Assembly (NCBI RefSeq): GCF_004010195.1
Contig: NC_057718.1
Coordinates: forward strand, 98,717,794-98,781,793
Reading direction: 5' to 3'
DNA: 64,000 nucleotides
DNA from: Chiloscyllium plagiosum
Lineage: Eukaryota
Under the pieces are notes generated by a model, which did no database searches, was not told the origin of the DNA, and saw only the letters and a list, made by a program, of their open reading frames with translations. The translations under genes were made by a program, and so were the position numbers. Numbering within the stretch: position 1 is the stretch's first letter; each line of letters opens with the position of its first letter. This document shows positions 1 through 64,000 of the stretch, piece by piece.

Positions 1-600
1 TCAATCCTCGTGTGACATCTATGCGGATTGGAGAAAAACGTGAAATCCCTACCTGTAGGGTGGAGACACCTCCAGACGTCCACCAATCCTAATTCCCCAC
101 ACAAACCCAATAACTGTTTAGTTTGTGCAGAGGGTATCGAGGGACCTTTCGGCAACCTGTCTACTGTGGGGTCCATGAGGCAGTTAAAATCTCCCCCTAT
201 AATGATGTGCCGAGACTTGAGACTTATCAGTTTAAAAAAATTCTACTAAGAATTTAAGAGGATGAGCTGGGGGACAATAAACATTTAAAATGCCATATTC
301 TTCCCCATTTATCAAGGCTTTAAGAATTATAAACCTCCCATATGTGTTTTTAACACATTCCAACAATTTAAATGAGAGATTTTTCCTTACCAATATAGCT
401 ACTCCCCTACTTCTGGTATTAAATGATGAAAAATAAACTCGGTCAAAGCCATTTTGCTGTGATTTCAGTTGCTCCTTGTCATCCAAATGTGTCTCCTGTA
501 ACAAAGCAATATCCACCTTCTCCTTTCTAAGACTCCTCTTAATTGGTGAGTGACTTCCCTTGATATTCCAGGTACACCATTTAATCAAATCATTAGCCAT
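1..600 (-). pseudogene. L1 ORF2 N-terminal APE endonuclease domain, frameshifted near 240
   Basis: MANDLIKWCTWNIKG..LLQETH..SRGVAIL..GRFII..NVYCP; a different frame continues IIGGDFNCLMDP..LVDVWR..FTFFS..TRID. These are typical LINE endonuclease motifs. Confidence 0.9.
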
Positions 601-1366
601 AATCTTCTGCAATTACATTTAAATTCCGGAGAGGAGGAAGCCGAACCACAAATAGCTGAGCCCTAGTGTCGCATGGTCCACCAAATGTAAAAACTACATA
701 AACTAAAACCACTACATTTAACAAACATACAAAATTATTAAAAATAAAAAACAACAAAAACCAGAAAACAAACCAACATATAAAGCGTCAATAGCGCTGA
801 GTAGGGGAACTCATCCCCTGCCCGGAGGGGGCAACTACCTATCCGGAACTGCCCATAATAGGCATCTAACCATCTCAACCACCTTTACTTCTCCCAGCTA
901 GAGCCGCATTGCAAGCGCGAGCTAAAAAGAATAAACACCCCATAGAATATCAATATGAATAAAAAATCGTTCTTTCATAAAAAAAAGGGAATAAATACCC
1001 CACCCATCCTTTGGTATGTCCTAACTTAGAAATTTAAAATGTACATCTTAACCACCGCCAGACATAGTTTGAACCAAATTATTATCAATAGATGGAAAAA
1101 AAAGGGAAAAACAAAGCTCCAACCGGATTTCCTCCATTTCTTTTATAGAATGATAAACAAAAATAAGCACTACCGCACTTAGGTGGTAGTGTGAGGGTTT
1201 TATTTTAAAAAAAAAGAAACAGGGGATCTCACACACACCATGGGTGCTGGGGAAAAAATAAGCACTACCGCACTTAGGTGGTAGTGTGGGAAAAAGAGAG
1301 AAAAAAAAATAGAATGATAAACACATACCCAAGCAACAATATTTATACATACTACAATTGTTTAAC

Positions 1367-2170
1367 TTAAGTTAGTTTGTCCATAAAGTCTCTTGCCTTC
1401 TCCGATGTGTCGAAGAGATGCATGGATCCATCTAAGGTGATCCGAAGCACTGCCGGATATCTCAGGGAGTACTGAATCCCAAGCTCCTTCAATCTTCTCT
1501 TGACACCATCATATGATTTTCGTTTCTGGATCACCGCCGCTGAAAAGTCCTGAAAAAACATGATCTTAGACCCCTCGTAAATTAGGGCCTTTGGATCCTT
1601 CTCCTGGAGTCTGGAAGCCTCCTTGACTCTCTCCATATCCCGGTAATGATGGAACCACACCAGGAAAGAACGAGGGCGTTGACCCAGACCCGACCTCCAT
1701 GCTGCGACCCGGTGAGCCCTCTCTATCTTCAATCCTCTCATGCCAGTCTCCAAGTCAAAGAATTTTGGAAGCCAATCTTCAACAAATTCCGCAGGCCGCT
1801 CACCTTCCTTACCCTCAGGCAGACCGATGATCCGAATGTTTTTTCTCCTGCCCCTGTTTTCAAGATCATGCACTTGGTCACGCAAATTACAAACCTGCGT
1901 CTTCAGGGCTTGGATCTCTTGCTTGGATGAACTGGCATCAGCTTCCACCACTGTGACCCTGTGCTCCACCTCATCTGTCCTCTTCTCCAGGTCTTGCAGC
2001 TGCTGCTCATGCTTCTGCAGCATGAGAGAGACTTCTCTTCATTGTTTCCCCAACATCTCGCGTGATTTCGAGAGCTGGTTCACCAGGTCCTGGAGAGTAA
2101 TCAGCTCCGAGGCTGCTGCAGGCTGAGCTGCAGGCCCGGCCTCAGATGCTCCTCCTCCCTTTTTAGGCAT
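1367..2170 (-). pseudogene. L1 ORF1p (coiled-coil/RRM RNA-binding protein) with in-frame premature stop near 2040
   Basis: LENRGRRKNIRIIGLPEG, IERAHR, FFQDFS and LRYPAVL motifs. The ATG at 2170 is in frame with ORF 1367..2023 but interrupted by TGA. Confidence 0.88.
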
Positions 2171-2336
2171 TTCTAGACAGCTGAAAATACAGGTAAGTCA
2201 ATTTTTAAATGTTTCTTGGGGCTCCACAATCTTTCCAACGCCCCAAGAAATCCTGATGACCTGGGTTGGGTGGGTTCAAGGACCGTCCTGCTCCTGCTGC
2301 GATGCGAAGCTCTGCAGTGTGATCTTCTCAGATCAT

Positions 2337-2345
2337 CGCCATCTT
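2337..2345 (-). promoter_or_regulatory. YY1-type motif in the L1 internal promoter
   Basis: AAGATGGCG about 12 nt inside the G-run 5' end, the same layout as the mammalian L1 YY1 site. Confidence 0.6.
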
Positions 2346-2674
2346 AGATTCCCCCCAAATTTAACAGTCTTTTATCTAATTCTGTATTGCTGTTTTGAAA
2401 ATCAATATCTCTGGATATTAATTGTAACCAGTTTGCCAACCTGAGCTTGACTTGAAGGGTCTATCCATGAGGATCAGCTTAAGTATTGAAACAATTGAAG
2501 CAGTTGTCTTTCTATAAGGCACACTGCTCAAAATCTTAACATCTGAATCAATCCAACATCTTCCCTGTGACAAAGACAGTCACTCCTTTTTTAACATTGA
2601 CCATCTCTGTCTTTAGCTCAGCCAATCCTCTGCTAAAACTCTCAGCTGTGCTGTTGTCACTTCCAGTTTCAACT

Positions 2675-2992
2675 ATTAGATTAGATTAGATTACTTACAG
2701 TGTGGAAACAGGCCCTTCGGCCCAACAAGTCCACACCGCCCCGCCGAAGCGCAACCCACCCATATCCCTACATGTACCCCTTACCTAACACTACGGGCAA
2801 TTTAGCATGGCCAATTCACCTGACCTGCACATCTTTGGACTGTGGGAGGAAACCGGAGCACCCGGAGGAAACCCACGCAGACACGGGGAGAACGTGCAAA
2901 CTCCACACAGTCAGTCGCCTGAGGCGGGAATTGAACCCGGGTCTCTGGCCCTGTGAGGCAGCAGTGCTAACCACTGTGCCACCGTGCCGCCC
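2675..2992 (-). mobile_element. tRNA-derived SINE (shark HE1-like), near full length
   Basis: GGGCGGCACGGTGGCACAGTGGTTAGCAC head with A/B boxes (GGTTCAATTCC), CR1-like tail and (TAATC)n end. Confidence 0.9.
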
Positions 2993-5140
2993 ATTATTAA
3001 TGTTCACTGAATTGCTTACCTCTGTTACCCTTTTTTCAGTTTCAGCTCATCTAAATTTCCACAACCTATCTTCATATCTACATCTGGTCCAACTCTCCCA
3101 TTTCCTTTCTCCTTGCAATTCATGCTAGTTCCCAATTTCCCAATACACCAGTTTAAAATTCTCATCCTTGTGTTATGGCCTCATCTCTTCCCCAGTCAGT
3201 AACCTCCTCTTATTCTACAATGACTCCAATCGTCCTCACTCCTCTAAATCTTACAGATCCCTTCTCCCTTCATGATGTCTGGAGCCCTTCTACTTCCTTC
3301 ACCTCCTTTAATACTCACGTTGACTGGGAGTCGGGACTCTTTCTGGGTCCTGAAATGGAAAGGAAATAGTCACCCTGTGGGATTTTCATTGAGTGTCCCA
3401 CTTCATTGACTTGGAGTCAAGTTCCCTGTCCAATTATGGGCTGTTGAGCCTGGATTGGAGGGTAAGTAATTAAGAAGAGGATTCCTTGTGGTGGTGAACT
3501 CTCACCCACTCTCTTTACGTAAATGGCAAATAGAGCAGCACCCACATCTGGGTACCAGCCATTTAAAAAAAAAGTCATCTATAGGAAGTGACCATCACTG
3601 ACTGGGCCAGCATTTAATTTCTATCCCTAATCGTCCAGAGGGAGTAAAGAGTCAACAACCTTGGTGTGTGTCTGGAGTCACATGCAGGCCAGACCAGGTA
3701 AGATTTTCTTCCTTCAAGGTACATTAGTGAATTAGATTTCTTTGACAATGGTTGGCATCATGCTAAATTTTAATTTTAACTCTAGATTCTCATCGCATTC
3801 AAATTTCACAATCTGACATGGTGAGATTTGAGCTAAAGTCCCCAGGACATTTGTTTGTGTTTCAGGATTATTAATCCAGTGACCATTACTGCCTCTGGGC
3901 TGCTAAACTGCCTCCATTAGTTGGTAAACTGAACATAGAGTGGAAATTCCCAGTCGGCCTCATTTAATTTCTGTCAATAAAGGTTCTCAACAAGCCTTAA
4001 CCGCTCTGAACCGCATGGGGGAAGGTAACACAGTAAGTCCTGAACTGTTCAGGGCAAAATGAGTGGTGTTGGGAACAGGGCTGAAAAACTAAGCCTGGTA
4101 GTTTCAAGGCCAAGCTTCCACAATACTTTTTCCTTAAATTATGTGTCCATTTCTTTTTCCAATTAGGCCTTGTGAAATGTTTTTGAACATTTAACTACAT
4201 TAATGGCTGAACAACAGTGATTAATGAATGATTTAACTGAACAAAGCACTGGTACTTTGTACTGCAAAGTACAAGCTGCACACCCACAATATTAATGTAA
4301 CTGGAATGGGGTGGATCACAATAAAATATGGAACAGTCTGTGCTTTTCATGTATCCATTTGTTAAAAGATCGCCTGTAACAAAAGATTAAAAAAAGACAC
4401 AATAGAAATAGTGCCTCAAGGTTTTCATTTGAAAAAATGCCCAAGGCCTTAAAATGACTACAGGGTGGATTGTGACAACCTGACAAAGGGATTTTAGAAA
4501 TGATATTGAATTAAGATGATTGTCAATTGGAAGAAAATGTATTCTTAGCGTCCAATAGTTCATGAAAACACCCCTTTAAAAAATCACATAGACATACAGC
4601 ACAGAAAGATGTCATTAGGCCCATTGTACCAGTTGGCACTTTGAAAGAGAGAGAGCAGTCACTGATAAGTCCAGACCCCCTCTCCTGTCTGTAACAAGAG
4701 ACTGCATTTGCATAGCTCCTTTAGTACAGTACATTACCCAAGGTTGATGCACAGGATGTTATCAAACAAAATTTAACACCAAGCCATAGGGGAAGATATT
4801 GGAACAGATGGCCAAATGTTTGATCAAAGAGGTAGGTTTACATCAGTGCTGTAAGGGAGGATAAAGAGTTGGAAAGGTGCAGAGCAGGAATTTGGGAGCT
4901 TGAGCCCTCAGCAACATGCCTATCAATGGTGGAGCAATTTGAAATTTATGTCTATGAGACACCATAAATGGAGGAGTGGTGACTGCAGTGCTGGCAGAGA
5001 TTACAATGATATGGAATAGGCATGATGTTGGTGGGCTTTGAGAATGAGGTTGAGAATTTTTCAATTGAAGTGTTATTTAACTGGATTCGTGTGCTGGAAG
5101 AGCACAGAAGTTCAGGCAGCATCCAAAGAGCAGCGAAATC

Positions 5141-5167
5141 GATGTTTCGGGAAAAGCCCTTCATCAG
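5141..5167 (-). ncRNA. Minimal hammerhead ribozyme motif (variant) in the inverted PLE repeat
   Basis: CUGAUGA-A-GGG-CUUUU-CCC-GAAA-CA-UC. Confidence 0.6.
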
Positions 5168-5359
5168 GAATACAGGCAGAGGGCCTGAAGCGTGGAGAGA
5201 TAAGCTAGAGGAGGGTGGGGTGGGGAGAAAATAGCAGGTGGGGGTGGGGAGAAAGTAGCATAGAGTACAATAGGTGAGTGGGGGACAGGATGAAGGTTCC
5301 GGATCAGTGGTGCTGGAAGAGCACAGCAATTCAGGCAGCATCCGAAGACAGGCAAAATC

Positions 5360-5387
5360 GACGTTTCGGGCAAAAGCCCTTCATCAG
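5360..5387 (-). ncRNA. Minimal hammerhead ribozyme motif, intact core
   Basis: CUGAUGA-A-GGGC-UUUU-GCCC-GAAA-CG-UC. Confidence 0.8.
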
Positions 5388-6253
5388 GAATAAAATAGGT
5401 CAGGGAGGAGGGTGGAGTGGATAGGTGGAAAAGATTCAAAAACACCAGCAACGGTTCTCCTTCAAGATCCTCCACTCCACGCTTTCAGCAATGCGCCGGC
5501 ACCTAACCTCTCTACAGTCAGCCCTGCCTCAGCTGAGGGCCAGACTTTCTCAGAATTGCAAAGGACCCACTCTGTACTATATCCTCAGGAGAATTCATAC
5601 TCTCAACAAACAGTATATCAACTCCATCTCAAACATCAAAAACTGTAAGGACAACAAACTTTTATCTACCCACCTCCATAACCAGCACTCCTCAAACATT
5701 CCAGAAGATTCCCCCGGCCTCTGGAACTGCTCGGACGCCATTAGCCATGCGGCTGGTGCAGCTGCCACCCCCACGCTGATTGATGATGTCACTTCCGCCT
5801 CCATCATGGCCACTCCCACAGCCACTTCCACCCCTCACAATTCCTCATGCATCACGTGACATCACTTCCACCCCTCACATCATCGCTGATGTCACACGTT
5901 CAGTGACTTCCACCACCCCTACTGCCATGTCTGCCACCACTTCTGCCCCCACCAACGCCACTCACCTGCATTCTGCTGACACGCGCCCCCACAGATCCCA
6001 CTGTCACCATTCCCAGCCCCCAGAACCCTGAGTGGAACACCACTCCTGCTCATGACTCCACCCCCATTCCCCCCACCATCACACCCACTCCAGTTACCGG
6101 CTCCACCCCCACTCCCAGCTCCACATCCACACCAGATCCCAGCTCCCAGCCCTGCTGAGTTTTCACCATCCCTCTAGACCTTCCCCTCACTGAGGACGAA
6201 CGATCAGTCCTCAACAAAGGACTCACTTCATCCCCCTCCGTCCACGCATCACT

Positions 6254-6521
6254 NNNNNNNNNNNNNNNNNNNNNNNNNNNNNNNNNNNNNNNNNNNNNNN
6301 NNNNNNNNNNNNNNNNNNNNNNNNNNNNNNNNNNNNNNNNNNNNNNNNNNNNNNNNNNNNNNNNNNNNNNNNNNNNNNNNNNNNNNNNNNNNNNNNNNNN
6401 NNNNNNNNNNNNNNNNNNNNNNNNNNNNNNNNNNNNNNNNNNNNNNNNNNNNNNNNNNNNNNNNNNNNNNNNNNNNNNNNNNNNNNNNNNNNNNNNNNNN
6501 NNNNNNNNNNNNNNNNNNNNN
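6254..6521. other. Assembly gap (268 N) inside the PLE
   Basis: Run of N. Confidence 1.
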
Positions 6522-6807
6522 GGAACACTTCAACCCCAGGGCATCAATGTGGACTTCAACAGTTTCCTCATTTCCCCTTCCCCCACCTCACCTAGTTCTA
6601 AACTTCCAGCTCAGCACTGTCCCCATGACTTGTCCGGACTTGTCCTATCTGCCTATCTCCTTTTCCACCTATCCCTCCACTCTCTCCTCCCTGACCTATC
6701 ACCTTCATCCCCTCCCCCACTCACCTATTGTACTCTATGCTACTTTCTCCCCACCCCCACCCTCTTCTAGCTTATCTCTCCATGCTTCAGGCTCTCTGCC
6801 TTTATTC

Positions 6808-6835
6808 CTGATGATGGGCTTTTGCCCGAAAGGTC
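6808..6835 (+). ncRNA. Minimal hammerhead ribozyme motif in the PLE 3' terminal repeat
   Basis: CUGAUGA-U-GGGC-UUUU-GCCC-GAAA-GG-UC. Confidence 0.7.
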
Positions 6836-7450
6836 AATTTTGCTGCTCCTTGGATGCTGCCTGAACTGCTGTGCTCTTCCAGCACCACTAATCCAGAATC
6901 TGGTTTCCAGCATCTGCAGTCATTGTTTTTACCTTGCTATTTAACTGGGGCCAGTTTAGATCAGTAAGTACATAAGTGTTAGCACAATCAGTTTTGTTTG
7001 TTTCTTAATCCTCATGTAGCTGCCCAACATTTTAAAGTCATTTACGGCATCAGCTTTCAAGCATTCCAGATCCTGACAACCAAAGGAAGAAAATTACTCA
7101 TCTTCCCTTTGGAACATTTGTCACTGCTGTATGACTCTCGCTTTGGTCCATTGGTCTGAAGGAATCAATTTTCTCACTGTTTTGAAAACTGCAATGAGAT
7201 CACCATTAATCTTATTAAGCAAACAGTTTTGCAGCGAGCATATGTTTGGACATTACTTCTCTTGCAATCGGCCATATAATGAAATTGTACAGGGATGCAA
7301 ATTAAAAAACAGGCTTCAGGTTAAGTTCCAGTTAAATGAGAGAATTTCCCTGATGGATTATATTAAAACACGGTATATTTTGAGGAATGCACATCATTAA
7401 AACACTGAAGTACTATGGACATTTTGAACTTGAAATCCAAAATGAGTTTT

Positions 7451-7780
7451 GGGCGGCACAGTGGCTAGCTCCTGTGTCACAGCGCCAGGGACCCGGGTTC
7501 GATTCCCGCCTCAGGCAACTGTCTGTGTGGAGTTTGCACATCTCCCCTTGTCTACGTGCGTGTCCTCCAGGTGCTCCAGTTTCTTCCCACAATCCAAACA
7601 TGTGCAGGTCAGGTGAATTGGCCATGCTAAATTGCCCGTAGTGTCCAGGGATGTGTAGGTCAGGTGCATTAGTCAAGGGTAAATTTAAGGTATGGGAATG
7701 GGTCTGGGTGGGTTACTCTTCAGAGGGGCGGTGTGGACTTGTTGGGCCAAATGGCCTGTTTCCACACTGTAGGGTTTCTA
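7451..7780 (+). mobile_element. HE1-like SINE
   Basis: Same head, B box GGTTCGATTCC and tail as 2675-2992. Confidence 0.88.
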
Positions 7781-8104
7781 TAAAAATAAAACTCTATGAA
7801 ATTTACAGAAGGCTGATACAACCAACAATAGCTGTGCATATAAATTAGATAGCTGGTGAGAGAAAGAGGCCCACAGAATGTGACACCCATGGATGGGACT
7901 GAGACTTCAAACAACTGCTCTTCTAGAAGAGAAATGGGTTGTGGAGAGGCAAGTCAAAACTGATTGCCTGTGATCTCTTTTGACTGCAAAACTAACAAGA
8001 AGCCGATAGCTCAAGCCATCCACTGCTGATACTGTCCCAAACTGCAGACATATTTTGTTATTTTTCCCTTTGAAGAGTACACATGGGCAGGGGTTAAAAA
8101 GAAT

Positions 8105-8670
8105 AGGTGGAGTAGTGGACAGTGAAGAAGATTATCTCGGAGTACAACAGAATGTTGATCAAATGGGCCGAGGAGTGGCAGATGGAGTTTAATGTAGATA
8201 AATGCGAGGTGCTGCATTTTGGTAGGGCAAAACATAGTTTCTGGAGTCGCAGGTAGACATGCTGGTGAAAAAGACATTTGGCATGCATGCTTCCATTGGT
8301 CAGAACATTGAGTTTCGGAGTTGGAATGTCATGTTGCAGCTGTACAGGACATTGGTTAGACAACTTTTGGAATACCGCATACAATTCTGGTCACCCTTCT
8401 ATACGAAAGATTTACAAGGATGTTGCCAGTACTGGAGGGTTTGAGTTGTTGGGAGAGGCCGGAATAGGTTAGGGCTTTTTTTTCCTTAGAGCATTGGAGG
8501 CTGACCTTATAGAGGTTTACAAAATCATGAGGGGCATGGATAAGATGAAAAGACAAGATATTTTTCCCAGGGCAGGGGAGTCCAAAACTGGAGGGAATAG
8601 GTTTAAAGTGAGAGGAGAAAGATTTAAAATTGACCTAAGGGGTGACATCTCATGTAGAGAGTAGTTTGCG
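8105..8670 (+). mobile_element. CR1 LINE 3' fragment
   Basis: WAEEWQMEFNVDKCEVLHFG and LQLYRTLVR..QFWSP translations. Confidence 0.85.
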
Positions 8671-10076
8671 TGACCCTATAGCTTTATAATTCTTCTGGAC
8701 TGTGCTAGTGGGTCTAAATGTTCTCATATGCGCCAACTTGAGTTTGAGTGTTAGTGTGCTGTGAAGATGAAAGTCAAAAGATTACCCTGTCATCACCACT
8801 ATATTGCAGGTAAAGGGATCTCTCAATCTGACTGCGTGAAGTCACGTAGCTAATAGGGTAATAAATGGACACTATCGTACTGAATGCTGAAATTCAAACA
8901 TGGTCGAAAGAAATCGAGATGTCAGAATCTCAATCAATCTACAAAACTAAGGACTGCAAAAATGGCTGTTTCACTGACTGAACTATTGGTAACTTCCAAT
9001 ATAATGGCTGCAATTTCAACTATCCATTCTTCACACACAATGTAGAGGCTGATCGGATTATCTTTAACTCACACAAGCAGCTGTCTGGGAATTTCTAAGC
9101 TTCTGTGATGTGGAGAGACCAATGTGTAGATAATCACATGAAGCTCCTGTGCAAGATCCAGCAGTGATTGACATGTGTTCAACATTAACCCCTCGTTTCA
9201 CAGCACCCTGCTTTCTCTCACACTTTGTGACCCTGGATCACGTAAACTTCCTGCCACCTCTTGGTGGCCAAAACATCATATTCATAAAAGAATAACAAAT
9301 CACAACAAACTAACTCTTCCTTGAAGTGGGAGCAGAGAATCTTTAAATACACCTGAGAGAGCAAATATGGCCTTTGTTCAACATCTCTTCCAAAAGACTC
9401 CAGTCTTTCAGATTTTTTCTAAAATCTATGAGCAAAGCCACATTAAATTAGCTATATTTATAGTACAGGTTATGCTACACTGTGTAATAAATAAAATCTC
9501 TAGTCTTTATAAAAGCATACTAGCCAACTGCTGGAGTTCAGGAGTACAAAAAGTGTCAATCACCTAATGCCAGTTTATGAATAGGCAAAAACATCTGGCA
9601 CCACACCTTGAAGCCCACTGGTACCAGCCATGGATCATAGCTTCCATTGATTTGTATCAATACAGATCAAATAGTCAGTGCCAGGTTGTGTTCATGGATG
9701 CTCTGTCAGATTGAATGTCTTTCAGGCTGATCCTCAAAGACATCCACTGAAACAGTGGGTTACTGCCAGTCCAGTTGCCTTCAATGAACAGAAACCTCTA
9801 GTGTTTTGACTAGTTCTGCAGGATGTTCTGCAGAGATTTTCAGCACTGTGCCACAGTCATTCTACTTCTCCATCATCTCAACCAATTGCATGTAAACCAT
9901 CCCGATGAACTGCATGTGAGAGAGATGCTTTCTTTGCGTGCACCTTGAGATTTGAGCCCATACACTGTCCATTGGAGAATGGTCACTTCTCCAACCTCCA
10001 TGGGGGAATGGCATTTGCGACATCCTCTAGGATCCAGGAATAGCTCACTAGACCTTCGTAATTTACCTTGTCATAA

Positions 10077-10142
10077 CTGTGCTTTTCCAGCACCACACTC
10101 TTTGACTCTGATCTCCAGCATCTGCAGTCCTCACTTTCTCCC
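10077..10142 (+). mobile_element. 3' fragment of the short PLE-derived element (no ribozyme core)
   Basis: CTGTGCTTTTCCAGCACC..CTCTGATCTCCAGCATCTGCAGTCCTCACTTTCTCC. Confidence 0.8.
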
Positions 10143-10506
10143 TGTAATAACTTTTCTGCCTTACTCACTACTTCTTCTGACTCAGTGCTCCAAATTTTGC
10201 ATAAATTGAACCAACTGCAAATGCAGAGACAAGGAGCTGAATTTTCTTAATCTTCAATGTGAGCAGATTTAGAGATGGGGAGCATGGTTGGCATGCCAGG
10301 ATGGCGTTTCAATGCATTCCCTCTACCAGGGATCTGATACCAATCTAACAGCTGCCAAGGAGGAGCTGGAAGCTATCAACTGCCACCTCCACATAATTTG
10401 CATTGGTAGGATGTCTTTTGTGGTGATTTGATGGTGTCTCTGGCTTTTTGCTGACAGTGCAATGGTTCCCTGCCTTGTGCAAAGGTGCCAGTTTAGATGC
10501 ACAGTA

Positions 10507-10703
10507 TCTAGATTAAAGTGGTGCTGGAAAAGCACAGCAGGTCAGGCAGCATCCAAGGAGCAGGAAAATCGACGTTTCGGGCAAAAGCCCTTCAGGAAAT
10601 GTCGATTTTCCTGCTCCTCGGATGCTGCCTGACCTGCTGTGCTTTTCCAGCACCACTCTAATCTAGACTCTGATTTCCAGCATCTGCAGTCCTCACTTTT
10701 GCC
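10507..10703. mobile_element. Head-to-head (fold-back) short PLE-derived element
   Basis: Arms 10507-10578 and 10596-10667 are reverse complements. The flanks TAGATGCACAGTATC and TAGATGCCACAATATC form an imperfect TSD. Both hammerhead cores are broken. Confidence 0.85.
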
Positions 10704-12711
10704 TAGATGCCACAATATCCTTAACACAGGTTTGGGATGAGGTTGACATTTGAACCTGGGTCTCCACCTCCCAAAGAGAGGGTTGCACTCATGAAAGGGT
10801 GCAACCATGGTGAAGATCAATCTAGTGGAGGTCTTCTCCCCTCTGCTCTGATCCACTTCTGTAATTCAGATTATCAAGGTGTCCTTGCTGTTGCCCACCT
10901 GCATCAGCAGTACCTCTGCTTCTAGTGGAATGGTTGAGACTCTAGTGTTACTAGAACTCTGTTGAAACAGCAGGAGGATGACAAGCTCAGAGGTAGACAG
11001 TTAGGAGTCCATCTCCTGGAAGGTGGTTACTCTGTCTTGCTGGTTGCCAGGGTGAATTCAGAACCTCTACTTGGTCCTAAGCTTGGGGTCCCAAAGCCTG
11101 AGAGAAATTTCTGCCCAATGTGTCATGTAATATGACAGGAATCCTAGATACATGAATGGGACAGGTGATGCTGTGGAAGTGTCAAGGAGGTCATTAGGTA
11201 GACAGCCTCTTTACCCAAGGAGTGGTGCCTATAATGTGAGACACAGGGGAGCTTTCAGTGACATGCACACGATAAATTCAACCTTGAAGAAATAGCACCC
11301 ATGCTTTATGAAACCTATCGAACTGACATTATTGTTGTGCCTTTGCTAGTCTCATTTTGCCACCCCACTTCCAATCTTGTCATCTTGCACAATTTCCCTC
11401 ACTTATTATTGTCAGAATTCCGTATTTGTGTCGATTCAGTATTGGGCCTTCCTCTCTTGGTTGCATGTTCTCCACTGCGTCATTTCTTTGTGGGAGGGAA
11501 GGTGAGATTGGGATTAATGACTACTTTAACCTCTTACAGGTTGCCAAACTGGATACACTGGACTGTTGCCAGCATCTAATGTCTTTCTCCCTTTGCAAAC
11601 AGTATAACTGACATCATGGGTGCACTGTGTTTGCGAAACAATCACTTTTTCATTGTATAGGCGTCATTGTGAAATTTGCCCTAGACGCATGTGAGATACG
11701 ATCAAATATTGGATTGATATTAGAAATGTCAACATAACAGGTAACAAGAAATAAAAATGCCATGTAAGGAAAAGAAAATGCAGTTTTGAAGGTGGTGGTT
11801 CTCTGCCCTACAATGTACAGCTTTTATTTTTTAAGGGCAAAATAAACATTAAAAAGGAGGGGTAGTTTTTGACTTATAAAGTGGGAACAGAAATTGCAAG
11901 GCTATGCTGTTGTTCAATCTGTTAGGTCTTGATTGTGCATTCCATCTTCATCTATAGCCAGCTGTGCACCAGGAATGGAGCTTCCCGATTTCTGTCCTTG
12001 TTATGTTATGTATTCCACCCACAGAGCTTGAGCACAGACACATGTAAGCAGGCAGTGCAGTCCCCATATGGATAAGAGTCTTATTTACTCATAACGCACC
12101 ATCTGCTATCTTGTCAGGGTAAGATTAACAAAGTCACACTCCACCAAAAACTGAAAAGCAATACTCACCAGAGCTCCAAGTGCTACTGCATACATTTGAA
12201 TTGCAACACAGTTACTGATACTGTGCAAGAATTAGGTGGTGATGTAGTGCTTGAAGGCGAGACATTAAGACCTGGCGATAAAGAGATTGCACTAATCATA
12301 ACTAATGAGAAATCAGCTGGTATTCCTGAGTTGGCAAAGGATAGTAACCAGCTTTACGAATAAGACTAGCAGATATCTCATCACAAATCCACTGGGATTA
12401 TCTGCTGCTAACCCCAATGGACTTTACAGGGTTGAGGGTGGGGGAGGGTGAGGCCACTTACCACTTAAATGGCAAGTCCCTGCACCATGAGGGGTGTTTC
12501 TGAGACATCCCAGCATTCTAACAAGGCTGTAAAATGTAACTGAATTGGAGACTGGTGATCTGGAGGGGTCATCACAGCTATATCATTCCTTTTCTCCAAC
12601 TCCTGTAATACACTCATATTCTGCCTGGCAGGCCATGAAAAGTCTGGAAATGTGAAGATCCCTGTCATGAGGAATCCATGTCCCTCAACGGGCTTGTTTG
12701 GAATGGTGGTT

Positions 12712-13000
12712 CATAGAATCATTGAATCCCTATAATGTGGAAGCAGTCCATTCAGCCATTAAGTTCACACTGACCCTCTGAGAGGCATCCCATCCCCCCT
12801 ATCCTGAGCCCCACCATTTCCCATGGCTAAGTCACCTAGACTGCACATCTTTGGACTGTGGAAGGAAACCGGAGCACCCGCAGGAAGCCTACGCAGACAT
12901 GGGGAGAATGCGCAAACTGCACACAGACAGTTGCCTGAGGGTGTAATTGAATCTGGGTCCCTGGCGCTGTGAGGCAGCAGTGCTAACCATTGAGCAACCC
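12712..13000 (-). mobile_element. HE1-like SINE (diverged)
   Basis: Matches the other SINE copies. Confidence 0.85.
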
Positions 13001-13243
13001 TTTTGGGTGTTGTGTATTTTTGTGCCAGCTGCCCATAGGTATTTCTGTGACAGAGTACTGGGGACAATATAGATGCACAATGAGTACTTTACCTCAACAT
13101 CCATCACTTTATTGTGTCTGTTCTGCTAGCTTCAAACAAAACACAATTTCAAACTTCTGACATTGGCGTAAAAAGGCACAAATCACACTTTACTTGATTA
13201 GCATGATTTGACAAACACTGATTATTATAATGCAATAAGAATA

Positions 13244-13800
13244 TAAGACCATAAGATATAGGAGCAAAATTAGATCATTTGGTCCATCAAGTCTGCTCTG
13301 CCATTTCACCATGGCTGATGTGTTCTTAACCCCATTCTCCTAACCTGTCCCCATAACCTTCCATTCATTTACCAATTAAGACCCTATCTGTATTTGTCTT
13401 AAATGCTTTCAATAACTGGGTCTCAATAGTCTTCTGCTACAATAGTTCCATAGATCCACCACCTTCTAGTTGAACAAACTCCTCCTCATCTTAATTCTAC
13501 GGAGTTCTTTCACTCTGAGGCTGTGCCCTTAGGTCCTAGTACCTCCTGCTAGTGGAAGTATCTTCTCCATGTCCATGTCTCTAATCAGGCCTCTCTGTAT
13601 TCTCTAAGTTCCAATGAGGTCTTCTCCCATCCTTCTAAACTCCATCGAGTACAGACACAGAGTCCGTCCTCAACCACGTCTCATACGACAAGTCTTTCAT
13701 CCCCAGACCCATTCTTGCAAACCGCCTCTGGACCCCCTCCAATGCCAGCACATCCTTCCATAGATACGGGGCCTAAAACTGCTCACAATATTCCAAATGC
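13244..13800 (-). mobile_element. CR1 LINE 3' fragment
   Basis: ATAAGACCATAAGA tail and CR1 3'-end similarity to other copies in the window. Confidence 0.8.
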
Positions 13801-15014
13801 AAAGCTTTTTGAGATCTTTGCTTTGCTCTGCTCTGTGACAGTGCTGTTTTGACACCCACCCACCAACCTCCACCAAATCTTTCAGTATGTTATTTATTGT
13901 TGTGTTTTATACAATTATGATCTGATGTAAACATTGAATTAACAAGCTGTAATCTGCAAGAAAATTCTTTATCAGGCAATATATTGATGCACCTCGGCAA
14001 TCACGGGTATGGGGAAGCAGCTATAATTAGTCATGTACACATGTCACAATGTGTCTGAACACTTCCTTTCACCTCTGCAATCTGTTTTTCAGTGTCGGTC
14101 AAATTGAAAGGAGGAAATACACCACCGACCAGCTATAAATCTTCACAATTGAAAGGCATTTGCACTGTTGTTATTGAACACAGTGCATATCTTCCTATAA
14201 TTCAGCATGAGGTTGGCAGTTTCATTCAGAAAGGCCATAAGAATAGCTGCACTGAAAATGAAAGATGTCCCACTGATGGAAGACCTTGCTGTTTGGGTCT
14301 GGTATTGTTGGTGAAACATAGTTGTAACTGATGCATGTTCCACCTGACTGGAATGTTTGATATTGACCCATGGTTGACAGAATTATTCCTTTGCTCTCCA
14401 GAAGCAACTCCTAATTGCAAATTATTTTTGAATGGGACAATGTCAGGATTATAAAGCACTAAGGAAGTGGCTTTGAAAAAATTACATTCCTTACTGGAAC
14501 ACTGTAACTCGAGTTGGTCTTCCAAGAGTCTTTCACTTCTGTTCTATTTTGTAGAATACTGCAGCACAGAAGAAATCCAGTTAGTCCATCAGGTCCATGC
14601 TATCACTCTCCAAGATCAATTCAGTTGTTGCCGTTCCCCGATCCTTGAACTATTTTCTGCTTTAAATATTTATCCAATTCTCATTTGAAGACTTCTTGTG
14701 GATCTGTATCTATCACCCTATTCCTTATCAGGCAGCACATTCCAAAACATTACCACTTGTTGGATAAAAACTATCTTCATGTTGCTTCCAGTCCTTTTCC
14801 CAACCACCTTAAATCTGCGCCCTTTGGATGTTGCATCATCATTAGTTGGAAATTATCTCTATCCAAACTGCTTATGAAGTTTAAACACCTCCATCATATG
14901 TCGTTTTAGCCTTGTCTACTCTAAGGAGAACAATCCTAACTTGTCCAGTCATCCAAGTAACTAATAATCCCTCATCTCTCAAACCAAGTGCAAGAAATCA
15001 AAATAGAAACCTAA

Positions 15015-15350
15015 CAAAAACGCATTAAATACAGTACCACAGATGCTGGAGATTCACTGTCACAGAAGGCTGTAAAGACCAGGTCATTGAGTATATAGAG
15101 ATAGATAGGTTCTTTATTGTCAAGGGCATAAATGGTTATGGGGAGAAAGCGGGAGAATGGGGTTGAGAAACTTATCATCCATGATTGAATGGTGGAACAG
15201 ACTTGATGGGCTGAATGGCCTAATTTCTGCTCCTATGTCTTATGGTCTTATGGAGATCGGAAATAAAGACAGAGAATGCTGGAGAAATTCTGCTTGTGTG
15301 TAGAGAGAAAGAGAGTTAATGCTTTGAGTCCAATATGAGTCTTCCTCAAA
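15015..15350 (-). mobile_element. Older PLE-derived terminal repeat, interrupted by a plus-strand CR1 tail (about 15056-15250)
   Basis: CAGATGCTGGAGAT|CR1|GGAGATCGGAAATAAAGACAGAGAATGCTGGAG; decayed hammerhead-like core near 15319-15348. Confidence 0.6.
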
Positions 15351-15444
15351 ATTATTTTAGCCTTTTGAGTGCATCAGCAGTAGCATAAATGAAATCACCA
15401 AATTAAAATTATTTGTTAAAAGTTGGTATTCACTTAATAGAAAT

Positions 15445-15447
<3 letters not shown>

Positions 15448-15477
<30 letters not shown>
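15448..15477. repeat. (AT)15 microsatellite
   Basis: Direct reading. Confidence 0.98.
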
Positions 15478-15479
<2 letters not shown>

Positions 15480-15859
15480 ATTAGGGTAGTCTTAATTTTT
15501 AAAAAAATCAGTCATATTTGACAATATAAAGAATTCTTTGAAATACCCTGTTTTGTTCATTATCATCATTATAGAAACAATTTCTCAAATGCATCACCCG
15601 AGAAGTTGTTTCATTCATCACCTTGTGCCTATGTATTGCTAATATTGGCATGTCTGTCGCATCTTTATTTTGAAAGCTCCTATGTACATGTTGTCTGTGG
15701 ATTGTTTCGCATTTATTAGCCTTTCCCTCTAGGAACCTAATCATATTTACAATATCGTAGCTTTCAAACAATACCATAATCTTCCCCATTGTCATCCCTG
15801 GGTGTGTTCTCTTCCATCGGTAGCACTGACCTATTGGAAGTAGTACCTGATTGGTATAT

Positions 15860-18800
15860 AGTGATGAGCAACTCTGGGAGTTCTCAACTTTATCTCGAGA
15901 ATCCTCAAACTTTCACAGCATCAGGACAAACATGGACAAAGAACTACCTGCTGTTTATCACCCTGCATTCTTCAGCTAATGAATCAGTGTTCCTGCCTGT
16001 TGAATATCACTTGGAAGAAATGCTGAGCATGACAGGAACACAGAAAGTGCTCTGAATAGTGGACGTCAATGTCCATCATTAAAACTAGCACTACAACTAA
16101 CAAAACTGGTTAGGTTCTGAAGGATATCTTCCAGACTAGACTTCAGCAGAAGGTTAGAGAACCATCATGAGGAAAAAGCTTGTTGGACCTCAACCATCAC
16201 CAATTTATTTATCACACATGCATCAGTCGACATCAGTATTGCTCGGAGCAAAAACTTCAACATCCTTGAGATGAGGTCCTATCTTTCCTGCATAGTGTTG
16301 TGTACAATCACCATACTAAATAGGATAGATTCAGAGCAGGTCTTGAAGCTCAAAGAGACATCTATGAGACGCTTTGAATCGTGAGCAGCAGCAGAATTAT
16401 ATTCAGCCACAATCTATATCTTCATGGTCCAATATTTTCCTCACTCTATAACTACAATCAATTGATGGTCACAATGTTAGCTTAACAGCAGTGTAAAGGA
16501 GCATACCAGGAGCAGCATTACAGACCTATATATATATACAGATAATGTGCAAATCTGGTGAAAGTATATGCATGCTAAAGACAAAGATCAGCAATCCAAT
16601 AACCAACATACCAGATCAATACTCTGCAGTTCTGCTACATTCAGTCATGAAAAGTGAAGGACAATTAATCAACAAACAAGAGGATGAGACTCCAGGATCA
16701 TCTCCATTCTCAGTGATGGGGCAGATCAGCACATCATTGTAAAAGGCAAGCCTGAAGTTTTTACAAAGATCTTCCACTAGAAGTGTCAAGGCAATAATCA
16801 TTCACAGCCTTGTCCTGATGTTCTTAGCATCATAATTGCCAGTCCTTGGTCAATTTGAGTTAGTCTGCATGATATCAAGAAACAACTGAGTACACTGAAT
16901 ACAGCAAAGACTATGACAATATGTTAGCTAAAGACTTGAACTCCCAAAGTTGGTTTTTGCCAAGTACCTCAAGTACAGTTACAATACTCCTGGACTCAAT
17001 ATCAAGTTCAAAAATTTGAGGGATTGAGCACCTTCTCCCATGTCCTTACCCAAGTCCCCACACATCAAGTTTTTCTTACCATATGGACTGCTACCACAAA
17101 CAATCCACTGTCAACTGCTGATGGTCCCCATTAGCAGCCACTCATTCTTCGAGGCTGACCCCTACCCATTCCTTTTTCCGCCCAGCTGTTTCTCTCTCTC
17201 TCTGGGCTCCATCTCCACCCATTGTTTAATCCTTTCCCCAAACCCCAACCCATTTTCAGCATTTATGTTAAGCCTGCTGAGTTTCTCCAACAATTTCTAT
17301 TTTGTTTCCAATTTACAGCATCTGCAGCTTTTGGGTTTTCTTTACACATATTGCTGTTTCCCTAACAACGAAGGTTGTTCGCAAAAAGTTAATTACATTT
17401 TTAGACTCAATTAAGGACAAAATGATTGAAATTGTCAATGACAGTGATATCAAGGGGTATTTTCCTTATCAATAACCGATTCACCAACGTTTGGTTTGGT
17501 TCCAACAAGACTACTTGACTCCTGACCTCAATGCAGATTGGTGTAATCATGAACTGAAAGCTGAGTTGAAGAGGTGAAGTGACAGTGACATCAAGGCATC
17601 ACTGAACTAAGTGCAAAACTAAAATTGGAGTCAATAGAATTTGATGAATACATTTTCCTGACTGTAGTCATTCCTAGCACAAACAAAAATGATTATAGCT
17701 GTTGGTGGTGAATTATCTCAGGCCATTACCACAGGAATTTCTCAGGATTGTGCCTAAAGCCCATCTTCAGCGGCTTCATCAATGGCCTTCCCTCCATTAT
17801 GAACTCAGAAATGGGGATGTTTGCTGATAATTGTACAATATTCAGTAGTCTTCACAATTCCTCAGATACTGAAGTAGTCGGACTCACTATGCAGCAAAAC
17901 CTGGACAACATTCAGGTATGTGTTGAGAAGTGGCAAGTAAAATTTATACTAACAACAATTCAAGAAAGCAGCTCATCACCACCTTCTCAAGGTAAACTAG
18001 GAATCGATTATACATGCTAGCTTAGCCAGCAACACCCACACCCCATGAGTAAATGTAAAAAATACAAAATTCCAGGCATTTACCATCTATAAGAAGAAAA
18101 TTTCTAACTATCTAATTATCACGATTGAATCATCAACTATTGACGTCCTGGGAATCACTATTGACCAGAAACGTATTTGAACTGGTCATATAAATAGTGA
18201 GGGAGCTCTTGTGGCACAGTGGTAGTACCCCTATCTCTGAACCAGGATGCCACCTGTTTCAAGTTCTACCTATCAAGAGGTATGCCATTGCATCTCTGAA
18301 CAGGTTGATTAGAAAAGAAAATATAAACACTATGACTAAAACAGCAGGTCAGAGGCAACAAATTTGGAGAGAGTAACTCACCTCCTGTCCAGAGCCTATT
18401 CACCATCTACAAGGAACAAATCAGGAGTGTGTTGGAATACTCTTCATTGTCTAGACGAGTGCAACTGTAAAAACACCCAAGAAACTGACAACACTCAGAC
18501 AATGGTGCCTACTTTATCAATATCTCATCCTCCACCTTATACCATTGCTTCCTCAACCAACGGTGATGCACAGTGGCTACAGTATGAACCATTTACAAAA
18601 TTCTAATGAATGACTGTTGCAACTTGGGGACAGATTCAGGATTCAGAAACAGTCCTGGTTCCTGGTTCCTATCCCTAGTGAGACTAAAAAGCTTCCCATT
18701 AGCACTGGACAATCTATCAAAACATTACAAGTCTCAGAGCAAAAGGGTAGCATTCAACGATATGGGACAAGTGCAGGAAATTGGGATTAGCGGATCTTTA

Positions 18801-19110
18801 CCATCAAGCCTCCTTCAAAAGCACCTTCCAAACCAGTAGCCTCAACCACCTGGACAGCAGGTGCAGGCAAACTCCACCACCATCTGCATTTAACCTCATA
18901 AATCAAACACCATCCTGACTTGGAGCTATATCATCATTCCTTCATTATCATTGGGCCAAAACCCTAGAACTGCCTCCCAAACAGCACTTGTATATGTGCC
19001 TTCAGCATATGGACTGTAATGGTTCAATAAGGCAGCTTACCACTACCATCTTCTCAAGGAGGAATCACGGGAATGCAATTAAATGTTAGTCTTGCCAGCA
19101 ATGTCCAAGT
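15860..19110 (+). mobile_element. Old, fragmented CR1-group LINE with nested insertions
   Basis: Endonuclease-like DVNVH remnant near 16060; RT motif FINGLPS..GMFADNCT..LDNIQ..KWQV at 17748-17950. Confidence 0.7.
16987..17340 (+). mobile_element. Old PLE 3' end (GIY-YIG tail plus terminal repeat)
   Basis: TPGLNIKFKN translation, then CCTGCTGAGTTTCTCCAACAATTTC..CAGCATCTGCAG. Confidence 0.6.
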
Positions 19111-19446
19111 ACCGTAAGAGAAGTTTTAAACAAATGATTTGTTCACACCAACATACCATTTTGAGTGTCATAGATTCAAAGAATCATACAGCGCAGAAAA
19201 GGCTCTTTGGTCTATCAGGTCTGCAGCAACATAACTACCACTAAAGATCCGCTAATCCCAATTTCCTGCACTTGTCCCATATCGTTGAATGCTACCCTTT
19301 TACTCTGAGACTTGTAATATTTTGATAGATTGTCCAGTGTTAATGGGAAGCTTTTTAGTCTCACTAAGGATAGGAACCAGGAACCATGACTGTTTCTGAA
19401 TCCTGAATCTGTCCCCAAGTTGCAACAGTCACTCATTAGAATTTTG
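18597..19446. repeat. Inverted duplication of about 204 bp (18597-18800 vs 19243-19446)
   Basis: Direct reverse-complement match with a few substitutions; explains the twin ORFs 18606+ and 19436-. Confidence 0.95.
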
Positions 19447-19701
19447 ATGGGGGTGAGTCCTTAACTGATATGGAGACCGGGGTTCCCAGGAGCAGCAGTT
19501 TGTAATAAAGGATAAATTACTGAAAGGGTACTTCAACATGAAAGCATGCTTTCAGCAACTGTTAAAAGGTTTGATTAATAAAATAGAGAAAGCAGGCCTT
19601 GAGTGTGACGGATGGAGAAATGTTTTGATGAGAAGGGCGGGATGTGGAGATGACCTGAGATTATTCCTGCACTTAGGCAGCTAGGGATTGTGTATGGAAC
19701 T

Positions 19702-19991
19702 GTGGCATGGTGATTCAGTGCTTAACACAGCTGCCCATCAGTGCTAGGGACCTGAGTTCGATTCCGGCTCTGGGCAACTGTCCGTGTGGAGTTTGTACGT
19801 TCTGCTCATGTCTGTGCAGGTTTCCTCCAGGTGCTCTGATTTCCTCCCACACTCCAGGGATGTGCAGGTTAGATGAATTGGCTATGGGAAATGTGGGGTA
19901 ACAGGGATAGGATAGAACAAGTGCACCTCAGTGGGATACTCTTCAGTGGTTGGTGTGGGCTGAATGGCCTGCTTCCATACTAGGGATTCTA
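19702..19991 (+). mobile_element. HE1-like SINE (diverged)
   Basis: Head with GAGTTCGATTCC B box and shared body. Confidence 0.82.
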
Positions 19992-20569
19992 TTTTAACAT
20001 AAGCTGTAACATTGAGACAGTAGTGGGGGTCACTGGACCCAAAATGTTAATGCTGATTTATCTCCACAGATGCTGCCAGACCTGTTGAGCATTTCTATCA
20101 ATTTCTGTTTTTGTTTCTGCTGCTGGGTTCCCAGCTCTAGACAGTTCATTTGCCTTGTGTAGTGTCAAGATGCTGGAGACAGATTGGAAAATCCTAGTCA
20201 TCTCTTACTGGGCTGCCTGAACCTTTCACCCTTAAAATGGTCAGTGCTGGAAATAGTGCTGAAATTATCAGACCCTGACTGACTTCATTCCTGGCCTTGG
20301 GTGGGAACTCAAAATCTTGCCTTCTGTGTCACTGCAATATTGCAAAGAATGGCAGCCTATATGCAATTTCAGGCTCTGGCCATGAGGTGGTGCTTCAGTC
20401 AAGCATTAAATGAATTCAATGGAGCAAAAGTAAACTAAAGCAGTTGCTGGAAATCTGAAATAAAAATAGGGTGCGTTGGATGGACTCAAGAGTCCATGGA
20501 GAGAGATACAGACTTAACATCAGGCCAATGACGTTTCATCAGGACTGGCGGTAGTTAGAGAAAGTCGAC

Positions 20570-22050
20570 CTCACGTCTTGGAGTCATATTAATACAAAGG
20601 AAGATGGCTGCTATTGTTTGAGTTCAATCATTTCAGTCCCACGATATGGGGGTGCCAGTTATAGTCCAACCTGTTGTGTGAGTTTTAAATTTCAGTCTCA
20701 GGTATCACTGTGGGAGCTCCTCTGGACAATGTTCTAAACCCAAACATTTTCAAATGCTTCATCAATATGTCTTCCTTCTCCATAAGATCAGAAATGAGAG
20801 GCTCACTGATAATTGTGCAGTGTTCAACTCCATTTGTAATTCCTCCGATACTGGAGTAGCCTGTGGATGCATGGAGAAAGATTTATACAACATCCATGCA
20901 AGGGATAATATATAGTGAGTAATTTTACTGCTCTCAAAGTGCTAGACAATAACCATCTACAACTAGAGAGCACAACACTCACTTCTGATATTCAATGACA
21001 TTAACATTGCTGAATCCCTTATCATTAACATTCTGGGGGTGGGGGGGGGGGGAGTAAAATTAACCAGAAATCCAGCTGGTTTGGCATATATCTCTTGTGG
21101 TTGCAAGAGCAGTTGAGCATTGGGAATTGAGAGATGCTATTGATCTTCTGACTATTCAAATCCTGTCTACAGTCTATAAGGTGTAAGTCAGGACTGTGGT
21201 GGAGTACTCCTTAGTCACCTGGATGAGAGTGGCTCCAATAACATTCAGAAAGATCAATGTCACCCAGGATAATACAGTCAGCTTGATCAATATCCCATTC
21301 ACATTCAATCCCTCCACCACTATAGCAACAGTATGCACCATCTACCAGACTGCAGCAACTCACTGAGTCTCCTTCAACAGTACCTGCCTAACTGAGATTT
21401 CTACCACCTAGAAAGACAAGCAGAATCCTGAGATACCAGATTGCCCTCCAGGCTGGGGTTGTTTTCCCTGGAGCGTTGGAGGCTGAGGGGTGACCTTATA
21501 GAGGTTTACAAAATTATGAGGGGCATGGATAGGGTAAATAGACAAAGCTTTTTTCCCTGGGGTTTGGGAATCCAAAACGAGAGGGCATAGGTTTAGGGTG
21601 AGAGGGAAAAGATATAAAAGAGACCTACGGGGTAACTATTTCACACAGAGGGTGGTACGGGTATGGAATGAGCTGCCAGAGGAGGTGGTAGAGGCTGGTA
21701 TAATTACATTTAAGAGGCATTTGGATGGGTATATGACTAGGAAGGGTTTGAAGCGATATGGGCCGGGTGCTGGCAGGTAGGACTAGTTTGGGTTGGGATA
21801 TCTGGTCGGCATGGACTGGTTGGACTGAAGGGCCTGTTTCTGTGCTGTACATCTCTATGACTCTAAGACTTGGAAATATATTGCTGTTCTTTCACTTTTG
21901 CTGGGTCAAAATCCTGGAACTCCCTTCTTATAGGCACTATACCTTTACCACGTGGACTGTAGCAATTCAAGAAGGTGGCTCACCACTACCTTCTCAAGGG
22001 CAAAAAGGAGTAGGCAGTAAATGCTGTCCTAGCCAACATCATTCACAATA
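20570..22050 (+). mobile_element. Old CR1-group fragment with a younger CR1 3' end inserted at about 21452-21865
   Basis: LRGNYFTQRVVRVWNELP translation and CTCTATGACTCT tail; old LINE similarity on both sides. Confidence 0.75.
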
Positions 22051-22216
22051 ATGAATATTTTATAAAATAGATCTAGTTGTGTGTAAGCCAGGCATGGGGA
22101 ATAGTTTTATGGCAGATATCTTTCTGCAGTAAGATTTCTGGTAACCTAACATATGTAATGATGTACTTGCAACCAGACCAGCACAGTTGTACATATTGTT
22201 TACTTGGACTTTGGTA

Positions 22217-22815
22217 AAGACCATAAGACATAGGAGCAGAAATTAGGTTATTCGGTCCATCAAGTCTGCTCTGCCATTCAATCAACCCCATTCTCTTGCT
22301 TTCTCCCCTTGATCCCCTTGACAATCAAGAACCTATCTATCTCAGTCTTAAATATACTGAAAGATCAGACTTCCACAGCCTTCTGTGGCAGTGGATTCCA
22401 TAGCATCACCACTCTCTGGCTGAAGACGTTTCTCTTTATCTTCTTCTAAAAGGTCTTCCCTTTACTCTATGGCTATGCCCTTGGGTCCTAGTCTTTCCTA
22501 CCAATTGAAACATCTTCCCAACATCCACTCTGTCCAGGCCATTCAGTATTCTGTAAGTTTCAATTAGATTCCCCCTCATCCTTCTAAGTTACATTGAGTA
22601 TAGACCCAGGGTCCTCGAACATTTCTCATACGTTAAACTATTCATTCCTGGGACCATTCTCATGAACCTCCTCTGAACCCGCTCCAGGGTCAATACAGCC
22701 TTCCTGAGATATGGGGCCCAAATGTGCACATAATACTCCAAATATGGTCTGACCAGAGCCTTATAGAGCCTCAGAAGTACATCCCTACTCTCATATTCAA
22801 GCCCTCTCAAAATAA
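22217..22815 (-). mobile_element. CR1 LINE 3' fragment
   Basis: LLRLYKALVRPYLEY..WAPYLRK..LERVQRRF. Confidence 0.88.
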
Positions 22816-23840
22816 ATACCATTCTTTTTCAGACTGGAGGCCTGTGATCAGTGGTGTTCAACAGGTATCAATGGTGGGTCCACTTTTGTTTCTCATTTAT
22901 ATAAATGATTTCAATGACAATATACAAAGCATGGTCAGTAAGTTTGCAGATGACACCAAGATTGATGATATATTCGGTAGTGAAGAAGGTTATCTAACAT
23001 TACAAAGAGATCTCAATCAATTGGATCAATGGGCTGAGAAGTGGCAGATGGAGTTTAATTTGGATAAATGTGAGGTATTGCAGTTTGGTAAAACAAATAA
23101 GGACAGGATTTATACAATTAAAAGTAACACCTTGGGTAGTGTTGTCGAACAGAGGGACCTAGTGGTTCAGGTGCATAATTCTTGAAGTTTGCACCACATA
23201 TAGATAGGATGCTTAAGAAGGCCTTTAGCATGCTTGCCTTCATTGCTCAGACCTTGGAGTATAGGAATTGGGATGCTATGTTGAGGTTTTAAAGGACATT
23301 GGTGAGGCCTCTTCTGGACCATTGTGTCCAGTTCTGGTCTCCCTGTTATAGGAAGGTTATTATTATGCTGGACAGGGTCAGAAAAGATTTACCAGAATGT
23401 TGCTGGGAATAGAGAGGTTGAGTTATAAGGAGAAGCTGAATAGATTGGGATGTTTTTCACTGAACCACAGGAGGTAGAGGGTGATCTTAAGAGGCACTTA
23501 AAATGATGAGGGGTATAGAGATGAATGGCAGGTATCTTTTATCTAGGGTGGGGGATCTCAAAACTGGGGGCATATTTTTAAGTTCAGAGGAGGAAGATTT
23601 TAAAAAGACATAAGGGGCAATTTTTAATTACACAGTGTAGAATTCTCTTCCAGAGGAAGTGGTTGATGTGATACAGTTACAACATTTAAAAGACATTTAG
23701 ATAAGTTCATGAATAGAAAAGGTTTGGAGGAATATGGACCAAGCGCAGGCAGGTGGGACTAGCTTGGTTTGGGATTATGGTCAGCATGGACTGGTTGGAC
23801 CAAGCAGCCTGTTTCCATGTTGTATGACTCTATAACTTCT
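22816..23840 (+). mobile_element. CR1 LINE RT-to-3'-end fragment
   Basis: SDWRPVISGVQQ..GPLLFLIYIND..KFADDTK..WAEKWQMEFN. Confidence 0.92.
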
Positions 23841-23926
23841 ATTCCAGCAGGTCTGTACATCTAAACAAATCTTTCTCGAATATTTTCTGATAGATTTTTC
23901 TTTTATTCGAGTGAACATTTTATATG

Positions 23927-24052
23927 GGGAGAAAGTGAGGTCTGCAGATGCTGGAGATCAGAGCTGAAAATGTGTTGCTGGAAAAGCGCAGCAGGTCAGG
24001 CAGCATCCAGGGAACAGGAGAATCGACGTTTCGGGCATAAGCCCTTCTTCAG
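23927..24052 (-). mobile_element. 126-bp hammerhead-headed PLE-derived element with a perfect 14-bp TSD
   Basis: GAACATTTTATATG at 23913-23926 and 24053-24066. Confidence 0.92.
24025..24052 (-). ncRNA. Minimal hammerhead ribozyme motif, intact core
   Basis: CUGAAGA-A-GGGC-UUAU-GCCC-GAAA-CG-UC. Confidence 0.8.
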
Positions 24053-26441
24053 GAACATTTTATATGCCAGTTTCCAAATGTAATCTCCTTATCAGATGAA
24101 TGAACAAAATCAATTTTGAAAGTCAAGGTGGTTGTCTCAACTGAGTTGTGGGATCAGAGCAGTATAGAAGTGAAATCGTGTCACAATGTCAAGATTTAAG
24201 TAAAAAGTTACAAGGAAGATAGCATTTAAGTAAATGTTTAAACAAAATATCAAAAGGGAGAATGAGAGGGAGGAACAATAAGGTGAACAGGAGGAAGGCA
24301 GTAATTTAAAACAATTTATATATTTTAAATTTTAATTTTATAAAGTTTATCTTTAGGAAGCCAGTGAGCTGATTATAACTGCAGTTTTTGAATAGTTAGA
24401 GCTCTCTTTGTGGCACTGAGTATATTAAAAATATACAACGATAAGGTTTCTGCTTACTGTGTTTGTATTGCAAAATATACTTTATTCATAATAAACCTTT
24501 GAGTAAATACACAGATACTAAATCAATTTTGTGCAGTCTTTACATATCAAGAAAAAACAAACAAGGGAATATGACATTCACTGCAATAGCAAAAAAAGGG
24601 GCATTTCTTATTTATGCAGGACACTATTTACATACATAGAGGCAATGGAAAGGTCTGACAACTGAATGGATCTCCATTATACTTTGGCAGAAAGACGTTA
24701 GGACGCTGCTTACTGTGTTACTGTATGACTCTGTCATTGTGTGTGAGCTGAAAGCTTTCAAAATGATGGTCTCGGAACCTGGAGTGGATTAAACGCGTCT
24801 GTCCATTATGCATGATGAATCTTTGCCTCGGTACTCACATCGTTATGAATGATCATTGCCAAACCGTTTGTTCTGATGTCCCCTATTGAAACAATACATT
24901 TGGTACCGTGTAATCCTAATGAATGGACAAACATAGAGCCGCTGGTGAGATCTGGGATTTCCACAGAAGCCTCTCCCCAGTGGGGTTAGGATCTTCAAGG
25001 GTTAGAGGGCAGTGGACAGAGCCGTGATGTGATCTACAGAAGCTAAAGGCAGGGTTGTTGACTGCAATTTGAAATAAAATATTGACAATGCTTATGGGAA
25101 AACTGTCGGTCCGTTTTATAGCGTGTTTTCTCTCCCAAAAATGGAGAACTGCGTCATTTCCTGAGAATGTTTGCATTCAGCTGCCTCAGAGAGGACTCCC
25201 TGCAGACCAAGACATATCTTAATCGGTGAATTGTCAACAAACCTCAAACTTTGCGTGAGGTCCGAGTTAACTTCCCGGAGGCGGTCGATTCCTCACATAG
25301 TGGGGTTTGTTGTTGAAAAAAAGATGTTCAATGTAACAGGAGAGCCAATAATAAACGCCTGGTTTACTCTAGAGTTTGGATTACCTCACAATCCCTTCAA
25401 ATCTGAAAAGGTGACTGAAGATTTACAATTAACCAGGGCAAATATCTCAACCATTTCCCCACCCTGGCTTCAAAATAGAGTTGCATTTAGCAGTGCAGAA
25501 GAACAGATTACTGGTACAATTTGGCGAGTTCAGTTCATTTCAGAACAGATGGTTTTGTTGACGGTTTACAGAATGGAAATACCTGCGTATGCTGGAAATC
25601 TGACCAAAAAAAAGCTGTCAGTGTACAACAGGTCAGGCAGCGTCTGTAGAGTGGAACAACGCTTTATCCCTGTGAAAGAGACATGAACTTGAAAAATTAA
25701 TTCGCTTTCTCTCCCCACCTCGCCTGCTGAACGTTTCCAGCGTTTTCTTTTTCTGTCATTAATTCTGTGTTGGTACTTGGAGCGTTGCCCAGTGCCCACA
25801 TACTGAGCCCTCCAGTTTTCAGTTAGGATTGCAAGTCATATCCCACAACAGTATTACAGTTACATTTCTTACTCATCATTGTACGCTGGAAACCACACCA
25901 GAGCAAAGTTAACGGTTTTTGTGAGACAAAGAATTAAAGCAAGGTTCCTTAGTGTAGAGAACAATCAACAAACAATTTATCGTAAATTCTGGACACGTTA
26001 GATGCATGAATATAATTGATGCATATAAGGTCCGAGTGCTTCTTTTAAGGTAAGTGGCGTTCGGGGTACAATATTTCTACTCAGCCCTTTCCAACTGCGA
26101 AATTCTTTAGGCACATTCCTATGAAACGAGTTGTTAGGACCTTCAAAGTGTTATAAAGTCCTGAGTTCATCAAATAAACTGTATTTAGATCGTCACACAC
26201 GGGGAGAGAAAGGAAAACAGGATCTGCAGGAAATATTTAAAAGCTAGGATATTTTTAACTATTAGTTTTAGTTCTTTCACTATCAGTCCTTGATCAAAGC
26301 TGGAGAAGTTGTTGAGCCTCCTTTGTCGAACTGCTGTGATTTCTCCAGAGAAAGTGCTCCTAGAGGCGACAGGGCTGATACTGTCGTGACAGCACAGACA
26401 CTGGAATAATGATGCTGAGGGGAAGGCAGAAATCCTGAGAG

Positions 26442-26514
26442 CAGCTGTTGATGACTCAAAGCCAGTGTCTGATGTTTGTCCCTCAGCCAGGGTCTATATA
26501 AAGCGCTGACGTCA
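26442..26514 (+). promoter_or_regulatory. Pol II core promoter: E-box, AP-1, TATA box and CRE
   Basis: CAGCTG 26442-47, TGACTCA 26452-58, TATATAAA 26495-502, TGACGTCA 26507-14, all in a CpG-retaining, transposon-poor stretch. Confidence 0.85.
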
Positions 26515-26522
26515 AAGGCGGA

Positions 26523-26781
26523 CATGCTCGATGGGAACTGGAGCTGTTGCCATTGAAGAAAGAGAAAGAGAGAGAGAGAGAGAGAGCGGGGAGGGAAGAG
26601 GAGGAGACTAACACTTGCTACATTCACACATACACACATACTGAACGGCGACGACAGCAAGGCAGCAACAGTGTGCTATCCCACTGCAAATACACCCTTT
26701 CTCTCTCATTTCTAGCCTTCACTCCCGGCGAAGCAAGCAGAAGTTGGAATCTGCCATCCGCATCTTTTTTTTCCAGACCAG
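26523..26781 (+). other. snap25: Putative non-coding exon 1 of a neuronal gene, most likely SNAP25
   Basis: Starts about 28 nt after the TATA box and ends at a CAG|GTGAGA donor, with tandem RE1 sites just inside the intron. CATGCTCGATGGGAACTGGAGCTGTTGCCATTGAAGA resembles my recollection of the mammalian SNAP25 5'UTR start (unverified). No coding exon was seen. Confidence 0.6.
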
Positions 26782-27182
26782 GTGAGAAACCTGTTTAAAC
26801 TATGCAGTAGTTCCACCTCTCACACTGTTTGCAGCAGAGGGTCCCTGGTGAGTAAGCTCCCGACCGATGTGCGTGTGTCTTCTTGTGTTACGATTGCTAA
26901 ATTACCAGCTATATAAATTCTGATTTTTTTGGGAGGGGAGGGATGGGGGATTGATGGTGTATAACTTGCCTATATGGTGTTCGGGGGACTTTGGGCGGGT
27001 CAGCCTCTTGCCTGTGTTAATTATAGAGGATTGAATCGCCACTGAGGGCAGCCGCTGATTCTGGGCGGTCTCAGACCCCGTGAAACGCTTGAATAATGCC
27101 TGACCCTGGGGATGGACTGACGTTCAGCGATTACAGTGCAGCGCTAGTTTGACGCCCGAACCTGAGCTGGACTGAGGTCTGT

Positions 27183-27331
27183 TTCAGGACCCTGGACAGA
27201 GTCAATTGGACGGCCGAACCCTGGACTGTAGTAGGTCCGGGAGTTTCGTTTTCAGGACCCTGGACAGCGATATTACGATGCCTGAGACCGCGAATGAGAC
27301 GCTGGGTGGTTTCAGGACCCGGGACAGCGCT
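27183..27331 (+). promoter_or_regulatory. Three tandem RE1/NRSE (REST-binding) sites
   Basis: TTCAGGACCCTGGACAGAGTC (27183), TTCAGGACCCTGGACAGCGAT (27251) and TTCAGGACCCGGGACAGCGCT (27311), against the consensus TTCAGCACCNNGGACAGCGCC. Confidence 0.88.
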
Positions 27332-30300
27332 CGCCTGTTGCCTGAACTAGGGCGGGTGCTTTTGGAGGCGTTCCAACAGGAACCACCATGTGTCCATATA
27401 TACTGTATTTCTAAGTGAACCCGCTGTCAGAGCTTACTAATTTGTTAAGGACACACCCAAGACCTACCTTGCAAGGGAAGGAGCCACGAGATAACCTAAT
27501 AAGGGGGACACGATACGTGAGCTGCCAGTTGTCGATTCGAACATCTAGAAATGAGACGAGATCTGATCATTTTCATGACTGTAATTTATTAATGACCCAA
27601 TTGCTTACCCAGTTCAGTTGCGTGGACAGTGTGTCTCTATGTTCTGTATTAGTCAATCATTTAAAAGATATTTCCATTCGCCAGTCTGTTCTGTGTGAGC
27701 AACCCAGTGTGTTATGCCGGGCTATTTTGTATGTTAAAAAGATGATTGTAAAACTTCCATGAACACGCGCTTCTGGTTCACGCACTGATCTGCCACGGAG
27801 TTACGTCGAATGAAATCCTTCTACGTGACTCGGATGGGAATATCTACGTGGCTTGGTGTAAGTGGAAGGGAGGAGGTTATTTACTTGTTCGGTGTTCTCC
27901 TGAGGGTTTTTTTTAAAAAAAATATGCATTAGTGCAACATGCAAGCTTTACTTTTATTTAATGCAATGGTCATGTGGGGTTGTTATCCTCCAGAAATGCC
28001 TGAGAAAGATTCAGTAGCAAAAAAAATTCTAGGTCCAGCAAACGTAACTTCTCAAGCGGTTTGTTTAGGTGGTCTAGCCCCTGGAACATGGGTTAGCTGT
28101 GAGAATGCGAATTATCTGTGGTGCTGTGAACGACAGGAGAGAAATGATGTATTTTGCAATCGAAGACCAACTGCTAGAAGAAGCGATCTTGAGTTTGTAA
28201 GCTGTTAAAGTCCCTTGGAACAAACATTGATGAAAGCTTGCGTGACGTTTAAAACAAAATCGAATTTGATGGATTCCTGCCTCTCCATTTGATTTTCAAA
28301 ACCGAGAACGCCTGTGTCTAAAATAAATGTTAATAACGCAGAAACTTCTTGCAACGAGCCAATGCTATCTGCTATTGCAACGTCTGGTTGACACCTGATG
28401 ATAGCATTGCAATTCTAATTGACTGTGTCAACATTTCCCACTTAATTTTGCTAATTCAACTGTCACATTGTATTTGCAGACTTACGTTTAGATGGCTATG
28501 TGGGGTGAGTTTAGATGTCGACCGGCAGAATTTGGAGGTGGAGACGGTGCAGAGGTGGGAGCACAGTGTTTTATGACCTTAGGAAGCTCAGTGGCACAGG
28601 TTTCCTGCGGGCCTGACTGTCAATTAGTATTCCTGCTTCCATTTCCAGGACACAGCCAGTCAGATTACAAGGTTGACTGGTTGACAGGTCACTAGGCCTT
28701 CAACATCAGGCCACAGTTTGGGATTGGCAGAAGTGAGTAGGAAATTGTTTGGGTGGGTAGGTGATGAGAGGTGGGCATGGGGAGTGATGAAGTGTGAGGT
28801 GGGGTGATGATGCGGGGTAGTGTATGTGAGTGGGGAGGATGATGAGAGATGATGGGAGGGCCAATGAGAGATGCGTGGTGGTGGAATGCTTTGAGTCAGA
28901 AGAGGCAGAGATACAGTTCTGGAGCAGGATTTGGGGGAGATCACTGACCAGAAGCAAAAAATCAGAGGCCAGATCAGGGTAACTAGTAGTTGAATATTAG
29001 AAGTATGAATGCAAATTAAGTGATAAGATCAGAGACCGTGTAAAATTGGAGGCCCGTGTGAGGAAGATTGGAGGCCCAAGGAGAGGATAAGAAGAATTGT
29101 GGGGAAAGAGGGAACTGGAATGTTGGTGGCATGAGTTGCCAATCCAGATCCAAGCCAGTCAGTGATAGAAGTTTATTGACTACTCAGTCTCACAGCAGCT
29201 TCCACCTGCCAGTGCCATGTGTGCTCAGTGTACATGTGTGCAGACAATTAATAGCCAACATCTGTTTATTCTAAACCTTAAATAAAGACATTAAAATGAA
29301 ACAATGTAATTAACCAAACATTACAACAGTGAAGGGTTGGGGTGAGTGGTGATTTGGTAATGTCTGATCATGGAGTGGGTTAATCAGGTAGATTGGATGC
29401 AACAAGTTCTGGCTCCATTTAATCTTTGAGTTTTCCAAGATGTAGGAAGCCTTTCTGGTCCAGATTAAATTTAATATAATATTGTTATACACTCATAACC
29501 TGATAAAATTTAAATTGCCAATGAGTGCCATGATTTGGTTTCTTGTCTTTCCCCAACTCTCCCCCCACTCCCACTTCATTGAAGTGGATAGTATAGGGTC
29601 AGATTCAGATTTTTAATATTTTAACACTGTATCCGACACAAATTTATTCCTTATAGCGGTTAAAATTTGTGAGTAGCATTTCATGATCTGAAGCAATTGC
29701 TTGATATTAGTGGGTTGATAATGAGACTACTTTGTGAATGCAATCTAATATGCAGTCATTTGTATTGATCTGACATGACTTTTACATTCAGATTTCCTAT
29801 TGTTGCTGAGTTTTGATGGAATTGATGCACCTCAGTGAAGACTTCACTTGAAAGGTCAACAGTGAAGTGAAATTATATTGATAATTTCAATTCCAGCTTT
29901 CCTCCAAAAAAAGTAAATGGGTGTGGGAAGAATAGGCGTTAGAATGTATGATAGAAAATATAATATTGACAGATAAGTATTGATTTAAATATTTTAAAAC
30001 ATGCTGTTTAAAGGTCACTGATTGTATATTTATGAGTTTCTTGATATAACTTAGATATTTAATTTGTTAACCTGTATAGATGAACATTAAATTTTTGTTT
30101 CAGCATTTCTGATGGGAAATTTCCAGAAAAATAAATTAGAAAATATATACATCTTCATGATATGATTGGACATTATTCTTGTTTATCAGACTAATAATTT
30201 TATGACATGGAAACAAAGTTATGATTGTACAACTGGATGAATATGAGCTTTGCAACATACTCAGAGAGGGCATGATCTGGCCTTTTTGAGGTAATCCACA

Positions 30301-30689
30301 AATTGCAGAAAATGGAGAAGTATTCATAGAATTATAGTATTATTAAAGTGCCAAAAGAGTCCATACAGTCCATCAGCTCTTTAAATAATCATTTCACTTA
30401 ATGATATTTACCTGCTTTCTCCCTATAATCCTGAACATCTTTCCTTTTCAAATAACAGTCAAATACTCTTTCCATGATCTGCCTCCAACATACTAGCAGT
30501 GTTACTGTTTCTTCATAGAGTGGCATCATAGACACAATACTGCACTGACATATCATTTTAAGATTTCCTGGCAAATTAATGTGAGGGGTAAGATGATGAT
30601 TATCATCAACTCTAGTATTTGAAGGGAGACTTCAATAATGGACCTGCAGTAAGATGCAGAAAACATTGACTTGGCAGAATGGAGTTCAC

Positions 30690-30900
30690 AATCATTGGAA
30701 GACTGCATTTCATTTTGATGATACTTCTCTGGATGTGCTCCTGTAATGATTTACTGGGAAATAATGTTCCTCACTGATGGGAGGAAGAAGCCTGCAGGTG
30801 AAATCAAGAAGGTGAGCCTTAGATTGTCCATGAGGCCAGTAGATAGAGTGTCATGCCAGACTCATGGATTCAAGGATGAAAGTGATTTAATGATCTAAGC
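30690..30900 (+). mobile_element. Possible PIF/Harbinger Myb/SANT-like ORF remnant
   Basis: Broken translation TAFHFDDTSLDVLL..FLTDGRKKPAGEIKK resembles Harbinger DNA-binding proteins; highly decayed. Confidence 0.4.
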
Positions 30901-32830
30901 AGGATGGCAATGATAAGGACAATGGCACATCCAACTGCATCCTGTAGTGTGTATTACTTCAACCCTCTCATTCTGCCTTCTCAAACCTACTCCACCACAT
31001 CACCCCACTCTTATGCTGCAGGTACACCCATCCCTCTCCTATCCAGGTGCTTTTTTATGGACACATCCACGATTAACACTCCTTATACAATGGCATATCT
31101 CATATTATCACGATCAACAAATATCTTCTTCATTTGTTCACTGTATTCATATTACTCTCTCTCTCTCATAGGACTCTCCTTTCCCCTCTTGGAGAAGACA
31201 GAGAACTGGGGGTAGCCTGCTAGCCATCTTGCCATTGATAGCTGCTGAGGGGGAGGTGCCAGCCAACAATGAAATCTCAGCCTGCTTGGCTCAGAACACA
31301 GAATTAAATGTCTGACAGCCTCATGGCATGCAATACTCACTCATGTTAATTTGGTGCCAGCAGCCAGTGAAATATAGGGTATGTGCGTAATGATCACTTA
31401 AAGTGTCATAAGCTTGACAGTTCAAACTCGTATCTTTAATCACTTAAAAGGGCCTTTAAGTGTCTCTGAGGAGATGGCCCAGGAAGATGAGGGCAGTGCC
31501 TGAAGAGATCATTTCCCTGTGACGGTACACCATTATACAGGCCTGTACCAGCTCAAACACTCACACTTCTCTGATAAGGCAGATTGTTGGGTTTCATCTA
31601 AAGACTCCCACATCACAAATGAGCATGAGTAGGGGTTACAGATAGGGGGAGTCAGGGTTGGACGATGCAGGATGCTTAAAGCTCTGCTCACCTCAATAAA
31701 CAGAATAGTCTTAAAGCAGCAGCAAAGCATATGTGGTAACTGGCAGTTTGTTCACCCACAGTATGTATAGATATTGAAAGAATCCATCTTCCTTATGAGT
31801 GGCATGATGTTTCAGGCCTTTGTTGTGCACATAGATGAGTCATCTTCATGTTCGTGAAATGTTATAGACAAGTTCATGTTGACCTTCACACATTACTTGC
31901 ACATTCTGACAATCATCTTAAACAGAATGGCTGATAGCAGTGACCTTTTATTTTACCACAGCAACAAAATATCCCCACTCTCATTGCTCGCAGGCAAGGG
32001 CATTTGGGCCACCAGAAGAATGATGGTGAAATATAACAGGGAAATGTGAGCTGTGCTCAAAGCACTTCCATTTCACACCCAATTTTCCTTGGCGTGTCAG
32101 TGCCTCAGATGCTGCCTTGTGTTCATAGGGCTGGGTCTGCTCTTGTACAGGCAGAGTAGCCATTGGCCCCTCAAGGGCCTGAAACCCCCAAGGAAGTCAG
32201 CCGAGAGCAATTCAGTGGTCAGACCATCCTACTTTGTACTCTGCTCAAGCTACAGGAGTTGCATTATGCAGAAGTGTTGGGAAGAAGAATGCAGATCTCT
32301 GAATGCACAAGAATATCACATTGCAAAGTTACGCAATGACTGGTAAGTTGCTGTTTGGTCTTGCAGCCACATAAATACGATTTCTTCCCATTTATGTTGG
32401 CTTCCCCACTTTCGTTTGCATCTGGCGTTTGACTCTTAATTAATGATTAATAAATAAATAACGCTGAGCACCAGTGGGCTGGGAAAAATGTGCAGTTGTT
32501 TCTAGGATGGCTTTGTCTTTATGTCATAGCATGGCTGCGGCATGGCAAACGTCATTTTTCCACGTGTTGTCAGATGGGTGGACTGGGGAGGTAAAATGCA
32601 TCTTGCATTAGCGACAGTATTCTAAGAATCCTGTCCAGCGATGAACATTGGTGCTGGTGGTTTTGGTGCATCATATTCTAACTCCTCCTCACAATTATTT
32701 GAAGAGGCGCTATGCTCTGGACCTTCTTCCTCCTTTGGGCCCAACCAAATTCCCTTGCAATTTGGTGCAGAGGGCAGTGCCCTATGGCCATTTTGGAGAC
32801 CCTGACTGCTCCCTACTGAAGGATGCCTCA

Positions 32831-33152
32831 AGATTAGATTAGATTAGATTCCCTACAGTGTGGAAATAGGCCCTTTGGCCCAACAAGTCCACACCGACCC
32901 TCCGAAGAGTAACCCACCCCCCCCCTCCTCTGACTTATACACCTTACACTATGGACAATTTAGCATGGCCAATTTGACCTGACCTGCACATTGTTGGAAT
33001 GTGGGAGGAAACCGGAGCACCCGGAGGAAACCCATGCAGACACAGGGAGAATGTGCAAACTTCACACAGACAGTCACCCGAGGCTGGAATCGAACTTGGG
33101 ACTCTGGTGCTGGGAGGCAGCAGTGCTAACCACTGAGCCACTATGCCGCCCC
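32831..33152 (-). mobile_element. HE1-like SINE
   Basis: Full head, body and (TAATC)n tail. Confidence 0.9.
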
Positions 33153-34647
33153 TAAAAGATGCATCCTTTTGACCTGTCAAGCATCCTCAGCATATTCATG
33201 TCTTGCCCAATGGTGCATCTGGCTTTTTGAATTGTTTTCACTTTTTCTCTTGTGGTCTCATTGGTTAGGTTCTTCATGGGTGTCATCCACCTTTTCAACA
33301 GGTACCTCTTGGCCCTGAGCAAATACTTGATAGGTGTGCTGTTAGTTGTGAAGGGAGGATGAGTTGCTTCAGGACTATATGGCCATGAATTTTGCACACA
33401 CTTCTATAAAGATCCCTTTACCATTGTACATTGATGGAGCTGGAGTTCATGTGGTTGATGAGTACTCCTGGGAGATGAGAGATTGCTTCAATTGCAGAAA
33501 TCAATGATGCCCTGTATTTGTGCCAAGCTAGCGAGAACTGCAACCCTGAGTGCCCAGTCATTCTGACTGGCACCATCACAGGAAAAGTGTACGTAACTTC
33601 TGGTTCTGGCAGACAAGCCATCATTTGCCTCTCAAATGCATTTGTGCGCCAGCTACCGTACGATCCTCCAATTGTCTCTGGTGAAGTCCTGGAAAGATCC
33701 AAAGGCACAAACATTGAAGCTGGAGGTGTTGTAGATGGTAAAGTATGGCCACCAGACCAACAGGTGCCAATCTAACAAATGTAACTTAAGACCCTGAGCC
33801 TTCTTGAGAAGTTACTGTTCCCATGTGTTGAGGAGGTTTATCCTCTACCTGCATATTCTTTTTAACAGGTTCTGCCTCCTGTGAACTGCACCTGTCTGCT
33901 GAATCACCTTTTCCTGTGGAGCTGCAGGACTGTGAGCAACCAACTGTCACTGCTTCTGGTGCTTTTGCTCTGTTGCTAGAGATCACCTTGGTTCTTGCAT
34001 GAAGACCAAAGTAAAACAGCTCAAGTTGTCCCTTTATTGATCTGACAGCTGAGAGCTTCTGAGCGCAGAACAGACACAAAATCCTCGAAAGTGTAGGTGA
34101 CCCCTTCTGAAATGCGTACAGTCAAGGGTGTCAACTCTTTTGTTTTTCTCCTGCACATTTTTCATGCTCATTCAAAATGTTAGTGTTGGAAAATATAAAA
34201 TCTCTCTTTCTATTTGCACAGTACTAACCACTGGAAGTCACAGATTTAAATTTTCTCCACTCTGTCATAGGTGTGTGAAGCTCAACTTCAGACAACCTCT
34301 CAGCCAACATTGTGAACTTTCCATTTCATAGCACCTATCCTTATGGTTTGTCTGAATGCAGTTACTGATTTCATGCTAACTGCATTTCCGACATAACAGA
34401 AATTAGCTTTGCTATTGGGAAACATATCTTTAGAAGGTGCTGTAGCAAATGTTTGTCTCAGTGCATAATTTCTACGTATTCAATTCAATTTGAATTTGGC
34501 TATTTTTGTCAGTGTGACTGGAGAAATGTTATTTGACTTGTACATCTCACAGTCACAGTCTGCCATGTTTTGAAATGTCCTTCCTGGAGAGGCTGTGCTT
34601 TGGTGGTAGACTGGCTTACTACAAATTGTAGGTATAGCCAGTATGTT

Positions 34648-34863
34648 GCTGAAAATGTGTTGCTGGAAAAGCGCAGCAGGTCAGGCAGCATCCAAGGAAC
34701 AGGAGAATCGACGTTTTGGGCATAAGCCCTTCTTCAGGATTCCTGAAGGGCTTATGCCCGAAACGTCGATTCTCCTGTTCCTTGGATGCTGCCTGACCTG
34801 CTGCGCTTTTCCAGCAACACATTTTCAGCTCTGATCTCCAGCATCTGCAGCCCTCACTTTCTC
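34648..34863. mobile_element. Head-to-head (fold-back) short PLE-derived element with a perfect 13-bp TSD
   Basis: About 90-bp inverted arms centred near 34740; TAGCCAGTATGTT at 34635-47 and 34864-76. Confidence 0.92.
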
Positions 34864-35143
34864 TAGCCAGTATGTTCTTTGTTTCAGTGTGAGGCATATT
34901 AGTGATGAGCAAGTGAACAATTTTATTATCACAGATAATCACAGATTGGTGCAGAGTTCTTGAAGGAACAACGTTACAAGATCATAAGACCATAGAATGT
35001 AGGGGCAGAAGATGGCCATTCAGCCCATCAGTTCTGTTCTGACTTTCAATGAGGTTATGACTGATCTGATAATCCTATATTCCACTTTCTTGCCTTATCT
35101 TTATAACCCTTGAATCCTTTACTGACTAAATGTTTATCTATGT

Positions 35144-35459
35144 GGGCGGCACGGTGGCACAGTGGTTAGCACTGCTGCCTCGTAGCGCCTGAGATCCGGG
35201 TTCAATTCCCGCCTCAGGCAAATGACTGTGTGGAGTTTGCACTTTCTCCCCGTGTCTGCGTGGGTTTCCTCCGGATTCTCCAGTTTCCTCCCACAGTCTA
35301 AAGATGTGCAGGTCAGGTGAATTGGCCATGCTAAATTGCCCGTAGTGTTAGGTAAGGGGTAAATGTAGGGGTATGGGTGGGTTGCGCTTTGGCGGGGTGG
35401 TGTGGACTTGTTGGGCCAAAGGGCCTGTTTTCACACTGTAAGTAATCTAATCTAATCTA
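35144..35459 (+). mobile_element. HE1-like SINE, young
   Basis: Nearly identical to 2675-2992. Confidence 0.92.
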
Positions 35460-35518
35460 TCAGGGAGCAATTATATTTGTATGAATGCTTTCACTTCTCA
35501 ACACTGCTATCCTTAAGG

Positions 35519-35680
35519 AGAAAGTGAGGACTGCAGATGCTGGAGACCAGAGTCAACAGTGTGGTGCTGGAAAAGCACAGCTATGCTAACATTGATGAAG
35601 GGCTTATGCTCAAAACGTTGACTCTCCTGCTCCTTGGATACTGCCTGACTGGCTGTGCTTGTTCAGCGCCACATGTTTTG
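35519..35680. mobile_element. Older fold-back PLE-derived element with TSD
   Basis: Flanked by ACACTG(C/A)TATCCTTAAGG (35501, 35681); decayed core TTGATGAAGGGCTTATGCTCAAAACGTT. Confidence 0.8.
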
Positions 35681-35851
35681 ACACTGATATCCTTAAGGCT
35701 ACTTAACTTAAATTTGTAGTTTTTTGCATTTTTGTCCCAAATCCTGGACAGCTTTTTTGTGAATTAACCCACGTCCAATCAAAATGGAGCTGGAAATTTA
35801 CAAATATGTTGTTTCTTAACAACCTGTGGAGAGTTAGTTTAAACTATATTT

Positions 35852-36184
35852 ATCATAGAATCCCTACAGTGTGGAGACAGACCATTAGGTCCAACAAGTC
35901 CACACCAACCCTTTGAAGAGTAACCCACCCAGACCCATTCCCCTATCCCATTACTCTATGTTTACCCCAATTAATGCACCTAACCTACACATCGCTGAAC
36001 ACTATGGGCAATTTGGCATGGCCATTTCACCTAACCTGCGCATCTTTCGGCTGTGGGAGGAAACTGGAGAACCCTGAGGAAACCCACATGGGAAGAATGT
36101 GCAAACTCCACAAAGACAGTCGCCCAAGGCTGGAATCGAACCCGGGTCCCTGGTGTTATGAGGCACTGAAACACCATGCTACCC
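35852..36184 (-). mobile_element. HE1-like SINE (diverged)
   Basis: Matches the other SINE copies. Confidence 0.85.
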
Positions 36185-36187
36185 TCA

Positions 36188-36824
36188 TGTTATGGACGAG
36201 ATCAGACCCCCTTCAAATATATCAAGAAGATAGCCTGGACCCTAACTTTTCCTTTTTTAAAGGCAAGGGTAAAGGTTACACTATTCAGCTTTAAGCAAAG
36301 TACACTTTATACCTATTCCACAGTTAAAATACAAACCAAAGAAATAAGAATTGACCTAACTTTAACTCTATTGGAAAATTTAACAGAATAATAGATAATT
36401 TAACTACAAACCTGAAATTGTTCCAATATAGTAACATCCCATAACCAACGCTTGACAAAGGCAAATTCTGTAAAATAGATTGGCTCATGTGCAATGTTTC
36501 TCCAGTCCAGGAGGAAAGAACAACACAAGAAAATTCTGGCAGAGAGAGAGAACTCAAATGTTTTGCTGTCGCAGGGAGAGATGTCTGGCAGCTTCAAAAC
36601 CCCAGCAACTGCTGAAACCTAAACTAAAACCCTGGTTCTGTGTGGAACCTGATTCCACCCATTCAGACTGCTTCTATTGTTCCAATTAAAAAAAACCCAA
36701 TGCCCTCACAAGCTGTTTACTTTATTGGCTTGGAACGGACTGCTTGGTACCACTGTCTCAACCTCTCTTCATTTTAAAAAAAAAGGACAAAATTTACACC
36801 TCTTAAAGCCAGAATATCATCACA
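36188..36824. mobile_element. Probable solo LTR
   Basis: TGTTATG...CATCACA inverted termini, CTCA/GTCA flanks and a minus-strand AATAAA. Confidence 0.55.
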
Positions 36825-37360
36825 GTCAGTAAAGCAATGAATTAGGGTAAATGGGAGTTGCATTGATTGGAAAAATGGTTGGAAGAGTGCTGTCCTAGGT
36901 GTGGTGTTGAGTCTCAATGCTGGAGTTCTATTTTAACATCTCCTGCCAGCCTGACCACACATTTTCACTAAGTTTTATACTTATTTGCTTCATCAAGCTG
37001 TACTCCAGCAAAGTCCATGACAGCCGATGATGGAATTCCACTCCCTGCCCCCTTTCCCCATACTTAGTCATGCAGAGGTGGTGCAGCAAAAGACTTGTTT
37101 TTTTAAGCTCAGGCGCAATCTGCTGCATGTTCTGTCGCTTTGCTGTTCTCCACAGGATTTTCTGACTGTCTTCCATACTTAAGCAATTTTGTTAAGCTTT
37201 TTAAATTCCCAAACACCTTTTTAAGATTCAGCAATGTTACAATTTGAAACATAGGAAAATGAGACTGTCATTCGGCCCTTTGAGTCTGCTCTGCCATTCA
37301 ATATGATCCTGGCTGATCATCCAAATCAATGGCCTCTTCCTTGTTTTTGAATTGGCTTTA

Positions 37361-37670
37361 ATTAGATTAAATTCCCTACAGGGTGAATACAGGCCCTTCA
37401 GCCCAACAAGTCCACACCAACCCTCCAAAAGAGTAATCCACCCAAACCCATTTCCCTCTGACGAATGTACCTAACACTACAGGCAATTTAGCATGGCCAA
37501 TTCACCTGACCTGCACATCTTTGGACTCTGGGAGGAAACCAAAGCATCCAGAGGAAACCCACACGGAGAATGTGCAAACTCTGCACAGACAGTCACCCAA
37601 GACTGGAACTGAACCTGGGACTCTGGTGCTGTGAAGCAGCAGTGCTGACCACTGAGCCACCATGCCACCC
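37361..37670 (-). mobile_element. HE1-like SINE
   Basis: Matches the other SINE copies. Confidence 0.88.
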
Positions 37671-37671
37671 A

Positions 37672-38160
37672 TGTACTCAAATGAGTGCAATGAAAAGTTT
37701 ATAAGTCACCACTTACAGCACTATCTTGGGTACAAAGGTTCCTTTGTACAATCCTTAGTTACAGAATAGAAAGATGAAGGAAAAGTATGACTGTCAAGTC
37801 AGAAAAACAAGAAGTACAGTTAAAATGACAAACATAACAGTGTCCCTCCAAAGACTCTCCACAACAGATGTGTGCAGGGAGCCGCAATGTGGTCTGACTG
37901 CTGGCTGCCACCACATTCCACGTTTGGCCAATCTCCCCATTCCTGCTTTGGGCTGCAAGTGACCATGCTCTGGCCTCTGGCTGCTGGTGTCCCTGCTCGA
38001 GCCCCTGTCATCTCCTCCGACCCAGCTTCGGAAGTTGGGGCTGGGTTTCTGGGTCCGAGAGAAGGGAGGAGAGAGGGAGAAACTAAAAAACGAAGAAGAA
38101 AAGGAACAGGTGGAGTGGAGGAGCTCTTGTTCCACTGTCCTACTCCATCGCCGTCTTACC
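37672..38160 (-). mobile_element. Short non-coding retroelement related to 62252-63299
   Basis: Shares both ends with the 62-63 kb element (GTACTCA..AAGTC.CCACTTACA..GTACAAAGG and the purine-rich/GCC(A/G)TCTT end). Confidence 0.6.
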
Positions 38161-40323
38161 AGAAGATTCCCCCATATCTTTTGCTCCCTTTAGGCCCAAG
38201 TGCTATATCCAATTCCTTTTGAAATCGCACATTTTTGGGGCTTGATTGCTTTCGGTGGTAGAAAATTCCACAGGCTCACCACTTTCTGGGTGAAGAAATT
38301 TCTTCTCATCTCAGTCCCAAATGGTTTACCCCCTTTGCTTAGACTTTGACTCTATCATCCCCACTTCAGATTCCCCCACGATCAGGAACATCCTTCCTGC
38401 ATTGACCATGCCTATTCATCTCTCTTTACCTCCTCACTTCTTTGATGCTGCTGGACATTTGGAGAATGAAGCTGACAAAGGTCAGTTTAGTAGGATTGTT
38501 TTCACTGCTCTGTTTATAAACATGGCAGTGAATCAAGATCAGCTGGGAGACTTTAACATGAAAAAAAGACTGATTGACATATCATTTGTCTCTTGTGGGT
38601 AAGACTAGGGAAATCATTTAACAATATATTTTATCCAACTTGATGAGTTACATCTAATAGCTGCCCTCAAGCTTAGATGACAGCTGCCCTCAGCAGCCTG
38701 CTCCTACTTAATAAGAATCAAACGGAGTCCTTTATGTGAAAACAATTCGATTGTAAATAAAATTGTTTGATCCTACAATTAATTAAACAAACAGGAAATA
38801 GTTTGAATTATTAAGCCTTCTCTTTTCAACTTAAAAAAAGACTGGTTTTGGAAATATTGAGGTAAAATCACAGAACATGCTCATATTCTTGCGGTTTAGC
38901 TATCTGCTGGATAGGTTAGTCTGAGTTTCACTGATTGGCTGGAATTACAAAGTGTAACGCAATGAGAAGAAAGCCAAATGCAGTGCCTGGTCTAAATTTC
39001 AGTCTTGGGGCATTTCAATGCCTTGTGTAAGTGCTGCCATTCCAGTTGTCACCTGGAACAGCAATGAAAAAGATATAGAGTGATTCAAAGCAGCAGGACA
39101 TTGGGCAACTTTTTATTTCCATGTAAATTTTGGGGATGAGTTTTAAGTAAGATCAAGTTGGAGTTAAGTCCAGTCCAGGTCAGAGGAGACCTCAAGTTTT
39201 CTTGTGGGCCCACACAGCATTCCTGCCTCTTTCTGGAGCTAAACTGGCCTGTGTTGTTGTCAGACTCCCTTTGGCCTAGTCTGAAGCAAGCTGTAAGTCC
39301 TGTTGTAAAACTTCATTGCATCGATGCACATACATAGTCAGACCCTGTAAAATGTGTCTGATTGAGGCAACAGATGAAAGAAGGTCTGCCAAAAAGTCCA
39401 GCAAACTGGAGAACATGTCTACAGAAATCTAGCCCATTGGTCAGCAAGGAATTGAGTACAACTAGCTCCATTTCCTGAGGATCAGCAGGATGGTGTTTTA
39501 CAGCAAGGACGGTCGAAGTCAACATGCAACATGGAGATAGCACAAAGAAATGCAAATGTGATAAGGCTTTCAGCTGCACATTGCATCTTACTGAATGAAG
39601 TGTGAATGTGTTTTGGAATAGAATGCCAGAGCTGCAAGCTTATTTAGGTGAACAACGCGGCTGGGATGACAGGCAGGGTTTGGTAAACATGCAGCCAGTT
39701 AACAAGTAGTGCTTCATGGCATCAGTCCTTGGGTTGCCTACCTGGTGTATGGTACTAGTGGGGAGTCTTACCTTATAATGTACTGTCTTCTTCTGCATTC
39801 ATGTCTCGCATGGAGCCTGGCTTCTGCAATCCGCCAATGGTAGTGCCAGCAATCCATTGTGGAGAATACACTGCATTTCCAAACAGAGTAATTCTCTTCA
39901 CATTCACTTCCCTAGCTGTCAAACAGTGGTTTGACCAGTTCTCCCATTGCCCAGTGACTCCTGTTCTTGCTTCCACAAGATTATCTGTGTTTCTGCTGTT
40001 TTACATTATCTACAAAATCAGGTAATTGATTATCTAAATACTTTTCCAACCTATCAAAATGTTCCAATCTTTGTTGTGACCTCTAAGTGGCTGCAACCAA
40101 TAATTTCTTTGAGGATGAATCTTATTGGATACATTATTACCTGTATTCTACAAGATCAACTCTATTGCGTTTCCTACACAAAGCATAAATAGCGTAGACA
40201 GCATTTGGTGTCTATTGGTGCATGGTTTGGGCCTCCTCACAAATTTTGTGGAGTTTAACTAGGCAGAGTGGCTGAATCTGCCCTTTCTTATATATGTAAA
40301 TGATAGTGTGTATACTGTGATGC

Positions 40324-40960
40324 ATAAGACCATAAGCTGTAACAGCAAAAGTGGGCCATTCAGCCCATTAGGTCTACTCCACCATTCATATGAGATCATG
40401 GCTGATCTAGTAATCCTCGACTCCAATGTCATGCTTTATCCCCATAATCTTTGATTCCCTTTTTGGTTAAAAATCTATATGAGTCGATCTTTAATATACT
40501 TAATGACCTATCCTTGACAGCCTCCTGTTTTTAGAAATCCATAGATTCACTGCCCTCTGAGAGAAGAAATTCCTCCTCATCTTTATCCTAAATGAGTGAC
40601 CCCTTAATCTGGGATTTTGCCCTCTGGTCTTAGAGTCTTCCAAAAGGGGGAACAATCTTTCTACAATAACCCTATCAGGCTGCTTTAGAATCTTGTTTAT
40701 TCCAATAAGTTCACCTCTCATTTTTCTGAATTCCAATGGGTATAAACACAACCTACTCAAACTCTCCTCATAAAACAGTCCCTCTCAACCTTCTCTGGAC
40801 TGACACCAATGCAAGCATATCTTAGTAAAGGAGACCAAAACTGTTCACAATATTCCAGCTTGTGTCTGACTACAGCCATGTATAATTTTAGCAAGACCTC
40901 TCTATTTTTATATTCTATTCCCTTTGAAATAAAAGCCAACATCTCAATTGTCTTCCATTT
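40324..40960 (-). mobile_element. CR1 LINE 3' fragment
   Basis: LAFISKGIEYKNREVLLKLY..QFWSP; RRNFFSQRAVNLW. Confidence 0.85.
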
Positions 40961-42100
40961 GTATCTCTTGACATTGAGTAAGTTCAACAAATTTCAATTC
41001 AGGGTTTGGTCCATGTGCTTTAATATACTACATCCCAATGGGAAGAACATATTGACTGGGAAAATAATGGGAGCATACAGGGTTCAGGCTGGCTGGCACT
41101 TTATTGTTCCGTAGTTATTTTGCGATGGAGAAAATGAGACAGAAAGTGTTGGAAAATTTTCAGCTTGGTGGACATAAGTCAGGATTGTTGACTTACGCAC
41201 AGCATTATTTTTGATCCTGATGAACACCTTTTACCTTTTCTTTACTGTCAGTCATATCTTTCCTGTCATTACAATGGGCAGATTTCAGCACAAAAATATC
41301 TTCAATATAGTTGACCTTCCAGGTTGTATTGTCTGGAGAATTTGTGTGAATACTTATCACATTCTCCTTCTTTATGCAGTGCTATTTTATAGTCGGTATA
41401 AATCTCTGCACCTTATCTATAAATGGTTTGTGCTGTGATGATTGGCATTCACTGGTGGCCAATTCTTGGGTATTAGATGTATGAAAGTATGAATTTTGAC
41501 TTGTTAGCTGTATCTGATAATGCTTGTCTGATAAACAATGCGCATATTTGCTTTCTCCTCAGGAAGGTTTGTTGAATGTAATGTACTGATTCAACTATTT
41601 TGTCTATAACCACATTGCAACAAATTTTCTTTGCAGGGGAATGATAGGTGGATGGATATTTGTTTCTGTAATAGATAGGCAGGAAGCTAAAGGAGTTCAG
41701 GATTCAATCCCAATATACCTGCCATAAATTTGCTGAAAGACTGCAAAACCCTTCCAAAAATGCCAATGCTTAGTAAATTCCTTTGTAGATTTCACCAAAT
41801 TTCCAAACAGAGAGGCATTGGAGATCTTTTAGACATTTATTTTGAAATGTGTATTGATGACTCCGCAGGTTGATGTTGTTGTGTATGGATATAGAAGGAG
41901 ACTAAGCTTTGACATTAGGCCCACACAATGAAATTGCCTGCCAAATATTTGTTGTCCTGGCACACATCTAATCCATGGAAACTTAAATAAGTTTCCTGAT
42001 GGTGCCCAATGCTCACCCATGGAACTATATCCCAGCATTGAGTCAATGCTTTCAGAAAATAAAAAAATGACAAAACAGGAGAGTAGAAATGGAAAGATAA

Positions 42101-42476
42101 AAATGGCTGGAAAAGGTACATTTTATTGAAGATTTTTGTTATGCAATCATCAGGACTATACGCAAGAATACTATTGTAAAGAGGGAACAACATTTTATAC
42201 TGCATGGGAAGAACTACTAATTGGTTGGCAAGTGTACACTGATTGGTAGAGGTGTTGTTATGGAGAATGCATCTATTAGATATGCGGTAAATGGCTGGAA
42301 AAGGTACATTTTATTGAAGATTTTTGTTATGCAATCATCAGGACTATACGCAAGAATACTATTGTAAAGAGGGAACAACATTTTATACTGCATTCGAAGA
42401 ACTACTAATTGGTTGGCAAGTGTACACTGATTGGTAGAGGTGTTGCTATGGAGAATGCATCTATTAGATATGCGGT
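42101..42476. repeat. Tandem direct duplication, 2 x 188 bp
   Basis: 42101-42288 and 42289-42476 differ at only three positions that I could see. Confidence 0.95.
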
Positions 42477-43501
42477 ATTTTAAAAGCTACATTTTAATTT
42501 TTAAAAAATTTTTCAATTGTAGTCGGATATGGCAAAAGACTGTCCTAAAACCAAGGACTGTGGAAGAAATTATTACACTTTTAAGGAAACAAGTTAGTGA
42601 AACCCATTGTAAGTTGTGTTTACACTGCTGCATTGCACAACAGAAAGGAGGAGAGATAAGATGGCATGGTAGCAGGGTGTGTGTGCAGAGTGCAATTCAT
42701 TGAGCAACAGATTGCTAACTGGTTTGCGCAAATGTGACCAGATGTCAATGTCAGAAGTCATCAGGTTGAAACCAATTTTTTTGATTCACTGTTGGGTAGG
42801 TGAACAGTCTTCCTATTTACAATAGAGAGTGAGAAGCCTCTAGACTACTGGAAAACCAGGGTCTGTGTTTCCATATTTAGCATATTTTATACAATGAACA
42901 CATTTTTTTCAAAAAATAAAGTTGTGATAAAACTCATGAACCTTCCATTGTAACTTCCGAATAACAAAGTTATCCTTTTCCCATAGTTCAGGCTAGGCAC
43001 CTCTCCCCAGCTTCAAGATCATTGCAGTTGTCCATGGTCCATTCTGTCTGCCTGGTGATCTGTTCAAGAAAGTACTGAGATCTCGGTATTCCCAAATGTA
43101 ATTGCTTTGGTTGTTCATTGTGCATATGCCAGTAAAATATAATTTGCGTGAGGCTTTGGTGTTCAAACCAATGTGTGGAAAGAAAGGAAGGTGGAGGCAT
43201 AAAAAGGAGAGAGAGAGAAAAATATATGGACAGAAAGGTGTAAAATAAAGGACCAGTGAACAGCGAGAGCCTCAGAATGTAAGGAATTGAAAGAGTATGC
43301 CACATGGCTTCTTGAACATGTTCCATTGTTCCTGATCTTTGACCCCAATTCCATCTACATGTCCATATTCTTTAATTCTCTTAGCATTGAAAACCAACTT
43401 GCTCTCAGCCTTGAGGTTACTCAGTGATTGAGCATCTGCAACTATTTGGGCCATAGATTCGCCAGCCTATAAGTAAAGGTTTCACTCCTAAATCTTAGTC
43501 T

Positions 43502-43610
43502 GCTTATGCCCGAAACATTGATGCTCCTGCTCTCCGGATGCTGCCTGGCCTGCTGCGCTTTTCCAGCACCACACTTTTAGACATTGACTCTCCAGTATCC
43601 GCACTTTCTC
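43502..43610 (+). mobile_element. Short PLE-derived element truncated inside hammerhead stem II
   Basis: GCTTATGCCCGAAACATTGA...CACTTTCTC. Confidence 0.8.
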
Positions 43611-46600
43611 TTAAACTCCTTAACTCTGGTCACCTCAGCCAAAGAAAGCTCTTTTCATAAAGAGACAGAGGCGGGATAAGAAGTGAGATGGAAAAAGAAA
43701 GATAGTTAAAAAAAAATGCAACAGAAATGACTGCGAAAAAGAGAGAGAGATGGAAAGATATGTAAGCAAATTGTTTGTGTAATGAAAAAACAAAGGACTG
43801 GAAGATATCAAGTGAAAAATATTTCTTCTGTGAAAAACACCATAACTTAACAACTGGTAACATTAAAAATGATGGCTATACAGCAAACTACATTTATATA
43901 ACACCTTCTTTATAATAAACTATCCCTAAAGGCTTCTCAGGAGAACTTTCAGACTGAAATTTGGGCTCTGTTTTTAATCGAGCATTGACTAAAAGTCTTC
44001 TGAAAATTCATTCAGTGTGTGCTAGCTCTGAGATTCAGGCAGTTTTGATTTTAATCCCATCAGAGTATTTTAAAAAGATTGATGTCTGTAATAACCTTTC
44101 GATTGCATGTGTTCTGTTTAACTTTTATGACTGAGTTGCTCTGTGCACATCAATTGCTTTGTCTATTGCTGTTATAATTCAGTGGCCTATATCAGAGTGA
44201 AGAGTGGATCCTGAATTCACAGATGTCAGCAGTGGGTCTGCCTCAGAATTTGGCTGCTTCTGATAGCTAGAGAGGTGGTTGTGCATGAAGTATGGAGGAG
44301 AACCTGCAGGTGTGCCAGGTAAATTCATACAACAGTTCAGGAATTCGACACCTGGAGCAAGGAGAGCACTCTCTCTGAGCACTCTCTGGGTGTTTCATTT
44401 TTTTGCTCACACCTCTGCTTCCCCCCCCCCCGCAACTCTGGGTGCAGTGAGGTCACCTTCATTTAGTTGCCACCCTGCTGTCAGTGAAATGCCAGCAGAC
44501 CCATCAAGTAGCCCTTAATTGGATCTGTAATTATGCTAATTGGCTTGCTACTTCCTCGGAACAGAATCTCACTGCTGGATAGAAGCCCCAGTGATGGGGC
44601 AGTCCCAAGTGAGGTTCCTGCTATTTTACCTCATCTGTCATCCATGAACTGGTAAAATGATGCCCAATGTTGCAACTTGTAAAAAATTGAATAGCACTGA
44701 AAGTGTGATGACATTTTCATATTAAATAACTAATTGCTGCATACGTAGCCAACAACACGCAGCTTACATCTGCTAATATAGAAAACACTCGATTCAGAGT
44801 TCTGCATTAATCACCTTTGACTATTTATAATCTGTTATATTTGCACACACCTCACAAATACAGCTGCATCAAAACTTTAAATAGGGAGATGATGTTGCCT
44901 CTATACAAGTACAAAAATGATTAGCAACACAAAAGAAGACCATTTTGGGCTATTGTGGTTGTGTCAATCCAGAAAAAGCTATCATCTCTAATTCTGCCTG
45001 TCCAACTCTGCATAAGCATGTAGATTCTTCATCACAGTTCCATACCACAGTAGAGACACAGACAAAACATTGCCTTGGAGAATGAAACAGGAAAATATAG
45101 GTGTGCTATTATCCAGTTAATAAAAAAAAAGGCACAAGGCATATTCTATTTGTTTACTGAGAATATAGGCTCTTTGGGTATGAAAATATGTCACTTCTAG
45201 TTGAGATAAATGAGCCATGTCGCAAGCTTTTTATCTTAAAATGTCAATGTAGCAATTAGCGCACTCAGGATTGTTCAGCAAGTATTATCCCATCATTGAA
45301 TCATATCTAACAATAACATGAGGGGCAAATATTTTACACTGAGGTTTGGTCTCGTGAGGAAGTGGTGGATGTGAGTACAATTATAACATTTGAAAGACAT
45401 TTGGATAAGTACATGAACAAGAAAGGGATATGGCATATGGGATATGAATATAGTTTAGTTTGGGATTATGTTCGGCATGGACTGGTTAGACCAAAGGATT
45501 TTTTTCCATCCTGTATGACTCCATGACTCTATAATAGCTGACATGGGACAATCAGAGTCCTTTTGTCAACTAATCAGCACCCTCTTCTTCTATAGTGTAA
45601 AATATTGTGATCATTTAAAATTGGCATTGTGTTTGTATTTGTCTTGAAGAATGCAAGCTGAAATGCTTTGGCAACATTCCCAACTTTTTTCAATATTCAA
45701 ACAAGTTAAAGTAAATGAGGAACCAAATGAGTAAAATTAAAATTTGGAACTGGAATGATGGCAGTGAGAATGACAATTGGACCTGTAATAGGAATGACAA
45801 TCTCACTCATTAATAAAAAAAAGCCTCAAAGTTTCGAAAAGTTATAAATAAACTTACTGAGTATGTGAATTCTGCGTGTAACAGAAAATAGGAAACTGCT
45901 CAGAGCTCCAGGGAAGGCCGCGTGGATCTTATTAAAATATTCTGATACATCCATCGTTCTGAGCTGCACAGGATAAATTCTAGAAGCATAATAATCATCC
46001 AAATCTAATCCTTCGGTTATCCCAGATTCTCATTACTCCAGTATTGGTGTTTGTGTTTGCAACTGACTAGAGTGTAAACAATGGAACTTCCTCCCGAAAT
46101 ATTTCGAATTTTCTCTCCTTGATTACAATTTTGGTCATCTACCCTCATGTTCGCTGATAAGAATCAGAGCCAATATTGTTTTAATAAGCACTGCTGTAAA
46201 GTGTCTTAAGGTATTTTAGCATTGTTTGTTCAGGGCTTCAGTAATGCTAAATAGCATTGTATGTCATGGTGCAGGATAGTCCTGGTGGGCTTAAAAGTAT
46301 TACTTTTTGGCAGAAGTCACTTATTGTAGTTTAGACAATACCATTCTCAAAGGCATCCCAGGTTGCGAATTTCTTCATTTTTCTTTAATTAATGTTGCAT
46401 TATTGGATAGGGATATTGCGAAGAGCTAAGAGATCTATTTGGAATCTTTGCTTCATGGATTTTTTTTTTGGAACAGACTTTTTTATTTCTCATTTGAAAA
46501 AGCATTAGCTTTCAGGGCGCTGTTTCCTATTGTAGAATGTAACTGGGGCCTTGATGTTGATAAAAGCACAGCTGCACCATGTTAGTCCCTTAGCTCTGAA

Positions 46601-47406
46601 AAATAATTACACATATGCCTGCCTTAATTTAACCTTTAAAATCAGAAATATTCATTTAATAGCTTAAGCTGTTAAGCCTGTGGAAATGCTCTGTTTGTTC
46701 ACACTCATGAATTCCTGACTATATTATGAACGGTTGATTGATATCCTGCATAGTTATGACCATAAACTGCATTTATGAAGCATCTTAAAACATCTCGGGG
46801 CAGGTTAATCAAAGAATATTTGAGAATAAGCCTCATCAAGTGATATTAGATGACCAAAAGCATTGTCAAATAAGGAACCATTCAGCTCAGATGGGAGGTC
46901 ATTCAGCCCCTCGGGTCTGCGCTGATTCTCTTGAAGAGCAATCTGGTTACTTTCCCTACCCTGCTGTTTCTTCATATCCCTAAATATTTTAAAAAACCTC
47001 CTTCAAGTATTTATCCATTCCACTTCGAAGATTATTGTTTAACTGATATTAATCATTCAAATTAAGCTGTGCAATCAAACCATAACCAATCATTATCAGT
47101 ACATTTCATTTCTTGATATCTTAGTTGCTAGTTACCTTAAATCTGCTACTTTTCAGCCATTGGAAACAAGTTCTCTTTAATGATTCCCTTGAAAGCTTTC
47201 ATGATTTTAAACACCTCTATCAAAGCTCCCCTTCACCTTCTCTGCTCTAAGAACAATCTACCTTTTCCAATCTATCTGGGGAAATGCAGTCCCTCATCTT
47301 TGGAACCATTCTGGTAAGCCTCATCTATACACTTTCTGAAATCATTATGCCCTTATTAATGCCAAAGTTTGGACAATCCAGTTCAGCCTGATCTCCTGTA
47401 TCTTCA

Positions 47407-47523
47407 GGCAAAAGTTACGACTGCCGATGCTGGAAATCAGAGAGGTGCTGGAAAAGCACAGCAGGTCAGGCAGCATCCAAGGAGCAGGAAAGTCAATGTT
47501 TCGGGCAAAAGCCCTTCATCAGA
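47407..47523 (-). mobile_element. Hammerhead-headed PLE-derived element
   Basis: Core at 47495-47522: CUGAUGA-A-GGGC-UUUU-GCCC-GAAA-CA-UU. Confidence 0.82.
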
Positions 47524-48373
47524 CTGACTTCTGCCATAGGCTGCCTTTTTCTTGTTTTATCTTTCTCTGGAACTCTTTCGTCCTCTTGTGCACTCTGTTT
47601 GTCCTCCATACCTCCCTTATAAGAACGTTCTCAGGTGTTTCCTGAACTTCTTCTCCTTTATGGCTAATCATTGCTCTATTATATTTGTGCTGATCAATCT
47701 TAGGCTTTGCTTTGTCTGGCGCTTCAGTACTCTGAAGTTAGTTGTCTTGCAACATAGCTATTTTTATTCAAGACAGCTCCTTGTCCTTCCCTACTTGGTA
47801 TTATAATTGCCTTTCCTGAGATGTCCTCTCACTGTGCCATTTCCCACTTGACCCACTTCAAGAATCAATGTCCTCTTTCTCAATGGGTAGGGTGAACGTT
47901 ATCGTCAAGAAAAGCGCCCTGAACACATTTCAGATATTTCCCTCCTTCTCTTCCTTTGACATGATAATAATTCCATTCAATATCGGAGACTTGGAGTCTC
48001 CCATTCTCAGTATTCCATAGTTCTTGCATCTCCCTGTTCACCTTCAAATGCATAAGACGGTCTTGAACAGATCTCAATGCTCCACAGTAGTAGCCCCAGT
48101 GCCCAAAAATGTGAGGACTTCACTCCTATTTTATATCTTTAGCCGCACATGGACTTGGCAGATTCTCCTGTTTCAGTTCTCATTATTATGCCGCACTGGG
48201 AAGAATTCAAAGGTTACTGTCAATGCAATCCTGTTTTTCAACTTCCATACTTATTCTGCACACTCTGACTGCAGAATCTCCATCATCGTCCATCCTTTTT
48301 TGTTGGTTCTAACCTGGACCGTGACTTCTGCTCTTCTTTATCCCCTGGTAGCATGTTCTGGACCTTTTCATGA

Positions 48374-48469
48374 AGATTCCTGAAGAAGGGCTTATGCCCG
48401 AAATGTCGATTCTCCTTCTCCTTTGATGCTGCCTGACCTGCTGCGCTTTTCCAGCAACACATTTTTAAG
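48374..48469 (+). mobile_element. Hammerhead-headed PLE-derived element, short 3' form, 10-bp TSD
   Basis: Core at 48380-48407: CUGAAGA-A-GGGC-UUAU-GCCC-GAAA-UG-UC. CTTTTCATGA at 48364 and 48470. Confidence 0.88.
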
Positions 48470-50742
48470 CTTTTCATGATAGTCCTTTCTTGGCCACTTG
48501 GGAGAAAACATAGGGTCAGGGTCTCAAGTCAGATGTAGAATACTGTATGTCTGTTCCCTTGACTATTGAATTCACAATTATTATTGTGCTTCTATATTTT
48601 ACCTCCTGTCCCATGCATCCATTTGACTTACAGTGCCAGGATAGGGACTGGACTTGTTGTAACTCACACTGGTATTTACTGTTGGATGTTGGTATGACAG
48701 TGCCATGGATTCCTGTGGATTCCTGTGCTGTGTGTCTCTTCCTGCGTTTTCAGATGGCCTCCCACTTATACATCTCTGTCTGGCCAGGGGTTAATTTTTT
48801 TCTGCATACTGTGATTCAGGAAGCATTCAACTATCCACTTACACTGTGGAGAAGCCTTGGTTTGAATTTGAGCATTAGAAACATGAGTCTTCAATAGACA
48901 TGAAGCATCAAAGTTCTTGAACACCACAGGAATTTCAGCTAACCATTCAATTAGAAACTTCAGAGAACAAAGAAAATCGTTCTTAGCGATAATTGCTATT
49001 AACTTGGTCTATGATTTTAATGTATTTAATATATTAACTTACACTTACTTTTCTACCAATCCTCAAAACCAAAGACAAGTTATTTTCTCATGTTGTACAA
49101 GACCCATTCAGATATGAAGGTATTCAGGAGTCAAACAAGCAATTACAAGTATTATTAAGAATGTCTTAAATATAATTTAAAATGAAGTTAAACAAAGCAA
49201 AAGGAAATCAACTATGTAATGTGAAATATATTTAAAAGAAACAATGGGACACTTGCTGTCCAACACTTCTTGGACTGCGTCTGCTTCAGAATTTATATTC
49301 ACATGGTTCTGTTTTCCCCAGATAACATACAATGTCGAGAATAAGTACTCTACTGCATAAATCACTAATCTTGGCCTTGGCAATTGCAGAGGCTGTTGGA
49401 ACTGACTTTGTAAGCAGTGGTAGACTAGAGTGAAACCAAGTTTTATTTCCATGTAATTGCCATGAATACATTGCAGATAAAAAGCAAGCCTTTTTCTCTT
49501 TGCACAATACCTTATTTCATAGCATGTTAGAGCATAGAATTCTTAGCAACTCACAATAACTATCCACCTACACATATACTCTGCTTTACAGAGTACCTTT
49601 ACTGTGCTTAATCCTCAGGAATTGCCTGTGGCTGAATTATTCTAAAGCTGGAAATGAGGTCAATGTTAGTGCAGGGAAAATTATGAGCACCAATGAACAT
49701 CACATATGCACATAAATCGTTCCAGGGCGTGCTGAAAGCAGAAAGTGTTGGAACAAAAATGCATTTTAAATGAGACAGGGTCAAGCAAGGGTTTGGAGTG
49801 GTTATTGTTAGTTCAAGGTCAAGCAGTTCAATTCATCTCTGATTCTCGCCACACGCTCGTAGAATTACTTTCCTGTTCAAGTTTGAACATTAAGGAAGAA
49901 GGTCCTGAACTTGAACTCCAAGCCAGTTCAGTGGGCACAAGTCTAAATTGTAAATACAACATGGGGCCAGTCAATGCTTCATTACACTCTCCCATCTGAG
50001 TTGGAAGGCCATTGGTTGAAGTCCCCACTCTTGAAATTTCAGGACAAAATCTCGGCAGTGTTAGGTTGTGTCATTTTTCAAATGAAATGCCATCTGTCCT
50101 CCCAAATTGGGATAAAATATTCCTTGTCACTGTTTAAAAGAGCATAGGAGGTCAACTGAATGTCCTAACCAATATTTATTGCTTAATTGGAATCACTAAA
50201 AAAGCAAATTATTTGTGCAATAAGTCAATTTTTATGGGAACTTTCTGTGCAAAAGCTGGCTACCGCATTTCCTATATTACAATAGTGAGGATACTTCATG
50301 TGCTTCATGCCAGCTGAATGACATGAAAGGTGCTATTTAAATGTAGTTTTTGCTTTCTGAAGGAAGAGAGGTTCCTGCCTTTTCCTATCAGAAGTTAATG
50401 TCCATAGCTTTTCCTATGTCGGAACTTCTATTCAGTTTAATTAAATTACCTAATCAACATTGAATTAAAGGAGTAGGGTGACAGATGGATAGATGGAAGC
50501 CTTAGTTTGAAATTACTCTATTGATTATTTATAAAACAGGTAGTCATTTTTTGTACCTAGATTTACATGTCTGTTTGATGATGTTAGCAGGAGACCTGGT
50601 GCTTATGTGATGTTATGATACCTATAGAGTCTGACAAATTTTTAAAAAGTTTGAACATTCAATGAATGACCATAACAATGATAAAACAAGGTTTCAGGTT
50701 TTAAGACTTTCTCTGTAATAAACAAACTAAAGACAATATCAA

Positions 50743-50998
50743 CGGCACGGTGGCTCAGTGGTTAGCACTGCTGCCTCACAGCACCTGGGTTCAATTCCTG
50801 CCACTCTCTGTGTGGAGTTTGCACATTTTGTGTGGGTTTCTTCCCACAATCCAAAGATGTGCAGGTGAATTAGACATGCTAAATTGCCCACAGTGTTAGT
50901 CAGGGGTAAATATAGAGGGGTGGGTTTCTCTTCGGAGGGCCAGTGTGGATTCGTTGGGCTGAAGGGCCTGTTTCCACACTGTAGAGATTCTAATCTAA
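50743..50998 (+). mobile_element. HE1-like SINE with internal deletions
   Basis: Head, B box and tail present. Confidence 0.85.
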
Positions 50999-51714
50999 AC
51001 ATTTTTTCCGAAGGGCACTTATTGTCCAAAATTCAGAGAAGATGCTTAATTTTACATTTACAATGGCCAAAACTTCCCTTGTCATGCTTATGCTTAACTC
51101 TATCTCTTAAGTTCACATTTCATTCACCAGGAACCAATCCAAAACTATTTTCAGCTCGTTTGTGTTTTCTTCTCTGGCTGGATGTCCTCCATGCCACGAA
51201 CTAACTTTAATGGTGAAGGTTGAATTAGAAAGCCAACCCTCTAGCCAAAGCTAGGAGTAACTCTCAGCTTTGGTTAGACCCTCAAAACATGGTCTCTTCA
51301 ATCTGAGTGTGAATTCCCATCTACTTCTTCGGGGATGAACAATAGATACTTATTGCCTTTATTTTTATGCTGTCTCTTGGATCCTTGCAGACTGACCTCT
51401 CTGTGAAGATCATGGATGTATTAGGAAAAACTCACTAAACCAACAGTACAGTTGCTTGCCAAGGACTCTTTTGTTCTCAAAACCCTAGTCCATGGCAATG
51501 TGAATCACATGGGCACTATATCTAGGCAGACATGTTAAGCAGTTCAACTCTAGATTCACAACTGCATTCTCTTTTGAACAGACTATTTAGTTGTAATTAA
51601 ACAAAACCTGATGTTACTAACACCATCTTGTGATGTGGAGACTAATAGTCTACCCACCATCAATGCAGCATTGCTTTATCATGCACATTCTTCTCAGTAA
51701 AACAACAAAGGTTA

Positions 51715-52052
51715 TAAGATGATTAGGGGTTTAGATAGGATCGACAGTGAGAATCTTTTTCCTCGTATGGAGTCAGCTATTACAAGGGGGCATAGCTTTA
51801 AATTAAGGGGGGGTAGGTATAGGACAGATGTTAGGGGTAGGTTCTTTACTCAGCGAGTCGTGAGTTCATGGAATGCCCTGCCAGTAGCAGTGGTGGACTC
51901 TCCCTCATTATGGGCATTTAAGCGGGCATTGGATAGGCATATGGAGGATAGTGGGCTAGTGTAGGTTAGGTGGGCTTGGATCGGCGCAACATCGAGAGCC
52001 GAAGGGCCTGTACTGCGCTGTATTCTTCTATGTTCTATGTTCTATGTTCTAT
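51715..52052 (+). mobile_element. Young CR1 3' end with (TTCTATG)n tail
   Basis: MIRGLDRID..TRGHSFKL..FFTQRVVSSWNALP. Confidence 0.9.
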
Positions 52053-52106
52053 GTCCTTTAAACTTGAACAACCAAGACGACCCAAGCTTGCAGGTGAGTG
52101 TATTGT

Positions 52107-52234
52107 AGGAGAAAGTGAGGACTGCAGATGCTGGAGATCAGAGCTGAAAATGTGTTGCTGGAAAAGCGCAGCAGGTCAGGCAGCATCCAGAGAACAGGAG
52201 AATCGACGTTTCGGGCATGAGCCCTTCTTCAGGA
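52107..52234 (-). mobile_element. 128-bp hammerhead-headed PLE-derived element with 13-bp TSD
   Basis: Intact core at 52205-52232: CUGAAGA-A-GGGC-UCAU-GCCC-GAAA-CG-UC. GTGA(G/A)TGTATTGT at 52094 and 52235. Confidence 0.9.
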
Positions 52235-52542
52235 GTGAATGTATTGTCACATGATCTGTTCATTCTTCCAATTTACACATATTAAATAGAGAGTCCCAAA
52301 ACATAGCTGTCTTATAAATTTGCTATTTTCTAAAGTAGGGTCAATCAAATAAAATAGATATATACTGCCAATGCTAAAGATGCTGCTTATCATCGGCTCA
52401 TCATTTGGGATGCTCACACACATGAATGAATTTAAAATTAAACATAGCAAAATTAATGCTTGCTATAAAAATGAAAGAAATTCACAAAAATGATAAAATT
52501 GTAAGTTATGATTCATTCCTTACAATAACTCATTGAGAAAAT

Positions 52543-54760
52543 AAGACCATAAAACCTCAGTACAGAAGTAGGCCATACATCCCATCAAGTCTGCTGCATC
52601 ATTCAATGAGATCATGACTGATCTTCAACTCCAATATGCTGCTTTTCCCTATACCCTTGATTCCCTTGTTGATTAAAAATCTACCTATTCTCAGCCTTGA
52701 ATGTATGTAATGGTCCAGCCTTGACAACTCTATGTGGTAAGAATTCCACAGATTCACTATTTTCTGAGACTATAAATGCCTCTTCGTCTCTACCTTAACT
52801 GAGTGATCTCTTCGACTGAGATTGTACTATCTGGTCGAGACTCTACCATAATGGGAAACATCCTCTCAGCATCAACATTGTCAAGTCTCCGAAGAATCTT
52901 ATATGTTTCAATCTCCTAAACTCCAAATAGTGTGAACCCGACCGACTCAACATCTGTTGTAGAGTCATATCATAAGCACAGAAACAGACCCTTCGATCAA
53001 ACTAATCCATGCCGAAATTAATCCCAAACTAAACTAGTCCCACCTGCCTACTCCTGGCCAATATCTTTCAAACCTTTCCTATTTATGTACTTATCCAAAT
53101 GTATTTTAACTTTGAAATTGTACCCACATCCACCACTTCCTCAGGAAGTTCATTGGAAACGTTCTTTATTAAATCTATCACTCCGCTCATGTTAAAAATA
53201 TGCCCCCAGTCTTGAAACCTTCCATCCCATTCAGCCTAATAAACCTTCTCTGGACAGCGCCCAATGCTAGTATAAGAAATTCATCCATAATTAAACTATA
53301 AATTGGTCTTCTTCAATGCTTTGGCACATAATTAAAAGTGATGATGAAAATATTCCAAACAAACCCTCTCCATTTCTCCCCCCAAAAATCAGAATAGATA
53401 AAAACTTGAGTGATCAACTGAGCTTATTAAAAGACCTTTTGGCTTAATGACTCGATGATGCCTAACAATGGAATGGCTGCAAATTGAAAGTTGACTGTAT
53501 TGCGTCTAAGTTACTCCTTCAGGGCACGTTTTACGTTAGTCAATTCAAGACTGTGACTCTAATGAAATATAACATGTATCACAGCATGACCTTCTCACCT
53601 GGCCGATATTTGTACAAATAGCACTTTCTGGTACTGGGTTTCAATTTACTGTGTGAAGTTTTGGTTTCATTAGAAACTGCTGAAGTTAGAATTTTATCAT
53701 AGGTAGTTATAGAATTGCTGGAACTATATTTGAAAGATGTTTAATCAGGTTTTAGCTTTCAGATAGACACCCACTCAGTTTGCCAGTGAATCAGCTGATG
53801 TGGAACATATACAAGAGCATACGGGTGAGAATCAAGAGCAGACCATTTGGCCCCTTGCGGCCATTTGGTGAGATCATGGCTGATCTGCTTGTGGCCTCAA
53901 CTCCACTTTCTTGCCTAGAACTAGTATCCTTTCACTCCCGTGTAAATCAACAATCTATTGACATTTATCTTTAAAATATTCAACTACCTCGTCTCTGCCA
54001 CTTTTGCCTGGGGCAGAAAATTTCACACTCATTACCTCCTGAGACAAAACATTTCTGCTCAGCTTCATCTTAATTTGGAGACTTCTTATTTTTAAACAGT
54101 ACATAGTTCTATTCTCCCTCACAAAGGGAAACATCCTTTCAGCATCCACATTGTCAAGCCCTCTCAGGATCTTATATTAATTAATTGGATTATCTCTAAT
54201 TCTTTTAACTTTCAATGGATACAGACCCAATCTGTCTGGCCTTTCCTTCTAAGATAACTCCTACATCCCAAGAAGCTGTTGACTGAACCTTCTCTGAACT
54301 GCTTCTATTGCAGTCATACCCTTTGTTAAATAAGGAGACCAAAGCTGTACCCAGTCCTCTAGATATGCGTACAACAACATCATGCAAAACTTCTCTGCTT
54401 TTATGTATTGCACTCTTCTTGCAATGAACAACAACATTTCATTTGCTTTCCTATCCACTTGCTGCACTAACTAATTGTGATTCATGTATTAGGTAACCCA
54501 GATCTCATTGTACCTCAGAGTCCTGCAATCTCTATCCATTTAGATATTATGCAGTTTTTCTGTTTTTCCTGATAAGGTCAATAAGTTCACATTTTCCAGC
54601 ATTATAATACCTCTGCCAAATTTTTGTTGACTCATTTAATCATTCTGTATTTGTTTGCAGATTCCACATGTCCACATCACAACTTAGTCTCCTTTCTATC
54701 TTCAGGGCATTAACAAATTTAGTAACCATGCATTTGGTTCCTTCATCTGTATCATTGAAC
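52543..54760 (-). mobile_element. Cluster of decayed CR1 3' fragments (about 52543-53270 and 53830-54760)
   Basis: KANEMLLFIARR..VQLWSPYL..IEAVQRRF and CR1-type tails. Confidence 0.75.
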
Positions 54761-55125
54761 TTGGGATATTCATGACACTCTATCCTGAGAATTGGCACAA
54801 GCTTCATAATTATGTCCTTTATTTGTCTGAAGCAAGACAGAGGCCTTACTTTGGATGAGTTTATTTTGAAAGTGGTTAAATATATGCCAATGGCTTTTCT
54901 AAATGTATCTAAAGCTTTTCTGTTGATGTGAATGGATGCCCTGAACAGATGTTGGGAAATCTGTAGAAACTCATTTTAGCTCAATTGAAGATAAACTGTG
55001 AGTGTTTATTTAGATTATTTCAAACCATTAGCATGGTTTGAATTATGTGCTAAAGTATTGTATGAAACTGATCAATCAATAGTTATTATGAATTAATTAA
55101 TTTTGCTATTTTCTCTATGTTGTAA

Positions 55126-55338
55126 TCATAGAATCATTGAATCTCTACAGTATGGAAACAGGCCATTTGGCCCAAATCCACACTGACCCTCCAAAGAGTA
55201 TCCCACCCAGACCTATTCCCCTACCCTATTACATTACATTTATCCCTGACTAACGCAGCTAATCTATACAACCCTGAACACAATAGGCAATTTAGCATGG
55301 CCAATCCACCTAACCTGCACATCTTTGGACTGTGGGGG
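55126..55338 (-). mobile_element. HE1-like SINE, 3' part
   Basis: Tail and body match; the head is missing. Confidence 0.82.
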
Positions 55339-58300
55339 TAATACATAATGATTTCACAGCATATGTAATTTTGATCAAAGACTTATTTTTTATTTCTCTC
55401 ATTTTAAGCACAAATTTTGCCATGTTTATTTTTAAAATTTGCTCCAGAGATAAGAACATTGATAGCAAAGCCGGCACTTATTTCTATCCTTAATTTGTCT
55501 TGAATTCAGCCATCTCAGAGGACTGTTAACAGGTTTCCATGAACCTTGAGTTACATTTGGCCAGACTGGGTAAAGACAATGGATTTCCTCCCCTGGTGGG
55601 CATTAATGAACCAGATTGTTTTTCTTTCCCCAAAACAATCCACTAATTTTATCATAATTATTAATGAGACTAGCGTGTTATTCCAAATGCATTAACTGAA
55701 TTTAAATGCGCTCATACATGGTGGGATTTGAACCTTTGTTGGCATAGCATTGATCTGGCCCTCTGAAGAACTAATTCACTAAAATTACAACTTTGTTGCT
55801 GTCCTTTCTTATGCTAGCTATAAAACCAGGGCTTAAATTAGCTGGAAGACAAAAGTTAGAATGATACTTAAGTAGTGATAATTTTTCTTTGTATTTTCAT
55901 CACTTTATTTGGAACAAAAGATTTAGTTCTTACTCAGTGCTACAAATAACTCTATGGTTGTCACCAGCAGCGTTAGTAATGTTCTCCATAGGTTCACTGT
56001 CCTTGCATTGAAGTAGGAAACTTGAGTCACTAACTTGAAGAGGTGACTTTCTAATAGCATTGCTATAAATGAGTGAATTAAAAAACAGAACAGGACCTTG
56101 TCCTCATTACTGGGGTGAAAGGAATTGACTGGACTAATAGACCCACATATTGAATGCACAGAAATAAAAGCTAAAGAGCAGGAACTGAGGAAATATGTTT
56201 TGTTTGTTCATAGGATGGGAGCATTGTGAGCTGGGCCAGAGTTTACTGTCTGTCCCTAGTTGCCCTTGAGAAGGTGGTGGTGAGCTGCCTTTGTGACCCG
56301 CCGCAGTTCATATACTGGGGATAGACCCACAATGCCATTAGGGAGGAAATTCCAGGATTTTGACCCAATGACGGTGAAGAAATGGCAATATATTTCCAAG
56401 TCAGGACAATGTATGGCTTGGAGGGGAACTTACAGCTGGTGGTGTTGCCATGTATCAGCTGCCCTTGTCTTTCTGGATGGTATTAGTATAGGTTTGGAAG
56501 GTGCTGTCAAAGGAACCTTGGTGGGCTATTGCAGTGCATCTTGAGAAGGTACAGACTGTGCCTCCATTTGTTGGTGGTTGAGGGAGTGAATGCAAAAGAT
56601 GTTTAGATGGTGCCCCAAAACAAACAATTATCTCCTGGATGCTGTTGAGTTTCCTGGGTGAGTTTGGAGCTGTAATCATACATCAAGTGGGGAGCATTCC
56701 ATCACAATCTTGACTTCTGTCTTATAGATTATTGTCAACATCCCATTTGGCTTCCTAAGAGATAATCTTAAAGGTGGTGGGAAATGCACCATTGATTAAC
56801 ATTTATTGGTCAAAAATATTCTGTAAGTATCTGTTGAAAACAAGTTATCAACAATGCTATATTGTAAAGTGACTACACTGGCAGGCCTTTGCAGTGAGTT
56901 TGGTAAGGTTCTGTTTATAAAGGTTCCTTGCTAAAATCCCTGTGTTTTTTTAATACCAAGCCAAATGACTGCTCAAAGACAAGAAAGCCTGAGAAATTGA
57001 CAGCAAGTTGAAAATGAAATGTATGGTGCCTTCTGCCCAGGGCACAGTCTCCAAGGGATGTCATATTGTTTGTTTTTGCACAAGCTGTGACTGTCCTCAT
57101 GATGCCAAAGTGCTCCATTCTATTAATATCCAGCCAGTGTGATGACTGGCAGCATACCATACAGGTCTGTGCCCATTTTCCTGGCAGCTGTCACATTGCT
57201 TTTGTATTGGATCAATCATCCATCCGAGACACCATGCCTCTGCAGAGCAAGACGAAGTTTTCCTGCTTGGAGATAAAATGCTACTGCTCTCCTAGCGCGG
57301 GGTCCCTGTTGGATCCCAGTCAACTTGAACGTTGGAACCCACAAATGACCGTTATCCAATTTGGGACATACCTGGTGCTTACTTCAGCTCAGAAAGAGCC
57401 TTCTATTTGCCAGGTGCTATAGAACTGGGACAACATACAGAATCACTATTGGATAACAATCTTCAGCGTGACATGTAAAGGAGGTTAATGATATACAGTA
57501 CAGTTTGAGCACAGGTAAGAGGTGGTTCAACTGCTTATGGAGGTTAGTTTTTTAACTGACAGTTCCATACTCCCCATATTAGCAATTAAAAGGAGATGAC
57601 TAAATGTACAAACTATTAAAGGTTCATACACATATCAAAAAAAGGAAATTCAAATGAAATACTCTTTTAAGAGTGCAAATAGGCAAAATGTATGCTACTG
57701 TTTATAAAGGTAGCTTCTGGAGTAATGCACTTTGTTTTGCGCCAAAGAACCCATGAAAGGATATGTTGGTCTTACAGTCATAAAGTCAAACAGCATGAAA
57801 ACAGACCCTTCAGTCCAACTTGTCGATGCCAACCAAGTTTCTCAAACTTCACTAGTCCCACTTGCCTGTATTTGGCCTACATTCCTCTAAACGTTTTCTA
57901 TTTGTGAATCTGTCCAAATGTGTTTTAGATGTTGTAACTGTGCCTACATCCACCACATCCTCTGGCAATTCATTCCACACATGAACTGCACTCTATGTGA
58001 AACAATTGTCCCTCAGGCCCCTTTTAAATCTTTCTCCACTCACTTTAAAAGTATACCCTCTTTGGACTCATCCACTCCAGGGAAAGACCTTTGCTATTTA
58101 CCTTATCCATGCCCCTCACAATTTTATAAAAGTCTATAAGGTCACCCCTCAATCTCCTACGCTTCAGTGAAAAAAGTCCCAGTTTATTCTGGCCTCTCCC
58201 AAAATCTCAAACCTTCCATGCCTGGCAACACCCTGGTAAATCTTTTCTGAACCCTCTCCATTTTGATAATATCCTGCCAATAGCGGGGTGACCAGAACTG

Positions 58301-58501
58301 CTCTCAATACTCCAAAGGAGCCTCATTAACGTCCTGGGAAATCTCAACATGACGTCCCAACTCCTATACTCAAGGGTCTAAGCAATGAAGGCAAATGTGC
58401 TAAATGCCTTTTTAGTCACCCTGTCTACCTGTGACACCACTTTCAAAGAACTTTGTCATTGAACCCTAGTTCTCCCTAGTGTTCGACAACACTACCCTGG
58501 G

Positions 58502-58703
58502 GAGAAAGTGAGGTCTGCAGATGCTGGAGATCAGAGCTGAAAATGTGTTGCTGGAAAAGCGCAGCGGGTCAGGCAGCATCCAGGGAACAGGAGAATCGAC
58601 GTTTCGGGCATAAGCCCTTCTTCAGGAGCTTATGCCCGAAACGTCGATTCTCCTGTTCCCTGGATGCTGCCTGACCTGCTGCGCTGTTCCAGCAACACAT
58701 TTT
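58502..58703. mobile_element. Head-to-head PLE-derived element with 15-bp TSD, inserted in CR1
   Basis: CAACACTACCCTGGG at 58487 and 58704; intact minus-strand hammerhead core at 58598-58625. Confidence 0.92.
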
Positions 58704-58740
58704 CAACACTACCCTGGGCCCTACCATTAACTGTATAAAC

Positions 58741-58832
58741 AGATTAGAGTGGTGCTCGAAAAGCACAGCAGGTCAGACAGCATCCGAGGAGCAGGAAAAT
58801 CGACATTTCGGGCAAAAGCCTTTCATCAGGAA
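58741..58832 (-). mobile_element. Hammerhead-headed PLE-derived element, short 3' form
   Basis: Core at 58802-58829: CUGAUGA-A-AGGC-UUUU-GCCC-GAAA-UG-UC. Confidence 0.82.
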
Positions 58833-60014
58833 CACCTACCCTTATTCACTTTACCAAAGTGCAATACCCTGCATTCACCCAAATTAGAATCTATCTACCA
58901 CTCTTCATCCCATTGTCCCAATTGATCAAGGTCCCTTTGTAATCTTCGACAGCCTTCTTCACTATATTTCTTCCAATTTTCATGTCATTTGCAAACTTAC
59001 CAATGATGCCTCCTAATTTCTCATCCAAATCATTTATATAAATGACAAACCTCAGTGAACCCAACACTAATCCCTTCGGAACATTGCTAGTCACAGGGGT
59101 CCAGTCCGAAAAACAACCTTTCACCACCACCTTCTGTCTCCTACAGACATTTTCTATCCAAATGACAAGGTTTCCCTGAACCCCGTGTAATCCAACTTTA
59201 CTAATCAGTCTACAATGCAGAACCTTCTCAAAGGCTTTACTAAAGTCCATGGAGACAATGTCTACTGCTTTGCCCTCATCAATGTTTTTCGTTATGTCCT
59301 CAAAAAACTTAATCAAGTTTGTGAGACATGATTTCCCATGCACAAGGTCATGCTGAGTATCCCTAATCAGTCTGTGTCTCTTCAAATGCATGTAAATCCT
59401 ATCTCTCAGCATCCCCTCCAACAGTCTATCCATCACCAATGTCACGCTCAGAGGTCTATAGTTCTCAGACTTCTCCTATGGCCTTTCTTAAATAAAGGCA
59501 CCACATTAGCCACCCTCCAGTTCTCCAGCACCTCATCCATGACTGTGGATTATGCAAATATTTCTGCTAGGGGTCGGCAACATCTTCCCTAACTTCTTAC
59601 ACACTGGGATACACCTGATCAAATGCTGGACATTTATTCACTTTTATGTTTTTTAACATCTTCAGTACTTCCTTTTCTGTAATGTGGACTGTTTTCAAGA
59701 CATCAATATTTATTTCCTTGTTCCCTTGATTCTTTCTCTGCAATAAAAAATGTCGCAAAATATTTGTGTAGTATCTTTGCCATCTCCTTGTTTCCACACA
59801 TAGACAATCTCATTGATCTTTAAGGGGCCCTATTCTCTCCCTAGTTGCTCTCTTGCTCTTAATGTACTTGTAGCATTTCTTCAGATTATCCTTCACCTTC
59901 TCTGCCAAGGATATCACATATTCCCTTTTCATCTTCTGATTTCCCTCTTAAGAATGCCCCTACACCCTATACTCTTCAAGAGATTCACTTCATCCCAGTT
60001 GTCTATATGTAAAA

Positions 60015-60141
60015 CAGAGGAACCTTAATTATCCAAACGTCGATTATCTGAATTTTGGATTATTCGCACATGATGCTTGGCTAAACTGTGTTAGCTGGCA
60101 TTCAATTATCAGAACATTTGGTTATCCGAACAAAATACCCG
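60015..60141. mobile_element. Possible pogo/Tigger-like DNA transposon end fragment
   Basis: CAGAGGAACCTTAATTATCC terminus with repeated ATTATCnGAA sub-terminal motifs, interrupting CR1. Confidence 0.45.
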
Positions 60142-61342
60142 TGTCGTTCTTCTGTGTATGACTCCCTCATATTCTTGACCAGAGCCTCAATATTTTTACT
60201 CATCCATTGTACCCTACTCTTACCAACCTTACCCTTCACTCTAACAGGAACATAATGCTTCTGAACTCTCACTTTCAAAAGCCTTCCAGTCGTCCCTTTA
60301 CCCGTGAACAGTCTACTCCAATCAACTCTTGAAGGTTTCTGTCTTTGACATAGCACAGCACAGATTCACTAGAATAATCCAAGCATTAATTTGTAAACAT
60401 AAGTTGCATAGTTGTGTTTTATATTCCCTTAAAGTTGATACAATCAAAGAGGTTACAATGGTAAAGTACTTTGATGTAGTGGAATCAGAGAAACTAAAAG
60501 AACCCGGGGTCTCATCTCAAAATTTGACTCAGGACATATGAAAGTGATTTCAACAAGTATTTTGACATTATGTACAGTGGAAATTTGAAACTCTCTCCTC
60601 TCCAAAAGGCTGGATCGATTGAAATTTTTAAGACTGAAATCAATAGATTTTTGTTAGTTGCAGGTGCGAGGGCGGGTAAATGAAATTAAGGTTCAGAACA
60701 GACATGATCTATTTAAATGGCAGAATAAGATCAATGGCTTTTAATACTCTGACTCTATTGTTTATTTTGTCATTCCTCATTCACAGTTGTTTTGCCTAAA
60801 TTAAGGACTAACCTTGAACTGAATTCTGTTGTGTTGTAAGTCTGTGGAGTGGTGTTAGGCTACAGATTACTCAGAGAGTCTGAGATACTGGGGACAGTCA
60901 TACCTGCATGTTGTACTCTATAGAGGGTACAACTTTCTTTTGTGTCATTTGGCTGAACAGGAATCTCTCCCACTCTTATTGGTATTGTCTCACAATCTGT
61001 GAGCTTCCTATAACTGTCCCAACTTACCAAAATTTCCTTCTTATTTTTATTAAATCACAGCAGGGAGGTTTGTTGGGAGATTTTATCTTCCTGGTACTTG
61101 GAAGTTGCACATTTTTGATGGGATGATGCATCAGTTGTTGTACTGCCATATCTTGGCTTAGTTAGTTTGATCTTCTTCGAAACAGTGAGTTCAACATCAG
61201 CAAATCTACTTAGCACCTTGAGCAGTCTCTGCATAAAGTCTACATTGTTGTTAAACTCCCATTGGGAAAAATCCCTACTCTTATACTCTTCCCACCTTGT
61301 TTCATGATGTGGTCTTAGAGCCAGAACTTTAAGACACAAACC

Positions 61343-62230
61343 AAACAACAAAGAACACAACAGTACAGCACAGGAACAGGACCTTCAACCAACCAAGACT
61401 ACACTGACACATGATGCCTTTTGAAACTAAATTCCTTTTGCCTCAACATGGTCCATATCCCTCTGTTCCTGCCTGCTCATATATCTGTCAAGATGCGTCC
61501 TAAACATTCACTTCCACCACCTCCTATGGCAGCGCATTCCAGGCACTTACCACCCGCTGTGTAAAAAACTTTTAAAAACCCATCTCCTTTAAACTTGCCC
61601 CTTTTTACCTTAAACCTATGTCTCCAAGCAACTGTCATTTCTACCCTGGGAGAAAGACTCTGACTATCCATTCTATCCACACCTCTTATAATTTTGTAAA
61701 CTTCTATCAGGTCCCACCCGTCATCCTTTGACTTTCGAGTGAAAACATACCAACTTTGTCCAATCTTTCCACAGAGCCAACACTCTCTAAACCAGGGAAC
61801 ATCTTGGTATACAGTTTCTGAACCACTCCAAATCTTCCATATCCTTCTTGTAACGCGATTACCAGAACTGTACACAATATTCCACATACGGCCTAACCAA
61901 ATTTCTATACAGCTACAACATGACTAGCCAATTTTTGTATTCCATGTCTTGACCAATGAAGGCAAGCATGTTAGATGCCTTCTTGACCACATTATCCATT
62001 TGTGTTGCCACTTTCAGGGAACTGTGGACCTGTATGCCTAGATCCCTCTCTATGTTAATCCTATTAAGTTTTCTATCATTTATTGTCTACATCCCTCCTG
62101 TATTCAATCTTCGATATCACCTCACAGTTGTCCGGATTAAATTCCATCTGCCATTTCTCTGCCTAAATTTCCAGCATATCTAAATCCTGCTGTATCCACT
62201 GGCAATCCTCCTCACTATCTGCAGCTATTG
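61343..62230 (-). mobile_element. CR1 LINE 3' fragment
   Basis: DLIEVYKIIRGVDRMD..RHRFKVK. Confidence 0.85.
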
Positions 62231-62251
62231 TCAACTGGTCTGTCTTCTCCC

Positions 62252-63299
62252 AACTAGAACTAGAATTAGAATTAGCTTTATTGTCACGTACTCACATGGG
62301 TACAGTGAAAGTTTAAAAGTCGCCACTTACAATGCCATTTTAAGTACAAAGGTACCTAGATACAAAGTCTTAAGTATAAATTCTTCAGGGGAAAAGTAAT
62401 TTAGAAAAGTAAAGAAATAAAAAGTCCAGCATTTCTGATCATAGGATTTATTAGGAAAATAAAGAAATAAAAAGTTCTGAATAACAGTCCTTCCAAATCA
62501 GTCCACGGCAGCACCTGGCCTTTAGTCTGCACTGGGTCTTGATTCTGGACCATATCAGGCCTCACCTTGAGGTTCTTGAGGCTTACAGACAGCTCTGGAA
62601 TCATATCAATAGACAATAGACAATTGGTGCAGGAGTAGGCCATTCGGCCCTTCGGGTCAGCATCACCATTCATTCTGATCATGGCTGATCATCCACAATC
62701 AGTATCCTGTTCCTGCCTTTACCTCAGAATCCTTGATTCCACTATCTTTAAGAGCTCTATCCATCTCTTTTTTGAAAGTAACCAGAGACTTGACCTCCAC
62801 TGCCTTCTGGGGCAGAGCATTCCATATATCCACCACTCTCTGGGTGAAGAAGTTTCTCCTCAACTCGGTTCGCAAGGCCGGAAGCCGACGCTGAGACCAT
62901 GCCAAGATGAAAGACTGCCACATCAGGCTGAGAGACCACCACGACAGACTGGGAGGCAGCTACAACAGACCAGGAGACAGCCGCTCCTGGCCGGCAAACA
63001 GCCACACCGGTCCGGGAGACAGCCACACGGGGTGAGAAACATCCATGACAGGTCGAGAGATGGCCAAGACAGACTGGAGACAGCTACGCCAGGTTGGGAG
63101 AGCGCCACACCGAGCCGAGAGACTGCCAGGTTGGGTCTCCACTGAAACTGAGAGTCCGAGTCTGCGCTGAAGCCTGGCATTCAGGACATCGCCAAGAAGA
63201 AAGAAGGGATAAAAACCACAAAAGAGAAATAAAAGGAAAAGAAGTGGATGGAGCGGATGAGTTCCGGCTTAGGAATCCAATATCACTGCCATCTTGGAT
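62252..63299 (-). mobile_element. Non-coding LINE-derived element with an internal 21-bp minisatellite; young CR1 tail inserted at about 62602-62871
   Basis: Minus strand starts with AAGATGGC and ends TGACAATAAAGC(TAATTC)n; related to 37672-38160. Confidence 0.6.
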
Positions 63300-64000
63300 A
63301 CTCAATGTCTTACAACAACTGGCTGGTGACCTATGTATAGCAGATATGTAGTTGCTGCTTGATTTAGTTAACTAAATGAAGTTTATCAATGAAACAAAAT
63401 GTTCAAATTCCGTATTATGTACCTACTGAATTCCCATTCTTACCAAATTCCAGCTTAAGTTCTAACTCTCACTCTGTTTCCAACTCACTCTGTTAAGTGA
63501 TGTGCTCTTGAAGCAATAAATGGTATAGGTAATAGCTCCAACTAGACTGGGCAGTACAGTTGTTCAGTCCTCTAAGGGATTTTACTAACATTGAGGAGCA
63601 GTGTAGCAATTTCTAAATTTGTATTTTCACTGGATTCTGATTCCTAGGATTGGAATACTGTGCCATGACAAACCTACAGGTAACATGCAAAAGATCAGCA
63701 ACATAAAGCATTTCCATAACATTAAGAATGAATTGCCACATTTATAGTTGACACAATAGTTAAATATTCAAATCTTTGCAGGTAACAATGTTTTGATGAT
63801 AAATTCATGTTGCATAAATTTGTTTTTACTTGAAATTAAATTTTCTTAGACTCAAAAGAAACATTTTAGATCATTTCTGACCTTCTCATACAAATATTAA
63901 GCTAGTTCTGAAGTGTTACAAGTGTTCCTTTAATGTTATCGAACAATACAGTGTGCCTAACACTTATTCTCCAAAGCCGTCCCTTGTGATTACAGATGAA

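Follow-up and report, generated by a model that had tools for sequence, protein, structure and literature searches.

An abundant hammerhead repeat of Chiloscyllium plagiosum as the probable pseudo-LTR and 5' leader of coding Penelope-like elements

A stretch of 64,000 nucleotides from Chiloscyllium plagiosum (contig NC_057718.1, positions 98,717,794 to 98,781,793), referred to here as the window, holds many copies of a short repeat headed by a minimal hammerhead ribozyme, which the preliminary description took for a non-autonomous mobile element derived from Penelope-like elements (PLEs). The locus therefore raises the question of whether such copies form a family of their own or are parts of coding PLEs, and of how their ends and their frequent inverted arrangement could come about. 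The alternatives weighed below concern different steps, and not all of them are mutually exclusive.

Positions within the element are counted from C3 of the CUGA motif (+1), with the preceding base as -1, and the predicted cut lies at +28/+29; copies with a 3' end near +92 are termed short-end, and those with a 3' end near +126 long-end. Ends were mapped on 202 tail-seeded copies from blind stretches, core-centred stretches and the flanks of other loci (cited by L numbers), and since copies were seeded on the tail, their 5' ends are unselected; 38 of the 202 run into N and were treated as censored. The genome-wide search used an exact 30-place pattern over 3.56 Gb, with the reversed pattern as control.

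The ribozyme motif proved to be as first described. The cores given as intact (5360, 24025, 52205 and 58598) all have 0 mismatches, and those given as variant carry 1-2 substitutions each (6808, 47495, 48380 and 58802) or one substitution and one deleted base (5141). Both the pattern and a structure descriptor recover a PLE-type minimal hammerhead, with a CUGANGA ... GAAA ... UH core and helix II present. Among 174 descriptor hits, the extra base after A9 is A in 169, as had been claimed, and helix III is likewise palindromic with no loop 3, reading ACGU in 130, a CpG-decay form in 31 and the palindrome AGCU in 9 that belong to another family. The G10.1-C11.1 pair is present in the hits, with the stem GGGC/GCCC in the main families, and C3, U4, G5, A6, G8, A9 and G10.1 are invariant in seven aligned sequences (four subfamilies and three other families). 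Helix I has 4 Watson-Crick pairs in the CUGU subfamily; in other subfamilies, it consists of 2 pairs, a U-U mismatch and 1 pair.

Two further hammerhead families were observed. The second, with 9/174 descriptor hits, has helix II GGAG(C)/(G)CUCC, the helix III palindrome AGCU, a helix I of 3 bp and the cut triplet CUA or CUU (L163:1863, L013, L062, L080, L157, L051, L017 and L151). In the third, helix II is 6-7 bp long, the extra base is U or C and helix I reads CCA/UGG (L053:2837, L068:9197, L160:521 and L064:768). Because these two unrelated families keep the core with different helices, one of them with AGCU for ACGU, the hammerhead fold is supported across families.

The claim of very high copy number was borne out by 80,723 exact genome-wide matches (40,334 + 40,389), against 0 for the reversed control. 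The looser structure descriptor gave 23 hits per 264 kb versus 0-1 in 20 shuffles, and BLAST with the copy at 24025 returned 19 matches within the window, including one weak older relative. The 52 tail-seeded copies within 264 kb would translate to several hundred thousand arms overall, as a rough extrapolation that includes the reader-chosen window. Rfam gave no match to the whole window at gathering score and, at the focal copy with E up to 10, chance matches only and no hammerhead, the minimal form being scored by no hammerhead model. Copies had also been said to carry target-site duplications of their own, and this agrees with the 14 bp that flank the focal copy and with 17/60 single copies having a duplication, compared with 17/600 mismatched controls. 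At the focal copy, the three core-adjoining bases of the right duplication equal element positions -3 to -1, a microhomology. The features of the window are collected in Table 1.

Table 1. Copies of the hammerhead repeat and PLE parts mapped in the window (window coordinates).
Feature	Position	Strand	Basis
Focal short copy, -3 to +126, with hammerhead and PLE leader; distal 'long' 3' site	23927..24055	-	End mapping
Minimal type I hammerhead core of focal copy; predicted cut 24025/24024	24025..24052	-	0 mismatches; geometry per PMC4209133
Optional ~34-nt tail between the 3' end sites (~+92, ~+126), focal copy	23927..23960	-	Bimodal 3' ends
Target-site duplication of focal copy, left, 14 bp	23913..23926	.	
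Target-site duplication of focal copy, right, 14 bp	24053..24066	.	
One long broken PLE insertion	5085..6937	+	BLAST, ORF pieces; middle reads N
Variant core, inverted left arm of 5085-6937 insertion	5141..5168	-	
Intact core, second inverted piece of 5085-6937 insertion	5360..5387	-	
PLE ORF, N-terminal part	5425..5856	+	119/133 aligned residues identical to post-core ORF in L035
GIY-YIG region, C-terminal residues	6522..6560	+	By-eye match to end of L103 domain
Variant core, 3' pseudo-LTR of 5085-6937 insertion	6808..6835	+	
Head-to-head pair, short left/long right; duplication degraded	10507..10707	.	
Head-to-head pair, short left/long right; 13-bp duplication at 34635, 34864	34648..34863	.	
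Older head-to-head pair, long left/short right; 11-bp duplication at 35508, 35688	35517..35692	.	
Older copy from +11, core incomplete	43502..43613	+	
Older single copy, variant core, internal deletion	47411..47522	-	
Single short-end copy from -4; 10-bp duplication at 48364, 48470	48376..48469	+	
Single long-end copy, intact core 52205-52232; exact 8-bp duplication at 52099, 52240	52108..52234	-	
Head-to-head pair, long left (intact core 58598-58625)/short right; 15-bp duplication at 58487, 58704	58502..58703	.	
Single short-end copy, variant core 58802-58829	58749..58832	-	

Not every copy of the window is a short single element, as had been supposed: the cores at 5141, 5360 and 6808 all lie within one long PLE insertion, and four insertions are head-to-head pairs. 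The long insertion consists of inverted pseudo-LTR pieces with a short end on the left, ORF pieces, and a 3' pseudo-LTR with a long end on the right, between 11-bp duplications at 5074-5084 and 6938-6948. A flanking duplication was sought at the older copy at 47411..47522 and none was found.

Coding PLEs with this core occur elsewhere in the genome. L068 has a reverse transcriptase (RT) motif region ~0.5-1.3 kb upstream of the core (Pfam RVT_1, E 7.9e-5, below the curated cut-off; Atlas best cluster 0.96, animal RT), and L103, from the other main family, has a GIY-YIG domain upstream of the core (E 1.6e-4, below the Pfam curated cut-off). The order RT, GIY-YIG and pseudo-LTR (pLTR) is read from RT and GIY-YIG each lying just upstream of the core in different copies; the domains come from separate copies because all 20 long candidates (L071-L090) read N over 2.6-4.9 kb in the middle, and no uninterrupted full ORF can be read in any of these 20. 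They have real sequence at both ends, most with ~3.5 kb from ORF start to core, a pattern that suggests many near-identical young copies. Junctions of core, tail and ORF were found at L035, L081 and L089, as well as L126 and L131, covering both main families, with the start codon ~165 nt past the core; the ORF N-termini of the two families have 149/246 aligned residues in common, and the N-terminal pieces gave no match to Pfam. Partial tandems (L089 is one), inverted 5' copies, a 30-40 bp tail at one end and target duplications are all present, and the core lies in the pLTR of a PLE at L068, L089, L103 and window 5085-6937. Since the same ~130 nt follow GIY-YIG/RT and precede the ORF in long copies, the repeat is probably the hammerhead-bearing pLTR and 5' leader of coding PLEs, with the short copies likely to be by-products of insertion.

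The preliminary description had instead regarded the short copies as an independent non-autonomous family, which could have its own short master transcript and be mobilised in trans by the PLE protein. Such pLTR derivatives have been published (PMC8557442; bioRxiv 10.64898/2026.07.22.740005), and it would agree with them that the singles have their own duplications at the rate given above, that short copies dominate three subfamilies (41/51, 15/18 and 4/6), and that two small haplotypes (4 copies each) were seen as short copies only. Nevertheless, five of five main loop-II subfamilies contain both short and long copies with common haplotypes, so that the main subfamilies and the commonest haplotypes also occur in long, ORF-linked copies, and, those two small haplotypes apart, the short copies do not carry the diagnostic variants, absent from autonomous copies, that an independent SINE-like family would own. 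ORF-bearing copies moreover have the same 5' boundary, short copies from -4 are without the upstream pLTR, and the two alternative 3' ends are paired inside one insertion. A separate family is accordingly quite improbable.

Once inserted, the copies seem to be under no selection for catalysis. Across the 129 of 140 copies that could be aligned, non-CpG core sites differ at 46/1,290 positions (3.6%) and tail sites at 90/3,612 (2.5%, a value lowered by seeding the copies on the tail), while CpG core sites differ at 77/516 through CpG decay. There is no sign in these 129 genomic copies of constraint on the core after insertion; single copies look neutral, as the catalytic core shows no stronger conservation than the tail, and those scattered through the genome are probably inert. 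Compared with shuffles, neither the focal copy nor the leader folds any better (z 0.16 and -0.79). In the minimum-energy monomer, helix II is retained and the hammerhead junction is absent; the predicted monomer hammerhead fold lies 1.0 kcal/mol above the minimum, with the helix III duplex contributing just -3.1 kcal/mol.

The ends of the copies follow simple rules. Among the 202 tail-seeded copies, 3' ends are bimodal at about +92 and +126, ~34 nt apart. The 5' ends pile up just before the core, where 58/143 copies at risk end in one 8-nt bin at -1 to -8 (6.5 per 100 nt; 16/32 in the blind set alone), compared with 33/177 copies at +11 to +1 (1.8 per 100 nt) and 0.2-0.8 per 100 nt in seven of eight other bins, confirming that 5' ends are not placed at random. 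These 5'-end figures are conservative, because end mapping over-extends some old copies, which inflates the long class, and because loci were picked near long elements. Among 65,044 exact cores of CUGAAGA/UNAU type genome-wide, native upstream sequence is kept exactly to -11 in 13,498, and 8,932 break at -5 with -4 to -1 kept; breaks at -1 number 3,334 genome-wide, both break counts having required a filter letter placed further upstream, which about three quarters pass. The same boundary recurs in longer structures: of eight copies running past +190 towards the ORF, five start at -2 to -19, one is tandem and two are cut at +36 and +39, and where tandem derivatives or contig joints jump back from the ORF start, they repeatedly reach -5 to -3. 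Contigs of two organism-labelled run sets (cited by X numbers) also have loose ends at -4, X1 and X4 being contigs of uncertain kind.

The A at -4 stands in a pyrimidine-A-pyrimidine context. This presumably fits the initiator consensus, which is a short motif. In Drosophila, Penelope transcription starts in the pLTR, with an initiator (PMC2377424). It is rather likely that the transcript of the present element would also start there, at the A at -4, and that the 5' strand of helix I would be the first four nucleotides of a capped RNA. Taken together, 5' ends spread from -8 to +11, more broadly than a single start site. About 2% of the RNA run X21, from a library unsuited to mapping start sites or cleavage, yielded 1,742 reads of both orientations, whose starts and ends do not cluster; X22 yielded none.

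The pile-up could alternatively reflect endonuclease cutting or resolution at the ATT at -4, or stalling of the RT at a hammerhead that is folded or bound by protein, with an RNA reaching further upstream. The endonuclease of a lizard PLE prefers 5'-ATT-3' (PMC11167929), duplications often finish in AT or GAT at the junction, and ends rise within the core too, from +1 to +11. However, a second ATT at +30 is little used, with 750 breaks at +29 genome-wide against those 8,932 at -5, and the jumps from the ORF start repeatedly reach -5 to -3; helix II is 4 bp only, and leader folding is no better than in shuffles. Where a single extra base is found, it is an untemplated G in 3/4 cases. We consider this origin of the 5' ends unlikely.

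That extra base may carry information on the RNA end. G precedes -4 at 56/95 junctions, and clean singles, that is, the 95 junctions minus 51 inverted pairs, 3 mutated long copies and 6 slips, have G at -5 in 17/35 versus a background of 25% (p 0.003). Eighteen singles with a duplication include three with one untemplated G and one with an untemplated A, and of nine duplication-bearing singles that overlap the element, eight have a target G, which an endonuclease preference would also give. In the second main family, the base at -5 was G in 18 versus A in 15 among 100 matches listed (hand count); at the -1 control, G was present in 38 of 100 matches listed (hand count), mostly explained by inverted partners or slips, and the T-type test of the extra base is confounded by subfamilies with a native C. 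In L1 elements, an extra G at full-length 5' junctions has been taken as the cap (review PMC4859970), and a cap-derived reading of the G at -5 is suggestive only. In six of 41 singles, the opening 7-10 nt of the element occur a second time immediately before it, as if the RT had re-primed at the template end.

Head-to-head pairs were counted among the same copies. An inverted partner was found for 62/202 tail-seeded arms (15/52 in the blind set), giving 55 pairs, 50 of which could be classed: 46 combine one long and one short end, 3 are short+short and 1 is long+long, whereas half would be expected to be mixed (p 2e-10). An exact duplication of 11-17 bp surrounds the whole pair in 24/38 close pairs. 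The arms of 34/45 pairs differ at 13 diagnostic sites versus 119 expected, indicating that both arms come from one donor, although the test favours concordance in that 11/45 pairs with at least 9 differences were dropped. The short-end arm reaches further 5' in 19/38 pairs (by at least 20 nt in 7) and the long-end arm in 10, with 9 ties, a count that leaves out two mis-extended pairs, L116 and L026. Junctions between arms have an overlap of 1-3 nt in 15/40.

Such pairs might be thought to result from self-priming, in which one strand folds back on itself and the tail is left by staggered endonuclease resolution, as was proposed for an antisense template by Arkhipova 2013 (PMC3846280). The alleles common to both arms, rare ones included, and the frequent short overlaps at the junctions would suit that proposal. 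Fold-back of a long-end cDNA, however, needs the long-end arm to reach furthest 5', and the arm lengths given above are often the reverse; a short-end cDNA folding back would have no source for the tail; and for an antisense template, its 3' end would have to be at -4. Because the short-end arm often reaches further 5', simple sense-templated fold-back cannot give these pairs and priming from two target ends can, so that self-priming appears improbable as their general origin.

Priming from two target ends can be set out as a sequence of steps. It is fairly probable that the endonuclease would nick the target strands ~14 bp apart and that reverse transcription would begin within the RNA from both 3' ends, each using one of the two sites. 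Priming on the leader copy would run off at the RNA 5' end after 95-130 nt and yield a short copy, and priming on the 3' pLTR would yield long copies, either 5'-truncated or full. If two cDNAs were joined, a head-to-head pair would result, and if one cDNA were joined to the far target end, a single copy, the joining step probably proceeding through microhomology of 1-3 nt. The arms may fit either one RNA with two primers or two RNAs of one donor. The template would be mostly uncut RNA; cleavage by the hammerhead would be rare or delayed, would involve a dimer or the element's protein, and would take off the first 32 nt together with the cap. In vitro, both target strands are nicked and extended by the protein of a lizard PLE, which initiates at two internal RNA sites corresponding to the genomic tail and takes uncut RNA as template, the ribozyme being protein-assisted (PMC11167929); in that system, the strands were not seen to differ in their start site, which counts against one site per strand. 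We advance only tentatively, as a possible reading of the fossil record, that one capped, uncut RNA would serve a dimeric RT-endonuclease as the template for priming from both nicked strands, at two fixed positions ~34 nt apart, with the hammerhead as a cap-removing switch at the RNA start. If true, the PLE tail, head-to-head structures and solo pLTRs would be outcomes of one mechanism.

Copying from hammerhead-cut, circularised RNA by a retrozyme-like rolling circle was also considered. A few direct tandems do have a core per unit (L149/L150 with period 224; L146; L125), and the 750 breaks at the cut site (+29) exceed the 389 at +33. Typical copies nevertheless read through the cut site as monomers or inverted pairs, the tandem junctions lie at -3 to -26, away from the cut, unit lengths vary, and the excess at +29 is below twofold and coincides with a GAT microhomology; circular RNA is thus a very unlikely source. 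Retrozyme-like arrays were found at 3/30 loci chosen for 3' extension (L125, L146, and L149/L150 counted as one array), and no head-to-tail retrozyme array in the window. The array at L149:1390-2270, which is the same in L150, has four direct units with periods of 224, 224 and 291 and an incomplete first core; within a single ~14-bp duplication, it connects ORF-start sequence back to a point immediately ahead of the core, and looks like a retrozyme-like product of repeated template jumps, with L146 and L125 as smaller cases. Retrozymes derived from pLTRs have been published, including one from a cartilaginous fish (10.64898/2026.07.22.740005), and the present repeat resembles non-LTR retrozymes in being pLTR-derived and non-coding with a type I hammerhead (bioRxiv 10.64898/2026.07.22.740005; Cervera & De la Pena 2020). 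Those are head-to-tail arrays with a hammerhead per unit, whereas here monomers and inverted pairs prevail, with haplotypes common to ORF-linked copies.

The motif itself belongs to a described class. The minimal hammerheads that metazoan PLEs carry in their pLTRs (Cervera & De la Pena 2014, PMC4209133) have the same core, extra base after A9, G10.1-C11.1 pair, palindromic 15.2-16.2 pairs without loop 3 and pLTR position, with copies mostly dispersed as single motifs. The Schistosoma forms in that survey have a helix II of 7-8 bp and a helix I of 4-5 bp, unlike the 4 bp and 2-4 bp here, and a term search of two of its supplements returned no shark term. The exact matches reported here are about ten times its largest vertebrate counts (~4,000 in coelacanth and ~9,000 in Xenopus; PMC4209133). 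The link between hammerhead and PLE (PMC4209133), the one-sided tail and inverted copies (PMC3846280, PMC8557442) and internal initiation (PMC11167929) are already published, so that the motif alone is ordinary apart from its abundance.

The closest functional parallel is Poseidon PAc of Anolis carolinensis (Frangieh et al. 2024, PMC11167929), in which two RT start sites past the hammerhead set the genomic tail. Both target strands are nicked and extended, the RNA template is uncut and ATT lies near the junctions, as reported for PAc and proposed here from genomic copies. In PAc, the hammerhead contains the start codon and reverse transcription begins within the ORF (PMC11167929), unlike in the present elements, whose 3' sites lie in the leader. 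Neither one site per arm in pairs nor a 5' pile-up at the hammerhead was found described in the PAc text, and its Fig. S2 could show 5' coverage (PMC11167929); the likeness to the Poseidon clade is a resemblance only. Head-to-head, 5'-truncated copies with a 30-40 bp tail on one side, a duplication common to the pair and solo pLTRs are likewise known from inverted PLE insertions (Arkhipova et al. 2013, PMC3846280; Craig et al. 2021, PMC8557442), where they were described individually and explained by self-priming or by resolution through the endonuclease; here they were counted, and the arm lengths argue against simple fold-back. Twin priming of L1 also places two primers on an RNA to give an inversion, but it inverts non-overlapping parts of the RNA (PMC4859970), whereas the arms here overlap in the same leader with starts ~34 nt apart. 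A literature search with most subscription journals, Repbase and Dfam outside its scope found no report of the present family, of a 5' pile-up at helix I or of twin priming in PLEs.

The value of the repeat is thus mechanistic, concerning the origin of PLE tails and head-to-head structures and the role of the hammerhead. Short insertions that are young and have clean duplications number in the tens of thousands and offer countable end rules (each pair having one long and one short end, 5' ends stopping just ahead of helix I, and few ends lying at the cut site) that could be tested in existing in vitro systems.

Several minor observations accompany these results. The same PLE family appears in runs X1-X20, which are labelled with three different organisms. 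At window 20069-20101 (+) and several other loci, older relatives have the common tail anchor only, with different stems, suggesting earlier PLE waves of the same leader design. Other retroelements are interspersed with the repeat: by eye, a 223-aa open frame at window 1370-2038 (-) resembles a LINE ORF1 coiled-coil protein, and broken RT-like frames at 22637-23182 (+), 58894-59475 (-) and 61480-61923 (-) look like CR1-type LINEs, to which a frame in L057 is similar (RVT_1, E 7e-20). The L068 PLE copy itself sits inside a CR1-like LINE, and beside a short copy in L003, a 339-aa open frame at 132-1148 (-) resembles, by eye, the RT-connection/RNase H part of an LTR retroelement or endogenous retrovirus.

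Follow-up and report, generated by a model that had tools for sequence, protein, structure and literature searches.

The short head-to-head repeats of Chiloscyllium plagiosum are best read as single insertions of a Penelope-like element (PLE) in which reverse transcription started twice, once from each strand of a staggered target cut. We give this reading a probability of about 0.7. Under it, a target cut staggered by about 15 bp would let each strand prime one reverse transcription. The first would start at the tail end of the repeat unit (position 128-130) and the second about 35 nt upstream (near position 93), both sites being internal on the RNA. The two cDNAs would copy RNA from the same source, whether one molecule twice, two identical pLTRs or sibling transcripts. 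They would both extend toward the 5' end of that RNA, presumably at the 5' edge of its hammerhead, and would be joined head to head through microhomologies of 1-3 nt or short templated patches. The window, by which we mean the whole 64,000-nt stretch of contig NC_057718.1 that was analysed, holds four such dimers; loci elsewhere in the genome are cited by L numbers.

Unit positions are counted on a natural single full copy of 128 nt at 23928-24055 (minus strand), read along the hammerhead strand. The focal dimer begins with a 13-bp target site duplication (TSD) at 34635-34647 that is copied exactly at 34864-34876. Between these lie a tail-less arm on the minus strand (34648-34739, unit 93 to 2), whose hammerhead core GAAA has become AAAA, and a tail arm on the plus strand (34740-34863, unit 1-127), whose CUGANGA core is short of 3 nt and whose tail occupies about 34830-34863. 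The young 58502 dimer (58487-58718), sitting within an older repeat, has an exact 15-bp TSD (58487-501/58704-18), a minus-strand tail arm with an intact hammerhead core (58501-58627, unit 128 to 2) and a plus-strand tail-less arm (58628-58705, unit 14-91). The 10507 dimer (10494-10719) belongs to an older subfamily; its tail-less arm (about 10507-10598, minus strand, unit about 93 to 1) has a core minus 3 nt and meets the tail arm (10596-10704, plus strand, unit 24-132) at a 3-nt microhomology. Its degenerate TSD (about 10494-508/10704-19) runs to about 15 bp with one indel and one mismatch, and has an automated score of only 7. The 35519 dimer (35501-35698), also older, is enclosed by an 18-bp TSD with one mismatch (35501-18/35681-98) and consists of a minus-strand tail arm (35517-35581, unit 128 to 64), an 11-nt spacer and a plus-strand tail-less arm from 35593 (unit 5 to about 93). 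Given as tail-less/tail arm, the four junctions are 2/1 at 34648, 14/2 at 58502, 1/24 at 10507 and, across the spacer, 5/64 at 35519.

A first-pass annotation of the window had described four head-to-head copies, each within one TSD, and all four are real, with target duplications of 13-18 bp. It called them near-perfect hairpins, which fits 34648, 58502 and 10507, where the inverted arms measure 85 nt at 99% identity (34648-34829), 83 nt at 95% (58533-58710) and 77 nt at 94% (10502-10672), but not 35519, where the arms overlap by only about 35 nt and which is missing from the long inverted-repeat listing. One arm of each pair was said to be complete; this is true of the 3' end only, since at the 5' end 23 nt are missing from the tail arm of 10507 and 63 nt from that of 35519. 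With a folding energy of -183.8 kcal/mol (z -24.9) the 34.6-kb copy is equalled by none of 200 shuffles, and as an individual it gives no sign of being special. The hairpins at 34.7 and 58.6 kb had been placed inside a putative neuronal intron. A Pfam scan of the 150 longest among 323 non-repeat frames gave no match, and a gene may still be present here. In a comparison of the 58.5-kb dimer with three sets of contigs and a single-cell RNA run, other copies swamped the signal; the types of change were symmetric and occurred in DNA too.

Several other observations concern the window. A large head-to-head PLE insertion of about 1.9 kb, absent from the earlier list of dimers, occupies 5071-6948 between copies of a 14-bp TSD with one mismatch. 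Its left side consists of tail-less arms in partial tandem (minus strand), and its interior and right side hold the N-terminal region of an ORF, an assembly gap (6254-6521), a 3' UTR and a tail arm (plus strand). Loss of 3 nt from CUGANGA, in one arm only and beside the junction, was seen at 34740-34748 and 10590-10598, and also at L002, L005, L007, L017, L022, L023 and L027, a query-biased set. At 232-2038 on the minus strand are what we take, from the look of their translations, to be L1-like ORF1 and endonuclease fragments; ORF1 has no Pfam match.

From its sequence we identify the 128-nt unit as the hammerhead-bearing pLTR and tail of an endonuclease-bearing, protein-coding PLE with a GIY-YIG domain and a putative RT domain. 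Many copies of the unit run upstream into a common 3' UTR and from there into an ORF whose C-terminal part is a GIY-YIG domain (PF01541, E 1.6e-5, 25.5 bits against a cut-off of 22.6). RVT_1 matches, at E 0.003-0.006 and so under the Pfam cut-off, were found in both of the two partial ORFs. The RT-type motifs YIDD and GxxMG are visible in the translations, and GIY-YIG and RT motifs lie in one frame in L242 and L247. The translations also have a linker, C-x4-C-x2-C, upstream of GIY-YIG. The available part of PMC8557442 gives a CX2-5CxxC linker in this place as a feature of the Neptune/Nematis clades, and we call the parent Neptune-type as a label taken from the linker motif alone. The pLTR forms a partial tandem, the unit occurring downstream of the endonuclease ORF and also upstream of the N-terminal region of the ORF. 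At 9 of 20 loci chosen by that N-terminal region the unit lies ahead of the ORF and continues past 130 into a common leader; because of this continuation both observed 3' ends are internal on the RNA. A separate SINE-like or retrozyme non-autonomous family was considered and rejected, since the unit is contiguous with the 3' UTR and leader of the PLE.

The hammerhead is oriented sense to the ORF. We read its motif from the letters; stem II folds, and the motif matches the minimal hammerhead as PMC4209133, in the portion available, defines it, down to CUGANGA, an extra base before stem II, a 4-bp stem II and a palindromic remnant of helix III. It is unlike that description in that only one of the eight arms of the window's four dimers has an intact core. 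An Rfam search returned no hammerhead match and only sub-threshold miRNA hairpins, the best microRNA precursor scoring 40.9 bits against a gathering score of 104. The tail end, in L257-L275 and in the window copies, has a pyrimidine tract followed by an AG in the leader that resembles a splice acceptor; no donor was identified there. If this AG is a true acceptor, the template would be unspliced RNA and the outer start site the end of an intron. Internal tandem repeats of 60-100 nt occur in the RT or endonuclease coding region of L111-L120, L235, L240 and L255, and are either RT slippage or assembly effects. An older related repeat, at 20062-20101 of the window and at many random loci, has only unit 49-80 in common; it is probably another PLE family and was kept out of the counts.

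The genome-wide sample comprised 160 evenly spaced 10-kb stretches of the 21 largest contigs, 1,545,781 called bases in all. Among the 306 arms in these 1.55 Mb there are 65 head-to-head pairs within 60 nt and no pair that close in any other orientation. Looser settings gave one same-strand pair within the sample's first half, the pattern-picked loci yielded a single close tail-to-tail pair, and the neighbours in the window include one tail-to-tail and one same-strand. The density is about 42 dimers per Mb, which, if it holds, would mean dimers on the order of 10^5 in the genome. A 35-mer taken from the youngest subfamily has 62,467 exact occurrences, and a control pattern has 0. TSDs with a score of at least 10 enclose 36 of 63 random dimers (two at locus edges were dropped), 9 of 12 that were pattern-picked and 29 of 31 that were query-selected, against 4 of 300 random position pairs; in young copies they are mostly 13-16 bp long. 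This bears out the earlier claim of single insertion events. One structure, at L073:528-646, has two tail-less arms, an inverted repeat that extends into flanking DNA and no TSD, and is apparently a different, DNA-level inverted duplication.

The same counts weigh on the ideas that the arms are independent insertions that landed side by side, that they owe their likeness to later gene conversion, or that they are artefacts of assembly. There are indeed assembly gaps inside long copies, and no piece spanned the 58.5-kb stretch. Against this, both arms lie inside one TSD, the 65 close pairs are all head to head, and the mutations of the arms are mostly unshared. An empty paralogous site also exists: L103, a copy of the repeat that hosts 58502, has the TSD sequence once (such sites were sought for all four window dimers and found for this one only). 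We find independent insertion, later conversion or artefact scarcely credible.

A more serious question is whether the second arm is a copy of the first. In a snap-back, a tail-primed cDNA would reach the 5' end of the RNA, fold, copy itself as far as about 93 and join the other target end, and later deletions at the centre of the hairpin would scramble the junction. The self-priming proposed in the available text of PMC3846280 is close to this, and the first-pass annotation had suggested a snap-back at the ribozyme hairpin. If this happened, the short arm should be contained within the long one and have its fixed end at the junction, whereas two primings predict arms anchored at their outer ends and independent in length.

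A 30-40-nt tail at one end with an adjacent inverted copy inside one TSD, that is, one tail arm paired with one tail-less arm, was found in 70 of 75 dimers (random and pattern-picked together); three have no tail and two have two. The tail-less outer end has a median of 93.5 in dimers and 93 in arms with no close partner, the latter including dimers with tiny partner arms (56 vs 56, KS p 0.62), and 7 of the 75 short arms end at 46-72. Among 25 loci found with an RT query, 14 have an end at 91-99 on the downstream side of the RT gene (gap-free in 5 cases), 6 end at 128 and 5 are without a usable end. Because the ends of partnerless and RT-containing copies match, we take position 93 or so to be a separate start site, templated by the RNA. 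A snap-back gives no reason to stop at about 93, where long RT-containing copies start.

The reach of the arms toward the 5' end tells a similar story. With a margin of at least 4 nt, and leaving out 5 of 79 dimers that do not pair tail with no tail, the tail-less arm reaches further in 47 of 74, the tail arm in 18 and the two are level in 9. A snap-back accommodates the 18, 58502 among them, but needs a later deletion for the 47 that are not nested. Young copies split 20 (tail-less further), 9 (tail further) and 2 (level), and the youngest class 8/6/0 of 14, with 34648 mis-scored by its 3-nt loss and truly level. A small inverted remnant accompanies 18 of the 92 arms that look single and 1 of the 94 controls. 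Six of the 18 remnants are tail stubs that end at 80-98 and face a tail-less arm, with TSD scores of at least 10 in L164, L169 and L205 and of 9 in one more; in the three named loci a stub ending at 81-91 faces an arm that reaches to -33, -308 and -126, so that the arms barely overlap. Another six are anchored near 90 and face a tail arm. The remaining six have their anchor at the junction, and two of these (L163, L213) lie within a TSD. Junctions can also lie far from the ribozyme: the arms of L119, which is gap-free, run to about -754 and -421, L157 is joined at -179/-80, L239 has a gap inside and a tail arm of 113 nt that abuts RT-coding sequence directly, and the 1.9-kb insertion at 5071-6948 is a further case. 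A snap-back would need to have lost hundreds of bases in L169, L239 and L119.

It is the fixed tail/tail-less pairing, the end at about 93, the non-nested arms, the barely overlapping inserts and the far junctions that favour two primings. A snap-back is disfavoured because the outer end of the short arm matches an independent RT start site, because the short arm often holds 5' sequence missing from the long arm, and because this arrangement is also seen where the junction is hundreds of bases away from the ribozyme. The arguments for it are not empty. The arms agree in their alleles, 20 of 74 junctions have microhomologies of 1-3 nt that are possible hairpin stems, the short arms of L163 and L213 are anchored at the junction, and some junction patches, as in L203, are pieces of the sense strand. 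Hairpin-centre deletions after insertion could make the same uneven junctions from a fold-back, and the recurrent 3-nt loss in one arm hints at such remodelling. The near-even split in the youngest class, the junction-anchored remnants and the ends at 46-72 also count against two primings. On balance we hold a snap-back to be unlikely, and the fold-back at the ribozyme that was first suggested is probably wrong.

That both arms come from a common source is a separate matter. In 60 random dimers arm-to-arm identity is 0.909, against a same-subfamily mean of 0.881, and is the higher in 43, which agrees with what the first-pass annotation expected. For the window dimers, 2, 8 and 27 of 109 foreign arms match as well or better; as foreign arms match equally well, identity alone is weak evidence. 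Alleles are more telling. In 59 young dimers (29 query-selected, 18 random, 10 pattern-picked and 2 from the window) the arms are discordant at three polymorphic non-CpG sites in 3 of 56, 2 of 56 and 2 of 49, where free mixing expects 28, 20 and 9; at one 50:50 site 53 of 56 are concordant. The same diagnostic bases had been claimed for both arms of each window pair, and this holds overall, but the 58502 arms differ at position 72, which is variable between copies. Private changes number 131 unshared and 5 shared, so the concordance dates from insertion, and gene conversion after insertion is rejected. The five shared changes are two C>T at CpG, one G>T and two T>G; no A-to-G signature common to both arms was seen among them. 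The discordant sites, 7 where later transitions would give 1.8 (p 0.003), speak against the use of strictly one template in all dimers, and a snap-back leaves this excess unaccounted for. Either two templates may be used in a minority of dimers or the allele sites may mutate fast. The first-pass annotation was thus right about single events and about a shared template.

Concordant alleles would also be expected if a few dimeric non-autonomous elements of single origin were copied whole, as palindromic masters. Certain junctions do recur: 3/13 in L189, L209, L229 and L230, 1/6 in the A-type L163 and the B-type L094, and the type with the 3-nt loss, which shows that some remodelling or slippage occurs. 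Identical junctions, however, are found on different haplotypes or subfamilies and as mirror forms, junctions as a whole are very heterogeneous, and sizes are continuous from stubs to kilobases. We consider such masters quite improbable. Over 74 dimers the junctions comprise 20 with microhomology, 7 that are blunt and 47 with insertions. The insertions include decayed element sequence in old copies, and several in young copies are re-copied pieces of arm ends.

In the 45 dimers with clean junctions, 38 of the 90 inner ends fall at -6 to 5, 28 at 6-14, 6 at 15-31, 10 at 32-40, 3 at 41-70 and 5 further upstream. The pivot had been put at the hammerhead 5' edge or stem II, and 66 of the 90 are indeed there. 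The main cluster marks the 5' edge of the hammerhead, not the cut site, which suggests that the RNA would start at this edge. The ribozyme is predicted to cut after 31, and the group at 32-40 begins immediately beyond that point (p 0.004, for an interval picked post hoc). These ends may record cleaved RNA or an RT stall, and are an indirect hint of self-cleavage by the ribozyme. The long hairpin would probably mask the ribozyme.

Two primings can be taken one step further, to a scheme that we rate at a little under even odds. A dimer of the PLE protein would occupy a single RNA, its two RT sites spaced by about 35 nt, and either strand of a 15-bp staggered cut would prime one of these sites. 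The leader would start near 93 and the trailer at the tail, and the trailer would often stall where the leader began, leaving the stubs at 80-98. Every insertion would then be two-armed, and the tail, the inverted pLTR, the single copies (tailed or tail-less) and the roughly 10^5 mini-hairpins would be products of one reaction, with a minority recording ribozyme cleavage between or before the passes.

A precedent of a kind exists outside the PLEs. In the twin priming of L1 that Ostertag and Kazazian are said to have described in 2001, the other strand of the target also acts as a primer, so that two cDNAs are made and meet head to head within a single TSD; reportedly, L1 inversions have no duplication of sequence and variable priming sites. 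The arms described here differ in that they overlap and in that the second site is nearly fixed.

The architecture itself is already known, and linking the published pieces into twin priming is a step that we infer ourselves. The available text of Arkhipova et al. (2013, PMC3846280) describes pLTRs in inverted orientation, one of which carries a tail, within a single TSD, and explains them by self-priming on a possibly antisense template. This structure is also drawn in Craig et al. (2021, PMC8557442, Fig. 2 legend), whose text, as far as available, leaves its origin open and calls for mechanistic work. The dimers are like these EN+ PLEs in their head-to-head copy, 30-40-nt tail at one end, single TSD and pLTR hammerhead, as the earlier description of them as a miniature form of PLE inverted termini had it. 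They are unlike them in being mostly 200-240 bp long, in having no ORF and in their density. In the portions available, both papers invoke self-priming or endonuclease resolution, not two primings at two start sites. PAc, an Anolis element of Poseidon type, supplies much of what is needed. According to the available part of Frangieh et al. (2024, PMC11167929) the purified protein nicks and extends both strands, starts RT in vitro at two internal positions that bracket the tail, and uses uncleaved RNA, hammerhead cleavage not being needed. Its predicted protein dimer, two internal starts and extension of both strands are like our reading. PAc differs in clade and in showing no strand bias in the start site, and the same portion of that paper does not address inverted insertions; the fixed pairing of two sites is a feature of the dimers here. 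Non-LTR retrozymes (bioRxiv 10.64898/2026.07.22.740005) are, in the available part of that preprint, likewise short, non-coding, hammerhead-bearing repeats related to PLE pLTRs. They form head-to-tail tandem arrays of at least two units with complete hammerheads, unlike the arms here, and no two of the 306 arms in our random sample lie close together on one strand. A literature search poor in subscription papers, with supplements excluded, turned up no statement of twin priming for PLEs. The high copy number of these miniatures, together with the fixed way in which their two start sites are paired, makes the mechanism directly testable.

The origin of the inverted ends and one-sided tail of PLEs is an open question; PMC11167929, in its available part, provides the two starts and leaves the inversions unexplained. 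The dimers also mean a large genomic load of perfect hairpins of 70-90 bp, which may possibly affect RNA editing and genome stability. Some 10^5 short, TSD-bounded, two-armed insertions would be a large natural record of the PLE insertion reaction, and they offer predictions for the in vitro system.
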